A stretch of 62,549 nucleotides of DNA, counting the filler, from Candidatus Delongbacteria bacterium (lineage in GTDB: Bacteria > UBA4055): assembly GCA_016937995.1 (NCBI GenBank). It is 3 parts of 3 records of this genome, joined end to end, with 100 filler letters (N's around TTAATTAATTAA, not from the genome) between each part and the next. Parts side by side here need not be neighbours in the genome. Positions count along the whole stretch, not along the records: positions 1 to 31,460 come from JAFGVM010000074.1; 2 more parts are not named here. One strand, 5' to 3'. Positions 1 to 62,549 of the stretch are shown piece by piece. The position numbers and the translations under genes were made by a program. The notes beneath the pieces were generated by a model. The model did no database searches, had not been told where the DNA came from, and saw only the letters and a program-made list of their open reading frames with translations. Each line of letters opens with the position of its first letter. The first letter of the stretch is position 1.

Positions 1-8
1 AACGTGCG

Positions 9-87
9 GCAAAACGCCATATGGCGTTTTGCTACCAAGTTTGTGCCTGGTTAAAACGGCAAAGCGCCATATGGCGTTTTTTTCTAC
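9..87 (-). repeat. Two REP-like palindromes (GTAG + palindrome on the minus strand)
   Basis: Perfect 24-bp palindrome GCAAAACGCCATATGGCGTTTTGC at 9-32 and an imperfect second copy at 57-87; both end in CTAC (GTAG on the minus strand). Confidence 0.55.
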
Positions 88-222
88 TGTGTCTGCATAA
101 TTGTACATTTTTATATCACTACATTGTAGTGAAAATTATTGACTTCTGCAAGTGGAAATTAAAGTCAGAAATTAGAGGGAAGAATATTAACAGTAAAATA
201 AGTTCAGTTCGATAGATGAGAT

Positions 223-669
223 CTATATCATTACAAAAAGATCATTCACTGAAACAATAGAACTTTTTAAAACTTTTGCAAACAGAAAGAACTTGGGTAG
301 CGGACACTCGTCTTTTTCTTTCCCGATGGGACAGAACTTATGGCAGTTCATTCCGATCTGAGTGATCTCAATTTCAGCACTCTCACCGATCTTAAAAATA
401 TCCCCGACAGAAATATTGGATAGATCTATTCCTTCGAGAGTAAGCGTTTCGGAAAAGTCTCCCGGAATCAGATCACCTTCATTTCTAACTCTCGGGCAAA
501 ATACCTGATCTTTTATCAGCTCCTTAGAAGTAATTGATATTTGACGGTCACCGGGTTTGTTATAAGCATCACCTTTTAAACCGATATCCTTAACTAATTC
601 ACCCGTTTGAGTCCGGGTCTTACCACCTTTTTTCTCTGCGATATTTATTGAATATATTCTTCCTTTCAT
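223..669 (-). CDS. MOSC domain protein
   Basis: GLKGDA, RQISI, PGDFSETLT and EITQIGMNCH motifs; overlaps the moeA stop. Confidence 0.85.
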   Translation of the reverse strand: MKGRIYSINIAEKKGGKTRTQTGELVKDIGLKGDAYNKPGDRQISITSKELIKDQVFCPRVRNEGDLIPGDFSETLTLEGIDLSNISVGDIFKIGESAEIEITQIGMNCHKFCPIGKEKDECPLPKFFLFAKVLKSSIVSVNDLFVMI

Positions 670-1859
670 TAAAACCTCAGGAATTGAGTTTCTTCCCCCA
701 CATTTATAACTGAAATTTCCTCATCTGCAATCAGAAAACCATTAGCTTTAGCGAGAGAAAGAATATCGGCTGAACCGTTGGATTTTACCGGGGTTATAAA
801 GAACTGATCATCGTCCTCATTTATTACAGCGGGAAAAAAGTTTTTCCTGCCAGGTCTTTGCTTAAACTCTTCAGTCATAAAACCTGTTTCGAATACCGGA
901 AGTACAGGATCATAGTTCATCATTTTTTTCACAGCTGTAGTTACGAATAAAGTAAAACCTACAAAGTTTGATAAAGGGTTCCCAGGAAGTCCGAATACAA
1001 TACCTTTTGAATGCTTTCCAAAGAACAAAGGTTTTCCCGGTTTTATCTTAACTTTGTGAAATATTTTCTCAACTCCGGCTTTTTGCAGCATATCAGGGAC
1101 AAGATCGAATTTGCCCATTGAAACACCCCCTGAGATTAGAAGGATATCGTACTTTAAACCTTCAATTAGAGATCTTGACAAACTATCTTCGTTATCCTTT
1201 GCGATACCGATGTACTCTACAGGTAAATTAAGAGCTTTACACATAGCCTGCAACATTTGCCCGTTACTGTTATATATTTGACCAGTCCTAAGCTGATCTC
1301 CAGGTTCGATAATTTCGCTTCCGGTGTTTAAAATAGCGATCCGGGGTTTTGAAATAACTTTGATCTTATTGTAACCGCAGGCTGAAATAACTGCAATATG
1401 AGAAGTCTTTATCCTGGTCCCTTTTATTAAAACAAGCTGACCTTTAGCAATATCCTCACCCTGAAAACAAACATTAGCACCTGATTTGAGGTTCTTGTCA
1501 AATACTATTTTCCCGTCTTCTTTATATGTATTTTCGACTGCTATCACAGTGTCAGTAGAATCAGGTAAAGGTGCTCCTGTCATAATGCTTATGCATTCAT
1601 TATTTTTTAACTCGCCAGTAAAAATATCACCCGCAGCAACCATTCCTATATTAAAAAATTCTTTTTCATGTGTTTCATTTCCATCATGCTTAAAAGCATA
1701 TCCATCCATGGCGGATTTATCGAACGGTGGCATATCCGTTGGAGAATAAATATCCTCATCAAGGATATATCCGACAGAATCTGTGACTTTCACAGAAAGC
1801 GTGTTCAATGTATTTGAATTTTCTAATATTAATTCCCAGGCTGTTTTAAGGTCTATCAT
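669..1859 (-). CDS. moeA: Molybdopterin molybdotransferase MoeA
   Basis: PPFDKSAMDGYA, IMTGAPLP, SGGVSMG, KPGKP and GLPGNP motifs. Confidence 0.95.
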   Translation of the reverse strand: MIDLKTAWELILENSNTLNTLSVKVTDSVGYILDEDIYSPTDMPPFDKSAMDGYAFKHDGNETHEKEFFNIGMVAAGDIFTGELKNNECISIMTGAPLPDSTDTVIAVENTYKEDGKIVFDKNLKSGANVCFQGEDIAKGQLVLIKGTRIKTSHIAVISACGYNKIKVISKPRIAILNTGSEIIEPGDQLRTGQIYNSNGQMLQAMCKALNLPVEYIGIAKDNEDSLSRSLIEGLKYDILLISGGVSMGKFDLVPDMLQKAGVEKIFHKVKIKPGKPLFFGKHSKGIVFGLPGNPLSNFVGFTLFVTTAVKKMMNYDPVLPVFETGFMTEEFKQRPGRKNFFPAVINEDDDQFFITPVKSNGSADILSLAKANGFLIADEEISVINVGEETQFLRF

Positions 1860-1876
1860 ATGTAACTCCTATTGAT

Positions 1877-2269
1877 TTATGCACCTTTTGTTTTAAGAAA
1901 TAAATTTAAAGTGAACGATCCTGCAATGACCATTAAAAAACAAATAATGTTATTCAGAGTAACGTTTAAAATTGCTGCAGCAATTCCATTTTGTTTGAAC
2001 AGGACAACGGTTTCAAGTGAAAATGTTGAAAAGGTGGTAAATGCTCCAAGAATACCGATAGTAAGAAATACTTTCAGCTCGGAAGATACTGAATAGTAAT
2101 TGAATAGAGAATAGAGTAGGCCTATCAGAAAACCACCGATGATATTCACAGTTAAAGTTCCCAAAGGAATATATGAAACAGAATTTAAACTTTGAAAGTA
2201 CCTTAAGATCAAATATCTTGAAACTGATCCTATGCTTCCGCCCATAGCTATGAATAAAAGATGCTTCAT
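1877..2269 (-). CDS. crcB: Fluoride efflux channel CrcB/Fluc
   Basis: GGSIGSVSRY, GTLTVNIIG and GILGAFTTFSTFSLE motifs. Confidence 0.95.
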   Translation of the reverse strand: MKHLLFIAMGGSIGSVSRYLILRYFQSLNSVSYIPLGTLTVNIIGGFLIGLLYSLFNYYSVSSELKVFLTIGILGAFTTFSTFSLETVVLFKQNGIAAAILNVTLNNIICFLMVIAGSFTLNLFLKTKGA

Positions 2270-2421
2270 CCTTGTACTCCGAATTTATTCAATTTAAACC
2301 GCAGTTATTTTGCAGGTTATCAAATATAGTCCTAAATTATGTAAAAATAAATAAATTATTCTTTGTTTTTAAATGTTCAGTATGTGTATATTATGAAAAA
2401 TTATTGTATCAGGATAAACTT

Positions 2422-2868
2422 ATGACAAAAGCGGATATTGAATATTATTTTTCTGATTTCGAGGATACCGATTATGATGAACTTGTCAATTTCTGGGAAG
2501 ATACCGGAGTTGGGGGTAAACATAGAGGTGACAATGTAAAGATCATAAATGAAACTGTGAAGAACGGTGGAAAGCTGATCCTGATGAAAATGAAACCGGA
2601 CGGTATTATAATAGGAAGTGCCTGGGTAACTACTGATAAACGAAGATCTTATCTTCATTATTTCGCTATTGCGGAAGACCTTAGAGGAAAAGGATTGGCA
2701 AAAAAATTAATGAACGAAGTAATGGTCCATGCTGAAAAACTGGGCTTGCAGTTCAGACTGGAAGTACATATTGACAATGCTGCTGCGATAAGTTTGTATG
2801 AAAGATATGGTTTTGGATATCTTGGTGATTATGATATTTATATCAATAGAAGTGTACAAAAAAAATAA
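2422..2868 (+). CDS. GNAT family N-acetyltransferase
   Basis: LRGKGLAKKL acetyl-CoA motif and NAAAISLYERYGF; ATG 2422 preferred because AGGA lies upstream. Confidence 0.85.
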   Translation: MTKADIEYYFSDFEDTDYDELVNFWEDTGVGGKHRGDNVKIINETVKNGGKLILMKMKPDGIIIGSAWVTTDKRRSYLHYFAIAEDLRGKGLAKKLMNEVMVHAEKLGLQFRLEVHIDNAAAISLYERYGFGYLGDYDIYINRSVQKK

Positions 2869-2883
2869 ATTTGGATGTGAGCT

Positions 2884-3261
2884 ATGAAAAGGATAATTCA
2901 AACAATTAAAGCACCAAAAGCTATTGGTCCATACAGTCAGGCCGTGGAAATTAACGGAACGGTTTATGTTGCAGGGCAAATAGGTAATCTACCCGACAAC
3001 GGTGTAGTTGTGGAAGGCGGTATAAGAGAACAGACCAGACAGACCCTGGATAATATTCGCGAAATTTTAAATGAAGCCGGTTATACATTCGAAGATGTTG
3101 TAAAATGTACTTGTTTTTTAACAGATTTCAGGGAATACAAGGATTTTAACGAAATATTTGGTGAATATTTTCAGGTGGACCCACCTGCAAGGTCAACTAT
3201 CGGTATAAGCACATTGCCTATCGGTGTTAAAATAAAAATTGACTGTATAGCTACAAAATAG
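2884..3261 (+). CDS. ridA: RidA/YjgF family imine deaminase
   Basis: APKAIGPYSQA, AGQI and PPARS motifs. Confidence 0.9.
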   Translation: MKRIIQTIKAPKAIGPYSQAVEINGTVYVAGQIGNLPDNGVVVEGGIREQTRQTLDNIREILNEAGYTFEDVVKCTCFLTDFREYKDFNEIFGEYFQVDPPARSTIGISTLPIGVKIKIDCIATK

Positions 3262-3278
3262 TCGGACTTAAGAGTGTA

Positions 3279-3749
3279 ATGTTAGAATATAGAATAACTG
3301 AGAATAAAGTTTACAGGATCGAAAACTTAGTTTTGGATTTTAACGGAACTATAGCTGTCGATGGTAAGTTGATCCCGGGAGTTAGAGAACTTCTGAATAA
3401 AATTTCTGAAAGTATTGAAGTTCACATTATTACTGCGGATACTTTCGGAAGTGTAAGGAATGAGTTGTTAGGGATCAGCTGTAAACTTAAAATATTAGTG
3501 GACAAAGATCAGATCTCTCAGAAAAAAACTTTTATCACAGAGCTTGGAAAAGAGAGAACTGTCAGCATAGGTAACGGAAGAAATGATTCTGATATGGTAA
3601 AAGAAAGTGCGATCGGAATTTGTCTGGTCCAGAATGAATGTGCAGCTACAGAGACATTATTAAATTCAGATATCGTATCAACGAACATTATTGATGCCCT
3701 GGAAACATTACTGAAACCTGATAGGATCAAAGCGACTTTAAGATACTGA
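3279..3749 (+). CDS. HAD-superfamily hydrolase (soluble P-type ATPase-like)
   Basis: LDFNGTIAVDG, TADTFG and GNGRND motifs. Confidence 0.85.
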   Translation: MLEYRITENKVYRIENLVLDFNGTIAVDGKLIPGVRELLNKISESIEVHIITADTFGSVRNELLGISCKLKILVDKDQISQKKTFITELGKERTVSIGNGRNDSDMVKESAIGICLVQNECAATETLLNSDIVSTNIIDALETLLKPDRIKATLRY

Positions 3750-4379
3750 TCATTGCAGAAAAGGATTAAAGAGTTTTTCCTCTTTTAAAGTAGTGCTCCT
3801 ACCGTGACCGGGGAGAATAATAAGTTCATCATCCAGAGGAAGGATCTTCTTATTTATTGATCTCAGGATAGTTTCTGTGTTCCCACCATAAAGGTCTGTT
3901 CTTCCTATCGATCCTGCGAATAAGGTATCTCCGGCGATCATGACATTTTCATAGATAAAACAACAGCTTCCCAATGTATGACCCGGAGTATGAATGATTT
4001 TAAACTCCAAAGTTCCAACAACTATTTTATCTTTTTCTGTAAAAAGTTTATCCGGTCTTATTGAGATCTGTTTTCCAGATAAAGAGGAGTAATTTTTGGA
4101 AGGATCTAAAAAATACTCCTCTTCATTTTCATGAATCCACAAAGGAATGTTGAATATTCTTTTAAGTTCAATGATGGCACCGATATGATCATAATGTCCA
4201 TGAGTATTCACAATCAGCTGAGGAACGGCCTGAATGCTATCTAAGTATTTTATGATTTTACCTGCTTCTTCTCCCGGATCGAAGATTATTACCTTAGATG
4301 TTTCCGGACATTTAGCGATGATGCAGTTTTCTTCAATACCGCCAACTGTAAGAATATGGAATATATCGTTTATTTTCAT
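3750..4379 (-). CDS. MBL-fold metallo-hydrolase (glyoxalase II-like)
   Basis: THGHYDHIG, HTPGHT, GDTLF, GRTDL and PGHG motifs. Confidence 0.9.
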   Translation of the reverse strand: MKINDIFHILTVGGIEENCIIAKCPETSKVIIFDPGEEAGKIIKYLDSIQAVPQLIVNTHGHYDHIGAIIELKRIFNIPLWIHENEEEYFLDPSKNYSSLSGKQISIRPDKLFTEKDKIVVGTLEFKIIHTPGHTLGSCCFIYENVMIAGDTLFAGSIGRTDLYGGNTETILRSINKKILPLDDELIILPGHGRSTTLKEEKLFNPFLQ

Positions 4380-5257
4380 TACTTTATAAGTTTGTATTTT
4401 TTTAGTACATTGGTCAATATATCCACCTTATCCTGAGACAACTCTGTTAACGGAAGTCTGGTAGGACCGGTTTCCAATCCCAGAAGCTCCATAGCTTTTT
4501 TTACAGGAATAGGATTTGTGTCGATGAACATGGTGTGACATAATTCATTTGTATACTTGGCAAGCTGTAAACCTTTCTCGTAGTCTCCCTCAAGCATCGC
4601 TTTTACCAGCATGCTCATCTGTTTCGGGATTATGTTGGAGGTAACACTGATACCGCCTTTTCCGCCAAGTGCCATCATTGAATAGATAAGATCGTCCTCT
4701 CCGGATAATATGGAAATTTTATCTTCCACAGCAAATATTATTTTTTGAACCTGTGACATTGAACCGCTGGCTTCCTTTAACGCTATAATGTTCTCATTAA
4801 TTGATAATTTCTCTACTGTTTCAGGAAGTAGATTTACTCCGGTCCTCGAAGGGACATTGTACATTACAATAGGAATGGGTGAGTGGTTTGCAACTTCTGA
4901 AAAATGCCTATAAAGTCCTTCCTGATTCGGTTTGTTGTAGTAAGGGGTTATAACAAGAGCTGAATCAGCTCCAACCTGTGATGCCATTTTACACAAACTG
5001 ATAGCTTTATTAGTGTCGTTACTTCCGCATCCTGCAATGACTTTTATGTTGTGAAAATCAGCAAATTCTGTACATAATTCAAAGATCTCACGGAATTCAT
5101 TTTCCGAGAATGTTGGATTTTCTCCTGTAGTTCCCCCGGGTACGATCCCGCTAACTCCGCCTGCTGCTTGAAAAGCTATCAATTCCTTTAATTTTTCTTT
5201 ATTTAAACTTCCGTCTTTTTTAAAAGGCGTTACGATCGCAGTGTACAAACCTTGCAT
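4379..5257 (-). CDS. dapA: 4-hydroxy-tetrahydrodipicolinate synthase
   Basis: GTTGE, TPYYNKP, YNVPSRTG, KEASG and NPIPVK motifs. Confidence 0.95.
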   Translation of the reverse strand: MQGLYTAIVTPFKKDGSLNKEKLKELIAFQAAGGVSGIVPGGTTGENPTFSENEFREIFELCTEFADFHNIKVIAGCGSNDTNKAISLCKMASQVGADSALVITPYYNKPNQEGLYRHFSEVANHSPIPIVMYNVPSRTGVNLLPETVEKLSINENIIALKEASGSMSQVQKIIFAVEDKISILSGEDDLIYSMMALGGKGGISVTSNIIPKQMSMLVKAMLEGDYEKGLQLAKYTNELCHTMFIDTNPIPVKKAMELLGLETGPTRLPLTELSQDKVDILTNVLKKYKLIK

Positions 5258-5396
5258 TTTATATCTCCTTCACTTTTTAGTCAGATTTATACAAATATAC
5301 TCGAATTTGGTAAAAAATAAAAAACAAATATTTGTTATTGAATTATTGAAATCGATTATATAGGTTACATATTAAAATTTTAATATTCATGAGAAG

Positions 5397-6683
5397 GTGA
5401 TCATGTTCTCTGTGATAAAAAGAGAGACTATACTTATCGTATTGTTCCTTGTGACTTCAAGTTTAGTGATGTTAGCGGTATTTTATTATCATTATTATTC
5501 AAAATTGTCTGAGATCGAAAACATGAATTTAGAAGAGATCAGCAAAGAGTATAGTATTGTTATCCAAAATTATGAAAATATGGCAAAATTTCTCTATGCT
5601 CACGTCGATGGACGTGATGACATAAAAAAAATATTTTATGAATCCTCACTTGAAAAGAATGCTGAGAGGATTAAGAGTTTTGAGGATAAATTTAGAGACT
5701 TAATAGAACCTTTTTACAATGAGATCAAAAGATATGGATTTAGTGATATTCAATTAAATTTTAAAAACAGTTCTGCATTTTTGTCAATGAAAAATGATAA
5801 AGAGTCTAATTTTGAGGTTAATAAATCCAGACAGACGATAATCAACTCAAATAAACACACAAAATACACATCGGGATTAGAATATAGCGATAATGAATTT
5901 TCATACAGGTTTGTTTTTCCTGTATTTTACAGAGACGAACATATTGGCTCAATAGAATTTTCAGTTACACTTTCAATGATCAGCAGTAGTTTAGAAAGCT
6001 TATTCGGGAACAGATATCAAGTGATACTTAGTGGGAAAAAACATGGCGGTCCAATCCCCAATCTCGACATCTATAAATGGTGTGAGAATGAAAGATTTTA
6101 TGTAACCGGTCACAGAGACAAGGAAATAGAACGTGTAATTTTAGCAAGTGATCAAAAAAATGTCATTTTTGATAAACTTAGCCAATGCAGATCTTTTAAC
6201 AACCGTGTTGTAAATACTGACAAAGAATACCTCGCAGGTTTTTATTCACTGGTAGCTTATGAGGGTAAAAAGATCGGATATCTTGTCAGACTGAATGAGA
6301 ACAGATTGATAAGTGATGCCCAATATACATATAAGCTTAATTCGATTATCAATGTTCTCATTTCAATTATTTTAATAGTATTCATACTTTCTTATAACCG
6401 GATCCAGGGAAGAATAAAAGAAGTTAAAATGTTCGATGCTATGGTGGTTACAGCGAATCATCAGATCAAACAACCGCTTTCAATTATATCATCATATCTG
6501 GAAATTATGATCCATGATGAAAGTTTAGATGAGAATTCAAAAATTAAACTTAAAAAAATTTGGGCCAATGCGGATAAAATAAATCATATTCTGGAAAAGT
6601 TAAAACAGATAGATGATCCCTCTTATGTTGATTACGCAAACTTTACCAAAATGATAGATATTGATAAGAGATCCAAGAATTAA
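5397..6683 (+). CDS. Membrane sensor with Cache-like periplasmic domain and HisKA domain, lacking HATPase
   Basis: Two TM segments; YRFVFPVF..IGSIEFS Cache-like motif; H-box TANHQIKQPL; ORF ends without N/G1/F/G2 boxes. Confidence 0.7.
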   Translation: MIMFSVIKRETILIVLFLVTSSLVMLAVFYYHYYSKLSEIENMNLEEISKEYSIVIQNYENMAKFLYAHVDGRDDIKKIFYESSLEKNAERIKSFEDKFRDLIEPFYNEIKRYGFSDIQLNFKNSSAFLSMKNDKESNFEVNKSRQTIINSNKHTKYTSGLEYSDNEFSYRFVFPVFYRDEHIGSIEFSVTLSMISSSLESLFGNRYQVILSGKKHGGPIPNLDIYKWCENERFYVTGHRDKEIERVILASDQKNVIFDKLSQCRSFNNRVVNTDKEYLAGFYSLVAYEGKKIGYLVRLNENRLISDAQYTYKLNSIINVLISIILIVFILSYNRIQGRIKEVKMFDAMVVTANHQIKQPLSIISSYLEIMIHDESLDENSKIKLKKIWANADKINHILEKLKQIDDPSYVDYANFTKMIDIDKRSKN

Positions 6684-6822
6684 TATCAGGCACTTTCAGC
6701 CCGGTAAATCTTGCTAAAAAAAATCCTTTATTACATAAAGACCAAAAAAAGAATTTTTTTTTTGCTTATTCATTATTAATGGCATAATTTTCCTACTCAA
6801 AAAATTGTGAAGCTGTTATTTA

Positions 6823-7263
6823 ATGAAAGATGTTACTATATATACCGATGGAGCATGCAGCAATAACCCGGGACCAGGAGGATGGGGAGCGATAATAATG
6901 TATGGGAACATCAGACGTGAATTATCGGGTTACGAACCGGATACAACGAATAATTCTATGGAGCTGAGAGCTGTTATCGAGTCGCTGAAATTGCTTAAAG
7001 AGAGTTGTAATGTAAAATTGTACACAGATTCAAAATATATCGTTGACTCTGTAACAAAATGGGTACATAACTGGAAGAGTAACGGTTGGAGAACTTCAAA
7101 AAAAGAACCGGTTAAGAATAAGCATCTTCTCGAAGAAGTATTAAAATTGTCGGAAGTGCATAAAATAGAGTGGCATTGGGTCAAAGGACACGATGGAAAT
7201 CAGTTTAATGAAGAATGTGATCTGCTTGCTAAAAACCAAATAAAGATACATTCATCTAACTAA
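6823..7263 (+). CDS. rnhA: Ribonuclease HI
   Basis: YTDGACSNNPGPGGWG, TDSKY, WVKGH and NEECD motifs. Confidence 0.95.
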   Translation: MKDVTIYTDGACSNNPGPGGWGAIIMYGNIRRELSGYEPDTTNNSMELRAVIESLKLLKESCNVKLYTDSKYIVDSVTKWVHNWKSNGWRTSKKEPVKNKHLLEEVLKLSEVHKIEWHWVKGHDGNQFNEECDLLAKNQIKIHSSN

Positions 7264-7278
7264 AGAAGAAATTTAAAC

Positions 7279-7977
7279 ATGTCCGATTTTAAACTGAGTA
7301 ACAGAAGGAAAACAAGAGAATTTCTGCTTATGTTTTTCTACAGCAAAGAAATAGAGAACTATAATTTTTCGGAAATAGAACCTAACATATATGATCACTT
7401 TAAAGCTGTTAACGCTCTGCTTGAAGAAGATGATTATGAAATAGTAAGAGAGCATATTTTAGATATATTTAACTCTGTTAAGATAACAAAATTAGAGAAG
7501 TATTCTTTAGTTGAGTTCAAACTACCGGGTACTGGTAAAGACCATTCAATGGAATTCGGTGAGATGGACAGGGAGAACATTAAGGATGGATTCCTTTCAT
7601 ATTCTTTCAAACTTACCGATTCAAAAATGGATAAAGCTCATATTGATATCCCGAAAGGAAAAAAAGAAAATGACGAATCGGGGAATTTGAGATTTTTCAA
7701 ACAATACTTTGAATATTACGAGAAAAATATAGATGAAATAGACTCATTCATAGATAAAAAATTAGAGAACTGGGATTTTTCCAGGATCTCGATAATTGAT
7801 AAATTGATCATCAGAATGGGAATCGTTGAATTTATATATTTCCCGGAAATACCCGAAAAAGTAGTTATAAATGAAGCTATTGAACTGGGAAAAAAATATA
7901 GTTCAGAGAAAAGTAATGTTTTTATAAACGGAATATTGAATAAGTTCAAAAACGAGCTTAGATTGGATAAGAAATAA
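7279..7977 (+). CDS. nusB: Transcription antitermination factor NusB (with insertion)
   Basis: N-terminal RRKTRE; C-terminal NWDFSRISIID, VVINEAIELGKKY and FINGIL. Confidence 0.85.
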   Translation: MSDFKLSNRRKTREFLLMFFYSKEIENYNFSEIEPNIYDHFKAVNALLEEDDYEIVREHILDIFNSVKITKLEKYSLVEFKLPGTGKDHSMEFGEMDRENIKDGFLSYSFKLTDSKMDKAHIDIPKGKKENDESGNLRFFKQYFEYYEKNIDEIDSFIDKKLENWDFSRISIIDKLIIRMGIVEFIYFPEIPEKVVINEAIELGKKYSSEKSNVFINGILNKFKNELRLDKK

Positions 7978-7991
7978 TTATAAGGTAATTT

Positions 7992-8669
7992 ATGAAAATT
8001 GCGATCATATCAGATATTCATTCAAATTATGAAGCTTTAACAGAAGTGCTGAAAGAGATCGAACGTATAAAGGTAGATGATATTTACTGTCTGGGTGATA
8101 TTGTCGGATACGGACCTAATCCAAATGAATGTATCGATCTGATCAAATCTGTTACAGAGAAGGTTGTAGTCGGAAATCATGATAGTGCCGTAATTAATCA
8201 AACTGATATGATGCTGTTCAATTCATATGCAAGAGAGTCAACTGAGTGGACAAGAAGGATGATCTCAGATGAAAACTATGAATATCTTTTAAAATTACCT
8301 TTGAAGATATCAGAGAACGATCTTTTGTTCGTTCATTCAACTCCTTTGATACCAGAGGATTGGAATTACATTCTTACACAACACAGTGCGGAAAAGCACT
8401 TCAATTATTTTACAGAACAGGCTTGCTTTATCGGGCATTCTCACAGACCTGAAATGTTCAGGTCCATTGATGACAGACTTATCATAAATGTTGGATCGGT
8501 CGGACAGCCAAGGGACGGGAATTCCAAATCCAGTTTTGTTATTTACGGAACTGAGGAAGGTGAATACGAGTTAGTTAGAAAAGAGTATGATATCAAAAGC
8601 GTATATAAAAGCATTGTAAAAGCAGGTCTGAACGAATTCCTTGGCGAAAGACTGATGGTAGGAAGGTAA
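7992..8669 (+). CDS. Metallophosphoesterase family protein
   Basis: SDIHSN, LGDIVGYG, GNHD, GHSH and NVGSVGQPRDG motifs. Confidence 0.9.
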   Translation: MKIAIISDIHSNYEALTEVLKEIERIKVDDIYCLGDIVGYGPNPNECIDLIKSVTEKVVVGNHDSAVINQTDMMLFNSYARESTEWTRRMISDENYEYLLKLPLKISENDLLFVHSTPLIPEDWNYILTQHSAEKHFNYFTEQACFIGHSHRPEMFRSIDDRLIINVGSVGQPRDGNSKSSFVIYGTEEGEYELVRKEYDIKSVYKSIVKAGLNEFLGERLMVGR

Positions 8670-8720
8670 AAAACCTGATTACCGAATAAATTTAAATTTT
8701 AGTCAATAATTAAAATAAAG

Positions 8721-11678
8721 ATGATATTTATGTTAGGTTTCCTGTTAAATAAAATATTCGGTACAAAGCAAGACAGAGATGCAAAAATTTATAAGCCCAT
8801 GGTTGATAAGGTCAATGAATATTATGATGCTTTCAATCAACTTTCTGAAGATGAGCTTAAAAATAAAACTGTTGAATTTAGAGAAAGATTAAAGAACGGT
8901 GAAACTGAAGAAGATATTATGCTTGAAGCATTTGGTGTTGTTAAAGAAGCCTGCAGAAGGATGATCGGTAATTCCTGGTCTATTGACGGAAGAATGCAGG
9001 AATGGAATATGATCCCTTACGATGTTCAGATCATGGGTGGTATTATACTAGCGAGAGGTTCGATTACTGAAATGGCTACAGGAGAAGGTAAAACACTTGT
9101 TGCTTTGTTCCCTGCTTATTTAAATGCTTTATCAGGTAAAGGTGTTCATATAGTCACAGTAAATGATTATCTGGCAAAAAGAGATAAAGACTGGATGGGT
9201 CATGTGCTTGAATACCTAGGTCTGACAGTAGGTGTTATTACTTCAGAAACAAAAGATCCTTCTCTTAGAAAACTTGAATATCAGAAAGATGTTCTTTATG
9301 GAGTTAATCATGAATTCGGATTTGATTATTTGAAAGATAATATGGTCCTCGATGTAGAGGATATGGTTCAGAGAGGATTTAATTATTGTTTGATCGATGA
9401 GGTCGATTCAATACTTATAGATGAAGCAAGAACACCTTTAGTGATCTCAGGATCTGTTCAAAAACAAAATGATCAGAGGTTCGATGTTTTAAAACCAAAA
9501 ATATTTGATCTGGTGAGAGAGCAGACAAAATTAGTGAACAAATATCTATCTGAAGCTGAAGAAATAATGAAAAGTGATGAAGATAATAATCAGGCATCAT
9601 TTTTAATCTTAAAAGCTTCAAAAGGTGCTCCAAAAAATAAAAAGTTACTGAAATTATTATCTTTACCCGGTGTCAAAACGAAAGTATTAAAAATGGAGAA
9701 CGAACTTCTCCGTGATAAGAACTTTCAGCAGGTGACCGAGGAATTATTTTACACTATCGAAGAAAGGTCACATAGCGTTGATCTATTCGTAAACGGTCAT
9801 GAATTCCTGGCAGGATCAGCTGAAGATATTAATATGTTCATCATACCCGATATGTCCACTGAATTACAAGAAATTGAAAAAATGGATATTTCCCGCATTG
9901 AAAAAGAGTCAAAAATAGAAGCCCTTCATACGGACTATGCTGAAAAAAGTGATAAAATCCATACGATCCATCAGTTGCTCAGAGCTTATGCAATGTTCGA
10001 GAGGGATGTCGATTACGTAGTTCAGGACGGAAGAGTGATCATTGTTGACCAATCCACAGGTCGTTTAAAATACGACAGTCGTTTCAGTAACGGAATGCAT
10101 CAGGCAATCGAGGCGAAAGAAGGAGTTAAAATTGGTGAAGATACACAAACTGTCGCATCGATAACGTATCAGAATTATTTTAGAATGTACCGAAAATTAA
10201 GCGGTATGACCGGTACAGCTGTAACGGAGGAAGGGGAATTTTACGAGATATACAGTTTGCCGGTTTCCGTTGTTCCTACTAATCTTCCTGTGGTAAGAGA
10301 AGATTACGAAGATTACATTTACATGACGAAAAAAGAGAAATATGAAGCTGTGATCGATCAGGTCATTAAACTTAGAAATGAAGGAAGGCCGATACTTTTA
10401 GGTACACCTGATGTCGATGTCAGTGAAATTATGCATAGACTGTTAAATCAGAGAAAAATACCTCACAATCTACTTAATGCTAAAAATCATGCTAGAGAAG
10501 CACAGATAATAAGAGATGCCGGAGTTTCAGGTACGATAACCATAGCTACAAATATGGCTGGTAGGGGAACAGATATCAAATTAGGTGATGGCGTCAAAGA
10601 AAAAGGCGGACTGGCTATTATTGGATGTGAAAGGCATGACTCGAGACGTATTGACAGACAGTTAAGAGGAAGAGCAGGAAGGCAGGGAGATCCAGGATCA
10701 TCCAGGTTCTATGTGTCACTTGAAGATAATTTGATGAGAATATTCGGTTCTGAAAGGATCTCAGGTATAATGGACAGGTTCGGAAGAAAAGACGGAGAAC
10801 CTATTGCTCATCCTTGGATAACAAAGTCAATCGAGAGAGCTCAAAAAAGGGTTGAGATGCATAATTTTGCGATGAGAAAGCATATCATCCAGTATGACGA
10901 TGTAATGAACAAAAAAAGGGATGTTGTATACAGAAGAAGAAGAGCTGCTCTGATAAAAGGTGCTATTAGCGATGGTATAGAAGTTCCGTTCGCAGAAGAA
11001 TATGGTATAGATCCTGGCGAAAGTATTTTCAAAGAGGTTGAAGATATGGTGGAGGATTATCTAAAGGAGATCATATTCATAGCAACTTCGTCTTCAAGAT
11101 CAGCCGAGAACTGGGATCTAGAATATTTGAACACAAATTTAATGAAAACAATGTTGATAAACGTTGATAAAGATAGTGGAGAATTTAATTCTCCGGATGA
11201 GCTTTTTGATAAATTATATGATCTGTCGATCGAGAAATTAAAAAGAAAGCAGGAAAAGATCGGCAACAATCTTTTTGATCTTTTGGCGAAGATAGCTATT
11301 GTAAAAATTATGGATAAAAACTGGCAGGAGCATTTAAGAGAAGATGATGATCTTAGAAGTGGAATAAGTTTGATGGCTCATGCGCAGAAAGATCCATTGA
11401 TCGAGTATAAAAGGAAATCTTTTGAATCGTTCAGAGATATGCTTTTAAAAGTCAACCAGGAAGCGCTGGAATTTATTTTTAAAGCAAATGTAGAGATCCA
11501 GAGGAGCGAGGAAGAGGAACGAAGAATGAAGGAGAAAGAGAGGGTTTCATCCCTGAAACTAGATAACAGCATTCAAAAAAAACAACCAACGGTCAAGAAG
11601 AGTGAAGAGAAAATTGGCAGAAATGATCCATGTCCGTGCGGAAGTGGGGAAAAATATAAAAATTGTCATGGTAAATAA
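8721..11678 (+). CDS. secA: Protein translocase subunit SecA
   Basis: MATGEGKT, DEVDSILIDEARTPL, TNMAGRGTDI and C-terminal SEC-C GRNDPCPCGSG. Confidence 0.98.
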   Translation: MIFMLGFLLNKIFGTKQDRDAKIYKPMVDKVNEYYDAFNQLSEDELKNKTVEFRERLKNGETEEDIMLEAFGVVKEACRRMIGNSWSIDGRMQEWNMIPYDVQIMGGIILARGSITEMATGEGKTLVALFPAYLNALSGKGVHIVTVNDYLAKRDKDWMGHVLEYLGLTVGVITSETKDPSLRKLEYQKDVLYGVNHEFGFDYLKDNMVLDVEDMVQRGFNYCLIDEVDSILIDEARTPLVISGSVQKQNDQRFDVLKPKIFDLVREQTKLVNKYLSEAEEIMKSDEDNNQASFLILKASKGAPKNKKLLKLLSLPGVKTKVLKMENELLRDKNFQQVTEELFYTIEERSHSVDLFVNGHEFLAGSAEDINMFIIPDMSTELQEIEKMDISRIEKESKIEALHTDYAEKSDKIHTIHQLLRAYAMFERDVDYVVQDGRVIIVDQSTGRLKYDSRFSNGMHQAIEAKEGVKIGEDTQTVASITYQNYFRMYRKLSGMTGTAVTEEGEFYEIYSLPVSVVPTNLPVVREDYEDYIYMTKKEKYEAVIDQVIKLRNEGRPILLGTPDVDVSEIMHRLLNQRKIPHNLLNAKNHAREAQIIRDAGVSGTITIATNMAGRGTDIKLGDGVKEKGGLAIIGCERHDSRRIDRQLRGRAGRQGDPGSSRFYVSLEDNLMRIFGSERISGIMDRFGRKDGEPIAHPWITKSIERAQKRVEMHNFAMRKHIIQYDDVMNKKRDVVYRRRRAALIKGAISDGIEVPFAEEYGIDPGESIFKEVEDMVEDYLKEIIFIATSSSRSAENWDLEYLNTNLMKTMLINVDKDSGEFNSPDELFDKLYDLSIEKLKRKQEKIGNNLFDLLAKIAIVKIMDKNWQEHLREDDDLRSGISLMAHAQKDPLIEYKRKSFESFRDMLLKVNQEALEFIFKANVEIQRSEEEERRMKEKERVSSLKLDNSIQKKQPTVKKSEEKIGRNDPCPCGSGEKYKNCHGK

Positions 11679-11704
11679 TTTAACAGGGAACTAAGGGAAA
11701 ATAA

Positions 11705-13957
11705 ATGAGCAAAGAGTTAGTTATTCTGGAGTCTCCAGGTAAAGTAAAAGCTATAAGTAAATATTTAGGACCATCATATCATGTAATAGCAAGTAATGGA
11801 CATGTTATTGACTTACCATCCAAGGAATTGGGTGTTGATATAGAAAATAATTTTAAGCCAACCTACAAAGTAATAAACAATTCGGGACAAGCTCAAAAGA
11901 TATTGAAAAAGATAGAATCTCTTGCAAAGACGAGCAGTAGAATCCTAATAGCAACTGACCCTGACCGTGAGGGAGAGGCTATTGGCTGGCATATTGCTAA
12001 CCGTCTCAAAGATTCAAATGACAAGATATTCAGAGTCACTTTCAATGAGATCACAAAAAAAGGGATCCAGAACGGATTGCAGAACGAGGGGAAGATAGAC
12101 CAGAACCTGGTAGATTCTCAGCAGGCAAGAAGAATAATGGACCGTTTGGTTGGCTATAAAATAAGTCCTTTTTTATGGAAAACAGTCACTAACGGATTAA
12201 GTGCAGGAAGAGTTCAATCTGTTGCTCTGAGAATTATTTGTGAGAGAGATAATGATATCCAAAAGTTCAACCCTGAAGAGTATTGGACGATAAAAGCACA
12301 ATTCAGTAATAAGGAAGAATTTTTTAATGCTGAACTTTTTAAAATAGACAATAAAGATTTCAAAGTTTCTAACTCAGATCAAGCTAAGAAAATTGAAAGT
12401 GAAATTAAAAAACAGTCGTTTAAAATTTCCAATATTTCAAAGAAAAAGATAAAAAAATCTCCAATGCCACCATTTATTACCTCCACATTATTGCAGTCAG
12501 GAGTAAATAAACTCGGTTTTTCATCAAAAAAAGTAATGCAGATAGCACAACAGCTGTATGAAGGTATAGAATTAGGCAGTAAAGGTGTTGTAGGTTTGAT
12601 CACATATATGCGTACAGATTCAACCAGAATATCAACTGAAGCAATTGATGAGTTGAGAGATTTTGTTACAAAAAAATTTGGTGTGGATTACGTAGCAAAT
12701 AAAACAAGGAAATTTAAATCCAAGAAGAACATTCAGGATGCTCATGAGGCAATCAGACCCACAAGTGTAAATTATGAGCCCAAAAAGATCCAGAATTATT
12801 TGTCGAAAGAGCAATTTAAAGTATATCAACTGATATGGTCACGATTTGTAGCAACTCAAATGAAAGATGCATTATACGACCAGACAGTTGTTGATATAGA
12901 TAGTGAGAACTATAAGTTTAGAATTAGTGGCAGAGTAATTGTTTTCAAAGGTTTTACTCAAGTGCAGAATTATAGCGATAATTTAGTAGATAAGGATGCA
13001 GAAGTTACATTGAAGCTACCAAAAAATATTGATGTAGGTAAGGAAGTTTATATTGATAAAGTATTTCCGGAAGAACATTTTACTAAGCCTCCACCCAGAT
13101 TTAATGAGGCATCTATTACCAAAGAACTTGAAGATGATGGTATAGGACGTCCGTCTACTTATGCGACCATAATTGAAAGATTGCTGGTGCAAAAATATAT
13201 AGAAAAAAAAGACAAAAAACTGATTTCCACAGAATTGGGAAATATAGTCAACAATATACTGGTTGAAAATTTTTCAGAAATATTCAATATCAAATTCACC
13301 AAGAAAATGGAAAAGAATTTAGACAAAATAGAATTTGGAGAAATTGAGATCCTTGATCTTCTCAATAAATTTTACAAACCTTTTGAAAAAACCCTTGAAC
13401 TTGTGAACCAGAAAAGGTCAGAGATCAAGAAAACCGCACAGGTCCTAACAGGTGAAAAGTGTCCTTCATGTAAAACAGGTGATCTAGTTATCAAATGGGG
13501 TAAAAACGGGAAATTTATTGCATGTAATAATTTCCCTAAGTGCAAGTATACTTCCTCTTTAGTTGATGAGAATGAAACAGTTAAAAAAGAGACCGAAATA
13601 GTTGGAAAATGCGAAAAATGCGGTAAGGGTTCCCTGGTTGTTAAATTTGGTAAATTCGGAAAATTTATAGCATGTGACAATTACCCTGAATGCAAAAATA
13701 TTATTTCAGAGCAGATCGAAGTAAACTGTCCGGTTGAGGGCTGTGACGGACACATAAAAAACAAGATAACAAAGAAAGGCAAAAAATTCTTTGGCTGCAG
13801 TAATTTTCCAAAATGTTCTTTTGCGACCTGGAATAAACCGATCAGTAAAACATGTGATAACTGCAAATATCCAATGCTCGAGGAAATAAACAACATAAAG
13901 ACTAAAGAAAGTTATTATGTCTGTCCGAGTTGTAAAAAAAAGTATGATGCTCTATAA
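11705..13957 (+). CDS. topA: DNA topoisomerase I
   Basis: ESPGK, DPDREGE, SAGRVQS, ITYMRTDS and C-terminal C4 zinc ribbons. Confidence 0.97.
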   Translation: MSKELVILESPGKVKAISKYLGPSYHVIASNGHVIDLPSKELGVDIENNFKPTYKVINNSGQAQKILKKIESLAKTSSRILIATDPDREGEAIGWHIANRLKDSNDKIFRVTFNEITKKGIQNGLQNEGKIDQNLVDSQQARRIMDRLVGYKISPFLWKTVTNGLSAGRVQSVALRIICERDNDIQKFNPEEYWTIKAQFSNKEEFFNAELFKIDNKDFKVSNSDQAKKIESEIKKQSFKISNISKKKIKKSPMPPFITSTLLQSGVNKLGFSSKKVMQIAQQLYEGIELGSKGVVGLITYMRTDSTRISTEAIDELRDFVTKKFGVDYVANKTRKFKSKKNIQDAHEAIRPTSVNYEPKKIQNYLSKEQFKVYQLIWSRFVATQMKDALYDQTVVDIDSENYKFRISGRVIVFKGFTQVQNYSDNLVDKDAEVTLKLPKNIDVGKEVYIDKVFPEEHFTKPPPRFNEASITKELEDDGIGRPSTYATIIERLLVQKYIEKKDKKLISTELGNIVNNILVENFSEIFNIKFTKKMEKNLDKIEFGEIEILDLLNKFYKPFEKTLELVNQKRSEIKKTAQVLTGEKCPSCKTGDLVIKWGKNGKFIACNNFPKCKYTSSLVDENETVKKETEIVGKCEKCGKGSLVVKFGKFGKFIACDNYPECKNIISEQIEVNCPVEGCDGHIKNKITKKGKKFFGCSNFPKCSFATWNKPISKTCDNCKYPMLEEINNIKTKESYYVCPSCKKKYDAL

Positions 13958-14061
13958 TCGGCAAGTACTGCACCAAATTAGGCTATCATGTGTATCACGA
14001 TTTAATCATTTGAAGTCCTGAACTTACGGCATATCAGTTCTCAAAAACAAAAAAATAAATC

Positions 14062-14091
14062 TTGACAAGTTAACAGCTTTAGGTTTATATT
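14062..14091 (+). promoter_or_regulatory. Putative sigma70 promoter of the parA-pil operon
   Basis: TTGACA-N18-TATATT. Confidence 0.5.
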
Positions 14092-14131
14092 CAGAACTGA
14101 TAGTTTTTTAATAATGAAAACAGGTATGATT

Positions 14132-14866
14132 ATGCGTAAAATTGCAGTTCTGTCATCAAAGGGCGGAACAGGTAAAACAACAACATCGATAAATCTGGCT
14201 CATGGTTTAGCTCTAATGGGTAGAAGTGTGCTTTTAGTTGACAGTGATCCTCAAAACACAATCGGTATCGTTTTCAACGTAAATCCTGAGAAAAATTTAT
14301 GTGATCTTCTTCTGAAGAGAAGAACAAGTATCACCAAAGTGCGTGAAAAACTTCATATTATAACTTCTGGAGGGAAGCAGTTAGTTGACACAGAAGTTAA
14401 GCTGACTAAAAAATTCGGAAAAGAATACAAGCTTAAAAAGAATCTGTCTCATTTGGAAGGTGTGGATTATATCATTCTGGATTGCGCTCCATCAATTAAC
14501 CTGATCAATGTGAACGTACTTACTTACTGTGATGAAGTGATCATCCCGATTGCAATGGATTTCTTATCTCAAATTGGGGCAAATCAAATATTAGGAATGA
14601 TCGATAATATCAGCAAATCGTATAATAAAAATCTTGACATATTAGGTGTTCTGCCGGTCTATTACAATGAGAAGAGAAAAATATCTTTGGAGACCGTTTC
14701 TATACTGAAAGAATTTTTTAAAGAAAAGTTATTCAATACATATATCAGAGAAGATGTGAATTTGAAAGAAGCACCAAGTTTTATGAAAACGATCTATGAA
14801 TATGCTCCTGATTCTATGGGTGCACAAGATTATTTTAAATTAGCTCAAGAAGTTGACAGTAGATAA
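14132..14866 (+). CDS. ParA/Soj family ATPase
   Basis: Deviant Walker A KGGTGKTT, DSDPQ, LDCAPS and EAPS; the MRKIA start is conserved in the second copy. Confidence 0.9.
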   Translation: MRKIAVLSSKGGTGKTTTSINLAHGLALMGRSVLLVDSDPQNTIGIVFNVNPEKNLCDLLLKRRTSITKVREKLHIITSGGKQLVDTEVKLTKKFGKEYKLKKNLSHLEGVDYIILDCAPSINLINVNVLTYCDEVIIPIAMDFLSQIGANQILGMIDNISKSYNKNLDILGVLPVYYNEKRKISLETVSILKEFFKEKLFNTYIREDVNLKEAPSFMKTIYEYAPDSMGAQDYFKLAQEVDSR

Positions 14867-14890
14867 ACTTAGTTTTTAAGGTATGATTTT

Positions 14891-16243
14891 ATGACTGATG
14901 ATCCTCAAAATGAATCAAAAAGCTTAGGTAGGAATATTTTCGCAGAAAATAAACCTCCAATTAGTGAAAAAAAAGTTGAAATTAAAACTAATGAAGATCA
15001 ACAACCTTCTGAATCGAGAAGTATAGGAAGGAATATGTTCTCAGAACCTTTAAAAGAACAAAGTTCTGCTGCTGGTGAATCAGGTGAATTTGAAATAAGG
15101 GAAAGTTCTTCCCTTCTTGATAAAACATCTAAAAAATCAAAGCCCGTTAAGAGTTCAGGAAAATCAAAACTCATAAATGCTCTTCATATCACGGATGAAA
15201 ACGTTGTGTTTGCTCAAACATTTTATGATGGTGCGAACTATAAATTATCCAATTTGCAAGTAGTTCCTATTGAACTGCCTAAGTTAACTGAAGAAAATGT
15301 GTTCAAAGATAAAGAAGATCCTATTATAGCCAGAAAAAGACTTCAGTTAGAAGCTATTAACAGAGTATTTTCAAATGCAGGGGTCTCAAAAAACGATCCG
15401 CATATAGTTTCGGCTCTAACCGGCAACAAAATTATCATAAAGGAAGTATTCTTAAAAAATACACCTGAAGAAAATATTGAAATTGAACTTCCGAAGGTTT
15501 TGCAATCTCCTTTTGATGCATTCAGCAGGTATGAGTATCTGAAACTCAGTTCAACAGGGACGGATCACAGGATTCTGGCTTCTATAGTTGACAGTAAAAT
15601 ATTTTTTGGGTATCAGTCTTTTCTTAACTCAGCAGAAGTTGAATGTAAGATACTGGATATTGACAAAATGGCTCTAATAAATCTGTATAATGAGTCAGTA
15701 AACCCGCCGATCGGGACTGTTGCCTGTATAATTGATATTGGAGAGGACAGTTCGAACATTATAATTGTTCCAAACGGTAACGAGGAACTTTATATCAGAA
15801 GTATAGATTTTACAGGTTCTCAATTTAGAAAGATGCTACAAAAGAACAGGGATATTTCTTCTGAAGAAACCGAAGAAATGTTAAGAACAAGAAATTTTTA
15901 TGATTACATTACCAAGGCTTTTGAGGCAGAAACTACTGAAAATCTAAACCAGCATTACGGTGTAAAAAAATATATCAGGATGCAGTTGTTAAGAGAATTA
16001 CAAAAGACATTCCAATATTATTCAGGTCAAAATCACAATAAAATACCTACAAAAATTTACGTTACAGGTAAAGCTGTTGGAATGAATAAATTCCCTCAAT
16101 TTATTACAAAGAATACAGATATACCTTGTGAATATTTAGATGTTGCAGGTTTTTTTGAGGGAGATGGAAATATGATCAAGTATGCAAATGAAACACAGGA
16201 TGTCTGCTATACTTGTCTTGGATTAGCTTTAAGGTATGAATAA
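14891..16243 (+). CDS. pilM: PilM-like (actin/FtsA fold) pilus assembly protein with N-terminal extension
   Basis: IIDIG, RELQKTFQYY, IYVTG and C-terminal GLALR; first gene of an MNOPQ-like cluster. Confidence 0.75.
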   Translation: MTDDPQNESKSLGRNIFAENKPPISEKKVEIKTNEDQQPSESRSIGRNMFSEPLKEQSSAAGESGEFEIRESSSLLDKTSKKSKPVKSSGKSKLINALHITDENVVFAQTFYDGANYKLSNLQVVPIELPKLTEENVFKDKEDPIIARKRLQLEAINRVFSNAGVSKNDPHIVSALTGNKIIIKEVFLKNTPEENIEIELPKVLQSPFDAFSRYEYLKLSSTGTDHRILASIVDSKIFFGYQSFLNSAEVECKILDIDKMALINLYNESVNPPIGTVACIIDIGEDSSNIIIVPNGNEELYIRSIDFTGSQFRKMLQKNRDISSEETEEMLRTRNFYDYITKAFEAETTENLNQHYGVKKYIRMQLLRELQKTFQYYSGQNHNKIPTKIYVTGKAVGMNKFPQFITKNTDIPCEYLDVAGFFEGDGNMIKYANETQDVCYTCLGLALRYE

Positions 16244-16273
16244 TATTTTTATAATAAAGGACGATCATAAAAC

Positions 16274-16909
16274 ATGTACAAATTTAATTTCTTACAAAAA
16301 ATAAACATTGAGAAGATAGAAACTAACAAAAGAAGTAAATTTATTACGACTGTCTTTACGATATCACTTTCTGCACAGTTATTGCTATTATCTCTACTAT
16401 ATTTAAAATCTTTGAACGTGAATTCCAGCTACGATACCGCAATACAGGAAAAGGAAAAACTTGAAGTTCAAACTAAAGAATTCAGAAAAAAAGATTTTAT
16501 TAGCTATAAAAATCTTCAGCATATTTATAACGTACAAACATCGAGGCGTCAGTTATCATACATATTTAAGTCCTTTGAAAATTCAGTTGATTCTACTGTG
16601 ATCATTGAGAGAGCTGATTATGAATCCTCTGAAATCAGGCTGGATATTATTTCAAGGTCAAGTGGTAGTAAGTCTAAGCTTATGAGTGAAATGAATATAA
16701 TAAAGAGCAGACTGAGTGAAGAACTGATATCTGAAAATTTTATTTCTAAAGCATCTGACATAGATCTGATCAGAGGTCCTGATCTAAAAAGTAAAGAAAA
16801 GAACAGTGACGGAACTCAATATTGGTCATTCAGTTATTTGATCAAAATGCAAAAGAATGCAGTTAACACTGTAAAGAAAAAACCTGTTGTACCGGAAGTC
16901 AAAATTTAA
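16274..16909 (+). CDS. PilN-like protein
   Basis: N-terminal FNFL resembling the PilN INLL PilM-binding motif; single TM then coiled coil; position after pilM. Confidence 0.6.
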   Translation: MYKFNFLQKINIEKIETNKRSKFITTVFTISLSAQLLLLSLLYLKSLNVNSSYDTAIQEKEKLEVQTKEFRKKDFISYKNLQHIYNVQTSRRQLSYIFKSFENSVDSTVIIERADYESSEIRLDIISRSSGSKSKLMSEMNIIKSRLSEELISENFISKASDIDLIRGPDLKSKEKNSDGTQYWSFSYLIKMQKNAVNTVKKKPVVPEVKI

Positions 16910-16934
16910 AATAACTTAGGTTAACCGTATATAT

Positions 16935-17516
16935 ATGAAAAGAGAATATTTATTTATACTTGTCACAATAGTTGTAGCTATCTTAGGATTGATCTACAAG
17001 GGAATGTTCGTTGCTGATAAACTGGATGAGACACAGAACATAATAATTGAGAATAATGATAGGTTGGCCAAATTCAAAAGAGATACACTAGTTCAGAGCA
17101 ATGCCAAAAACCTTGTTTTAATGAGGGAATTAAACAAAAGAGATAACAGAAGTTATGGCGAAGTCATAGCGGAATTGTTAAAAACTACTGAAGATATCCT
17201 GAAAGAATCAAATATCAAATATAATGTGAATGACATAAATCAGGAACAGGAATCAGCAAGTAATAAAAACTGGCCACAAATGAAAGAAAGTTTTTATATA
17301 AATGTTAATTTCACTACAAGCTACGAGAACTTAATGGTACTAATGAACACGATAGAAAGACATAAGTTATTAGTAAGTGTATCTTCTTTGTCTTATTTTC
17401 GTGCAAAACCAGTCAGAGATTCGAAAGAGAAAGGTCCCGGAGTACATGTTGACGAATATGCAATAAAAGCTCCACTTATTGTTACCATGAGATTAGAGTA
17501 CATAAAATTCTTATAA
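16935..17516 (+). CDS. PilO-like protein
   Basis: N-terminal TM; FTTSYENLMVLMNTIE resembles the PilO/GspM ferredoxin-like motif. Confidence 0.6.
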   Translation: MKREYLFILVTIVVAILGLIYKGMFVADKLDETQNIIIENNDRLAKFKRDTLVQSNAKNLVLMRELNKRDNRSYGEVIAELLKTTEDILKESNIKYNVNDINQEQESASNKNWPQMKESFYINVNFTTSYENLMVLMNTIERHKLLVSVSSLSYFRAKPVRDSKEKGPGVHVDEYAIKAPLIVTMRLEYIKFL

Positions 17517-17535
17517 CTTAGGATGATCATTAAAA

Positions 17536-18225
17536 ATGAAAGACTTTGATAAATTACAGATAGTAGTTATAATAATATCACTCATAGCAATTGCAGTAAC
17601 TGCTATTCAGGTGATCACTATGAACACAGAGATAAAAGATGAAGGTATGAGCAGATATCAGGCAAGTGTGGATAGTGTAAAGCAGTCAGACAGTATTTAT
17701 TTTAAATTCAAAACCAGTGAATTATTCACAGACAGAGATGCCAGTAATTTTAAGATCAAAGAGGTCAAAAAGGTTATTCAAGATAACAAACCTGTAGAAA
17801 AAAAGGTTGAAACTTATTGGGTCAATACAGGTATAGAATTATTCCCCAAAGATAAAGTCACATTTACGATGTTCTTTAACGACCAGGCTACTTTTAATAT
17901 TGACGGGAAAAATCAAAAACTTAAGGTAGGTGAGAAGTTAACGGTCGGAAATCTGATAATGAAACAGAAATATAAAGAATCTAATCAGTTTACAGGAAAT
18001 TCTAAGCTTGGGAATGAATACTCTGGAAAAATATTGGCAATAGCAGCAAGATATGTGTATGTAGAACATTATAAATCAAATTTAGCGATTAAATATAAAC
18101 CTAACCAAGACCCTACTGTTGTATCAAAGGATCTTGTTCCAACAGAGTCTTCTAATCAGGAAACATCTGACGAAAAAGACAATTCCGGTGATCAGGATGA
18201 TAAAAGTGGAAGAAGAAGAAGGTAA
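17536..18225 (+). CDS. PilP/GspC-like protein
   Basis: N-terminal anchor; NIDGK..LKVGEKL..GKILAI beta domain; directly before the secretin. Confidence 0.5.
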   Translation: MKDFDKLQIVVIIISLIAIAVTAIQVITMNTEIKDEGMSRYQASVDSVKQSDSIYFKFKTSELFTDRDASNFKIKEVKKVIQDNKPVEKKVETYWVNTGIELFPKDKVTFTMFFNDQATFNIDGKNQKLKVGEKLTVGNLIMKQKYKESNQFTGNSKLGNEYSGKILAIAARYVYVEHYKSNLAIKYKPNQDPTVVSKDLVPTESSNQETSDEKDNSGDQDDKSGRRRR

Positions 18226-18304
18226 GGTTGTAATCAGTCAGTTAAAAATAGTATCTTCATAATTGTATATAAAGAAAATAATTAATTTAATAGGGAGACG
18301 GATA

Positions 18305-19687
18305 ATGAAGAAGTTAATCGGAATGTTCCTGATGTTCTGTGTCAGTGCTTATTCTTTTGGCTCAACACTACTGTATGATACAACATCAGATAATTTCAAA
18401 ACTCCAATTTCTTTAACAGCTCTTGACCAGTCAGTTGCTCAAGTCTTAGATGCTCTTGCTGAAAGAGCTGGGGTCAATTTAGTTCAGAGTTCCGAAACAG
18501 TTGATAAGAAAGTTACACTCACTTTGAATGAAATACCCATCAAAGACGCTTTGGACCTTGTAGTAAGAGCTACAGATCTGAGCTATCAGATAATTGATAA
18601 CTCTATTATTGTTGCAACTCAAGCTAAAATTGACAGAGAGATTGGTTTAACAACATCAGTATTTGACCTGCAATATGCAGATGCAACATCTGTTAAAAAA
18701 ATGTTAGCCGACATTTCACAAAAAATACAGGTCGATGATCTGGGTAACAGAATAATTTATCAGGCCTCACCAAAAGTATCAAAAGAAATTGAAAAAGTAT
18801 TGATCAGAATTGACAGACCGCTTCAGCAGGTATTATTCAAAGCAAGGATTAAAGAAGTTGGTAACGAATCCGGTGAACGATATGGTATTGAGTGGGAAAA
18901 GATCAATAATTATTCAACCACTATCAGAGAAGGTGCATTTCAGGATTATGGTGTATGGAAATATGATGAAGCTGCAAATACTTACTCATTTGAATATGAC
19001 GAGGCAGATTGGCCTGTAAGAAATCTTTTCGGAAATTATACTGCAACTGAAGATTATAATTACTTCAGCCGTTCACCTTCATTTGCCAATGAAACAAATG
19101 CCGGATTTGCTAACCCTTGGCATAGAGTGATCGGTCAGGAATACGTTCTAAGTCTGGATTTTAAAAATAGAGATAACGATGCAACTATTCTTGCTGAACC
19201 TGAAATTGCGACTTTGAATAATAAAGAAGCTTATGTTCACATTGGAGATATTGTACCTTACACTGTAACTTCTGTAGAACAGGGAACAACAAAACAATCA
19301 GTTCAAAAAGAAGAGGTTGGTATTAAATTACGTGTTAGACCTATCATTAATGAAGAGAACGATATAACTGTTGAATTATCAACTGAAGTATCTTCAATTT
19401 TTGGATGGGTTGGTCCTAATTCAGAAATTCCTTGGGTAAAAGTTAGAAAAGCAAATACAACAGTTCGTGTCAGAGATGGACAAACTATTAGGATCGCCGG
19501 TATGTTATTAGAAGATGATACTTATACTGTTAATAAAGTTCCTTTATTGGGCGATATTCCTTTCTTGGGATATTTATTCCAGCATCAAGTAAGAACTAAG
19601 AAGATCACAAATCTGATAATCGAAGTAACTCCTTACATTATGATCGACGGAGAAATCGTAGTTGATGAAGAAGAGGAATTTGAATAG
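18305..19687 (+). CDS. pilQ: Secretin, PilQ/GspD family (STN + N domain + secretin)
   Basis: Signal peptide; LQYADA, AEPEIATLNNKEAYVHIG, KVPLLGDIPFLGYLF and EVTPYI motifs. Confidence 0.9.
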   Translation: MKKLIGMFLMFCVSAYSFGSTLLYDTTSDNFKTPISLTALDQSVAQVLDALAERAGVNLVQSSETVDKKVTLTLNEIPIKDALDLVVRATDLSYQIIDNSIIVATQAKIDREIGLTTSVFDLQYADATSVKKMLADISQKIQVDDLGNRIIYQASPKVSKEIEKVLIRIDRPLQQVLFKARIKEVGNESGERYGIEWEKINNYSTTIREGAFQDYGVWKYDEAANTYSFEYDEADWPVRNLFGNYTATEDYNYFSRSPSFANETNAGFANPWHRVIGQEYVLSLDFKNRDNDATILAEPEIATLNNKEAYVHIGDIVPYTVTSVEQGTTKQSVQKEEVGIKLRVRPIINEENDITVELSTEVSSIFGWVGPNSEIPWVKVRKANTTVRVRDGQTIRIAGMLLEDDTYTVNKVPLLGDIPFLGYLFQHQVRTKKITNLIIEVTPYIMIDGEIVVDEEEEFE

Positions 19688-19709
19688 ATCCAGAATAATT
19701 AGAAGCAGA

Positions 19710-20579
19710 ATGAAAATTCTGCTTCTTTTTTTTATATCATCATTATTTTTTAATTGCGCTCACACTTCTAGTGTGAGTTTTATTTATACTGGAAAAAGTA
19801 ACGGTATTCTTGAAAATTGTAATTGTCCTAAGAATATGTACGGTGGATTATTAAATCGCCTTTATTTTTTTAAACAGAATAAAGATTCAGTAGACCTGTT
19901 CATAGATGCTGGAGATATCTTTTCCTATAGAAAAGATGAAAACATAAATAATATTATATGTGAAATATTACCGGAATTTAATTATTCTGCGATTACACCA
20001 GGAGAGCTAGATCTGGATAAAATAAGCTCCATTACCGATCTTGCAATATCACAAAATATCAGTAATTTGAAAAAGGAAATATTTCTTGATGTGAATGGTG
20101 TTAAAATATGTGTCACAGGAGCAATAGATCCATCATTTATAAAATACGATAAGAACCATAAAATAATTGAAAATGTTGATCTGAACAGCATAATAAATTA
20201 CAATAAATCATTGAAAATCAGATCTGATATTTTAATTTTTCTTTCCCATATGGAAGTTGAAAATGAAAGAATATTATTTATGGAAAGCACTGATATAGAT
20301 GTAATGGTATCGGGTCATAGCGGTATAAGAACTTATGAAACTTTTGATAACAGAGTATATGTTTCTCCCGGAAGAAATTCAGAGTATGTCGGTATACTTA
20401 AACTTATTATGAACAAGAATTCTAAAGGAATGTATAATATTGAAGAACTTAGGAACAGATTCCATTCAATGCATATTGATTCAATTCCTGAAGACATTGG
20501 TGCCAGAATGCTGGTCGACAGTATGAAAAGTATAAATAAGATAGATATGAAAACAGAGAAAGATAATGATTATGAATAA
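19710..20579 (+). CDS. Lipoprotein, 5'-nucleotidase/UshA-like metallophosphoesterase N-domain with CxC motif
   Basis: Lipobox LFFNC; GILENCNCP..GGL, DAGD, LSHM and IDVMVSGH motifs. Confidence 0.7.
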   Translation: MKILLLFFISSLFFNCAHTSSVSFIYTGKSNGILENCNCPKNMYGGLLNRLYFFKQNKDSVDLFIDAGDIFSYRKDENINNIICEILPEFNYSAITPGELDLDKISSITDLAISQNISNLKKEIFLDVNGVKICVTGAIDPSFIKYDKNHKIIENVDLNSIINYNKSLKIRSDILIFLSHMEVENERILFMESTDIDVMVSGHSGIRTYETFDNRVYVSPGRNSEYVGILKLIMNKNSKGMYNIEELRNRFHSMHIDSIPEDIGARMLVDSMKSINKIDMKTEKDNDYE

Positions 20580-21618
20580 AATATTATCAGTTATTCTGCT
20601 ACTGACAATGTTCTTGTCACTCAATAGTAAGATATTGACAAATATTGAAGGTGTTGGTATCGCAGACAATAAACTGGAAGCTTTGTTTCAGGCTAAAAGA
20701 GATGTATTGGAAAAAAGTTTTGGCTTGATCCTTTCTTCAAAGAGTATTGCTAAAAATAATATGATAATTAATGACAGGCTTTTAATCAAATCAGAAGGCT
20801 ATATAAAAAAGTATGATATTGTTAAAGAATCTTTTGATGAGGGAATTTATCATACCACAATTAAGGCTGAAGTCACAGATCTTTTGGACGACATACTTAA
20901 AGATGAATTTGCAAAAAAGTTCCTTATCTTAGAAATGGGTTTCCCTAAATTCGGAGTAATTATTACTACGAAAGATAGTCTAAGAGAGAACTTTGCTGAA
21001 AATATCATCATTGATAATTTTATGAGATCATATTTTGATGTTCATAAGATAAATGATGAAAATTCAGATGAGCCTGATAAAGTAGATTTTATAATTGAGG
21101 GATCTGTGGATTACTCTACCAGTAAAATAAGCTCTTATAATATTGAGAATATGTATTCAGTACATACTCAAATAGAATGTCAAATCAGAGCAGCAGGCAA
21201 CGATAAAATTATCTCATCTGAAATATTTAAAACGAAGAAAGCTCATTTTGATTCGGTCGAAGCTAAAAGACAATCAATAGCATTGTGTTCGGATATGATA
21301 TCCAAATATTTAATTGAGGATTCAATTGAGAAATGGAGTAAATATTTTAATGAAGAGACAAGAAAATTAGATATTGTAATAAAAAATATTTCTTATGAAA
21401 CTTCTGAAAGATTACTGGCGGAACTGAATTATTTATTCAGTGGTACAGAATCAGTTTGTGCCAATGATTATCATGAACGCCACAGAACAATTATTATCAA
21501 TTCATTTATGAACGGGAACGATATCCTTGAAACTATTAAAAAATTTCTGTTAAAACATGATCATAAGGTCAGAGTAGAATCAGTAAATGAAAGTTGTATA
21601 AATCTAGAACTGATCTAA
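20566..21618 (+). CDS. Exported protein with FlgT-N/LPP20-like N-terminal domain
   Basis: Signal peptide; EGVG..EALFQAKRDVLE..SEGYIKKYDIV pattern. Confidence 0.5.
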   Translation: MIMNKILSVILLLTMFLSLNSKILTNIEGVGIADNKLEALFQAKRDVLEKSFGLILSSKSIAKNNMIINDRLLIKSEGYIKKYDIVKESFDEGIYHTTIKAEVTDLLDDILKDEFAKKFLILEMGFPKFGVIITTKDSLRENFAENIIIDNFMRSYFDVHKINDENSDEPDKVDFIIEGSVDYSTSKISSYNIENMYSVHTQIECQIRAAGNDKIISSEIFKTKKAHFDSVEAKRQSIALCSDMISKYLIEDSIEKWSKYFNEETRKLDIVIKNISYETSERLLAELNYLFSGTESVCANDYHERHRTIIINSFMNGNDILETIKKFLLKHDHKVRVESVNESCINLELI

Positions 21619-21730
21619 ATCTAATATTTAATAAAAATTCACTAAAATATTCTGAAAAATTATTTGTTATTTCGTAATAATTGCCATATTATTATCAGGT
21701 AATAAATCACGAACTACAGGAGCAAATCCA

Positions 21731-23176
21731 ATGGAAGATAAATTGATATTTGAAAAATCAAAAACAGGTAGAAAAGCTTATACTTTACCTAAATGGAACG
21801 GTGAAAAGGCCTTTGATGTTCCTGAGAAGTATTGTAGATCTGAAAAGATCGGTCTGCCGGAAGAAAGTGAATCAGAAATAATAAGGCATTATATAAATCT
21901 ATCAACAAAAAATCATCATGTTGATAAAGGATTTTATCCTCTTGGCAGTTGTACGATGAAATATAATCCTAAGATAAATGAAAAATTATCAAACCTGGAA
22001 GGCTTTACAGAAATACACCCTTATCAAAACGAAGATTCAATTCAGGGTGTGTTAGAAGTATATCATGAACTTGATTCAATGCTTTCAGAAGTATCCGGAA
22101 TGAGCAAAGTTTCATTGCAACCTGTAGCAGGAGCTCACGGAGAGTGGACGGCACTTAAAGTTATTAGAGCATATCACGAGAGTAACGGAAATCCGAGAAA
22201 AAAGGTTATTATTCCTGATACCGCACATGGAACAAATCCTGCTTCTATTATTATGGCGGGATATGAAGTTGTTCAACTTGACTCAACAGCCGAAGGATTA
22301 GTGGATATTGATGAGCTGAGAGAATATTTTGATGAAGAAACAGCTGCTTTTATGATAACAAATCCTAATACATTGGGATTGTTTGAAAAGAACATAAAAG
22401 AAATAGCTGATATAGTTCATTCAAAAGGTGGTCTTCTTTACATGGATGGAGCGAATTTCAATGCTCTTCTAGGAATAGTGAAACCCGGTGAATTGGGTTT
22501 TGATATCATGCACTTCAATTTACACAAAACTTTTTCCACACCTCACGGTGGTGGTGGTCCGGGGGCAGGACCTATCGGAGTTGTTGAAAAATTGATACCA
22601 TTCTTACCGGTACCTGATGTTAGTAAAGAGAATGGAAAATATAAGCTAAACTATAACATCCCTCAAACTATTGGTAAAGTACATTCATTCTACGGTAATT
22701 ATTTGATACTCGTCAGAGCCTATATTTACATGAAAGTACTTGGAAGTAACGGATTACACCGTGTTTCAGAGAATGCAATAATAAATGCCAATTACGTTAA
22801 AAAGATGTTAGATGGTTATTATGACCTTCCGTATAAGCAGCATTGTATGCACGAAGTGGTTTTTAGTGGTGAAAATTTAGCAAAGTATGGAATAAAGACT
22901 CTTGATGTTGCTAAAAGATTACTGGATTTTAATATGCATGCCCCTACGATCTATTTCCCACTTTTAGTACATGAAGCGATCATGATAGAACCTACAGAAA
23001 CAGAAGGGAAAGAGGTATTGGATAATTTCATAAACATTATGAAACAAATAGCAAAAGAAGCAGAAGAAAATCCTGAAAAATTAAAAATGGCTCCCGAGAC
23101 AACACCGGTTAAAAGGCTTAATGAATCTTTAGCTGCAAAAAACCTTAATTTGAAATATGAGAAAGGGTCAAATTAG
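21731..23176 (+). CDS. gcvPB: Glycine dehydrogenase (decarboxylating) subunit 2
   Basis: YPLGSCTMKYNP, AHGTNPAS and HFNLHKTFSTPHGGGGPG motifs. Confidence 0.96.
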   Translation: MEDKLIFEKSKTGRKAYTLPKWNGEKAFDVPEKYCRSEKIGLPEESESEIIRHYINLSTKNHHVDKGFYPLGSCTMKYNPKINEKLSNLEGFTEIHPYQNEDSIQGVLEVYHELDSMLSEVSGMSKVSLQPVAGAHGEWTALKVIRAYHESNGNPRKKVIIPDTAHGTNPASIIMAGYEVVQLDSTAEGLVDIDELREYFDEETAAFMITNPNTLGLFEKNIKEIADIVHSKGGLLYMDGANFNALLGIVKPGELGFDIMHFNLHKTFSTPHGGGGPGAGPIGVVEKLIPFLPVPDVSKENGKYKLNYNIPQTIGKVHSFYGNYLILVRAYIYMKVLGSNGLHRVSENAIINANYVKKMLDGYYDLPYKQHCMHEVVFSGENLAKYGIKTLDVAKRLLDFNMHAPTIYFPLLVHEAIMIEPTETEGKEVLDNFINIMKQIAKEAEENPEKLKMAPETTPVKRLNESLAAKNLNLKYEKGSN

Positions 23177-23206
23177 ATAAGTTTTCTTTAGTAATAAATA
23201 ATAATG

Positions 23207-23235
23207 AAAGAGGACCGTGTCCTCTTTTATTTTTT
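23207..23235 (+). terminator. Rho-independent terminator after gcvPB
   Basis: AAAGAGGAC-CGT-GTCCTCTTT followed by a T-rich tail. Confidence 0.6.
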
Positions 23236-23245
23236 ACGGATATCA

Positions 23246-26095
23246 ATGAAAAAGTTATACAAAGAATTAAAATTAGAAAATTATGTAGTGTTTGACATTG
23301 AGACTACCGGAACGGACTGTTTTTCTGATAAAATTATTGAAATAGCCGGTGTTAAGTATAAGAACGGTGAAGTTCAGAAGATATTTAATAATCTGGTAGA
23401 TCCGGGACTGATGATCAGTGAGCAGATCACAAATTTAACCGGTATAGAAAATTCTGATCTTATCGGTAAACCGGGAATAGAAGAAATCTTACCTGATTTT
23501 TTGGATTTTATAGAGGATCTGCCGCTCGTAGCCCATAATATTGATTTTGATCTGAGTTTTATCAGATATCAGATCCAAATGACCGGAATGCCTGAACTGG
23601 CAACTGATGAATTTCATGACACATTGCTTCTGAGTCAGATATTTTATCCGATAGGTCCGGCAAATCACAAATTATCCACTCTGGCGGAATTTCTCAATAT
23701 CGATACTGAAGGTTTCCACAGAGCATTAAATGATTGTATGGCAACCGGTAAGTTGTTCGAAAAGCTGATTGAAAAGTCCGTTACACTGACAGAGAACACT
23801 GTAAAAAAAATAACCAAAGTTGCTGGTAAATCAAAATATGTGAAATATTATTTTGTGAATTTGGCAAATTATTATTTGAAATCAGCGTTCGATAGAAAGA
23901 TCAGTAAGAAAGAGAAACGAGTTTCTATACCTAATATTCTTGAAAGATCTAATGAATTAGATTATGATGACCTGAGAAAATTGCAGGAGAATGATATTGC
24001 TGAAAAGGTATTTGCTGAAGGCGGATTATTAAGTAAGATCATACCGAATTATGAATACCGCGAGGAACAATATTTGCTTTCAAAGAAATGCGATGAAGTA
24101 TATACCACTGATAAGTTCCTTGTATCTGAGGCAGGTACCGGTATCGGAAAATCTTTTGCATATCTGGTCCCGTCAATAGTCCATTCTCTGATGAATGATT
24201 CGAAAGTCGTAATATCAACAAATACAAAGAATCTTCAGGAGCAGATTTTTTTTAAAGACCTTCCGGTACTTCACGAAATGTTCAATGAATCTTTTAAAGC
24301 GATCCTGCTGAAGGGCAGAAATAACTATTTGTGTATGAAAAGATTTGAAAATATCTGTCAGCATCCACTGGATAATCTTTCAGAAATAGAAATAATTCAA
24401 TTTCTTCCACTTATTTACTGGGCTGAAATTACAAGTACTGGAGATATTGAGGAAAACAGCGGATTCAAGATCGGTTTTGCCAGAAGTGCATGGAGTAAAA
24501 CTGTTTCAGACAAGGGTTACTGTTCAGGTAAAAAGTGTAAATATAATAAGCAGTGTTTTTTGCAGAATGTGAGGAAGAATTCATTTAAATCGAATCTGGT
24601 TATCGTTAATCATTCACTGCTATTTTCAGATCTGGCATCAGGAAATGCAGTTCTGGGGAACTTTGAAAATCTTGTAATGGATGAAGCTCATAATATAGAA
24701 GCAGCTGCAACAAAATATTTAGGTGTGGAATACAGTCTTTATCAGTTAAAAGGTTTAATTTATAAAATTTATAATTCGAGACAAAAAAATAATTTTTGCA
24801 AAAAGATAGAGAACTATTCTGATAAATTCCAGATCGATAAAGACGGTATATTAGAGCTTTCGGAGAGAATAAAGGATAAAGTTGACAGCTTTTATGAAAA
24901 AGGTATTGAGCTGTTCGAACTTGCTGCAGAACAATTAAATAAGAGATTAAATGATTCGAACAGGTTTAGAGGAGTTGTAAAGAACAGATACAAAGATACT
25001 TCTGAAATATTTAACGATATTGTTGATATACAGATATTCAAAAAATTGAACGAGGAGTTGATAGGTCTTATAAAAAGAGTTAGTATTGCCCTGAAACAGG
25101 AATCAGAAAAAAATATAGACCATGAAGAATTATTCCTTGAAAGTCAGTCAATTCTTGAGCAGGCACAATCAAGTTATGATTCTTTTTTATTCCTTACACA
25201 GGCCCAGAGAGAAAATGATGTATTCTGGTATGAGCTTACTCAAAAAGATTCAAATATGTATTTATCATTATTCAGTGCTCCTTTAAATGTTTCAAAGATA
25301 CTTCATGATAACCTGTACAGTGTAATGAAAAGTATTATTTTTACAAGTGCCACACTTACTATAGAAAATAGATTCAAGTATATGATCAGAAAATTAGGTC
25401 TGGACCTGATAGACGAAAATAAAATTGAAACTTTAATGCTCGGATCGCCTTTTGACCTTGAAAATCAATTGAAGATCGTGATACCATCCTATTTTGCTAT
25501 TCCGAGGAACAGTATTGTTTTCGATAATGATATAACAGAATTTCTAAGCCATCTGGCTTCAGAAAACGATGATGGTACTCTTGCATTGTTTACGAGTTAT
25601 AAACAAATGCGGGACATTGCAGGAAAGATCAGAGAAATATTTGTGAATAAAAAAAGACTTTTCGCAGTTCAAGGTTCTGACGGGAACAGATCAGAACTGA
25701 TAAAGCAGTTTAAGAGTGTAACGAATTCATTTCTTTTTGGAACTGACAGTTTCTGGGAGGGAATAGATGTGCCCGGTGATGCATTACACACACTTATTAT
25801 AATTAAGTTACCGTTTGCTGTTCCAAGTGAACCTGTTATACAGGCCAGGATAGAAGAGATCGAAAAGAAGGGTAATGATGCCTTCATGTTCTATTCAGTT
25901 CCTGAAGCTATCCTTAAGTTAAAGCAGGGGGTAGGCAGATTGATAAGGCATAATTCAGATCAGGGAATAGTATATATTTGTGACAGCAGATTAAGTAATA
26001 CACGATGGGGAAAAGCGTTCGTTAACTCTTTGCCGGTAGAACCGGTCATTGCTGATTCTTTAAGTGTCCTCAAGAGCATATCAAAAAAATATTAA
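23246..26095 (+). CDS. dinG: DnaQ-type exonuclease / DinG helicase fusion
   Basis: FDIETTG and AHNIDFD (DEDDh); EAGTGIGKS, DEAH, FTSATL, FWEGID and QGVGRLIR; start placed at ATG 23246, after the terminator. Confidence 0.92.
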   Translation: MKKLYKELKLENYVVFDIETTGTDCFSDKIIEIAGVKYKNGEVQKIFNNLVDPGLMISEQITNLTGIENSDLIGKPGIEEILPDFLDFIEDLPLVAHNIDFDLSFIRYQIQMTGMPELATDEFHDTLLLSQIFYPIGPANHKLSTLAEFLNIDTEGFHRALNDCMATGKLFEKLIEKSVTLTENTVKKITKVAGKSKYVKYYFVNLANYYLKSAFDRKISKKEKRVSIPNILERSNELDYDDLRKLQENDIAEKVFAEGGLLSKIIPNYEYREEQYLLSKKCDEVYTTDKFLVSEAGTGIGKSFAYLVPSIVHSLMNDSKVVISTNTKNLQEQIFFKDLPVLHEMFNESFKAILLKGRNNYLCMKRFENICQHPLDNLSEIEIIQFLPLIYWAEITSTGDIEENSGFKIGFARSAWSKTVSDKGYCSGKKCKYNKQCFLQNVRKNSFKSNLVIVNHSLLFSDLASGNAVLGNFENLVMDEAHNIEAAATKYLGVEYSLYQLKGLIYKIYNSRQKNNFCKKIENYSDKFQIDKDGILELSERIKDKVDSFYEKGIELFELAAEQLNKRLNDSNRFRGVVKNRYKDTSEIFNDIVDIQIFKKLNEELIGLIKRVSIALKQESEKNIDHEELFLESQSILEQAQSSYDSFLFLTQAQRENDVFWYELTQKDSNMYLSLFSAPLNVSKILHDNLYSVMKSIIFTSATLTIENRFKYMIRKLGLDLIDENKIETLMLGSPFDLENQLKIVIPSYFAIPRNSIVFDNDITEFLSHLASENDDGTLALFTSYKQMRDIAGKIREIFVNKKRLFAVQGSDGNRSELIKQFKSVTNSFLFGTDSFWEGIDVPGDALHTLIIIKLPFAVPSEPVIQARIEEIEKKGNDAFMFYSVPEAILKLKQGVGRLIRHNSDQGIVYICDSRLSNTRWGKAFVNSLPVEPVIADSLSVLKSISKKY

Positions 26096-26179
26096 ACTTA
26101 AAGCTCAAAAAATTTCCTTGCAGAGATGAGTATCTTTGGAATATATTCTATTGTAAATAACTAAAAAATCAGGTCAAAT

Positions 26180-27289
26180 ATGTTTCAGTATCTATCTTAT
26201 TTATCAGTGGATCATAAATTCTTATCTTTTTTAAGATTATTCGATTCCATAATGTTCAGATCGATGGCGGCAATGATAACAGCGCTATTATTTTCACTGA
26301 TAGTAGGAAATAAGATCATTATATTGCTATATAAGAAAGGAATGAGAGATATTGTCAGAGATTACGGTAATATAGGCGTAAGTGATAAGAACGGTACTCC
26401 TGTGATGGGTGGATTGATAATAATTTCATCACTTGTATTTTCTATTTTGCTCTGGTCAAATCTTCGTTCAACTTTTGTTCTTTTATCCCTGTCCGCGATT
26501 CTCTGGTACGGATATATAGGGGCACTTGACGATATTAAGAAAGTTAAGTACCGTAACAGTGATAAAGGAATGAAGCAGCTTACAAAGATAATTCTGCAGG
26601 GTATTTTCGCGTTGGTAATCGCTTTGATATTCTATTTAAAAGAAACGACCCCGTTCCCTGACGGGCTTGTTTCAAATATGACAATTCCATTTATAAAAGG
26701 AAATTTCTTCATAGATCTTGGATGGTTCTATATTCCATTTGCCACATTTACAATGCTTGCTATTTCCAATGCTGTTAATTTTGCAGACGGACTGGATGGA
26801 CTTGTTATTGTTCCGTCAATAGTGACAGGAATAGTGTATGGTGTGTTCGCATACATAATCGGGAATATTAAATTTTCGGAATATTTATTGTTTAACTATA
26901 CTCCGGGAACAGGTGAATTAACCATTATAATGTCAGCTTTATTCGGAGCGGGTCTGGGATTTTTATGGTATAATTGTTATCCTGCAACTGTATTCATGGG
27001 AGATACCGGTTCAATGGCGATCGGAGGGCTGTTAGGAGTTACGGTTCTGGCGACAAAGCAGGAATTGATATTCCTTATTGCAGGAGGTATTTTTGTAGCC
27101 GAAGCAGCGTCTGTATTGATCCAGGAGAAGATAGGGATCAACTGGCTGGGGAAAAGAATATTCTTTAGAGCACCACTTCATCATACTTTCCAGTTCAGAG
27201 GTATTTCAGAGACAAAAATAGTTCAGCGTTTCTGGATAGTAAGTATTATTCTGGCAATGATAAGTTTGATATCGATAAAAGTAAGATAA
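26180..27289 (+). CDS. mraY: Phospho-N-acetylmuramoyl-pentapeptide transferase
   Basis: GTPVMGG, SNAVNFADGLDGL, FMGDTGS and APLHH motifs. Confidence 0.95.
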   Translation: MFQYLSYLSVDHKFLSFLRLFDSIMFRSMAAMITALLFSLIVGNKIIILLYKKGMRDIVRDYGNIGVSDKNGTPVMGGLIIISSLVFSILLWSNLRSTFVLLSLSAILWYGYIGALDDIKKVKYRNSDKGMKQLTKIILQGIFALVIALIFYLKETTPFPDGLVSNMTIPFIKGNFFIDLGWFYIPFATFTMLAISNAVNFADGLDGLVIVPSIVTGIVYGVFAYIIGNIKFSEYLLFNYTPGTGELTIIMSALFGAGLGFLWYNCYPATVFMGDTGSMAIGGLLGVTVLATKQELIFLIAGGIFVAEAASVLIQEKIGINWLGKRIFFRAPLHHTFQFRGISETKIVQRFWIVSIILAMISLISIKVR

Positions 27290-27315
27290 AAAAAGCGGGA
27301 TTACCCGCTTTTTTT
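27288..27315. terminator. Bidirectional Rho-independent terminator between mraY and buk
   Basis: AAAAAAAGCGGG-ATTA-CCCGCTTTTTTT between convergent genes. Confidence 0.85.
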
Positions 27316-27331
27316 AAGAACTAAAATTATT

Positions 27332-28405
27332 TTATACATAATCTATAGGTTCGATCTCTTTGTTAAGAACCATTAAACCGTTCATCGCAAGTGCTTCCAT
27401 TTCGTCTTCACCAGGGTAAACAGTTATCGGAGCGATCCAGTCACATATTTCTCTCATTTTTACTATGAAAGGTTTGTTATAAGCGATACCGCCGGTGATT
27501 ATGATCTGATCTACTTTTCCGTAAAGAACGGTTGCCATTGCTCCAATAGACTTAGCTATCTGATAAGCCATTGCACAATGAATAAGCTTAGCTTTTTCAT
27601 CACCGTCAGCGACCCTTAATTCAACTTCATAAGCATCGTTAGTTCCCAAATATGCAGCAAATCCACCCTGTCCAGTGACCATTTTTTTCATTTCGTCCTG
27701 AGTATACTTTCCGCTGAAAGCCATTGCAATTACATCTCCCACAGGTAATGTACCACTTCTTTCAGGTGAGAAAGGGCCTTCTCCGTCAATTGCCTGATTT
27801 ACATCGATAACTTTTCCGTTCTTGTGACCACCGATAGATATTCCACCACCAAGGTGTACAACTATAAGGTTAAGTTCTTCATATGGTCTGTCAATGCTTT
27901 TTGCATATTTTCTTGCAACGGCTTTCTGATTTAGAGCATGAAATATAGATACTCTTTCAAAAAGAGGATGTCCGGTTATTCTTGCAAGATCATGCATTTC
28001 ATCCACAACAACAGGATCAGCAATATATGCAACCGCATCAGGAAGGGATCTTGCGATATCATCAGCGATAAGTCCACCTAAATTACTTGCATGTTTTTTA
28101 ATTCCATTTTTCAGATCATACTTCATCTTATCATTTACTTTAAATACCCCTGAAGGAACAGGCTTTAGAATTCCGCCTCTTCCAACAATGATCTTCAGCT
28201 TGTCAAGATCGATCTCAGCTTCTTTAAGCTCTTTAAGTATTACGTTCTTTCTGAAATCAAACTGATCAGTGATCTCTTTGAACGGAGCAAGATCTTCTAC
28301 AGAATGTTTGATGTTTTTCAAAAATATCAGTTTTGATCCGGCATAAACTGCTATCTTTGTAGATGTTGATCCGGGATTGATAGCCAATATTCTTTGTTCT
28401 TCCAT
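27332..28405 (-). CDS. buk: Butyrate kinase
   Basis: INPGSTSTK, GRGG, HASNLG, HALNQKA, HLGGGIS and YPGEDEM motifs. Confidence 0.96.
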   Translation of the reverse strand: MEEQRILAINPGSTSTKIAVYAGSKLIFLKNIKHSVEDLAPFKEITDQFDFRKNVILKELKEAEIDLDKLKIIVGRGGILKPVPSGVFKVNDKMKYDLKNGIKKHASNLGGLIADDIARSLPDAVAYIADPVVVDEMHDLARITGHPLFERVSIFHALNQKAVARKYAKSIDRPYEELNLIVVHLGGGISIGGHKNGKVIDVNQAIDGEGPFSPERSGTLPVGDVIAMAFSGKYTQDEMKKMVTGQGGFAAYLGTNDAYEVELRVADGDEKAKLIHCAMAYQIAKSIGAMATVLYGKVDQIIITGGIAYNKPFIVKMREICDWIAPITVYPGEDEMEALAMNGLMVLNKEIEPIDYV

Positions 28406-28435
28406 TTTAGTCCTTCTTTTTATATTTATAAGTTT

Positions 28436-29344
28436 TTAAGCCATTAAACACGACATAGCAATGCAATAGAACTTGGATTTCTCACTTTCACTTCTTGACA
28501 TAACGACAACAGGTTTATCAGTTCCCTGGATCAACCCGCCAAGCTCTGCATTGGCAAAGAGCATCAAGCCTTTATAAAATGAATTACATGCTTCCAGTGT
28601 CGGAAATATTAAAACATCCGCATCTCCGTTTATTGGTGTAGCAACACCTTTAATATCAATACTTTCTGTATCGCATGCCAGGAAAATATCCAATGGGCCA
28701 TCAATGATACAATCCTGTAACTGACCTCTTTCACACATTTTGCAGATAGCTGAATAATCTATAGAGTTCGGTAAACTGAGACTTACTTTTTCAGTTGCTC
28801 CGATCAATGCTACTTTAGGTTTCGTTATACCAAAAGCTCTGGTCATATTTATTGCGTAATTCAGCATTGCGATCTTTTGATTCAGGTCGGGATTCAATAA
28901 TACTGCTGTATCTGTTATGAAGAGCAATTTGTGATAAGCCGGGATCTCCAGAGCTGCTACGTAACTCATTGTGGATTTAGGATGAAGCAGACCCTTTTTT
29001 TTATCCAGAACTGCTTTAAGAAAAATATCTGTGCCGACAAGACCTTTCATCAAAACATCAGCTTCATCACTTTTTACAAGCTCTAAAGCTTTATCTACAG
29101 CTTGAATTGGATTATGTATGTCAATTATCTCAAATATTTCCGGATCGATATTCTCTTCTTTAGCTCTTGCAATGATCTTATCTTTATTCCCAACCATCAC
29201 AGCAGAAGCAAAACCTTTTTCGATAGCCTCGGCTAGTGCTCCTATCGTATTCTGATCTTCACCGCAAGCAACAGCGATCTTTTTCTTTATACCAGAAGAA
29301 ATTACATGTTCCACCATTTGATCAAGTGATCTTATCGGTTCCAT
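28436..29344 (-). CDS. ptb: Phosphate butyryltransferase (PTA/PTB family)
   Basis: LMKGLV, DGPLD and GDADVLIFP motifs; adjacent to buk. Confidence 0.88.
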   Translation of the reverse strand: MEPIRSLDQMVEHVISSGIKKKIAVACGEDQNTIGALAEAIEKGFASAVMVGNKDKIIARAKEENIDPEIFEIIDIHNPIQAVDKALELVKSDEADVLMKGLVGTDIFLKAVLDKKKGLLHPKSTMSYVAALEIPAYHKLLFITDTAVLLNPDLNQKIAMLNYAINMTRAFGITKPKVALIGATEKVSLSLPNSIDYSAICKMCERGQLQDCIIDGPLDIFLACDTESIDIKGVATPINGDADVLIFPTLEACNSFYKGLMLFANAELGGLIQGTDKPVVVMSRSESEKSKFYCIAMSCLMA

Positions 29345-30258
29345 TAGGCGTTCATTGCCCCCAGTGCGATAGAATATAATTTTGTTTTAACACTGTCTCC
29401 GCGTGAAGATAGAACAGCCGGAACTTTTGCTCCACACACTATAGCTCCCAGTTCACCGCCTGTAAGTTTAGTATGAAATTTATAGAAAACATTGCCCGAT
29501 TCAATGTTAGGAAAAACAAGACAGTCTGCATCTCCTGCAACTTCACTTTTTAATTTTTTTATCTCAGCGCTTTCTTTGTCAATTGCAACATCCAGTGCTA
29601 AAGGACCATCAACATAAGCACCTTTTATCTGCCCTCTGTCAGCCATTTTTGAAATTATTGCAGCATCGGCACATGCAGGTATCTTGTGGGATGTTTGTTC
29701 AGTTGCTGCTATTAAAGCGACTTTAGGCATTTCAACACCTAAAGATTTTGCGATTTTTATTACATAGTTTGTAATAGCAATCTTCTGGTCCATATCAGGT
29801 GCAGGTATAAATGCAACATCACTGACCACAAGTAATTTATGATAACCTGAATTCTCTATCACGGTGACATGAGTAAGAATTGCTTTCGGCGTCATCAGCC
29901 CTTTTTCCTTGTTGAGGATAACTCTTAAATATTTGTCAGTAGTAACAAGACCTTTCATGATGAAATCAGCTTTACCTTCATTGATGATGTCCACTGCTTT
30001 CTGAGTTGCTTTTATCTCATCAGATTCTTCAACTATACTGAACTTGTTAATATCTATTCCCTCTTCAAAACAAACCTTTTCAATTTCAGATCTGTCACCG
30101 ACGAGGATACCTTCAATAATTCCAAGGTCGATCGCTTTGCTTACAGCATCGATAGTATGTGAATCGTTTGCATAAGCTGCTACCATTTTCTTTTTTTCTT
30201 TCGATTTCAGTACTTCAAACATTTCTTCAAGTTTCGTAATAGGCATGATAAACTCCAT
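29344..30258 (-). CDS. ptb: Phosphate butyryltransferase (second paralog)
   Basis: IMKGLV, VDGPLALD, GDADCLVFPNIESGN and LSSRGD motifs. Confidence 0.9.
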   Translation of the reverse strand: MEFIMPITKLEEMFEVLKSKEKKKMVAAYANDSHTIDAVSKAIDLGIIEGILVGDRSEIEKVCFEEGIDINKFSIVEESDEIKATQKAVDIINEGKADFIMKGLVTTDKYLRVILNKEKGLMTPKAILTHVTVIENSGYHKLLVVSDVAFIPAPDMDQKIAITNYVIKIAKSLGVEMPKVALIAATEQTSHKIPACADAAIISKMADRGQIKGAYVDGPLALDVAIDKESAEIKKLKSEVAGDADCLVFPNIESGNVFYKFHTKLTGGELGAIVCGAKVPAVLSSRGDSVKTKLYSIALGAMNA

Positions 30259-30375
30259 TAATATATCTTTGACATAGGGAAAAGAAATTACTTTAAATCT
30301 ATAGTTTAGTCAAGAAATTATTTTAGAAAGGATGAGGAAAAAATTGGGGTGTTGTGGGTTGTGGGTTCTGGGTTG

Positions 30376-30406
30376 AGAAAAAAAGAGAGACGCAAAAATG
30401 CGTCTC
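30376..30406 (-). terminator. Putative terminator after pspC
   Basis: GAGACGCA-N4-TGCGTCTC stem followed by TCTTTTTTT on the minus strand. Confidence 0.55.
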
Positions 30407-30454
30407 AGACTGTAAGATACTGAAATAAATTCAGCATGACTTAAGAAGTTTAGC

Positions 30455-30673
30455 TTACTCTTCAGGATCGGGCATAATGAATATGAGCAGTATATAAACA
30501 AGTATTCCCGGGAAAGCAGCACTGAATATCGATGCAAGTACATATCCGATTCTAACTACTGTAGGATCCCATTCCAACCAGTCTGCTATACCTCCGCATA
30601 TACCGAAAAGCATAGAATTACTTTTTGATTTTGTAAGTCTCATCATTATCTCCATTTTTTTATTTATGGACAA
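30455..30673 (-). CDS. pspC: PspC domain protein
   Basis: LTKSKSNSMLFGICGGIA..DPTVVR..YILLIFIMP. Confidence 0.88.
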   Translation of the reverse strand: MSINKKMEIMMRLTKSKSNSMLFGICGGIADWLEWDPTVVRIGYVLASIFSAAFPGILVYILLIFIMPDPEE

Positions 30674-30718
30674 TTAAATGCTCAAATAGTTGTCATTAAT
30701 GACGATAATAAATAAAAA

Positions 30719-31459
30719 TTATTTTTTAGTATCTCCAATATTCATAAGAGGAAGAGGATTCGGACTGTCACCATTAAGGAAATAAATCTTTGCATTATCG
30801 TCTTTTGAAATGGCCTTCAAGGCCTCGAGAGCCTGCAGTTTTATGTAGTTTGTATTGTTAGCAATTGATTTATTTATCGCTGAAATTCTGTAAGCTTCAG
30901 CATCTGCGAGAAGCTTGATCTTATCCGCATCCATTGCCGCAGCTGTTTTTTCGGCCTCAGCCTGAGCGATCTTCTGCTGCTGTTCTGTTTTGAATCTTTC
31001 AAGTTCAGCCTTTTGCTTTTCTACTTCCTGTTCTCTTTCCTTCTTTTTTTCAATGGCGAGAGTTATGAATTTAGGCAGAGTGATATCCCTTATAAGAACC
31101 GCACTCACCTCGACTCCCTTAGGAGCCAGATATTCCTGAAGTCCGGAAAGTAAAGACATTTCAAGTACGGTCTGAGTTTCATCTGTAAAGAAATCTTCCG
31201 CTCTTTTTATTGATTTACCCTGCTCTCTGATAATAGACCGGAGTTTAGGAACTATCTGTACTCTCAAGACATCCTCGAACTTGCCTGTAGATCTCAATAT
31301 CTCGGGAGTTGCTTCGGCAACAAGTCTGAACTGCACACTTACATCAACGCTGGTCTGAAGCTGATCCTGGGTCGGTACCTGAGCCTGCTCAAGATGTGTC
31401 TTCTGTCTGACATCGTATATATGCCATTTGTAGAGGGGATTAACAGGAATATGCAGACC
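30719..31459 (-). CDS. SPFH/band 7/prohibitin family protein, 5' end lost in the gap
   Basis: Frame stays open to the gap (GLHIPVNPLY..VPTQDQLQTSVDVSVQF); VLIRDITLP then AE-rich coiled coil. Confidence 0.85.
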   Translation of the reverse strand, partial: GLHIPVNPLYKWHIYDVRQKTHLEQAQVPTQDQLQTSVDVSVQFRLVAEATPEILRSTGKFEDVLRVQIVPKLRSIIREQGKSIKRAEDFFTDETQTVLEMSLLSGLQEYLAPKGVEVSAVLIRDITLPKFITLAIEKKKEREQEVEKQKAELERFKTEQQQKIAQAEAEKTAAAMDADKIKLLADAEAYRISAINKSIANNTNYIKLQALEALKAISKDDNAKIYFLNGDSPNPLPLMNIGDTKK

Positions 31460-31460
31460 T

Positions 31461-31560
31461 NNNNNNNNNNNNNNNNNNNNNNNNNNNNNNNNNNNNNNNN
31501 NNNNTTAATTAATTAANNNNNNNNNNNNNNNNNNNNNNNNNNNNNNNNNNNNNNNNNNNN
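31461..31560. other. Contig-joining linker (N-TTAATTAATTAA-N)
   Basis: N runs flanking a six-frame stop linker; identical in design to 55987-56086. Confidence 0.95.
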
Positions 31561-31650
31561 ATAATGACCATGTTCAGTCTGGGTGTATTACTGAATATTT
31601 CATACAAATCTAATCAGTTGAAGCATAATAATGACCAGAAAAATAAATAA
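31561..31650 (+). CDS. ftsW: C-terminal fragment of FtsW (partial)
   Basis: Translates to IMTMFSLGVLLNISYKSNQ...*, the SEDS C-terminal G(I/V)LLNIS motif; overlaps the murC start. Confidence 0.7.
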   Translation: MMTMFSLGVLLNISYKSNQLKHNNDQKNK

Positions 31651-33001
31651 AAAGATACATTTTATAGGTATAGGCGGGGCAGGGATGATGCCTTTGGCTA
31701 TACATTGTAAAAAGATAGGTTATGAAGTTACAGGTTCTGATATACTCAGTGATTCTTTCAGTATACTGGAAAGAGAAAATATATTTCCAGTTAAAGGGCA
31801 TATAAGTGATCTTGAAGGTGTAGATATTGTAATTTACACTTCGGCAGTAAAAAGTGACAATAATGAATATAATCTGGCTTTGGAGAAAGGATTAAAATTA
31901 TACAAAAGGGCAGAATTTCTCGGGGAAATAACCAAAGCGTCACATTCTATACTAATAGCAGGATCTCACGGAAAATCAACTACTTCTGTAATGCTTGCAG
32001 ATATGCTTTACAGAGACCCGGATTTTAATATATCAGCGATTATCGGAGCTGAATCTGTCAGGTTGAATTCGAACTACTATAGAGGTGAGGATAATTATCT
32101 GATAGTAGAAGCTGATGAATATGATAGAAGCTTCCTTAGTATGTATCCAAAAGACCTGATCATTTTAAATATTGATAATGATCATCTGGATATTTATGGT
32201 GATATCAAGGGTGTAATTTACGGTTTTAAAACTCTGGTCTATAAGCTTGGAGTAGAGTCTATATTAGTCTATAATTCGGACGATAAAAATGTAATTAATG
32301 CTGTAGAAGGCTCATGTGCAAAATTAGTGCCTGTAGGATTATCAAACGGTGCAAAATACAAGGCCAGGAATATAAGCTATGATAAATTTTATACAGAGTT
32401 CGATCTTATGAAGTCTGATATCCATTTATCAAAGGTCAGATACTACTATTCGGGTCTTCATAATGTTTATAATATGCTTTCTTGTCTTGCATTGCTGTCT
32501 GAATATGGATTTACCGGGGAAGAACTGATCGATAAAGCTACAAAGTTCATGGGTCTTAAAAGAAGACAGGAAATTATTTACAGTGACGAAAATATCGTTC
32601 TTATGGATGATTATGCACATCATCCTACAGAAATTAAAAGCTCTCTGTCAAATATCAGGGAAAATCATAGCGGCAGGATTATTGTGATGTTCCAACCTCA
32701 TCTTTATTCAAGGACCAAAGAACATTTAAATGAATTTTCTCAAAGCTTTAACAAAGCGGATCTGATATTCATATCTCAAATCTATCCGGCCAGAGAGAAG
32801 CATGATCCTACAATAAGCAGTGAAATGATATATGATCTTATGGATGAAAATTTAAAAAATAAGACCAGAGTACTTTCTACTTTCGATGAGATCTTTGATC
32901 AGGTGAATAAAATAAAAAAGAGGGGTGATATTATCGTGAGTATGGGGGCAGGTGAGATAAATAAAGTGATCTATAAATTAAGGAATTCGTTAACTGAATG
33001 A
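31631..33001 (+). CDS. murC: UDP-N-acetylmuramate--L-alanine ligase
   Basis: HFIGIGGAGM, GSHGKSTT, EADEYD, DDYAHHPTEI and FQPHLYSRT motifs. Confidence 0.96.
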   Translation: MTRKINKKIHFIGIGGAGMMPLAIHCKKIGYEVTGSDILSDSFSILERENIFPVKGHISDLEGVDIVIYTSAVKSDNNEYNLALEKGLKLYKRAEFLGEITKASHSILIAGSHGKSTTSVMLADMLYRDPDFNISAIIGAESVRLNSNYYRGEDNYLIVEADEYDRSFLSMYPKDLIILNIDNDHLDIYGDIKGVIYGFKTLVYKLGVESILVYNSDDKNVINAVEGSCAKLVPVGLSNGAKYKARNISYDKFYTEFDLMKSDIHLSKVRYYYSGLHNVYNMLSCLALLSEYGFTGEELIDKATKFMGLKRRQEIIYSDENIVLMDDYAHHPTEIKSSLSNIRENHSGRIIVMFQPHLYSRTKEHLNEFSQSFNKADLIFISQIYPAREKHDPTISSEMIYDLMDENLKNKTRVLSTFDEIFDQVNKIKKRGDIIVSMGAGEINKVIYKLRNSLTE

Positions 33002-33885
33002 TAGAAAAGATAAAAAATATTATTGATGCGGATGATATTAAGTTAGATGAATACTTGAAGGATCATACCAGCTACAGGATCGGTGGACCTGCGGAGATCT
33101 ATGTATATCCAAAGAATAAAGATCAGCTGGTAAAATTAATAAAATTGTTAAAAGGTTCAAATTATCAATATTTTGTGATTGGCAAGGGATCTAATATTCT
33201 GGTTTCGGACGATGGTTTTAAAGGTTGTATCATAGATCTGACAAAACATTTCTCTGGGATAAGAGTTGATGGAGAAATTATGACAGTTGGTTCCGGAGCA
33301 TTATTGACAGCAATAGCTTTCGAAGCTATCAAACAATCATTATCTGGATTTGAAGAGCTAGCAGGAATTCCGGGAACTATTGGAGGAGCTGTTCTGATGA
33401 ATGCCGGTTGTTACGGTAATGAAATTTCGGATCATATTGTAAGTGTAACTGTGATCGATCCGCAAAATGAGGTTAAAGAATTATCTGTTGATAATATTCA
33501 GTTCGCTTACAGGAAGACAAGTATAAAAAATAACATTGTAGTTGAAGTAAAATTAAAACTTAAATTCGATGAGCAGGCAAGGATCAGAAATAAGACAGAT
33601 GAGCATTTGATTAAAAGAAGAGAATCTCAACCGTTAGACCTTCCATCATGCGGTTCAGTGTTTAAAAGACCTGTAAATAACTTTGCCGGTAAACTCATAG
33701 AAGATGCGGGATTGAAGGGTAAAATTATCGGAGGTGCTAAGATCTCTGAAAAACATGCGGGATTCATAGTGAATTTTTCAAATGCCACATCAAAAGATGT
33801 CAGAGAAGTAATAAAATTAGTCAAAGAGACTGTTAATAATAAATTCAATATTATGCTTGAAGAGGAAGTAATTTATCTGGGGTGA
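32998..33885 (+). CDS. murB: UDP-N-acetylenolpyruvoylglucosamine reductase
   Basis: GKGSNIL, GIPGTIGGA..MNAG, SCGSVFKRP and SEKHA motifs. Confidence 0.96.
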   Translation: MIEKIKNIIDADDIKLDEYLKDHTSYRIGGPAEIYVYPKNKDQLVKLIKLLKGSNYQYFVIGKGSNILVSDDGFKGCIIDLTKHFSGIRVDGEIMTVGSGALLTAIAFEAIKQSLSGFEELAGIPGTIGGAVLMNAGCYGNEISDHIVSVTVIDPQNEVKELSVDNIQFAYRKTSIKNNIVVEVKLKLKFDEQARIRNKTDEHLIKRRESQPLDLPSCGSVFKRPVNNFAGKLIEDAGLKGKIIGGAKISEKHAGFIVNFSNATSKDVREVIKLVKETVNNKFNIMLEEEVIYLG

Positions 33886-33888
33886 AAT

Positions 33889-34635
33889 ATGAAATTAAAA
33901 AATATATTGAACAAAATATTTAGAATACTGAAAGTAACATTTGCAGTGATAATCATAATAACAACAGCTTTCAGCTCTTATGAAATGTTCAAATTATACA
34001 ACAGTACAGACAAATTCAATCTGTCCAAGATCATTGTAAATAATGAATTCATGCTTACTAAAGGTGAAATTATAGAACTGTCAGAAGCAAAAAGAGGAAT
34101 AAGGGTCATGGACGTTGATACTGAGCTTCTGAGAAAAAATCTGAAGAGGTCACCATTTATCGTGGATGCAGATGTCAGGGTCGTATATCCTTCAGCAATG
34201 GTGATTAGAGTTACAGAAAATAAACCTATCGCCTATGTTAATGAAAATAATATATTAAAATATGTCGGAAATAACGGAGAAATACTGGGTAAGGTCATTC
34301 CTGATAAAAGCTATGATCTGCCGATCATTACTGATAATGAAATTAATGTAAAAGTGATAGACTATCTTAATACTGCCTACAATATGAGTCAGTTTGTTTA
34401 TCATCAGATATCAGAAATTAAATATACTGTCCGAGGTGTTGAGATAAATCTGATAAAGGCAAGTGCAAATGTGGTGATCGGACGAAATGATTTTGAAAAA
34501 AAGATAGTTCTGCTTGAAAATTTCATTAGAGAGGAATATGATAATATTACCTTCAGTAAGGTTGATTATATTGATTTCAGGTTCGATAAGCAGGTCATAT
34601 TAAAAGAACGTCAGACAAGTGAAAATAAAATGTAG
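33889..34635 (+). CDS. ftsQ: Cell division protein FtsQ/DivIB
   Basis: TM, POTRA-like region and C-terminal YIDFRF; position between murB and ftsA. Confidence 0.85.
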   Translation: MKLKNILNKIFRILKVTFAVIIIITTAFSSYEMFKLYNSTDKFNLSKIIVNNEFMLTKGEIIELSEAKRGIRVMDVDTELLRKNLKRSPFIVDADVRVVYPSAMVIRVTENKPIAYVNENNILKYVGNNGEILGKVIPDKSYDLPIITDNEINVKVIDYLNTAYNMSQFVYHQISEIKYTVRGVEINLIKASANVVIGRNDFEKKIVLLENFIREEYDNITFSKVDYIDFRFDKQVILKERQTSENKM

Positions 34636-34656
34636 TAAAATGGAGATGTCTTCAGT

Positions 34657-35883
34657 ATGTATATACTAGGAATTGATTTTGGAAGTAGATATATCAAAGC
34701 TGCTTTAAGTATAGTTGACCAGGATAACAAGATCACTATTATTGATACTTTCAGTGAAACTCATAAAGCTTCCAGAAAAGGTACTATCACAGATCTTGTA
34801 AGGGCAAAAGAGGCATTCAAATCTATCGTTGAAAAGGTAAAAATGAAGCATGAGGAAGAAATTGATTTTTATCTGATCACGATCTCGGGTGAAGGGATCA
34901 GTACATTCACCGGTACTACAAAAATACCTTTGTGGAAGCAGGAAAATGAGGAAAGAAGAATTAAGATAACCAAAGCACACGTAAATGAAGTGATAAAAAC
35001 GGCTAAATTATCATATATGACAGATAATAAAGTTGAACTGCATTCGATACCTCAGGAATATACAATAGATGATCAGCAACCGACTCAGAATCCGATCGAT
35101 ATGAGTGGTGTTAAACTTAAAGGCAGTGTTTATGTAATTCAGGCTGAAAAAACACAGAAAGAGAATCTTGTGAATATATTAAGTGATTGCGGGATTGAAA
35201 ATTACAGGATCATTTATTCTCCACTGGCTACATCTGAAGCTGTATTGGATGAAGATGACAAAGAAACAGGTATGATAATGTTATCAGTTGGTGATCAGAC
35301 GACCGAACTTGTTATCTATCACGGTGGAATATTGAGAATGGCAAAAGTAATTCCGTTCGGTTCTTACAACATTACAAAAGATCTGAAAATATTATTAAAG
35401 ACAGACTATAAAACTGCTAATGAAATAAAGAAGGAAAAAGCTACAGCTTTTATAGAGGATGCTGATCCGGAGAAAGAGATAGAAGTAGAAAATTCAGGAA
35501 TTCAAAATAAATTACCAACAGAAGAATATGTATCCAAGATAGTTTCAGCCAGACTGAAAGAAGTATATGATTTCGCGATACATGAGATATATAAAGGTTC
35601 GTACCAGAGGATCATACATTCTCCTGTTATGTTAACTGGACCGGGCAGCAGATTGAAAGGTGCGGACAAATTATTTTCTCAGATGAATAATTCAAAAACA
35701 GTGAATGGTAAAATTTGCGGTATAAATACAAAAGATAAAGAAATACATGAAGAAATGTTCACTGTTGTAGGTTTAATCAAGTACGCAGTTAATAACGACC
35801 TGATCGTATCTGAGCATGATGAAAATGAGGAATCAAAAGGAATGCTTTTCAAAATGAAAAGATTCTTTGCAGATATATTTTAA
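34657..35883 (+). CDS. ftsA: Cell division protein FtsA
   Basis: GIDFGS, HSIPQEYTIDD, NPIDMSG and C-terminal amphipathic helix. Confidence 0.9.
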   Translation: MYILGIDFGSRYIKAALSIVDQDNKITIIDTFSETHKASRKGTITDLVRAKEAFKSIVEKVKMKHEEEIDFYLITISGEGISTFTGTTKIPLWKQENEERRIKITKAHVNEVIKTAKLSYMTDNKVELHSIPQEYTIDDQQPTQNPIDMSGVKLKGSVYVIQAEKTQKENLVNILSDCGIENYRIIYSPLATSEAVLDEDDKETGMIMLSVGDQTTELVIYHGGILRMAKVIPFGSYNITKDLKILLKTDYKTANEIKKEKATAFIEDADPEKEIEVENSGIQNKLPTEEYVSKIVSARLKEVYDFAIHEIYKGSYQRIIHSPVMLTGPGSRLKGADKLFSQMNNSKTVNGKICGINTKDKEIHEEMFTVVGLIKYAVNNDLIVSEHDENEESKGMLFKMKRFFADIF

Positions 35884-35904
35884 AAAATTATATATAAACT
35901 TGGC

Positions 35905-37071
35905 ATGGAGGAAATTATGTCATCAATGATATTCGAATTTGATAATGAAATAAAGGGCAGTGCAAAGATCAAGGTCCTGGGCGTAGGCGGAGGCGGTTGT
36001 AATGCTCTGGACAGTATGATAGATTTCGGTGTAAAAGGTGTTGAATTCATTGCTTTAAATACAGATGCTCAGGCCCTGGAAAACTCTAAAGCTGATATCA
36101 GGATCCAGATAGGTACCGAAACCACAAAAGGTTTAGGGGCAGGGGCAGATCCGGATATTGGGAAAAAAGCTATGGAGGAATCCAGAGAGAAGGTCACAAA
36201 TATTCTTTCTGATGCTGATATGGTATTTATTGCTGCAGGAATGGGTGGTGGTACAGGAACTGGTGCTGCCGGTGTAATAGCTGAGATAGCGAATGAGTTG
36301 GGAGCTTTAACTGTAGCTATCGTTACAAAACCTTTTAAATTTGAAGGCAATAAAAGAATGAATAATGCCGGGGAAGGTATCAAAAAATTAAAAGATAATG
36401 TTGATGCTCTTATTATAATAAACAATCAAAGGCTTCTTCAGTCAGCTTCAGATTCCAACACGACCATTAAAAATGCATTCCTTCAAGTGGACCAGGTATT
36501 ATATAAAGCTGTTAGAGGTATTTCAGACCTGATCACTGTCAGAGGTATTGTTAATCTTGATTTTGCTGATATTAAAACAGTGATGAAAGGTATGGGAGAT
36601 GCAATGATGGGTGTTGGTGAGGCAGAAGGTGAACATGCATGTGTGGAGGCAGCTCAAACAGCAATTCAAAGCACATTATTGGAGAATATTGATATTAAAG
36701 GAGCTAAAGGTATACTGGTAAACATTAGTGCAAGTGATAATATGTCATTATTTGAAGTTGAACAGGCTATGGATATCATTTATGATGCCGCTGGAACAAA
36801 TGATGTAAATGTTATCTTTGGAGTTGTTACAGAGGAAGATATGGGTGATAAGATCAGAGTTACAGTTATAGCTACAGGATTTGAAAGTGACAGCCAGCCG
36901 AAATTCAAGAGCAGTAATATAGTTGAAAGACATATATTTGGTAATGAAAACAAGAAGAGGGAAGAAGCTGAAGAGATCGAAGCTGAAGAAGTTAAACCAG
37001 CGTTGAACGTAGTTTCATCAGTTGATACAGATTTTGAGATACCTGCATTTTTACGAAATCAAAAGGATTGA
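35905..37071 (+). CDS. ftsZ: Cell division protein FtsZ
   Basis: GVGGGGCNA, GMGGGTGTG, NLDFAD and C-terminal IPAFLR. Confidence 0.98.
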   Translation: MEEIMSSMIFEFDNEIKGSAKIKVLGVGGGGCNALDSMIDFGVKGVEFIALNTDAQALENSKADIRIQIGTETTKGLGAGADPDIGKKAMEESREKVTNILSDADMVFIAAGMGGGTGTGAAGVIAEIANELGALTVAIVTKPFKFEGNKRMNNAGEGIKKLKDNVDALIIINNQRLLQSASDSNTTIKNAFLQVDQVLYKAVRGISDLITVRGIVNLDFADIKTVMKGMGDAMMGVGEAEGEHACVEAAQTAIQSTLLENIDIKGAKGILVNISASDNMSLFEVEQAMDIIYDAAGTNDVNVIFGVVTEEDMGDKIRVTVIATGFESDSQPKFKSSNIVERHIFGNENKKREEAEEIEAEEVKPALNVVSSVDTDFEIPAFLRNQKD

Positions 37072-37102
37072 TATAAGTTGATAATCAAAAAATAGGAATA
37101 AA

Positions 37103-37585
37103 ATGCTATATCTAAATGAAAAAGAAATAATTAAAGGATTCCTGGATCACTTTGTCAAAAGATCATCTGAAACTATGAACCTTAAGTTGCAGATAAAGAA
37201 ACTGCACATAGAAGATCCGAGGCCAAATGAATTATATAAAGATTTTCAGGATGGAAAAAGTTCATCGGAGACAAATGTCGAGATAGAAATAATAGGATGG
37301 AAAAGTTATTCAGATGACGGTTTAAAACAATTTATGATATCACTTTTAGATGATTCAGATGTTTTTGCTCCTATAGTTGAACTTGAGGTCTTTGAAATAT
37401 CTGCAAAAGGTAAACTGACAGTTAATTTGATCTTCAAGATAGTTTATGCAAGATATGAGATCGAAACAGGTCAAAAAATAGTTAATGATCTTTCAACAGG
37501 AAAGATGAATAAAAATGATGTGATAAGAGAAGTTGAGATCAGATTGTCAGAAATATATTCTTTACTAAATAAGCTTAAGGATTGA
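37103..37585 (+). CDS. Hypothetical protein
   Basis: 160-aa ORF with AGGA RBS, overlapping the queD start; no recognised motif. Confidence 0.6.
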   Translation: MLYLNEKEIIKGFLDHFVKRSSETMNLKLQIKKLHIEDPRPNELYKDFQDGKSSSETNVEIEIIGWKSYSDDGLKQFMISLLDDSDVFAPIVELEVFEISAKGKLTVNLIFKIVYARYEIETGQKIVNDLSTGKMNKNDVIREVEIRLSEIYSLLNKLKD

Positions 37586-37959
37586 TCATGTATGAAATAT
37601 TTATAAAACATCATTTTTCATCAGCTCACAAATTAATAGATTATGATGGTGAATGTAAAAAACTTCACGGACATAACTGGAAAGTAGAAGTACATGCCAG
37701 ATCAACTGTGCTTAATGATATAGGTATCTCACTGGATTTTAAAGAATTTAAGAAGATAGCCAGAGAAGAGATAGATAAGTTCGACCATGTATATCTGAAT
37801 GAACATCCAGTTTTTGAAAATATTAATCCAACTGCGGAAAATATTGCCAGAATACTATATGAAATACTTTCTAAAAAAATAAATAATGATGATCTCAAAA
37901 TATATATGATCGAAGTATGGGAAAGTGAAAATCACGGTGTAAGATATTTTAAGGAATAA
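37582..37959 (+). CDS. queD: 6-carboxytetrahydropterin synthase QueD
   Basis: FSSAH, CKKLHGHNW, DHVYLN, PTAENIA and VWES motifs. Confidence 0.93.
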   Translation: MIMYEIFIKHHFSSAHKLIDYDGECKKLHGHNWKVEVHARSTVLNDIGISLDFKEFKKIAREEIDKFDHVYLNEHPVFENINPTAENIARILYEILSKKINNDDLKIYMIEVWESENHGVRYFKE

Positions 37960-38143
37960 AAAAAAGTTATACCTGAAAAATTATAGATGTTGTAAATGTT
38001 GAAATAGATAGAAAAAAGATGGTGTTTTATACTTGGGAAATCGTTGGTGTGGATTTTACCTAGGGATTACCTATAAAAATATGTGAAAAAATACCATTTT
38101 TTATTTGAAATATAAAAGAGTATTAGCTAAATTAACTTGTTAT

Positions 38144-38191
38144 ATACAACATATTGTGTTTGATAAATTCTTTTAACGCTATATGTTGTGT
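38144..38191 (+). promoter_or_regulatory. Tandem NrdR-like boxes upstream of dnaE
   Basis: ATACAACATATTGTGT (38144-38159) and ACGCTATATGTTGTGT (38176-38191) fit acaCwAtATaTwGtgt; starts are 32 bp apart. Confidence 0.75.
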
Positions 38192-38231
38192 GTCGCTCTA
38201 AGTTAACTAAACATATTTCTAAGGCTTTTCA

Positions 38232-41200
38232 ATGTCATTTGTACATTTACATAATCATTCTCACTATTCTACCCTGGATGGTCTCTCAAAACCAAAAAAT
38301 ATGATCCAAAAAGCAGTTGAACTTAAGCAAACTGCAATGGCTATTACTGATCATGGTAACATGATGGGTGTTATTGATTTTTATAAAAATGCTAAAAAGC
38401 AGAATGTTAAACCTATTATAGGTATAGAAGCCTATCTTGTCAATAACAGAAAGGTTAAAGAAAAGGGTGAAAAGAGAAATCATCTTGTACTCCTTGCAAA
38501 AAATACAACCGGGTACAAGAACCTTATCTATATGTCGACTCAGGCCAGTTTGACCGGCTTTTATCATAAACCAAGGATAGATTATAAATTACTTGAAGAG
38601 CATAGTGAAGGTTTGATCGGTCTCTCAGCTTGTTTGGCAGGAGAGATACCAAGATTAATTATCGATAATAAGACCGAAGAAGCAAGAAAAGCAGCATTAA
38701 AATATCAGAATATATTCGGGAAGGGTAATTTTTATCTTGAGGTCCAGTATCATCCCGAAATTGCAGAACAGGAAAAGGTCAATAGAGAATTGCTCCGTAT
38801 CTCAAAAGAGACGGGTATTGGTTTAGTCGCTACAAATGACACACACTATGTTGAAAAAGATGATGACATAATTCAGGACGTACTTGTTTGTGTTAACACG
38901 GGTAAGATACTCAGTGAGCAGAATAATAGACTATGTATGATGGGGGGTAATTATTCTATTCTTTCAACTCAGGAAATGGAAAAGAACTTTAAAGACTATC
39001 CAGGAGCAATTGAAAATACAGTTAAGATCGCGGACATGTGTAATTTAGAGATAGAGTTCGATCAATCATTATTACCTAAGTACGAGTGCCCCGACGGTAT
39101 GACAGAAGATGCATATTTGACAAAATTATGTGATATAGGTCTTAATAAAAGGTACGGAATCGATAAAGATAAAAACGGAAAGTATATTCTAAGCAGTGAC
39201 AGGCAGTTGAGCGAATTACCGATCCCTTTCGAAGAAATAATTGAAAGACTGGAGTTTGAGCTTAAAACAGTGAACAACATGGAATTCCCGGGTTATTTTC
39301 TGATCGTTCAGGATTTTGTTAACTGGGCAAAGGAGAATGGCATACTGGTAGGTCCCGGAAGAGGTTCTGCAGCAGGTTCGGTCATTTCGTATCTGACAGG
39401 AATTACAAATGTCGATCCTTTGAAATATGGATTACTGTTTGAGAGATTTTTAAATCCTGAAAGAATTTCTATGCCTGATATTGATATCGATATTCAGGAT
39501 GATGAGAGAGACAAAGTTCTTGATTACGTTAAAGATAAATACGGAAGAGATAATGTTTGTCAGGTTGTAACCTACCAGACAATGGCAGCAAAAAATTCTA
39601 TCAGAGATATTGGTAGAGTAATGGATATACCATTAGACCAGGTGAACAAAATAACTGAAAAGATATCAGGAAAACCGGGCACTACGATAAGTTCCAGCCT
39701 GAAGGAAAAAGATTTTAAAAGTATTTATGATGCAAATAAATTAAACAAGGAACTGATCGATAAAGCCAATAGAATTGAAGGTACTATCCGTGGTACAGGA
39801 ACTCATGCATGTGCAGTTATAATCAGTGATAAACCTGTCCATGAGTATGTCCCGTTACAATATCCGCCGAAGGACAGTAAAACTGTGATAACACAGTATG
39901 AAGGTCCGCAATTGGATGATCTTGGTCTGTTGAAAATGGATTTTCTAGGTTTAAGAACACTGTCCATCATTGCAAATGCTTTAAAATATATTAAGAAACA
40001 AACAGGTAAATCAATTGATATTGATAATATCCCTTTCAACGATAAAAAAGTTTATGATCTTTTTTCACAAGGAAATACTAACGGGATCTTTCAGTTTGAA
40101 TCTGCAGGTATGAAAAAACATCTCAGGGAACTTAAACCTGATAAATTTGAATATCTATACGCAATGAATGCTTTATACAGACCGGGACCGATGGATTATA
40201 TCCCTTCATTCATTGCAAGAAAACACGGAAAGGAAAAAGTAGAGTATGATCATCCTTTAATGGAAAAATATCTGAAGGATACTTACGGAATTACTGTTTA
40301 TCAGGAACAGGTCATGATCCTTTCCAGAGAGCTTGCAGGATTTACAAGAGGTGAATCTGATATGCTCAGGAAAGCAATGGGTAAAAAGATCAAAAAATTA
40401 CTTGCTGACCTGAAGAAAAAATTCGTTAAAGGCTGTAATAATAATCAAAAATTCATTGATGGCTGCAAAGAGTATAAAGTTGATATTAATAAAACTGTTG
40501 AGAAGATCTGGAGTGACTGGGAAGCTTTCGGAAATTATGCATTTAACCGTTCACATTCTGTCTGTTATGCCTATGTTGCATATCAGAGTGCGTATTTAAA
40601 AGTTAATTACCCCATTCAATTTATGACAGCAATGCTTAACAGTGTTAAGAACAATTCTGATAAAGTTCTTGAGTATATTGATGAATGTGAGAACATGAAT
40701 ATTGAGATCGTAAGGCCTGATGTGAATTACAGTGGTATGGAGTTTGAGCCTACTGAAGACGGCAAGATATCATTCGGACTTCTTGCTATAAAAAATGTGG
40801 GTGAGAAGGCGATCGAATCGATCATAAACACGAGAGAAGGATCCGGTATTTATAAAAATATCTATGATTTTCTGGACAGGATCGATATTTCTAAAGCTAA
40901 TAAAAGAACTATCGAGCATTTATCAAGAGCAGGAGCACTGGACTCTCTGGGACATAAAAGGTCACAGATAGTGAATTCTCTTGAAGACCTTCTTCCTCAT
41001 TTTCAAAAGATAGCATCAAGAAAGCTGGACTGGGACAACAGTTTATTTGGAGATGAGACAGAACATGACATCGTAATTGATCATCCTCCGCTGCTGGATA
41101 TTGATGAATATGATAAGAATAGCATGCTGGAACAGGAAAAAGAACTGATAGGTCTTTATGTTTCCGGTCATCCTCTTGATAAATACAAGGACCTTATTAA

Positions 41201-41750
41201 AGCTTTGTCCATCAATCAGAAAGTTCTGACAACATCTTTTACAGACAACTATACCTTTACTCTTGGTGGTATGCTTAGAAATAAAAGGATCAGGTCCACA
41301 AAGACAAATAACCTGATGGCAAATCTTACAGTTACGACTTACTATGGTGATGAGGAGCTGGTACTCTTTCCAAAAAAATTTGAAGAATACAATGAAAAAC
41401 TATTAGAAAATGAAGTTTATTTTTTTAAACTGAGATTTCAGAGACAGGGTGAGTATTTCAGCCTGATAGTCGATGAAGTCTACGATTACGAAAGGGCAAA
41501 GCAAATGTTCGGAGAAAAAACAAATACTGTGAAGATCAATTTTAATCCCCAGGATCTTAATGAGATCATTGTTGAGAATTTTATTCAACATCTTCAAAAC
41601 CACAAAGGTAACAAAGAACTTTATTTTAAGGTCAGTGGTCAGAAGGAGAAGGAAATTTTGTTAAAATCCTCTTCATACAAGGTTTCAGGGTCACTTCAGT
41701 TTGTGAAAGGGGTTAAGCAGATCCTGGGTGAAAATTCCATCGATTTTTGA
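38232..41750 (+). CDS. dnaE: DNA polymerase III alpha subunit
   Basis: PHP HLHNHSHYSTLDG, GPGRGSAAGS, MPDIDID, KMDFLGL and FQFES motifs. Confidence 0.98.
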   Translation: MSFVHLHNHSHYSTLDGLSKPKNMIQKAVELKQTAMAITDHGNMMGVIDFYKNAKKQNVKPIIGIEAYLVNNRKVKEKGEKRNHLVLLAKNTTGYKNLIYMSTQASLTGFYHKPRIDYKLLEEHSEGLIGLSACLAGEIPRLIIDNKTEEARKAALKYQNIFGKGNFYLEVQYHPEIAEQEKVNRELLRISKETGIGLVATNDTHYVEKDDDIIQDVLVCVNTGKILSEQNNRLCMMGGNYSILSTQEMEKNFKDYPGAIENTVKIADMCNLEIEFDQSLLPKYECPDGMTEDAYLTKLCDIGLNKRYGIDKDKNGKYILSSDRQLSELPIPFEEIIERLEFELKTVNNMEFPGYFLIVQDFVNWAKENGILVGPGRGSAAGSVISYLTGITNVDPLKYGLLFERFLNPERISMPDIDIDIQDDERDKVLDYVKDKYGRDNVCQVVTYQTMAAKNSIRDIGRVMDIPLDQVNKITEKISGKPGTTISSSLKEKDFKSIYDANKLNKELIDKANRIEGTIRGTGTHACAVIISDKPVHEYVPLQYPPKDSKTVITQYEGPQLDDLGLLKMDFLGLRTLSIIANALKYIKKQTGKSIDIDNIPFNDKKVYDLFSQGNTNGIFQFESAGMKKHLRELKPDKFEYLYAMNALYRPGPMDYIPSFIARKHGKEKVEYDHPLMEKYLKDTYGITVYQEQVMILSRELAGFTRGESDMLRKAMGKKIKKLLADLKKKFVKGCNNNQKFIDGCKEYKVDINKTVEKIWSDWEAFGNYAFNRSHSVCYAYVAYQSAYLKVNYPIQFMTAMLNSVKNNSDKVLEYIDECENMNIEIVRPDVNYSGMEFEPTEDGKISFGLLAIKNVGEKAIESIINTREGSGIYKNIYDFLDRIDISKANKRTIEHLSRAGALDSLGHKRSQIVNSLEDLLPHFQKIASRKLDWDNSLFGDETEHDIVIDHPPLLDIDEYDKNSMLEQEKELIGLYVSGHPLDKYKDLIKALSINQKVLTTSFTDNYTFTLGGMLRNKRIRSTKTNNLMANLTVTTYYGDEELVLFPKKFEEYNEKLLENEVYFFKLRFQRQGEYFSLIVDEVYDYERAKQMFGEKTNTVKINFNPQDLNEIIVENFIQHLQNHKGNKELYFKVSGQKEKEILLKSSSYKVSGSLQFVKGVKQILGENSIDF

Positions 41751-41859
41751 TCTGAAAAAATCACAAAGTAATTAAGGTTTTTATTAAATGGTCACTCGGA
41801 GCTTATTTCCGGGTCTTAAAAACCAAATCAGATACATACTGAAAAGAAAGCATTTATTT

Positions 41860-43083
41860 ATGATCAAAAACTATATAATACGGATTTTTTTATTTCTGTT
41901 CCTGAATGCATTATTTGCTGAACCGATTCTTTATTTTAGAGATCTGAGCAAAACACCTAAGTTATTATATCAGGTGGAGGAAGAGCTTATTGCCAGCCGG
42001 TCTGACAGTCTTCGAAATAGAATTTCTGAAATTCCTATAGGGGAAAGGCTATTAAATCAACTTGTGAAAAAGATATATGTTTCATCTGCGAAATATCTAA
42101 ATTTTAAATACACACCCTCAGAGTATGTTGATACATTGACATTCGTAGAAAGCATTTTGGAGGATCTTAGTAATTCAAACTATTTTCAGAAGAGAAAAAC
42201 GTCATGGGATGACACTTCTCTGATCAATTATTTAACATTTAAGATAGAGTTGCATTTTCTTGAAGAATATCTGAATAGATTTGATATTAAAAAATTTAAA
42301 GACTCAGATATTTATAATGACATAATCGATCAAGCGAGAAAAGATTCTTTAGAAATAAACAAGATCGATACTTTATTGTCACAAATTAAAACACTTAAAT
42401 TCGACCCGTTGCATTTTTATTATAAACCCAATTCTATCAAAGAACAACAATGGGTTGATAAATTCGATATTAATAAATTCAATTTTGAAAGACTTGAGAA
42501 GTTCTATAACGATCATGCAGATGTTCTTGAAAGAACAGAGGATGAATACAAAGTGAACAAAGAGATCATTATTGCAATTTTAAGAAAAGAGACAAATCTT
42601 GGAGAATATAAACTTTCATATAATCCTTTTCAGGTATTATTAGGCCAAGCACAATTTGGTATATTGAACCCCATGTTGAATGATTCTGATAAAGATAAAC
42701 AGAAAAAGAGGATCGAGAGATTAAAACGTTCCGCACAGAGAAGTTTGTATCATATTATCAAATATTCAATTGAGAACGGTTTTAAAGCTGATGATATTAA
42801 GAGTAATTTTGTAGGTGCTGTAGGTCACACACAGTTCATGCCGTTCAACCTATATCTTGCAAGAGACGGGGATTATGACGGGAAAGCTGATCTGTCAAAT
42901 ATGGATGATGCGATCATAAGTATCGGTAATTTTCTTAATCATAACGGCTGGAAGACCTATATTCCTTTGAATAAGCAGAATAAGGACAGGATCATTAAAC
43001 AGATCCTGAAATATAATACAAGTGACAGTTATGCTGACGCTGTTTTTCAAATAGCATTAAGACTTTCAGAAAGACTTAAGTAA
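41860..43083 (+). CDS. Lytic murein transglycosylase, MltB/SLT_2 family, with N-terminal extension
   Basis: Signal peptide from ATG 41860; AILRKETNLG, GAVGHTQFMP, DGDYDGKADL and DAIISIGNFL motifs. Confidence 0.8.
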   Translation: MIKNYIIRIFLFLFLNALFAEPILYFRDLSKTPKLLYQVEEELIASRSDSLRNRISEIPIGERLLNQLVKKIYVSSAKYLNFKYTPSEYVDTLTFVESILEDLSNSNYFQKRKTSWDDTSLINYLTFKIELHFLEEYLNRFDIKKFKDSDIYNDIIDQARKDSLEINKIDTLLSQIKTLKFDPLHFYYKPNSIKEQQWVDKFDINKFNFERLEKFYNDHADVLERTEDEYKVNKEIIIAILRKETNLGEYKLSYNPFQVLLGQAQFGILNPMLNDSDKDKQKKRIERLKRSAQRSLYHIIKYSIENGFKADDIKSNFVGAVGHTQFMPFNLYLARDGDYDGKADLSNMDDAIISIGNFLNHNGWKTYIPLNKQNKDRIIKQILKYNTSDSYADAVFQIALRLSERLK

Positions 43084-43232
43084 GATTTGCTCACTTTACA
43101 CAGTCACCTTGAATTTTTTCAGGGTCTATTTATACATAACTAAATATTACTAATAAATAATGTTGCATATAATTTATACTTTTGATAGTTTTATCTTGAT
43201 AAATGAAAAAAAAATTACAAAATATTTCACTA

Positions 43233-43247
43233 GGTCACTATTTGACC
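43233..43247. promoter_or_regulatory. Inverted repeat GGTCA-N5-TGACC upstream of cas6 (candidate operator)
   Basis: GC-rich palindrome in an AT-rich promoter region, overlapping a TTGACC -35-like hexamer. Confidence 0.35.
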
Positions 43248-43293
43248 CGGCAGTTGGTTTATATTACAAATGTGTGAATAAAAGAGGTTTAAA

Positions 43294-43956
43294 ATGAAAT
43301 TAAAAACTACGGTAGTGTTATTACCCGATTTAAAGATCAAGCGCTCTGAGCTGCATAAAGTAAGAGGATTTTTCTCTTCGAAATATAATGAAAATAATCT
43401 GATACATAATCACGATGGCGATAAGTTCATCCACAGATATCCTGCAGTTCAATTTAAAACAATAGATAATATTTTGTATATTTATTCTTTCTCTTCAGAT
43501 ACTGAAGATGTTTTTAAGGATATCTTTCTAACAGACTATGAACTTGATATAGAAGGGAAGAAGTATAGTATTAATGAAAAGCAGATCGAAGTCAAAGATC
43601 TTGAACTGAATGATAGTGAAGATTATTTCAAATATGAATTTTATTCTCATTGGATAGCCTTAAATCAAAAGAACTTTGAAGAATACATGAAATTAAAATT
43701 TCAGGATGAAAAAGACGCAAAATTAAAATCAATTATAATCCAGAATATAATCTCAGTCTGTAAATTTGCAGGATATACGATACAAAATAAGCTTGAAGTT
43801 AAAGAATTGAATTTAAAACCCGTAATGACTAATTTAAAAGGAATGGAAATTCTTGCATTCAAAGGTGATTTTGAGATTAATTTTATATTACCGGATTACA
43901 TAGGACTAGGCAAAAGTGTATCAAGAGGATTTGGGAATGTCAGGAGAGTGAAATGA
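43294..43956 (+). CDS. cas6: CRISPR endoribonuclease Cas6 (Cas6b type)
   Basis: LIHNH, HRYPAVQFK, WIALNQ and Gly-rich loop IGLGKSVSRGFG. Confidence 0.92.
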   Translation: MKLKTTVVLLPDLKIKRSELHKVRGFFSSKYNENNLIHNHDGDKFIHRYPAVQFKTIDNILYIYSFSSDTEDVFKDIFLTDYELDIEGKKYSINEKQIEVKDLELNDSEDYFKYEFYSHWIALNQKNFEEYMKLKFQDEKDAKLKSIIIQNIISVCKFAGYTIQNKLEVKELNLKPVMTNLKGMEILAFKGDFEINFILPDYIGLGKSVSRGFGNVRRVK

Positions 43957-45617
43957 ATGAAAACGAACTAAAAAATTATTTAATTCAGAATTATCCTGTC
44001 GAAGATGAGACCTGTGAATGGAAAGAGTTTTATTCTTTGAAGCACAGCACTTCCGGTGACGAAGGGAAAGATATTGTTTCTTATATATCCGCAATCTCAA
44101 ACATGAACGGCGGGCAATTAGTTGTAGGCGTAGAAGATCAAACTATGAATATTAGTGGTATTAAGGATTTTAACAAATTCAATAAAATCAGGATTAAGCT
44201 TAAAATACTTCTTGATTGCACAAATTTAAGTTCGGAAAAATTTGAAATTGAAGAATTTATTACAGATGATACTCATAAAATCGTTTGGATTTTTCATATT
44301 CCAAAGCACACATACAGACTTCCTGTTTATGCGCACAGAAAAGCTTGGCAAAGAATTGGTGACAGTCTTGTTGAAATGACCCGCGTTAGATTAAATACAA
44401 TTCTTTCCGAAGTCAGACCATCAGAGGATTGGTCAGCTGAAATAATAAATGAAGCTTCTTTAGAAGATCTTGACCCTCAGGCAATTGAAAAGGCAAGAAT
44501 TGAATTTAAAAAGAGAAATTCAAAGTATAGAGATGAAGTTGACAAATGGGATGATAAAAAATTTCTTAACAAGGCTAAAATTACAAAGAAAGGGAAAATT
44601 ACCCGTACCGCTATGATTTTACTGGGAAAAGATGAGGAGGAGCATTTCCTTGGTTCATGTGTAAAAATAAGGTGGAATCTCAAAACTATTGATAATCAGG
44701 ATAAAGACTTTGAAATATTCTCAATCCCCTTTCTGCTAACCGTGGATGATGTATGCAAAAAGATCAGAAATTTAAAATATCGTTATTTACGAAAAGGTTC
44801 GATGTTCCCTGACGAATTTTTGAAATACGAACCGTTTTCTATCAGGGAAAGCATTCACAACGCTTTAGCGCATCAGGATTATTCTTACGGTGCCAGAATA
44901 AATGTAGTTGAAATTGAAGACGATCATTTGATTTTTTCAAATTACGGATCGTTTCTACCAAAGTCTGTTGAAGATGTGGTTTTAAAAGATTCTCCCGAAG
45001 AATTATACAGAAATCCGTTCCTTGTCGAAGCCATGAAAAACCTTGATATGATTGAAACTCAGGGTGGCGGTCTAAGGAAAATATTCAATTTCCAAAAACA
45101 ACGATTTTTCCCGATGCCAGATTTTGATTTCTCAGATAACAAGGTAAAGGTAATTATTACCGGAAAAGTAATTGACGATGAATTTGCGGATATTCTTATT
45201 CAAAATCCAAATATTTCAATGAGTGATATTCTTTTACTGGACAAAGTTCAAAAGAAAAAATATATGTCGGACGATGAATTTAAATACCTGAAAAAAATGA
45301 AATATGTTGAGGGTCGAAAACCGAATATTTACATTTCAAAGGATGTACTTGAGCCAGTCAAAGATGAAACGATGAAAGCTGATTACATTAGAAATAAAGG
45401 TTTCGATGATACTTACTGCAAAGATTTAATTCTTAATTACATTAAAGAATGGGGGAGCATCACCAGAAATCAGGCTGAAAAATTGTTATGGGATAAACTA
45501 TCGGATGTTCTGTCTGATGAATCAAAGAAGAATAAAGTACAAAATTTATTCCAAAAACTTAAGAGTGAGAATCGAATATCATTGGGTAAAAGAAAAAAAT
45601 GGGAATTAAAAAAGTAA
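43953..45617 (+). CDS. Schlafen/AlbA_2 + HATPase_c_4 + winged-HTH protein
   Basis: EDETCEWKE..SAISNMNGGQLVVGV (AlbA_2); RESIHNALAHQDY, RNPFLVEAM, IETQGGG (HATPase_c_4); C-terminal ILNYIKEWGSITR (wHTH). Confidence 0.82.
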   Translation: MNENELKNYLIQNYPVEDETCEWKEFYSLKHSTSGDEGKDIVSYISAISNMNGGQLVVGVEDQTMNISGIKDFNKFNKIRIKLKILLDCTNLSSEKFEIEEFITDDTHKIVWIFHIPKHTYRLPVYAHRKAWQRIGDSLVEMTRVRLNTILSEVRPSEDWSAEIINEASLEDLDPQAIEKARIEFKKRNSKYRDEVDKWDDKKFLNKAKITKKGKITRTAMILLGKDEEEHFLGSCVKIRWNLKTIDNQDKDFEIFSIPFLLTVDDVCKKIRNLKYRYLRKGSMFPDEFLKYEPFSIRESIHNALAHQDYSYGARINVVEIEDDHLIFSNYGSFLPKSVEDVVLKDSPEELYRNPFLVEAMKNLDMIETQGGGLRKIFNFQKQRFFPMPDFDFSDNKVKVIITGKVIDDEFADILIQNPNISMSDILLLDKVQKKKYMSDDEFKYLKKMKYVEGRKPNIYISKDVLEPVKDETMKADYIRNKGFDDTYCKDLILNYIKEWGSITRNQAEKLLWDKLSDVLSDESKKNKVQNLFQKLKSENRISLGKRKKWELKK

Positions 45618-45773
45618 TTATGAGAACTTATACGAAGTCATGCGTAATTTTATACGAACTTACGAGAACTTATACGAAGTCATGCGTAATTTTATACGAA
45701 CTTATGAGAACTTATACGAAGTCATGCGTAATTTTATACGAACTTATGAGAACTTATACGAAGTCATGCGTAA
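45618..45773. repeat. 42-bp tandem repeat, about 3.7 copies
   Basis: Unit TTATGAGAACTTATACGAAGTCATGCGTAATTTTATACGAAC at 45618, 45660 (one T>C), 45702 and 45744 (partial). Confidence 0.95.
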
Positions 45774-45855
45774 AAATGTGCGAGCGGTTTGGAATGCGAC
45801 CGAACATAAGTCGGTTACAAATTTGAACCAGTAGAAATAAAAAAGGAAAAGTGAA

Positions 45856-46023
45856 ATGGATAAACAACTCTTCGTTTCGTATTATCTTGTTTCATTACCG
45901 GACATTGAAGAACTTAAAGAATTTATGCGTAAAGAAATGACCATGAAGGAAGCTGATGTGACAAGCAGGAAGAGGATAAAAGGAAAAATAGGAAGTATTG
46001 GGATTTCAACCCGTGAAATTTGA
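45856..46023 (+). pseudogene. Remnant resembling the C-terminus of a YhcG/DUF1016 PDDEXK nuclease
   Basis: 55-codon ORF MDKQLFVSYYLVSLPDIEELKEFMRKE... resembles the DUF1016 tail (xLFVSKY..LPxxEEL). Confidence 0.5.
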
Positions 46024-46073
46024 CAGGTTAAGAATATTAAGATGGTAAATAGAAAAGAAAAAAGAGGTAATCT

Positions 46074-48164
46074 ATGATAGAAAAAATATACCAAATAGGT
46101 AAATGTTTATCAGGCAACCAAGAACCAATTGATAAATACGTGCAAAAAGTGAAAATAAAAAAAAATACAAAGATCGACGAAAGCTTTGAATCAGAAACGA
46201 AATTATTTATTGCAAAAGTTGTTTACAACATTCCTGAATTAAGAATTGAATTTGAGCTACAAAAAGAATATGAACTCGGTGATGAAAAAAGATATAATTT
46301 TCTTGATACACCTAGAGCTCGAAGTAGAAAATTTCATTTGGTATGGTTAAGTAAAGATTTTAAAAATCTTGTTAAATATCCATTTAAAGAAATAAAGACT
46401 CAGATTAGTTTAGAACGAGATAAAATAAAGGATTTTGACGAGAAGTTTGCATATCTATGCAAGATGATAAACATGGTTATTGAAAGTAAAATTGACGGTA
46501 ACAAAATTTATACACCAGATAATGTCTTAGAATCAGAAAAATTTAAGGTTTACTTAAGAAAAAAAACTGGAAATTTGTCTGATAATATTGAAGATCAAAT
46601 TAATGAACTTCACACTGATTTGACCGAAGAGTACATTAAGAAATTTTTACTCGAACTTAAACCAAAACAAGACATTGCTTTTTATATCCCAGTTATTAAA
46701 TATCTTGACGAAACAGAAACACTAAAAGAAGCGTATATAACAGAACATAGAGAGTATCGCAATTTTTATTTGCTAACCAAAAATGATACGAGTGTTACTT
46801 CAGCTAATATTGACAACAGCACAGTAACAGAATATTGTTATCTATGTAAACAAAAAGCTGAATCCGTAAAAGTTCCAACTTTTGAAAGAGGAGCAATAAC
46901 TCAGATCTTTGTAACAACTACCATAAATTCAGCTAGGAATATATCAGATAATAAATACAAAGAAAATTTCTCCATCTGTAATGATTGCTTAGAAGCAATT
47001 AAAGTTGGTGAAAAATATATCCGTGAGCATTATAGATTTAAGTTTGCAGAGTTAAATACTTATCTCATACCATATTTTTACGATATAAAAGATGATTTTG
47101 ATTATCAATTAGTATCAAATGAAATAAAAAAAGATACAGAACTTTTATTTCAAGGGGCGGAAGTAAAGAATTTTATAAACTCAATTAAAGACGAGCTCGA
47201 TGATACAAGTGATAAATTCCAATTTTGGAAAAACAATATATTTTCTCTTACATTTATTAGCTACCAATCTGATGGTAATAGCTTTAAAATCACAAATATT
47301 ATTGAAGAGGTTTCCAAATCACGATTTGAGATTATCATTAAAGCTTTTGCTGAGGAATTTGCAAAATTAACAGATTATGTACGCAAATTTTCGATTGAAA
47401 GTATATACAGTTTAATTCCTGTAAAAAATAACAGCAAAGCTAAAAATGAAGCAATGGAATTTTTCAACGCTTTATTTAAACTCAATATTATTGAGAGGAA
47501 AAACATTATAAAGCATTTTTGTCAATCCATGCATTACTTATTCCATTTAAAACCTGACAAATTTTATACAAGCAGTGACATTTATAAAAATCTAAAAAAA
47601 GGTGAAATATTTGATTTTACAATCAAGGATTATGTCTTTAGATATTTGATTATAATCAATGCGCTAGAAAAACTTAATATTTTAAAACAGGAGGTAAAAT
47701 CTATGTCGGAAGATCTGTTAAAATGCGAAGAAGAAGCTTTCATTAATACGCAAAAACTAGGTGAACAGGAGAGGTCACTTTTTTATCTTGGCTTGATTTT
47801 AAGAAAGATTGCGGTAAAACAACAGAGTAAAGGGCACTACTCTGCTCCTATTCTACAAAAAATCCAATTCCAGGGCATGAACAGCAAAGATATTCAAAGG
47901 CTATATCTTGATATCATGGAGAAGGTAAAGCAGTACGAAATTGAGAAATGGACAAATGACCGTGAAGAACTTCATCGTTATATGAAAGGATTTCACAACT
48001 ATTTTGATCGTAACCTGAAAAATTGGCAGCTAAGCGAGGAGGAGAATGTATTTTATCTTTTAAGCGGATACGCATATTTAGTTGCCGATAGTACCATTAA
48101 TAAAGATGAGGCACTTGAAAACAAAACTAACGAATTAGAAGGAGATAATAAAAATGGAAACTAA
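46074..48164 (+). CDS. cas8b: Type I-B large subunit Cas8b (TM1802/Csh1-like)
   Basis: MIEKIYQIG start, CYLC and ICNDC Cys pairs, C-terminal LFYLG and EENVFYLLSGY; directly before cas7. Confidence 0.85.
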   Translation: MIEKIYQIGKCLSGNQEPIDKYVQKVKIKKNTKIDESFESETKLFIAKVVYNIPELRIEFELQKEYELGDEKRYNFLDTPRARSRKFHLVWLSKDFKNLVKYPFKEIKTQISLERDKIKDFDEKFAYLCKMINMVIESKIDGNKIYTPDNVLESEKFKVYLRKKTGNLSDNIEDQINELHTDLTEEYIKKFLLELKPKQDIAFYIPVIKYLDETETLKEAYITEHREYRNFYLLTKNDTSVTSANIDNSTVTEYCYLCKQKAESVKVPTFERGAITQIFVTTTINSARNISDNKYKENFSICNDCLEAIKVGEKYIREHYRFKFAELNTYLIPYFYDIKDDFDYQLVSNEIKKDTELLFQGAEVKNFINSIKDELDDTSDKFQFWKNNIFSLTFISYQSDGNSFKITNIIEEVSKSRFEIIIKAFAEEFAKLTDYVRKFSIESIYSLIPVKNNSKAKNEAMEFFNALFKLNIIERKNIIKHFCQSMHYLFHLKPDKFYTSSDIYKNLKKGEIFDFTIKDYVFRYLIIINALEKLNILKQEVKSMSEDLLKCEEEAFINTQKLGEQERSLFYLGLILRKIAVKQQSKGHYSAPILQKIQFQGMNSKDIQRLYLDIMEKVKQYEIEKWTNDREELHRYMKGFHNYFDRNLKNWQLSEEENVFYLLSGYAYLVADSTINKDEALENKTNELEGDNKNGN
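47703..48164 (+). CDS. cas11: Putative internally translated Cas11 small subunit
   Basis: AGGAGGT at 47689-47695, 7 nt before the in-frame ATG 47703 (MSEDLLK...; 153 aa). Confidence 0.7.
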   Translation: MSEDLLKCEEEAFINTQKLGEQERSLFYLGLILRKIAVKQQSKGHYSAPILQKIQFQGMNSKDIQRLYLDIMEKVKQYEIEKWTNDREELHRYMKGFHNYFDRNLKNWQLSEEENVFYLLSGYAYLVADSTINKDEALENKTNELEGDNKNGN

Positions 48165-49302
48165 AAATGAAAAGAAAGATAACACCGTTATCAATAACTC
48201 GGACTTTATTTTTCTCTATGAGGCAACAATGTGTAATCCCAACGGTGACCCAGACATGGAAAACAAACCACGCATGGATTATGATACCAAAACTAATCTC
48301 GTATCCAAGTATCGTAAAAAAAGAGATATCCGGAATTACGCAAAAGAAAACAAAAAGCTGATTTTTGTGGATACTGAAGACGAACGGAAAGTTTCGGTTG
48401 AACAAAGGTTAGAGACTGTCTTTAAAGCATTCTTAGCAGATGAAAATAGTCAAGAAGAGTTACAGAAAGTAGATATCTGGAAAAATTGCTTTGATAAATT
48501 AGATAATGCAGAACAGGGCAAATCGACAGTTGAAATTTACGAGAAATTAAAAAAAATCAGTGTAATGAAAAAAACAGAAGTTGCTAAAGATGAGAAGCTT
48601 AAATTTATTAATGATAATTTTTCTAAACTTAACAATGAACTACTTACCCACATTGTCAAAACCAAGCTTTACGACATAAGGCTTTTTGGCAGTGCTTTTG
48701 CAGTCGGTGGGTTTTCTAGAACATTTACCGGTCCGGTTCAGCTAAGTTGGGGGTATTCGCTTCATCCGGTAGAACTAATGAAATCTAATGCCTTGGTAAC
48801 CATCATGAATGATGATAATTCAACTTTTGGTCGAGATAACAATCTTTATTATTCGCTAATTGCTTACAGTGGAACAATCAGCAAAACTTTGGCTGATAAA
48901 ACTAATCTTTCTGAAAAAGATATTACTTTTTTCAGGGAAGCAATCATCAAATCAACTAATGCAACGCCAACTGCTTCCAAAACCAATTTACGACCAGTAG
49001 CCTACCTTGAAGTAAAATACAAAAAAGAGTTCGACGGTTTCATGTGTGATCTGCGGAACTTCTTAAAACTTGATAAAGAAAAAAGTGTTGATCCAATCCG
49101 CAATAGAAGCCATGTGAAAATCAACATAGAACAACTTGTAGATTTCTTAAAAATAGATCAAGTCAAAGATAAAATCGAAAAAATCATTGTTTGGGAATCT
49201 TTGACTCTAAAAGATGACGATAAACTATTTACGGATCTCTCTATTAAAGATAATAATGAAATTGAACTCGTGGACAGAGAAACCCTCAAAGTTATAGTAT
49301 AA
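48154..49302 (+). CDS. cas7: Type I-B Cas7 (Csh2)
   Basis: CNPNGDPDMENKPRMD, KRDIR, DIRLFG and FTGPVQ motifs. Confidence 0.93.
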   Translation: METKNEKKDNTVINNSDFIFLYEATMCNPNGDPDMENKPRMDYDTKTNLVSKYRKKRDIRNYAKENKKLIFVDTEDERKVSVEQRLETVFKAFLADENSQEELQKVDIWKNCFDKLDNAEQGKSTVEIYEKLKKISVMKKTEVAKDEKLKFINDNFSKLNNELLTHIVKTKLYDIRLFGSAFAVGGFSRTFTGPVQLSWGYSLHPVELMKSNALVTIMNDDNSTFGRDNNLYYSLIAYSGTISKTLADKTNLSEKDITFFREAIIKSTNATPTASKTNLRPVAYLEVKYKKEFDGFMCDLRNFLKLDKEKSVDPIRNRSHVKINIEQLVDFLKIDQVKDKIEKIIVWESLTLKDDDKLFTDLSIKDNNEIELVDRETLKVIV

Positions 49303-49313
49303 CAGGATTCAAC

Positions 49314-50075
49314 ATGAAAACATTTATTGTAGATTTTAAAGGCAAATTTGCTAACTTCAAGAAGTTTTACAGTAATTCTTCGGCTCTGTCTTACTATTTT
49401 CCGCCAAGAACGGCAATTACTGGCATTTTTGCTGCCATATTAGGCAGAGAAAAGGAAAGTTATCATGAAGAGTTTTGTTTTGTAAACTTTAAAGTAGCAA
49501 TTGCGATTAAAAGCAAATTGAAAAAAAGTATACACAAGATCAACTATCTAAAAGTTGAAAATCCAAATCAGCTAAATGGTTCTCATAACGATACAAGAAC
49601 ACAAGTGCCTTTTGAGATGTTATCTGCAGCTGACTTTAGGAAACAGATTCATTATCGTCTATACTGTAACTGCTCAGAACCTTTATATGAGGAGTTAATC
49701 CAAACAATAACATCATATACTCAGAAATTTCCAATATATCTAGGGAAAGCTGGCTTGTCTGGACAGATTTCCCTGATAGCAGAAGATTCAGAATTAAAGT
49801 TAGCTATTGATGAAAACATTGAAAACTATAATTTGTTTGTAACACCATTACCCAAACAAACTATAGCTGATATTGAGTTCAAACAAAATGAAACACTTAA
49901 TATTTATGAAGATAGTATGCCTTTAACTTATGATAAAGATTACAGCAGGCAAACTTGCGAGATTAAAACTTATATATTTGGCAATGGAGAGCCTTTATTG
50001 GTTAAAGTAAAGAAATCTTTTTATCTTATTGAGTATTGTTCAGAATCAGAAAATATTTTTTTCTTGGAGGACTAG
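49314..50075 (+). CDS. cas5: Type I-B Cas5
   Basis: GKFANFKKFYSNSSALSYYFPPRTAITG and IYLG motifs. Confidence 0.92.
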   Translation: MKTFIVDFKGKFANFKKFYSNSSALSYYFPPRTAITGIFAAILGREKESYHEEFCFVNFKVAIAIKSKLKKSIHKINYLKVENPNQLNGSHNDTRTQVPFEMLSAADFRKQIHYRLYCNCSEPLYEELIQTITSYTQKFPIYLGKAGLSGQISLIAEDSELKLAIDENIENYNLFVTPLPKQTIADIEFKQNETLNIYEDSMPLTYDKDYSRQTCEIKTYIFGNGEPLLVKVKKSFYLIEYCSESENIFFLED

Positions 50076-50078
50076 CTT

Positions 50079-52436
50079 TTGTTGTTTTATTCACATAAAT
50101 ACAAAGATAAACCTCAAAAGAATAAATTGTTAAAAGATCATCTTTCGAAAGTTTCAGACTATATAAGAAACAATGTATACCCACATATTTTTTTCCCGAA
50201 TTTAGTTGATGTTGCTAAGGTTATTGAAACAGTAGGTTGTTTTCATGACCTTGGCAAATATACCAGCTATTTTCAAGATTATTTAGATGATATTTTCAAA
50301 GGCGCAGAAAAGAAACATGCTTTTATTTCTGCTGTAGCAGCTTTTAATTATCTAACTGAAAACAAACTTACGGATTATGAAAAATATCTTGTTTATTTTG
50401 TAATCAAAAATCACCACCTGAATTTATCCTACCTGAAAGATGATATTTGGTTTGATGAGTTTAAAATCGTTGAGCAACAAAATTTAATTACAAAACAAGC
50501 CAATGATTTAAAGAAAAACTTTCTCAACATCAAAGGTGATTTTCCACAATCTCTAAAGGAAGAATATTTGGCTATCAATAATGAGATGCAAACAATTATC
50601 CGTAAAATGGTAAAAAGAATAACTCAAAAAGATGTAAATATTGCAAATTACTTCTGCTTTAACTATTTCTTTTCAATATTGATTGAATCTGATAAACTAA
50701 ATGCTTCAAATACTGAATGTTACCAACTGCAGCAAATACCACCAGATATTATTACGAATTACATCAATAATAAATTTAGAGCTGAAAGCAAAAATAATAA
50801 CCGAAATGAAGCCAGAATAGAAATTGAAAATAATGTTGACGACATCAAACTTGATATGGAAAAAATCTTTTCAATCACTGCGCCGACTGGAATTGGCAAA
50901 ACTTTAGCATCAATTAACTTTTCTATTAAACTTAAATATAGAATAGTAAAAGAAAAAGGCTACATTCCGCAAATTATCTATTGTCTGCCATTTATTAATA
51001 TTATTGAACAGGTTGAAAAAGAATTTACAAACATTCTAAGTGATACAAATTTAAAAATCATCAAGCACCATAGCTTTACAGATATTTTTTCATTAGCAAA
51101 ACAGGATGAAAGCAGCAATTACAATTATGAAAACTATAAAATGCTAGTGGAAACTTGGCAGGGTGATTTCGTTCTAACAAGTTTTGTACAATTGCTTCAT
51201 ACTTTAATAGGCAATAAGAATAGATTACTAAAAAAATTTCATCATTTAGCTGGATCAATTATAATACTTGATGAAGTACAAAGCTTGGATTGTAAGTATT
51301 GGCCATTAATTGGGGCTGCTCTTTATAATTTGACTAAGTATTTAGATGCCAAAATTATTTTAATGACAGCGACACAGCCTTATTTATTCGAAAATCTTGA
51401 TAAGGTTGGCATAAGTAATGTCATTACACCTCGTGAACTGTTACAAAATAACGCTAAATATTTTAGAGAATTGAAAAGAACTAAAATTATTCCAAATTTT
51501 AAAACTAAATTACAAACAACAGATGAGTTTATTTCATTTTTTAAAGATGTTTATCAAGATAATAAGTCATGTTTGATTGTTTTGAATACAATAAATCGCT
51601 CTAAAGAGGTTTATGAAAAAGTTAAAGAGAACTATAAAAAAACTAAACAAAGTATATTTTATCTTTCAACATCTTTAATCCCCAAACAGCGGCTTTTAGT
51701 TATTAGAAAAGTTAAGAAATTGCTTAAAGCTAAAAAACCAGTCATTCTAATTTCAACACAAAGCATTGAAGCAGGTGTTGATCTAGATTTCGACATGGGA
51801 ATAAGAGATATTGGTCCGATAGATTCAATAATACAGGTTGCAGGCAGAATAAACCGAGAAAATGATGAAGACAAAGGAAGTCATTGTCCCCTTTATGTAG
51901 TTTATTTTATAGATGACAGTATAAATGTTTATGGTCAGATACTTGTTAAAACAGCACTGGAAACATTAGATGACCAAACTGAAATATTTGAAGAAAAGTA
52001 TCCTGGCTTTATAAAGAAATATTTTTCTTTACTGAGTCAAAGAATTTCTCAAAACACAGAAATATTTGAAGCAATGAAAGTACTTGACTATACAACAAAT
52101 AATGATAAATGCGGAATTGATAGTTTTAAGTTGATAGAAACCAAAGATGAGATGGTAGATGTATTTATTGACTGGTACAACGGTGAGAACTCAGAAGAGA
52201 GTATTCTTCAAAGATATTTAACTGCTATTGAAAGTAAAAACAAGGAGAATACTTTAAAGCTAAACCGTCATTTCAAACAATACATTATTAGTTGCAAAAA
52301 GAAATATATCTCATCCTTGCCTGAAAATTATAGAATTTATGAGAATCTTTATTATATACCAAATGAGTTATTCAAAGACTATTATAAAAAAGACACAGGA
52401 TTTATTGGAAAAGATATATCCATATTAATCTTCTAA
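50079..52436 (+). CDS. cas3: Cas3 HD nuclease-helicase
   Basis: HDLGK, APTGIGKT, LDEVQ, MTAT, STQSIEAGVD and QVAGRINR; GGAGG upstream of the TTG start. Confidence 0.95.
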   Translation: MLFYSHKYKDKPQKNKLLKDHLSKVSDYIRNNVYPHIFFPNLVDVAKVIETVGCFHDLGKYTSYFQDYLDDIFKGAEKKHAFISAVAAFNYLTENKLTDYEKYLVYFVIKNHHLNLSYLKDDIWFDEFKIVEQQNLITKQANDLKKNFLNIKGDFPQSLKEEYLAINNEMQTIIRKMVKRITQKDVNIANYFCFNYFFSILIESDKLNASNTECYQLQQIPPDIITNYINNKFRAESKNNNRNEARIEIENNVDDIKLDMEKIFSITAPTGIGKTLASINFSIKLKYRIVKEKGYIPQIIYCLPFINIIEQVEKEFTNILSDTNLKIIKHHSFTDIFSLAKQDESSNYNYENYKMLVETWQGDFVLTSFVQLLHTLIGNKNRLLKKFHHLAGSIIILDEVQSLDCKYWPLIGAALYNLTKYLDAKIILMTATQPYLFENLDKVGISNVITPRELLQNNAKYFRELKRTKIIPNFKTKLQTTDEFISFFKDVYQDNKSCLIVLNTINRSKEVYEKVKENYKKTKQSIFYLSTSLIPKQRLLVIRKVKKLLKAKKPVILISTQSIEAGVDLDFDMGIRDIGPIDSIIQVAGRINRENDEDKGSHCPLYVVYFIDDSINVYGQILVKTALETLDDQTEIFEEKYPGFIKKYFSLLSQRISQNTEIFEAMKVLDYTTNNDKCGIDSFKLIETKDEMVDVFIDWYNGENSEESILQRYLTAIESKNKENTLKLNRHFKQYIISCKKKYISSLPENYRIYENLYYIPNELFKDYYKKDTGFIGKDISILIF

Positions 52437-52454
52437 CCACTACGGAGCTACTTC

Positions 52455-52985
52455 ATGCAAATATCATTAACAAAAAAGGTTCAGGATTATCTGGGAATAA
52501 AAACTCTTGAGAATTATGTAGAGCAGGATTCTTTTATGACTGATTGGGGTGTTAATTATTTTACATTGAACAGGAAGCAAATATTTGTTTTTATGAACAG
52601 AAAAACAAAATTTATTGTTATCGTGCCTTTTACGAGCAAGAAAAATCTTATTTATGATTTTGATGACAGACTTGAACTTGAATTAATTAGAGCCGGTGTG
52701 CCTCAAGATAAATTAGATGAAATCTATCTCGGGCTTGATAATATAAGATTTATAAAGAATGACAGCAAATCGTTTATAGCTTCACAAGTCCAGATGATAA
52801 AAGATATTAAAAGTTATCTTTATAAAGGAATTTTTTGGCATGAAGATATACCTGAAATGGCTAATACTACTTTAGTTAAATTCCATGACGGGTATGATGA
52901 TCCGGTTATCAGGCTTTTTGACGAGCTTGATCTGCCTGTTAAACTAATAAAATACGAAGAACTCAAAAATCATCCAAGAATATAG
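52455..52985 (+). CDS. DUF6933-like hypothetical protein
   Basis: MQISLTKKVQDYL..DWGVNYFTLNRKQIFVFMNRKTKF resembles the DUF6933 N-terminus; GGAG RBS. Confidence 0.55.
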   Translation: MQISLTKKVQDYLGIKTLENYVEQDSFMTDWGVNYFTLNRKQIFVFMNRKTKFIVIVPFTSKKNLIYDFDDRLELELIRAGVPQDKLDEIYLGLDNIRFIKNDSKSFIASQVQMIKDIKSYLYKGIFWHEDIPEMANTTLVKFHDGYDDPVIRLFDELDLPVKLIKYEELKNHPRI

Positions 52986-52998
52986 AGTAATTAATATT

Positions 52999-53967
52999 AT
53001 GGACTTAATTTTTACCACACCCGGCACATATTTATCCGTCAAAGACGAGATGATTCTTGTTACTGTCAGTGATAATAAAACAAAGGTATCACCTGCGAAG
53101 GTTGACAGGCTTATTCTTACGAGTGATGGCGTTATAACGACTGCAGTGATCAATCTTTGTACTGAGAACAATATTGATATTATTATTTTGGATAAATATG
53201 GTAATCCATCCGGCAGGTTCTGGCATTGCAGATTCGGATCACTTACTACGATTCGCAGAAGACAGCTTGAATACAGCGAGATTGACAAGGGATTTGAGAT
53301 TGCAAAAGGTTGGATCGTTCAAAAGATTTTGAATCAAATTGAATTCTGTGAAGAAATTTCAAAAAACAGAACGTTACTTCAAGATGATATTACTGCTAAA
53401 CTAAATTCGATCAGAAACAATTTAGAGAGTCTTAAAAATTTAGAATGTAATTCTGAAACAAAAATTGGAAATATCATCGGGCTTGAAGGGAATAGTTCAA
53501 GAATGTATTTTGAGATACTTAATCTGTGTTTATCAGACAGATTTAAGTTCAGCGGCAGGAGCAGACAGCCTGCTGAAGATCCTTTTAATGCTTTTTTGAA
53601 CTATGCCTACGGTGTTCTTTATTCCGAAGTTGAAAAGGCTTGTATTATTGCAGGGTTAGATCCGTATATAGGTTTTTTGCATACAGACAATTATAATAAA
53701 AAATCACTTGTCTTTGATTTGATCGAAAATTTCAGAATTGATGCAGATAAAGTTGTATTCCGACTATTTTCAAAAAAGCTGGTTAACAGTTCAATGTACG
53801 ATCAGCTCAAAGCAGGTTATTCTCTAAACAAGGAAGGTAAGAGATTGCTTTTTGATGAACGAAGTAAATACTACGAAAAAATCGTGAGATATGGTAACAA
53901 GAATATTGCACGAAGCAATATAGTTCAAGCATTTTGCCACAGATTTGCAAATGAATTATTAAAATAA
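52999..53967 (+). CDS. cas1: CRISPR integrase Cas1
   Basis: GLEG, R..PAEDPFNAFLNYAYG, GLDPYIGFLH and LVFDLIENFR motifs. Confidence 0.96.
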   Translation: MDLIFTTPGTYLSVKDEMILVTVSDNKTKVSPAKVDRLILTSDGVITTAVINLCTENNIDIIILDKYGNPSGRFWHCRFGSLTTIRRRQLEYSEIDKGFEIAKGWIVQKILNQIEFCEEISKNRTLLQDDITAKLNSIRNNLESLKNLECNSETKIGNIIGLEGNSSRMYFEILNLCLSDRFKFSGRSRQPAEDPFNAFLNYAYGVLYSEVEKACIIAGLDPYIGFLHTDNYNKKSLVFDLIENFRIDADKVVFRLFSKKLVNSSMYDQLKAGYSLNKEGKRLLFDERSKYYEKIVRYGNKNIARSNIVQAFCHRFANELLK

Positions 53968-53980
53968 CATAAGAGGTATT

Positions 53981-54283
53981 ATGTATATTTGGGTGATATA
54001 TGATATTGAAAGTTCAAAACCGGGCGACAAAAGAAGAAGGCAGATAATAAAAAAGATCGAAAAATTCGGTTTGCTTCGTGTACAAAAATCAGTTTTTCTT
54101 GGAAATATTGAGAATAATCGGGTAGAAGAACTTGAGCTGTTCTCCGAATCATTGATCAATCCAAAAACAGACAGTGTTTATATATTCCCAATGTGTAAAA
54201 CTGATTTTGATAATGTGAAAATGATAGGTTTGGGGTTTGATAAGAAAATGGTAAGTGATGAAATCAATAATTTATTTTTTTGA
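53981..54283 (+). CDS. cas2: Cas2
   Basis: WVIYDI, RVQKSVF and DSVYIFP motifs. Confidence 0.95.
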   Translation: MYIWVIYDIESSKPGDKRRRQIIKKIEKFGLLRVQKSVFLGNIENNRVEELELFSESLINPKTDSVYIFPMCKTDFDNVKMIGLGFDKKMVSDEINNLFF

Positions 54284-54288
54284 GATAT

Positions 54289-54882
54289 ATGTTTAACGAA
54301 TATAGAAAATATATAACAGCTACAGATCTTCAAGAATTCTGGTATTGCCCAAGGTTTATTTATTATATGTATGTTACAAGAATAAGGCAGTATGAAGAAA
54401 AAAGGTTCAAGGTTCAAATTGGAAGAGAAGTTCATAAAGCAAAAGCTTTAGAAAAAGAATACTTGAGAAAATCACTGGGTGTAATAAAACAAGAAAAGGA
54501 AGTCTATCTTAGTGACGATAATTTGGGAATTTGCGGAATAATTGATGAAGTATTACATTTAGAAGACGGTAGCATGACAATTCTAGAATATAAGTACGCT
54601 GAGAACAAACATAAGTTCAGAACACAGTTTTATCAGGCTGTTTATTACTCCATCCTTGTTGATTCTAATTATAAAACAAATATAAATTCATGTTATTTCG
54701 TTTATTCTAGATCAGGAACGAAACCTTTTAAGTATGAAATAAAACCAAAGCATAAAGAATTTGTAAAAGATTGTATAAATGAATTCAAAAAGATTTATTA
54801 CGAAGGATATTATCCAAAGAGAACAAAATATCTACGACAATGTTTAGATTGTACTTATAACAAAATTTGTGATAAATATTGA
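54289..54882 (+). CDS. cas4: Cas4
   Basis: WYCPR, GIIDE, LEYK, QAVYY and C-terminal CLDC..IC Fe-S cysteines. Confidence 0.93.
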   Translation: MFNEYRKYITATDLQEFWYCPRFIYYMYVTRIRQYEEKRFKVQIGREVHKAKALEKEYLRKSLGVIKQEKEVYLSDDNLGICGIIDEVLHLEDGSMTILEYKYAENKHKFRTQFYQAVYYSILVDSNYKTNINSCYFVYSRSGTKPFKYEIKPKHKEFVKDCINEFKKIYYEGYYPKRTKYLRQCLDCTYNKICDKY

Positions 54883-55073
54883 TTTTTCCGTTATTGTTCG
54901 TTGACATAGCACTATAAATATCGTATATTATACGAGTTATAAAATAAAATATAAACGCATAATAATTTGAAATAGGGAGAAAAAATATCAAAACAGTTCG
55001 AAAAATAGCATTTTTAGTGCAAAAAATTGAATGCTTAAATAGCATATATTTTGATATTTGAAAGATAAATGAT
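54883..55073 (+). promoter_or_regulatory. AT-rich CRISPR leader
   Basis: Non-coding AT-rich stretch between cas4 and the first repeat. Confidence 0.75.
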
Positions 55074-55985
55074 CTTCGAGTCCAGAATCCACTAAAACAA
55101 GGATTGAAACTACAGGATTTTAGCCTTGTTATACTCCATGTCCGCTCTTCGAGTCCAGAATCCACTAAAACAAGGATTGAAACCGGCGAAAAATTATCGG
55201 ATACTTTCGAGGAGCTGGACTTCGAGTCCAGAATCCACTAAAACAAGGATTGAAACCAGTATTCACCGTGCCTGATGCAAACCTGCAACACCGCTTCGAG
55301 TCCAGAATCCACTAAAACAAGGATTGAAACTGGCTGATTATTAACGAACTTGTACCTTTTTGAGCTCTTCGAGTCCAGAATCCACTAAAACAAGGATTGA
55401 AACTCTCCTCTTCGAGGATTTTTTACATTTCTTATTTTCTTCGAGTCCAGAATCCACTAAAACAAGGATTGAAACCCGTCTCGACCCAGCCATAAGAAAT
55501 AAAATCTTTTCTTCGAGTCCAGAATCCACTAAAACAAGGATTGAAACCTAAGGATGGTGGAGTTATTGTATGGGTGGTTGGAGACTTCGAGTCCAGAATC
55601 CACTAAAACAAGGATTGAAACTAGCAAATGGTTTAAAATTTCTATATTCAACACTTCTTCGAGTCCAGAATCCACTAAAACAAGGATTGAAACACTTGAG
55701 GTATAACCACCTTTATTTCTTCTTTTACACTTCGAGTCCAGAATCCACTAAAACAAGGATTGAAACAAGGCATCGTATTCTTCTTGTGATATATCATTGT
55801 GCTTCGAGTCCAGAATCCACTAAAACAAGGATTGAAACTTGTGGAATTGTTGACATCATTGCATATTATCAGTCTTCGAGTCCAGAATCCACTAAAACAA
55901 GGATTGAAACATGACTGCGTCTTTGTCCATGTCGTCATTTACATCAATCTTCGAGTCCAGAATCCACTAAAACAAGGATTGAAAC
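55074..55985 (+). CRISPR. CRISPR array: 13 identical 37-bp repeats and 12 spacers (35-38 bp), truncated by the gap
   Basis: Repeat CTTCGAGTCCAGAATCCACTAAAACAAGGATTGAAAC; the 3' ATTGAAAC handle supports + orientation. Confidence 0.98.
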
Positions 55986-55986
55986 A

Positions 55987-56086
55987 NNNNNNNNNNNNNN
56001 NNNNNNNNNNNNNNNNNNNNNNNNNNNNNNTTAATTAATTAANNNNNNNNNNNNNNNNNNNNNNNNNNNNNNNNNNNNNNNNNNNN
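55987..56086. other. Contig-joining linker (N-TTAATTAATTAA-N)
   Basis: N runs flanking a six-frame stop linker. Confidence 0.95.
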
Positions 56087-56177
56087 TATAAAACTCCGTT
56101 TTTTTATTATTAATAAGGCAGTTGGAAAATAAATAAGTTATAAGCAAAAAACAATCTTAATTTTATGATTTTTAACG

Positions 56178-57092
56178 CTAATAATCAGGTGAGAGATCAG
56201 GTTTGTCTATTCCATATTTCAATTTCAGACTGTCCGTGTATGCTTTCAACTCTGCATCTTCACTGAATTTTACGGAAGTAATTTTTTCAAACATATTTTT
56301 GAATCCGACCCCGTCTGCAGTTTTACTGATATCAAGCCTGCCGATTTGCTCCGCACTGCTGCCGTGGCTTAGATAAAGTCTTTTGCCGAACCTGATCATT
56401 TCATTTTTCGTGTTTGTATTCGATATCATTATATCAATAGCTTTAACACTATTGAATATTTTTTTCTCAGCCGAACTTTCCAGATTGGATATGACTATAA
56501 AAACATCTGCTTCAGCTTTGATCGAATCAGCCAGAATATTCAATTTTTCAAACGAGATATCAGAAATGCCTGAATCAGAGGAGTATTTTGAATATAACGG
56601 ATCCGTTATTGACGTAACCGCTAGCGTCAGTCCGTTTCGTTGAAAGAGCTTATGATCTGGAACATCATCTACATTAAATGACGCAGCAGTGTTTTTATCA
56701 AGTCTTCTGTAAAAACCTGTCTCGTTCCTTCCTGCAGCAATGTAATCATATCCCAGATCCCCGATTATCTCGAGAATTATCCTGTTTTGTCTGTCTCCGA
56801 AATTATAGGAAAAAATATTACCTGTGCAAACATAGATGCTGTTCTTAAAATTAATGATGCTGTCTTTATAAAATGTGACGTGATTAAGAATATTCCCTTC
56901 AGGTTCCTTTGGGCAACGGCAGCCTTCGATTATACCATTATAATTCCCGGTGTAGAATAGAGTCATATTTTTAGACGATGAACATCCTGATATCAATATG
57001 ATAAATGAAAGAAGCAGGATCAACCTGCTTCTTCCAAAATGACAAATATTACTTATTTTATTAATCAAAAAGCTCATCTTCGTCAAGAACAA
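56178..57092 (-). CDS. Lipoprotein, UshA-like metallophosphoesterase fold with CxC motif (copy 2, degenerate)
   Basis: Lipobox LISGC; YTGNYNGIIEGCRCP; same position after the secretin as 19710-20579. Confidence 0.65.
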   Translation of the reverse strand: MFLTKMSFLINKISNICHFGRSRLILLLSFIILISGCSSSKNMTLFYTGNYNGIIEGCRCPKEPEGNILNHVTFYKDSIINFKNSIYVCTGNIFSYNFGDRQNRIILEIIGDLGYDYIAAGRNETGFYRRLDKNTAASFNVDDVPDHKLFQRNGLTLAVTSITDPLYSKYSSDSGISDISFEKLNILADSIKAEADVFIVISNLESSAEKKIFNSVKAIDIMISNTNTKNEMIRFGKRLYLSHGSSAEQIGRLDISKTADGVGFKNMFEKITSVKFSEDAELKAYTDSLKLKYGIDKPDLSPDY

Positions 57093-58425
57093 CCTCTCCG
57101 TCGATCATTATGTAAGGCGTTATCTCAATTATCAGATTAGTAGTTTTCTTCGTTTTAACCTGATGCTGGAAAATATATCCCAGGAAAGGAATATCTCCAA
57201 GAAGAGGAAGTTTGTTCACAGTGAATGTCTCGTCTTCAAGAAGCATACCGCCTATCCTGATTGTCTGTCCGTCACGAACCCTTACTGTTGTATCTGCCTT
57301 TCTTGTTTTGACCCATGGTATCTCTGAATTCGGTCCCACCCATCCGAAAATGGAAGATACTTCTGCTTCAAGTCTTACAGTTATGTCATTCTCTTCATTG
57401 ATGATAGGTTTAACTTTAAGTTTAACACCTACTTCTTCTTTCTGAACTGACTGAGTTGAAGTTCCCTGGGTAACTGTTGTTATTGTATAAGGAACAATAT
57501 CGCCAATATGAACATAAGCCTCTTTGTTGTTCAAAGTAGCAATTTCAGGTTCAGCAAGCACAAGAGCATCATTATCTCTGTTCGCAAAATCAAGGCTCAA
57601 AATATATTCCTGACCGATCACTCTGTGCCATACTGTATTAAGTCCGCTGGAAGTTTCATGAAAAGGTGAATTATCCATAAAAGTTACATCATCCGAATAA
57701 TCACCCCCGATATTTCTTACTGGGAAAGATGTGTTATCATAAGTAAAAGTCCATCCGTCTGTATAGTTTCCAGACCAGGTCCCCCAATCCTGATAAGCTC
57801 CTTCCCTCAAAGTAGTCGTGTAATTATTTATCTTTTCCCATTCAATTCCGTATCTTGCTGAAACATCGTTACCGACTTCTTTTATTCTTGCTTTAAATAA
57901 GACCTGCTGAAGTGGTCTGTCGATCCTGACAAGTACTTTTTCTATCTCCTTTGCCACCTTCGGACTAGCCTGATATATCAGTCTGTTGCCCAGTTCATCG
58001 ATCTGAACCATTTTCGATATATCTGCGAGCATGGATTTAGCGGTCTTGGCATCTGCGTACTGAAGATCGAAAACAGAAGTGTTCAGACCTATCTCTCTGT
58101 CTATCTTCTTTTGCGTAGCAACAATAATCGAGTTATCTATTATCTGATAACTAAGGTCTGTTGCCCTCACCACAAGATCCAAAGCATCTTTAATAGGGAT
58201 CTCGTTCAAAGTTAAAGTAACCTTTTTCCCGATCGTTTCTTCACTCTGTACAAGGTTAACACCGGCTCTCTCGGCAAGAGCATCCAGCACCTGGGCTACT
58301 GACTGATCCAGAGCAGTAAGTGAAATCGGAGTTTTGAAATTGTCCGATGTAGTGTCAAAGAGAAGCTGAGAGCTGAAGACAAGCCCTGTAAAGACGGTCG
58401 TTATCAATACCATAATCCTTTTCAT
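57061..58425 (-). CDS. pilQ: Secretin, PilQ/GspD family (copy 2)
   Basis: Long identical stretches with 18305-19687; KLPLLGDIPFLGYIF. Confidence 0.9.
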   Translation of the reverse strand: MKRIMVLITTVFTGLVFSSQLLFDTTSDNFKTPISLTALDQSVAQVLDALAERAGVNLVQSEETIGKKVTLTLNEIPIKDALDLVVRATDLSYQIIDNSIIVATQKKIDREIGLNTSVFDLQYADAKTAKSMLADISKMVQIDELGNRLIYQASPKVAKEIEKVLVRIDRPLQQVLFKARIKEVGNDVSARYGIEWEKINNYTTTLREGAYQDWGTWSGNYTDGWTFTYDNTSFPVRNIGGDYSDDVTFMDNSPFHETSSGLNTVWHRVIGQEYILSLDFANRDNDALVLAEPEIATLNNKEAYVHIGDIVPYTITTVTQGTSTQSVQKEEVGVKLKVKPIINEENDITVRLEAEVSSIFGWVGPNSEIPWVKTRKADTTVRVRDGQTIRIGGMLLEDETFTVNKLPLLGDIPFLGYIFQHQVKTKKTTNLIIEITPYIMIDGEVVLDEDELFD

Positions 58426-58481
58426 TTATACACCCTCCTGAATAATTTAGTATTCTTATTTCAATAAAATAGCTTGGTTGA

Positions 58482-59177
58482 TTATCTTCCCGGCCTTGGT
58501 ATTCTTCTGCCCGGCACATCACCTCCCTGAGGAGTATCCTGATTTTCCTGGCCTGAAGTAGCTTCCATAAGATTTCTTGCATAATAGTCTCCGTCAATGC
58601 CCGGTCGAAATCTTACGACCCTGTTCTTATCCTCAGTATTTACATAAACAGATCGTTCAGTTATTGATAATATGTCACCCAGATACTCACTTCCGGTTCT
58701 GGTGTTGCCTGTTGACTGGTTGGTTCCTGAGACTACCTGTTTCTGTATCTTTTTTCCGATAGCAATCTTATCTCCAACCTTAAACTCCTGTGTTTTGCCG
58801 TTAATGCTGAATCTTGCCTTGCCGTCAAAAAAAAGTGAGAATGAAACTACATCCCTTGTATATAACTCAAGTTCGTTTGTATTTATCCACGAATACTGTA
58901 TCTGAGGAGTATTGTCAGTTTCATGTACAACATCGATCTTTTTTTTCTCAATAATCTTGAAATTGAATATATCTCTTATTTTTTGAGCTTCAGCTTTTGA
59001 AAATTTTGTTATTATAGTGTCAGTTATAAGCACGCTGTCCTTACTTAATTTATATATCTCAGAAATTCTTGAAGAATCAGTATCTTGTTTTATCGTAATC
59101 AAAAGGTATGCCATGATCAGAACACAGATTGAGGAGATTATTATTATAGATATTTGCTGCTTTGAAAAATTCTTCAT
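58482..59177 (-). CDS. PilP/GspC-like protein (copy 2)
   Basis: Homologous to 17536-18225 (WINT..EL, FSINGK..FKVGDK, NQSTGN..G.EY.G.IL.I). Confidence 0.5.
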   Translation of the reverse strand: MKNFSKQQISIIIISSICVLIMAYLLITIKQDTDSSRISEIYKLSKDSVLITDTIITKFSKAEAQKIRDIFNFKIIEKKKIDVVHETDNTPQIQYSWINTNELELYTRDVVSFSLFFDGKARFSINGKTQEFKVGDKIAIGKKIQKQVVSGTNQSTGNTRTGSEYLGDILSITERSVYVNTEDKNRVVRFRPGIDGDYYARNLMEATSGQENQDTPQGGDVPGRRIPRPGR

Positions 59178-59195
59178 TTAAAAATTCCCACCTTA

Positions 59196-59774
59196 TTATA
59201 AGAATTTCACGAATTCAAGTCGTATATCACACTGAATAGTACTTTTTACATTGAATTCATCAAAATCGTCTTTTTCTAATGTATCCATATTTTTTGGTGC
59301 AGAAACCTTGTTTCTATTAATTCTTAACGCAGCAATATTTATCACATGATCACTTTTTTCAATTCTGTTAATAAAATCTCTCATCTGGTCGTAACCAGTC
59401 TCAAAACTCATTATTATAATAAAAGTTGCCGTTCCTGATTTTGGATCATTTATTTCATTCGGGTCCTGATTTATCCTATTTGCCTCATAAGTAATCTTTG
59501 AGTCTTTCAGCATATTCTCTACAACGCCCAATAGCTCAACTATTATATCCCCGTATGAGCTTGATCCTCTCTTATTAATTTCATATTTTGCCTTAATGTT
59601 TGAAATGTTGTTTTGAATAAATACATCCCTGTTGTATTTTTCCATTAGTATTTTATTCTCTGAAGAAACAGAAGCTGTTTCGTTTATTGAATCTGCAAGG
59701 AAAAAAAATCTGTAAACTAAACCCAGCACTAACAGAATTACGGGCACTATGATATAAATAATGTTTTTCTGCAT
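59196..59774 (-). CDS. PilO-like protein (copy 2)
   Basis: Homologous to 16935-17516 (SYGDIIVELL, RLEFVKFL). Confidence 0.6.
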   Translation of the reverse strand: MQKNIIYIIVPVILLVLGLVYRFFFLADSINETASVSSENKILMEKYNRDVFIQNNISNIKAKYEINKRGSSSYGDIIVELLGVVENMLKDSKITYEANRINQDPNEINDPKSGTATFIIIMSFETGYDQMRDFINRIEKSDHVINIAALRINRNKVSAPKNMDTLEKDDFDEFNVKSTIQCDIRLEFVKFL

Positions 59775-59776
59775 TT

Positions 59777-60376
59777 CTATTTACCTTTTGCCAAGTTATT
59801 GACTCTATCTGGGATTTTCAGATTGAAAACAAAAGACCAATATGTGAACTCTTCAAACTGTTTTCTGATATCGGGTCCTTTAACTAATGTCAGATTGTTT
59901 TTATCGCAAATTCCGTAGCTTATAAGTTTACCTTCCACTCTATCCTTGAAAGTAATTATCCAAGACATGAGTTGTGATTTAACATTAGAACTTCTTGAGA
60001 TAAAAGTAATTTCAATAAAATTCTCTTCATACTGAAAATTGTTTAAAATAACTGTTGAATCCATTGAGGATTCGAATTCCTGAAAAACATCAGAAATCTT
60101 TTTTCTTTTTGTCATGGAATTATACATATTCTGAGAAAGCCGGTAATTAAAATAATCTTTTGATCTAAGTTCCTTTATCCTGCTGTTAATCTCCTCATTT
60201 GCTTCTTTTGCAAGTCTGTTATCAGTGTTGACACTTAGACCAAACAGATATAACAACCCAAGAAGAAGAAGCATTACTGAGCTGAAGCATATAAACAGCA
60301 GCCTTATGAAGTTGTCTCTTTTCCTGGCTTCATACTTTTCCTGATTGATCTTGTTTAGAAAATTAAATTTGTACAT
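59777..60376 (-). CDS. PilN-like protein (copy 2)
   Basis: MYKFNFL, DSTVI, ISRSS, GPD and YWSF shared with 16274-16909. Confidence 0.6.
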   Translation of the reverse strand: MYKFNFLNKINQEKYEARKRDNFIRLLFICFSSVMLLLLGLLYLFGLSVNTDNRLAKEANEEINSRIKELRSKDYFNYRLSQNMYNSMTKRKKISDVFQEFESSMDSTVILNNFQYEENFIEITFISRSSNVKSQLMSWIITFKDRVEGKLISYGICDKNNLTLVKGPDIRKQFEEFTYWSFVFNLKIPDRVNNLAKGK

Positions 60377-60396
60377 TTTTATCCATAATCCTGAAT

Positions 60397-61761
60397 TTAT
60401 TCATATCTCAAAGCCAGACCGATAGCTACATATGCAACACTTTCTTTTTCCTTGGCATAATCCAAAACACTTGAATCACCCCTGAAGAATCCGGCAACAT
60501 CAAGATTTTCGCAGGGTATATCAGTGTTCTTGTTGATGAACTGGGCGAATTTATTCATCTCCAGAGCCTTGCCTGTAATGTATATCTTTGAAGGAATTTT
60601 GTTCTGGTTCTGCTGCGCATAGTACTGAAAGGTCTTCTGAAGCTCTCTGAGCAGCTGCATCCTGACATACTTTTTTACTGAAAAATGCTGATTCAGATTT
60701 TCTGTTGTTTCCTGTTCGAATGCACTGGTTATGTAATCGTAAAAATTCCTGTTCCTTATCATTTCTTCAGTTTCTGCAGGAGAAATATCTCTGTTTCTCT
60801 GAAGTGTTTTTTTGAAGACATTATAGGTAAAATCAATATTTCTGATGTAAAGCTCTTCACTGCCGCTTGGTATTATCATTATGTGAGAAAAGTCCATTCC
60901 TATGTCAATAACGCAGGATACTGTACCTTTCGGCGGTCTTACAGATTCATTATACAGGTTTACTATCGCTATTTTGTCAATATCAAGTATTTTACACTCC
61001 ACTCCCGTAAGCGTTAACATTCCCTGAACAGAAAAGAACGTGCTCCCGTCAGAGACAGCTGCGAGGATATCATGATTCATTCCGTCAGAATTTAAAAGTA
61101 TGTATTCATAACGGCTCATGACGTCAAAAGGGGATTTTACTATAGAAGGAAGTTCTTTCTCAATATTCTCCACGGGCGTATTCTGGACATATAGCTGTTT
61201 AACAATAACGTTCGTACCGTTCAGCGACGTTACTATGAGAGGATCGTTTTTAGCGACGCCAGCCCTTACAAAAACTTTATCGATCGCATCGATCTGCTGC
61301 TCTTTTATTACCTGATCCGGATCTTTTTTATCCTTAAAAACGTTATCCTCTGTGATCTGTGGAGGCTCAATCGGGATGACCTGCAGATTAGTAAGCCTGT
61401 AATTTATTCCGTCAAACTCAGTTTGAGCAAAGACCACATTATCTTTTGTTATATGAAGCGCATTAACCCTGCTTTTTTTTGCAGATGCGGAAACAGAGGG
61501 ACTTTTATCTGAACTGGTATCCTTTGAAGTCTTTTCGATTATTTTAAGGTCCTCTCCAATATCCGCAGGTCTCGAAGGCGGCACCTGTGCGTTGGGGACT
61601 TCAGAAAAAATATTTCTTCCTATGCTCTTTGGAGACGCGTCACTTTTCTTCGGTGTTTCCTGTGATTTTTTATCAGTCTTATTCTTAAAAAAATCAGACT
61701 GATTTTCTGCGAAAATGTTCCTTCCTATACTCTTTGATTCTCTGCTCGGATCGTTTGCCAT
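60397..61761 (-). CDS. pilM: PilM-like protein with N-terminal extension (copy 2)
   Basis: Homologous to 14891-16243; VIDIG, RELQKTFQYY and GLALRYE. Confidence 0.75.
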   Translation of the reverse strand: MANDPSRESKSIGRNIFAENQSDFFKNKTDKKSQETPKKSDASPKSIGRNIFSEVPNAQVPPSRPADIGEDLKIIEKTSKDTSSDKSPSVSASAKKSRVNALHITKDNVVFAQTEFDGINYRLTNLQVIPIEPPQITEDNVFKDKKDPDQVIKEQQIDAIDKVFVRAGVAKNDPLIVTSLNGTNVIVKQLYVQNTPVENIEKELPSIVKSPFDVMSRYEYILLNSDGMNHDILAAVSDGSTFFSVQGMLTLTGVECKILDIDKIAIVNLYNESVRPPKGTVSCVIDIGMDFSHIMIIPSGSEELYIRNIDFTYNVFKKTLQRNRDISPAETEEMIRNRNFYDYITSAFEQETTENLNQHFSVKKYVRMQLLRELQKTFQYYAQQNQNKIPSKIYITGKALEMNKFAQFINKNTDIPCENLDVAGFFRGDSSVLDYAKEKESVAYVAIGLALRYE

Positions 61762-61783
61762 AATTCTTTATCCCAAGAACTGA

Positions 61784-62518
61784 TTATCTGCTGTCAACTT
61801 CATTTGCGAGCTTGAAATAATCTTGAGCGCCCCATGAATCCGGTGCATACTCAAATATAGTTTTCATAAAGCTCGGTGCTTCTTTAAGGCTGACATCTTC
61901 TCTGATGTAGGTGTTAAACAGTTTCTCTCTAAAGAAGTCCTTTAGAATCGCGACCGTTTCGAGAGATATCTTTCTTTTTTCGTTGTAGTAAACAGGCAGC
62001 ACACCCAGAATATCAAGGTTTTTATTATACGATTTGCTGACGCTGTCAATCATGCCCAGGATCTGATTAGCTCCGATCTGAGAAAGAAAATCCATCGATA
62101 TGGGTATAACTACTTCATCGCAGTAAGTCAGAACATTTACATTGATAAGATTAATAGACGGCGCACAGTCGACGATCACATAATCCACACCTTCAAGATG
62201 TGAAAGATTCTTTTTGAGCTTATATTCCTTACCCCATGTCTTCGTCATTTTTACTTCTGTATCGACAAGATATTTACCGCCTGAAGTGATAACATGAAGT
62301 TTTTCCCGGACTTTGACTATTGATGCTCTCCTTTTAAGTAAAAGATCGCACAGAGTTTTTTCCGGATTGACGTTGAACACGATCCCGATCGTGTTTTGAG
62401 GATCGCTGTCAATAAGGAGAACACTTCTTCCCATCAACGCTAACCCGTGAGCAAGATTGATCGAAGTAGTGGTCTTTCCGGTGCCGCCCTTTGAAGATAA
62501 AATCGCAATTTTACGCAT
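61784..62518 (-). CDS. ParA/Soj family ATPase (copy 2)
   Basis: KGGTGKTT; about 23 substitutions in 244 aa versus 14132-14866 (manual count). Confidence 0.9.
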   Translation of the reverse strand: MRKIAILSSKGGTGKTTTSINLAHGLALMGRSVLLIDSDPQNTIGIVFNVNPEKTLCDLLLKRRASIVKVREKLHVITSGGKYLVDTEVKMTKTWGKEYKLKKNLSHLEGVDYVIVDCAPSINLINVNVLTYCDEVVIPISMDFLSQIGANQILGMIDSVSKSYNKNLDILGVLPVYYNEKRKISLETVAILKDFFREKLFNTYIREDVSLKEAPSFMKTIFEYAPDSWGAQDYFKLANEVDSR

Positions 62519-62549
62519 AATCAAACCTGTAACTTAATGTTCTTAACCA

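Follow-up and report, generated by a model that had tools for sequence, protein, structure and literature searches.

Why should a gene for a chromosome-partition-type ATPase open a cluster that otherwise resembles the pilMNOPQ operon of type IV pili? An initial annotation of this Delongbacteria DNA proposed that PilM carries ParB-like peptides on an N-terminal tail and serves as the partner of the ATPase.

Organization of the two loci

The window, that is, the whole stretch of 62,549 nt that was analysed, is a string of contigs with linkers of the form N44-TTAATTAATTAA-N44 at 31461–31560 and 55987–56086, so that the two loci are on separate contigs. Both exhibit the order parA, pilM, three bitopic proteins (16274–18225 in copy 1), secretin and lipoprotein phosphoesterase, and the ORFs and their translations agree with the earlier placing of parA as the first gene of each pilMNOPQ-like operon.

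Copy 1
14062–14091, + strand: promoter-like site TTGACA-18-TATATT upstream of parA (consensus match only, 11/12)
14132–14866, + strand: parA, 244-aa ParA/Soj-type ATPase with a deviant Walker A, start set at the conserved MRKIA
14891–16243, + strand: pilM, 450 aa, consisting of a tail (residues 1–91) and an actin-like PilM core (residues 92–450)
16274–16909, + strand: PilN-position gene, 211 aa, bitopic, N-terminus MYKFNFLQK, no family match
16935–17516, + strand: PilO-position gene, 193 aa, bitopic, assigned by position and topology
17536–18225, + strand: PilP-position gene, 229 aa, with a TM helix, a second helix, a beta-rich domain (93–197) and a basic C-terminal tail
18263–19687, + strand: PilQ-like secretin with STN, Secretin_N and Secretin domains (143 bits)
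19662–20579, + strand: calcineurin-like phosphoesterase lipoprotein, the conserved last cluster gene, probable start ATG 19710

Copy 2
55987–56086, no strand: artificial contig linker separating copy 2 from the remaining window
56178–60376, − strand: rest of copy 2, with phosphoesterase (56178–57092), secretin (57061–58425), PilP-position (58482–59177), PilO-position (59196–59774) and PilN-position (59777–60376) genes
60397–61761, − strand: pilM, 454 aa
61784–62518, − strand: parA on a separate contig, 244 aa, sharing 91% identity with copy 1 and 100% with those of loci L003 and L024

Two loci are indeed present in the window, but they need not be paralogues of one genome: another Delongbacteria lineage has only one such locus, which is syntenic with copy 2 and matches it, and the appearance of two clusters in one genome is probably a binning artefact. 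The gene 5′ of parA is topA, and a Pfam scan of 48 ORFs of the window found no ParB, in agreement with the initial statement that no parB adjoins parA. No terminator-like site was found between 14091 and 19700, and promoter-like sites in the region as a whole showed no excess (44 found against 41.8 expected).

The names PilN, PilO and PilP follow position and topology, the sole family signal being a borderline T2SSM_b match of the PilO-position orthologue in genome G006 (21.9 bits, cut-off 21.7). For the PilN-position protein the name also draws on its N-terminal FN[FL]L stretch, which resembles the INLLP motif of PilN. The model of the PilP-position protein gave no fold match at E ≤ 0.001, and the secretin scored 194.6 bits against the TIGR02515 PilQ model, under the cut-off of 284.

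The cluster ATPase and its linkage to pilM

The cluster ParA matches AAA_31 (132 bits) and CbiA (78 bits) and scores 87 bits against the ParA_partition equivalog model, whose cut-off is 180. Its ATPase motifs are intact, with K10-G-G-T-G-K15-T, D37/D39 and D117 invariant in alignment A3. The gene ends 5–26 nt before pilM in all 19 cases in which the 5′ end of pilM is complete and DNA upstream of it is available, and tblastn revealed the adjacency at 5 further places, giving 24 of 24 places with usable upstream DNA; parA adjoined pilM in each of the 11 phylum genomes where both were found. The basal genomes G005 and G006 encode a canonical parA-parB pair in addition to the parA-pilM pair, and the two kinds of ParA in these genomes share 35–37% identity. 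Judged from these sequences, the cluster ParA is a dedicated paralogue. It is 89–100% identical across genomes whose TopA proteins are 65–82% identical, which points to many constrained surfaces on ParA.

A conserved motif in the disordered tail of PilM

PilM matches PilM_2 with 46 bits (cut-off 27), and the core of its AF2 model matches the PilM structures of P. aeruginosa, M. xanthus and T. thermophilus (E 5e-20 to 2e-17). Residues 1–91 have pLDDT < 50, indicating a disordered tail of the length first estimated (about 90 aa). Alignment with the solved PilMs bears out the reported degeneracy of the nucleotide motifs: INALHIT is aligned with LLGIDIS, so that the phosphate-1 Asp is replaced by His, and TGKAV is aligned with SGGTA. 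The DIG of phosphate-2, however, is retained. The family is narrow, with 11 representatives at E ≤ 1e-30 among 1.84 billion; among full-length proteins the score drops from 322 to 89 bits after these.

Each of the two tails carries two motifs of the form h-G-R-N-[IM]-F-x-E.

14915–14947, + strand: motif 1 of copy 1, SKSLGRNIFAE, residues 9–19; G13, R14, F17 and E19 do not vary among 15 family members
15014–15046, + strand: motif 2 of copy 1, SRSIGRNMFSE, residues 42–52
61705–61737, − strand: motif 1 of copy 2, SKSIGRNIFAE
61600–61632, − strand: motif 2 of copy 2, PKSIGRNIFSE

These four sequences, which are those initially reported, are the only matches of [LIVM]GR[NG][LIVM]F in the six-frame translation of the window, and no motif at the level of GRNIFxE was found in other coding frames of 5 genomes. 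Within the tail, conservation is highest in motif 1. Over 15 family members, column identity reaches 0.89 in motif 1, 0.77 in motif 2, 0.73 in the folded core and 0.41 at the other tail positions, in line with the earlier remark that the tail is poorly conserved outside its motifs; a third conserved patch has the consensus LKIIEK. Motif 2 is confined to the crown group, where the motif copies lie 32–38 residues apart, and more distant relatives have one motif.

Of the 42 unique family tails, 38 have the 5-mer [LIVMFY]G[RK]x[LIVMF] among their first 30 residues, against 3/138 canonical PilM representatives, 4/256 other ORF N-termini and 11/840 shuffled tails, a comparison in which the tails are interrelated and the motif was picked after being seen. 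Canonical PilMs have no tail, and the motif is essentially absent from them; the possibility that PilMs without a neighbouring parA possess it equally was thus answered in the negative. G-R is kept in the N-terminal motif of 8 of the 10 full-length PilM representatives, P0035 has no motif, the PilM of G006 reads IPRDIF, and P0033 (locus L031) reads IGFDLL, with the arginine gone and parA still upstream. The invariant adjacency speaks for the suggested tie between parA and the tail, and these exceptions speak against it.

All instances descend from one ancestor, so that the co-occurrence of parA and motif counts as a single evolutionary observation. This shared ancestry, together with the shortness of the motif, would be compatible with adjacency and motif being functionally unconnected, the motif being an unrelated short linear element or a constraint on the translation-initiation region. 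We consider such a coincidence very improbable, because the protein sequence is conserved across PilMs that are 31–77% identical while the DNA varies synonymously, and because the second motif copy lies 100 nt downstream, distant from the start codon.

Resemblance to the N-terminal peptides of ParB

The tail motif shares with ParB a core h-G-[RK]-x-h that follows a stretch of basic residues right at the N-terminal end of a disordered region. LG[RK]GL is found within the first 40 residues of 105 of 120 ParBs. In sequence, the ParB N-termini of the basal genomes G005 and G006 (MAINSEKKLGKGLGSLF and MSMNSEKKLGKGLDSLF) are very similar to the N-terminus of PilM from one of the two (MSENSEKKIGRDLFGNE), the same-genome pair reading NSEKKLGKGL in ParB and NSEKKIGRDL in PilM. 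At the DNA level the 6-mer EKKhG[KR] is not unique, with 7 matches in G005 and 2 in G006 against 5 and 5 for the reversed-pattern control. An HMM of ParB N-peptides did not separate the tails (median −3.1 bits, n = 42) from controls (median −3.5 bits, n = 394); 169 controls reach the median of the tails, and P0037 (6.0 bits) is the sole tail above every control. The likeness is thus limited to about 5 residues. In the available text of PMC12462528, the ParB motif consists of hydrophobic residues in series about a central R/K; in the PilM tail the hydrophobics at +7/+8 are absent and a single F stands at +5. The same text describes two ParB sites on the ParA dimer and far stronger stimulation by linked peptides, which fits the tandem motif of PilM.

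The closest solved structures to the cluster ParA are T. thermophilus Soj (1WCV, E 3e-35; also 2BEK) and M. xanthus ParA (8RAY, E 6e-34), which have the same ATPase fold and motifs. Mapped by hand through the 8RAY alignment, 5 of the 6 positions of the M. xanthus hydrophobic pocket are hydrophobic or aromatic here (V89, I122, L124, V127 and Y164), the remaining L187 being N159. The docking site for the central arginine of ParB (Y81, E82, D110 and E117) corresponds to C57, D58, Q83 and K90, so that one acidic residue only is kept. The proposed partnership of ParA and PilM is supported in part: the ATPase is a paralogue dedicated to this cluster, but the arginine-docking residues are replaced.

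These replacements, the failed profile test, the relative that keeps parA without the motif arginine and the conserved LKIIEK patch would all suit a motif made for some other partner, which might be a motor ATPase, a regulator or a component of the membrane, with parA preceding pilM for shared regulation only and ParA acting on something else. This seems unlikely given the invariant linkage with its gap of 5–26 nt, the ParB-like placement of the motif, the similarity of the PilM and ParB tips and the lack of any other candidate ParA partner gene in the cluster.

Placement, switch or segregation

The linkage of parA to the tail motif suggests that in these uncultured Delongbacteria type IV pilus machines are placed or controlled by a chromosome-partition-type ATPase. 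Our tentative preference, held at somewhat less than even confidence, is that the cluster encodes the alignment and secretin components of a type IV pilus-like machine, namely PilM, three bitopic proteins and PilQ, and along with them a ParA/MinD-family ATPase specific to that machine, which would cycle on the PilM tail. ATP-bound ParA dimers would dock on the short peptide h-G-R-x-[IL]-F with which the disordered cytoplasmic tail is tipped, and in the crown group the two motifs could fill both symmetric sites of one dimer. Stimulated ATP hydrolysis and release would then complete a cycle that distributes or places the envelope-spanning machines on a ParA matrix, nucleoid or other, as ParA-type ATPases do with other cargo.

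The nature of such a matrix bears on a second possibility. In M. xanthus ParA, R238E abolishes DNA binding, and R238 corresponds to N210 here, so that nucleoid-based positioning is not assured; a C-terminal amphipathic helix is also absent, leaving no obvious matrix. ParA might instead bind the tail as a nucleotide-dependent licensing or assembly switch, comparable to FlhG, which acts at the flagellar C-ring, or to TadZ, which acts at the Tad platform, its ATP-dimer bridging PilM tails and so gating either the assembly of the platform or the access that the PilB/PilT motors have to it. The degenerate nucleotide site of PilM is consistent with this, since an external ATPase could supply regulation, as are the PilB- and PilT-type ATPases, which all 5 of the related genomes searched encode at other sites, and the CheY-type receiver gene just 5′ of the cluster in G005 and G006. 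We nevertheless doubt the switch: R206 and R/K212, near the canonical DNA-binding site, are conserved throughout the subfamily, which leaves room for DNA binding by ParA, and the same data fit placement.

The distribution of ParB raises a further alternative. ParB_N was detected in 2 of 15 phylum genomes, a second Soj-like ParA occurred in the same 2 only, and a search of 5.8 billion proteins yielded only two Delongbacteria-like ParB clusters. The cluster ParA is 89–100% identical within the ParB-less crown group, against 65% between the two ParB-bearing genomes, and the second motif copy is restricted to that group. There, ParA could be the chromosome-segregation ATPase with the PilM tail replacing ParB as activator or anchor, so that the envelope machine would tether the nucleoid. 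This is quite improbable: its basis is one evolutionary event and MAGs whose completeness is not established, the DNA-binding arginine has no equivalent, PilM has no evident centromere-binding function and many bacteria live without ParABS.

Relation to known systems

ParABS resembles the cluster in gene order, with the ATPase first and the partner second. It differs in that the cluster partner is PilM, which is neither a CTPase nor a DNA clamp, and no parS logic applies; the partner peptide lacks the +7/+8 hydrophobics and goes unrecognised by the ParB profile, and equivalents of Y81, D110, E117 and R238 are missing from the ATPase.

TadZ, which has an N-terminal receiver-like domain, is MinD-like and belongs to the Tad system. 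The cluster ParA, in contrast, is a bare ATPase of 244 aa that resembles Soj; its cluster is of the pilMNOPQ type, and a ParB-like peptide on PilM is proposed as the link. In both cases a pilus locus encodes an ATPase of the ParA/MinD family, and the apparatus of Tad (type IVc) pili requires TadZ/CpaE for its polar placement or assembly, according to the accessible part of a 2024 review in which VirC1, CpaE/TadZ and BcsQ are the only secretion-machinery examples (PMC11407121). In the PomZ-PomX/PomY, McdA-McdB, ParC-ParP and FlhG systems the ATPase-activating element resides on a protein cargo or adaptor and not on DNA, PomX acting by an N-terminal peptide (available sections of PMC7993993, PMC13170346 and PMC12139897). 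None of their cargos is a type IVa pilus platform.

Canonical type IVa PilMNOPQ of P. aeruginosa, M. xanthus and T. thermophilus shares with the cluster the PilM fold, the gene order, the secretin and, following pilM, a bitopic gene whose product has FN[FL]L at its N-terminus. In M. xanthus, AMIN domains bring PilQ to the poles, as the accessible text of PMC10653833 describes; no AMIN domain was listed among the domain matches of the cluster secretin, an observation that was counted for ParA-based placement of the machine. The cluster further departs from the canonical operon in its extra first gene parA, its 91-residue PilM tail, the degenerate phosphate-1 and adenosine motifs of PilM, the middle genes that match no family, and the conserved phosphoesterase lipoprotein that ends it.

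Two parA–pilM–secretin clusters on separate contigs

Seven genes lie in a row on one strand, with narrow intergenic gaps or slight overlaps; the row begins with a ParA-type ATPase gene and ends with a phosphoesterase gene (copy 1), and a cluster of identical gene order is found elsewhere in the window (copy 2).

14062–14091: promoter-like site upstream of parA
14132–20579 (+): copy 1, cluster genes 1–7
Gene 1: ParA/Soj-type ATPase, 244 aa
Gene 2: PilM, 450 aa
Genes 3–5: three bitopic proteins, 211, 193 and 229 aa, in the PilN, PilO and PilP positions
Gene 6: secretin, 474 aa, with STN, Secretin_N and Secretin domains
Gene 7: calcineurin-like phosphoesterase lipoprotein
62518–56178 (−): copy 2, identical gene order
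31461–31560 and 55987–56086: artificial linkers, N44-TTAATTAATTAA-N44

No terminator-like site was detected from the promoter-like site through to the secretin stop codon. Just past the secretin stop, a hairpin with an 11-bp stem and a T-run (19701–19726) overlaps the probable ATG of the phosphoesterase gene (19710) and might act in attenuation or in control of translation. Copy 1 is flanked by topA upstream and by gcvPB downstream, with one extra ORF in between. This ORF (20566–21618, 350 aa) starts with a sequence resembling a signal peptide, matches LipL46 only weakly and has no equivalent in relatives, whose syntenic loci have gcvPB directly after the phosphoesterase gene.

The initial annotation had read the clusters as two copies of one system. 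That two loci share the same gene order is correct, whereas a duplication within one genome is the less likely origin of the pair. The two linkers mark places where contigs were strung together, and the window therefore joins at least three contigs from a bin, in which features on either side of a linker are not physically linked. Copy 1 belongs to the first of these contigs, copy 2 to the third. The closest resemblance of copy 2 is to the single locus of another lineage, seen in L003 and L024 (ParA 100%, PilM 95–96%, secretin 94–98% identity), where topA and gcvPB are placed as they are around copy 1. Two loci in one genome were found in 0/15 searchable genomes of the phylum, the double matches in G005, G011 and G015 each representing one gene split across contig ends. 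Because none of these genomes has two loci and copy 2 matches the locus of another lineage, it is more likely that the two window copies come from two populations binned together than that they are paralogues, a reading set aside as unproven. In the same comparison (56178–60376 against L003 and L024), divergence is much faster in the PilN- and PilO-position proteins than in those encoded next to them: identities between copy 2 and L003 are 100% for ParA, 95% for PilM, 64% for PilN, 61% for PilO, 77% for PilP and 94% for the secretin.

parA–pilM linkage and a conserved motif in the PilM tail

The ParA ORF ends 5–26 nt 5′ of pilM at all complete pilM 5′ ends with upstream DNA (19/19); a twentieth locus, L026, was left out of this count as it has only 13 nt of upstream DNA. 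A tblastn search placed parA just before pilM in five further places (L006, L010, L011, L015 and L031), but some loci are the same contig from two collections and these are thus not 24 independent cases of linkage. Counted by genome, parA adjoins pilM in 11 of the 11 genomes where both genes were detected, and of the remaining genomes three yielded neither gene and one yielded, at the end of a contig, no more than a fragment of ParA.

The PilM core has the expected fold. In an AlphaFold2 model built from 15 sequences, pLDDT was below 50 for residues 1–91 and ~85 for the core, whose top Foldseek matches were 5EOX, 5EOU, 3JC8 and 2YCH; the best matches of the core were the PilM proteins of P. 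aeruginosa, M. xanthus and T. thermophilus (E 5e-20 to 2e-17). The PilM_2 profile scored 46 bits (cut-off 27), and TIGR01175 scored 65.8 bits, under its cut-off of 133. When aligned to solved PilMs, the phosphate-1 aspartate is replaced by histidine (ALHIT versus GIDIS) and the adenosine GG by GK, while the phosphate-2 DIG is retained, so that the nucleotide motifs were rightly described as degenerate.

The N-terminal tail was said to be poorly conserved apart from a motif present twice per protein, and both parts of this description hold. Mean column identity among 15 members was 0.89 for motif 1 and 0.77 for motif 2, as opposed to 0.41 for the remaining tail and 0.73 for the folded core, with G13, R14, F17 and E19 invariant. 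The four peptides originally quoted are the only matches to [LIVM]GR[NG][LIVM]F in a six-frame translation of the window. A third, weaker patch with the consensus [ED]LKIIEK lies at residues ~64–72, between motif 2 and the folded core. The family of this PilM is a small one: searching 1.84 billion representatives returned 1421 proteins at E ≤ 1e-3, 152 at ≤ 1e-10 and only 11 at ≤ 1e-30. Beyond these, the score of full-length proteins falls from 322 bits to 89 bits, the level at which ordinary PilMs (~350 aa) set in. The related proteins and loci are labelled Candidatus Delongbacteria, with a few labelled Cloacimonadota, UBP11, "Bacteroidia" or "Clostridiales". The two-motif tail is confined to crown-group Delongbacteria, with motif starts 32–38 residues apart, and more distant members of the family have a single motif only.

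Single tail motifs in distant PilM family members
P0032: SIGRNIF
P0034: VYGRNIF
P0036: VLGRNIF
P0037: KLGRVLF
P0038: KIGRDLF
P0029: KTGRDLF
PilM of the basal genome G006: IIPRDIF
P0033: NIGFDLL at the motif position, arginine missing
P0035: nothing recognisable as the tail motif

Ordinary PilMs lack the motif: its 5-mer falls within the 30 N-terminal residues in 38 of 42 family tails versus 3 of 138 ordinary PilM representatives. A reading in which neither the adjacency of parA and pilM nor the motif has any function is in our view extremely improbable. At the DNA level, the pattern GRNIFxE disclosed no second motif-bearing protein at that stringency in five genomes; among its four matches outside pilM, one is interrupted by a stop codon within the motif, and the other three fall in short frames that have no start codon ahead of it. 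The pattern EKKhG[KR] was as common in the basal genomes G005 and G006 as its reversed-pattern control and has no statistical value.

A dedicated ParA in a phylum with few ParB proteins

The ATPase has a deviant Walker A sequence, SSKGGTGKTT, of the KGGxGK[ST] type with the signature lysine, in which K10, G11, G12, G14, K15 and T16 are invariant in the ParA alignment A3, as are the motif 2 aspartates D37 and D39 (aligned with D58 and D60 of M. xanthus ParA) and the Walker B D117. Family profiles agreed (AAA_31, 132 bits, cut-off 27; CbiA, 78 bits, cut-off 25). Walker A sequence, aspartates and profiles all place the protein among the ParA/MinD deviant Walker A ATPases. A set of 106 relatives (P0324–P0429, 44–50% identity), some of them named Latescibacterota or Krumholzibacteriota, has C57 in 71/106, R206 in 106/106 and R/K212 in 104/106 members and lacks the canonical DNA-binding arginine; by these alignments, the relatives and the ATPase form a distinct ParA subfamily. 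Crown-group ParA proteins are 89–100% identical where TopA is 65–82% and GcvPB 73–88% identical, and between G005 and G006 the pilM-linked ParAs reach only 65% identity.

The absence of a parB beside this parA was borne out, since a Pfam scan of 48 window ORFs found no ParB. Across the phylum, the ParB_N profile matched in 2 of 15 genomes, the basal G005 and G006, and in 0 of the 13 crown-group and other genomes. G005 and G006 have a canonical parA–parB pair with a full ParB (HTH_ParB, ParB_N and ParB_C) and, elsewhere in the genome, a parA–pilM–…–secretin cluster. The cluster ParA of these genomes is 57% identical to the window ParA and 35–37% identical to the Soj beside ParB. Because G005 and G006 have both the canonical pair and the cluster, the pilM-linked ParA is, by gene content, a dedicated paralogue and not merely the chromosomal Soj happening to sit there. 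No second Soj-like ParA was detected at E 1e-10 in the other 13 genomes of the phylum, and a large protein search returned only two Delongbacteria-like ParB clusters, the next matches being 45% identical. The phylum may be largely without ParABS, as judged from 15 genomes of unknown completeness, and this near-absence of ParB sharpens the question of a possible ParA–PilM coupling.

ParA surfaces and the likeness of the PilM tail to the ParB peptide

Residues of M. xanthus ParA were mapped by hand onto this ParA through an alignment with the M. xanthus ParA structure 8RAY, whose identity was confirmed; the offset was set by the position of D60A, and the register of positions 57 and 58 was taken from the MAFFT alignment A3.

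Functional residues of M. xanthus ParA and their equivalents in the pilM-linked ParA
Hydrophobic pocket: V116, L150, L152, L155, L192 correspond to V89, I122, L124, V127, Y164
Hydrophobic pocket: L187 corresponds to N159
Arginine docking: Y81, E82, D110, E117 correspond to C57, D58, Q83, K90
DNA binding: R238 corresponds to N210

In this mapping, 5 of 6 positions of the ParB-binding pocket are hydrophobic or aromatic, and the docking site for the central R/K of ParB is not kept. K90 is invariant in all pilM-linked ParAs and is glutamate in the canonical Soj proteins of G005 and G006. The altered docking residues could mean that the interface has been remodelled into a private one, in which, as pure inference, the conserved E19 of the peptide might face K90; they could equally mean that no such ParA–peptide interface exists.

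In PilM, ESKSLGRNIF (residues 8–17) lies at the extreme N-terminus and has a basic run and a hydrophobic-G-[RK]-x-hydrophobic core, as in ParB. Among the matches listed, 105 of 120 ParBs have [LIVMF]G[RK]G[LIVMF] within their first 40 residues, after a K/R-rich run. The N-termini compare as follows.

ParB, G006: MSMNSEKKLGKGLDSLF
ParB, G005: MAINSEKKLGKGLGSLF
PilM, G005: MSENSEKKIGRDLFGNE
PilM, P0037: MTDNSEKKLGRVLF

A study of M. xanthus describes the ParB motif as acting via L11, L15, L18 and I19 around the central R13, the ParA dimer as having two face-to-face ParB sites, and linked ParB peptides as stimulating far better than single ones (PMC12462528). Tandem motifs on one PilM tail would fit such a two-site, linked-peptide logic. 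The PilM motif and ParB have positions i, i+2 and i+4 in common, but the ParB hydrophobics at +7/+8 (L18 and I19 in M. xanthus ParB) are missing from the tail, which has F at +5 followed by A-E-N. A profile HMM of ParB N-peptides (48 unique sequences) did not score the tails above controls (medians −3.1 versus −3.5 bits); 169 of 394 controls reached the median of the tails, and only P0037 (6.0 bits) exceeded every control. This want of discrimination counts against a close likeness to ParB. A complex prediction with a ParA dimer, two ATP, two Mg and PilM 1–60, run without controls, gave scores of 0.21 and 0.30 (mark 0.32) and counts neither way.

That ParA and the PilM tail make no contact would agree with the lost docking residues and the HMM result; taken with the constant linkage and the motif conservation, it appears unlikely to us. 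The best reading takes the tail as the putative partner of a dedicated ParA, as originally proposed, for which linkage, conservation and a short resemblance speak.

Possible roles of the ParA–PilM pair

The canonical DNA-binding arginine is not kept in the pilM-linked ParA clade, where position 210 is N, S or A. Because R206 and R/K212, near the canonical DNA-binding site, are conserved in this ParA and its 106 relatives, loss of DNA binding is not a safe conclusion. A chromosome-linked role of ParA, which the missing arginine does not favour, we consider very unlikely. About as improbable is a scenario for the crown group in which ParB and Soj were lost and the tandem-motif tail activates the sole ParA, which spaces the pilus machines and couples the nucleoid; if true, it would amount to chromosome partition without a centromere-binding protein.

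Returning to the tail as ParA partner, the contact could serve positioning, with ParA placing pilus machines via the PilM tail, which we regard as a serious possibility that falls somewhat short of probable. The same contact could instead have a switching function; linkage and motif bear alike on both, and a switch seems to us unlikely. To our knowledge, control of the number and position of type IVa pilus machines is understood in few model species, through PilQ AMIN domains, FimV and polar landmarks. A built-in ParA-type ATPase with an activating peptide grafted on PilM would, if true, be a different and directly testable solution to placement and would extend the range of ParA/MinD cargos to a secretion or pilus platform. 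It would also illustrate how a ParB-like docking peptide can pass to another protein as the surface of ParA is remodelled, possibly avoiding cross-talk with ParABS.

The proposed ParA–PilM coupling would be a variant of the ParA/MinD cargo principle. Unlike ParABS ATPases, the pilM-linked ParA has no adjacent parB and no equivalent of R238, and it falls below the NCBIfam ParA_partition equivalog cut-off (87 versus 180 bits). TadZ/CpaE proteins have an N-terminal receiver-like domain, whereas this ParA is a bare 244-aa protein, ParA domain from end to end, in a cluster of the pilMNOPQ type and not the Tad type. For secretion and pilus machinery, the accessible text of a 2024 review on the cargos of ParA/MinD proteins names VirC1, TadZ/CpaE and BcsQ and no others (PMC11407121). 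A literature search found no description of ParA coupled to PilM in the titles, abstracts and passages covered, and the titles and abstracts among the Delongbacteria matches listed contained nothing on pili.

No PilN, PilO or PilP family profile matched the window genes, and the PilO-position gene of G006 scored 21.9 bits with T2SSM_b (cut-off 21.7). The PilP-position model had 0 fold matches at E ≤ 0.001, the PilP structure 2IVW ranking 23rd (E 0.22). The secretin scored 143 bits with Secretin and 33 bits with STN. With the PilQ and GspD models of NCBIfam it stayed below the respective cut-offs, so that a PilQ or a GspD subtype would fit, and the profile search showed no AMIN domain. In M. 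xanthus, AMIN domains bring PilQ to the poles (PMC10653833). All five related genomes searched (5/5) have genes for PilB- and PilT-type ATPases away from the cluster, which therefore probably represents one half, alignment complex and secretin, of a type IV pilus system.

Other features of the loci and the window

In the basal genomes (L014, 4165–5456; L015, 1155–2405), a CheY-type receiver gene and a gene for a 285–297-aa protein with the sequence FQDITSQQ precede the parA–pilM cluster. This stretch may resemble the active-site region of CheZ, but Pfam gave no CheZ match for the G006 protein (297 aa, encoded upstream of parA). The G006 gene in the phosphoesterase position (L014, 10966–12030) has several CxxCH haem-binding motifs, which are not present in the window versions, and weak matches to multihaem cytochromes.

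43294–55986: CRISPR-Cas locus, type I-B-like

Its genes encode Cas6b, Schlafen/AlbA_2, Cas8b/TM1802, Cas7, Cas5, Cas3, DUF6933, Cas1, Cas2 and a PD-(D/E)XK (Cas4-like) protein. The array that follows the cas genes is cut by the contig end and comprises 13 repeats of 37 nt with spacers of 35–38 nt.
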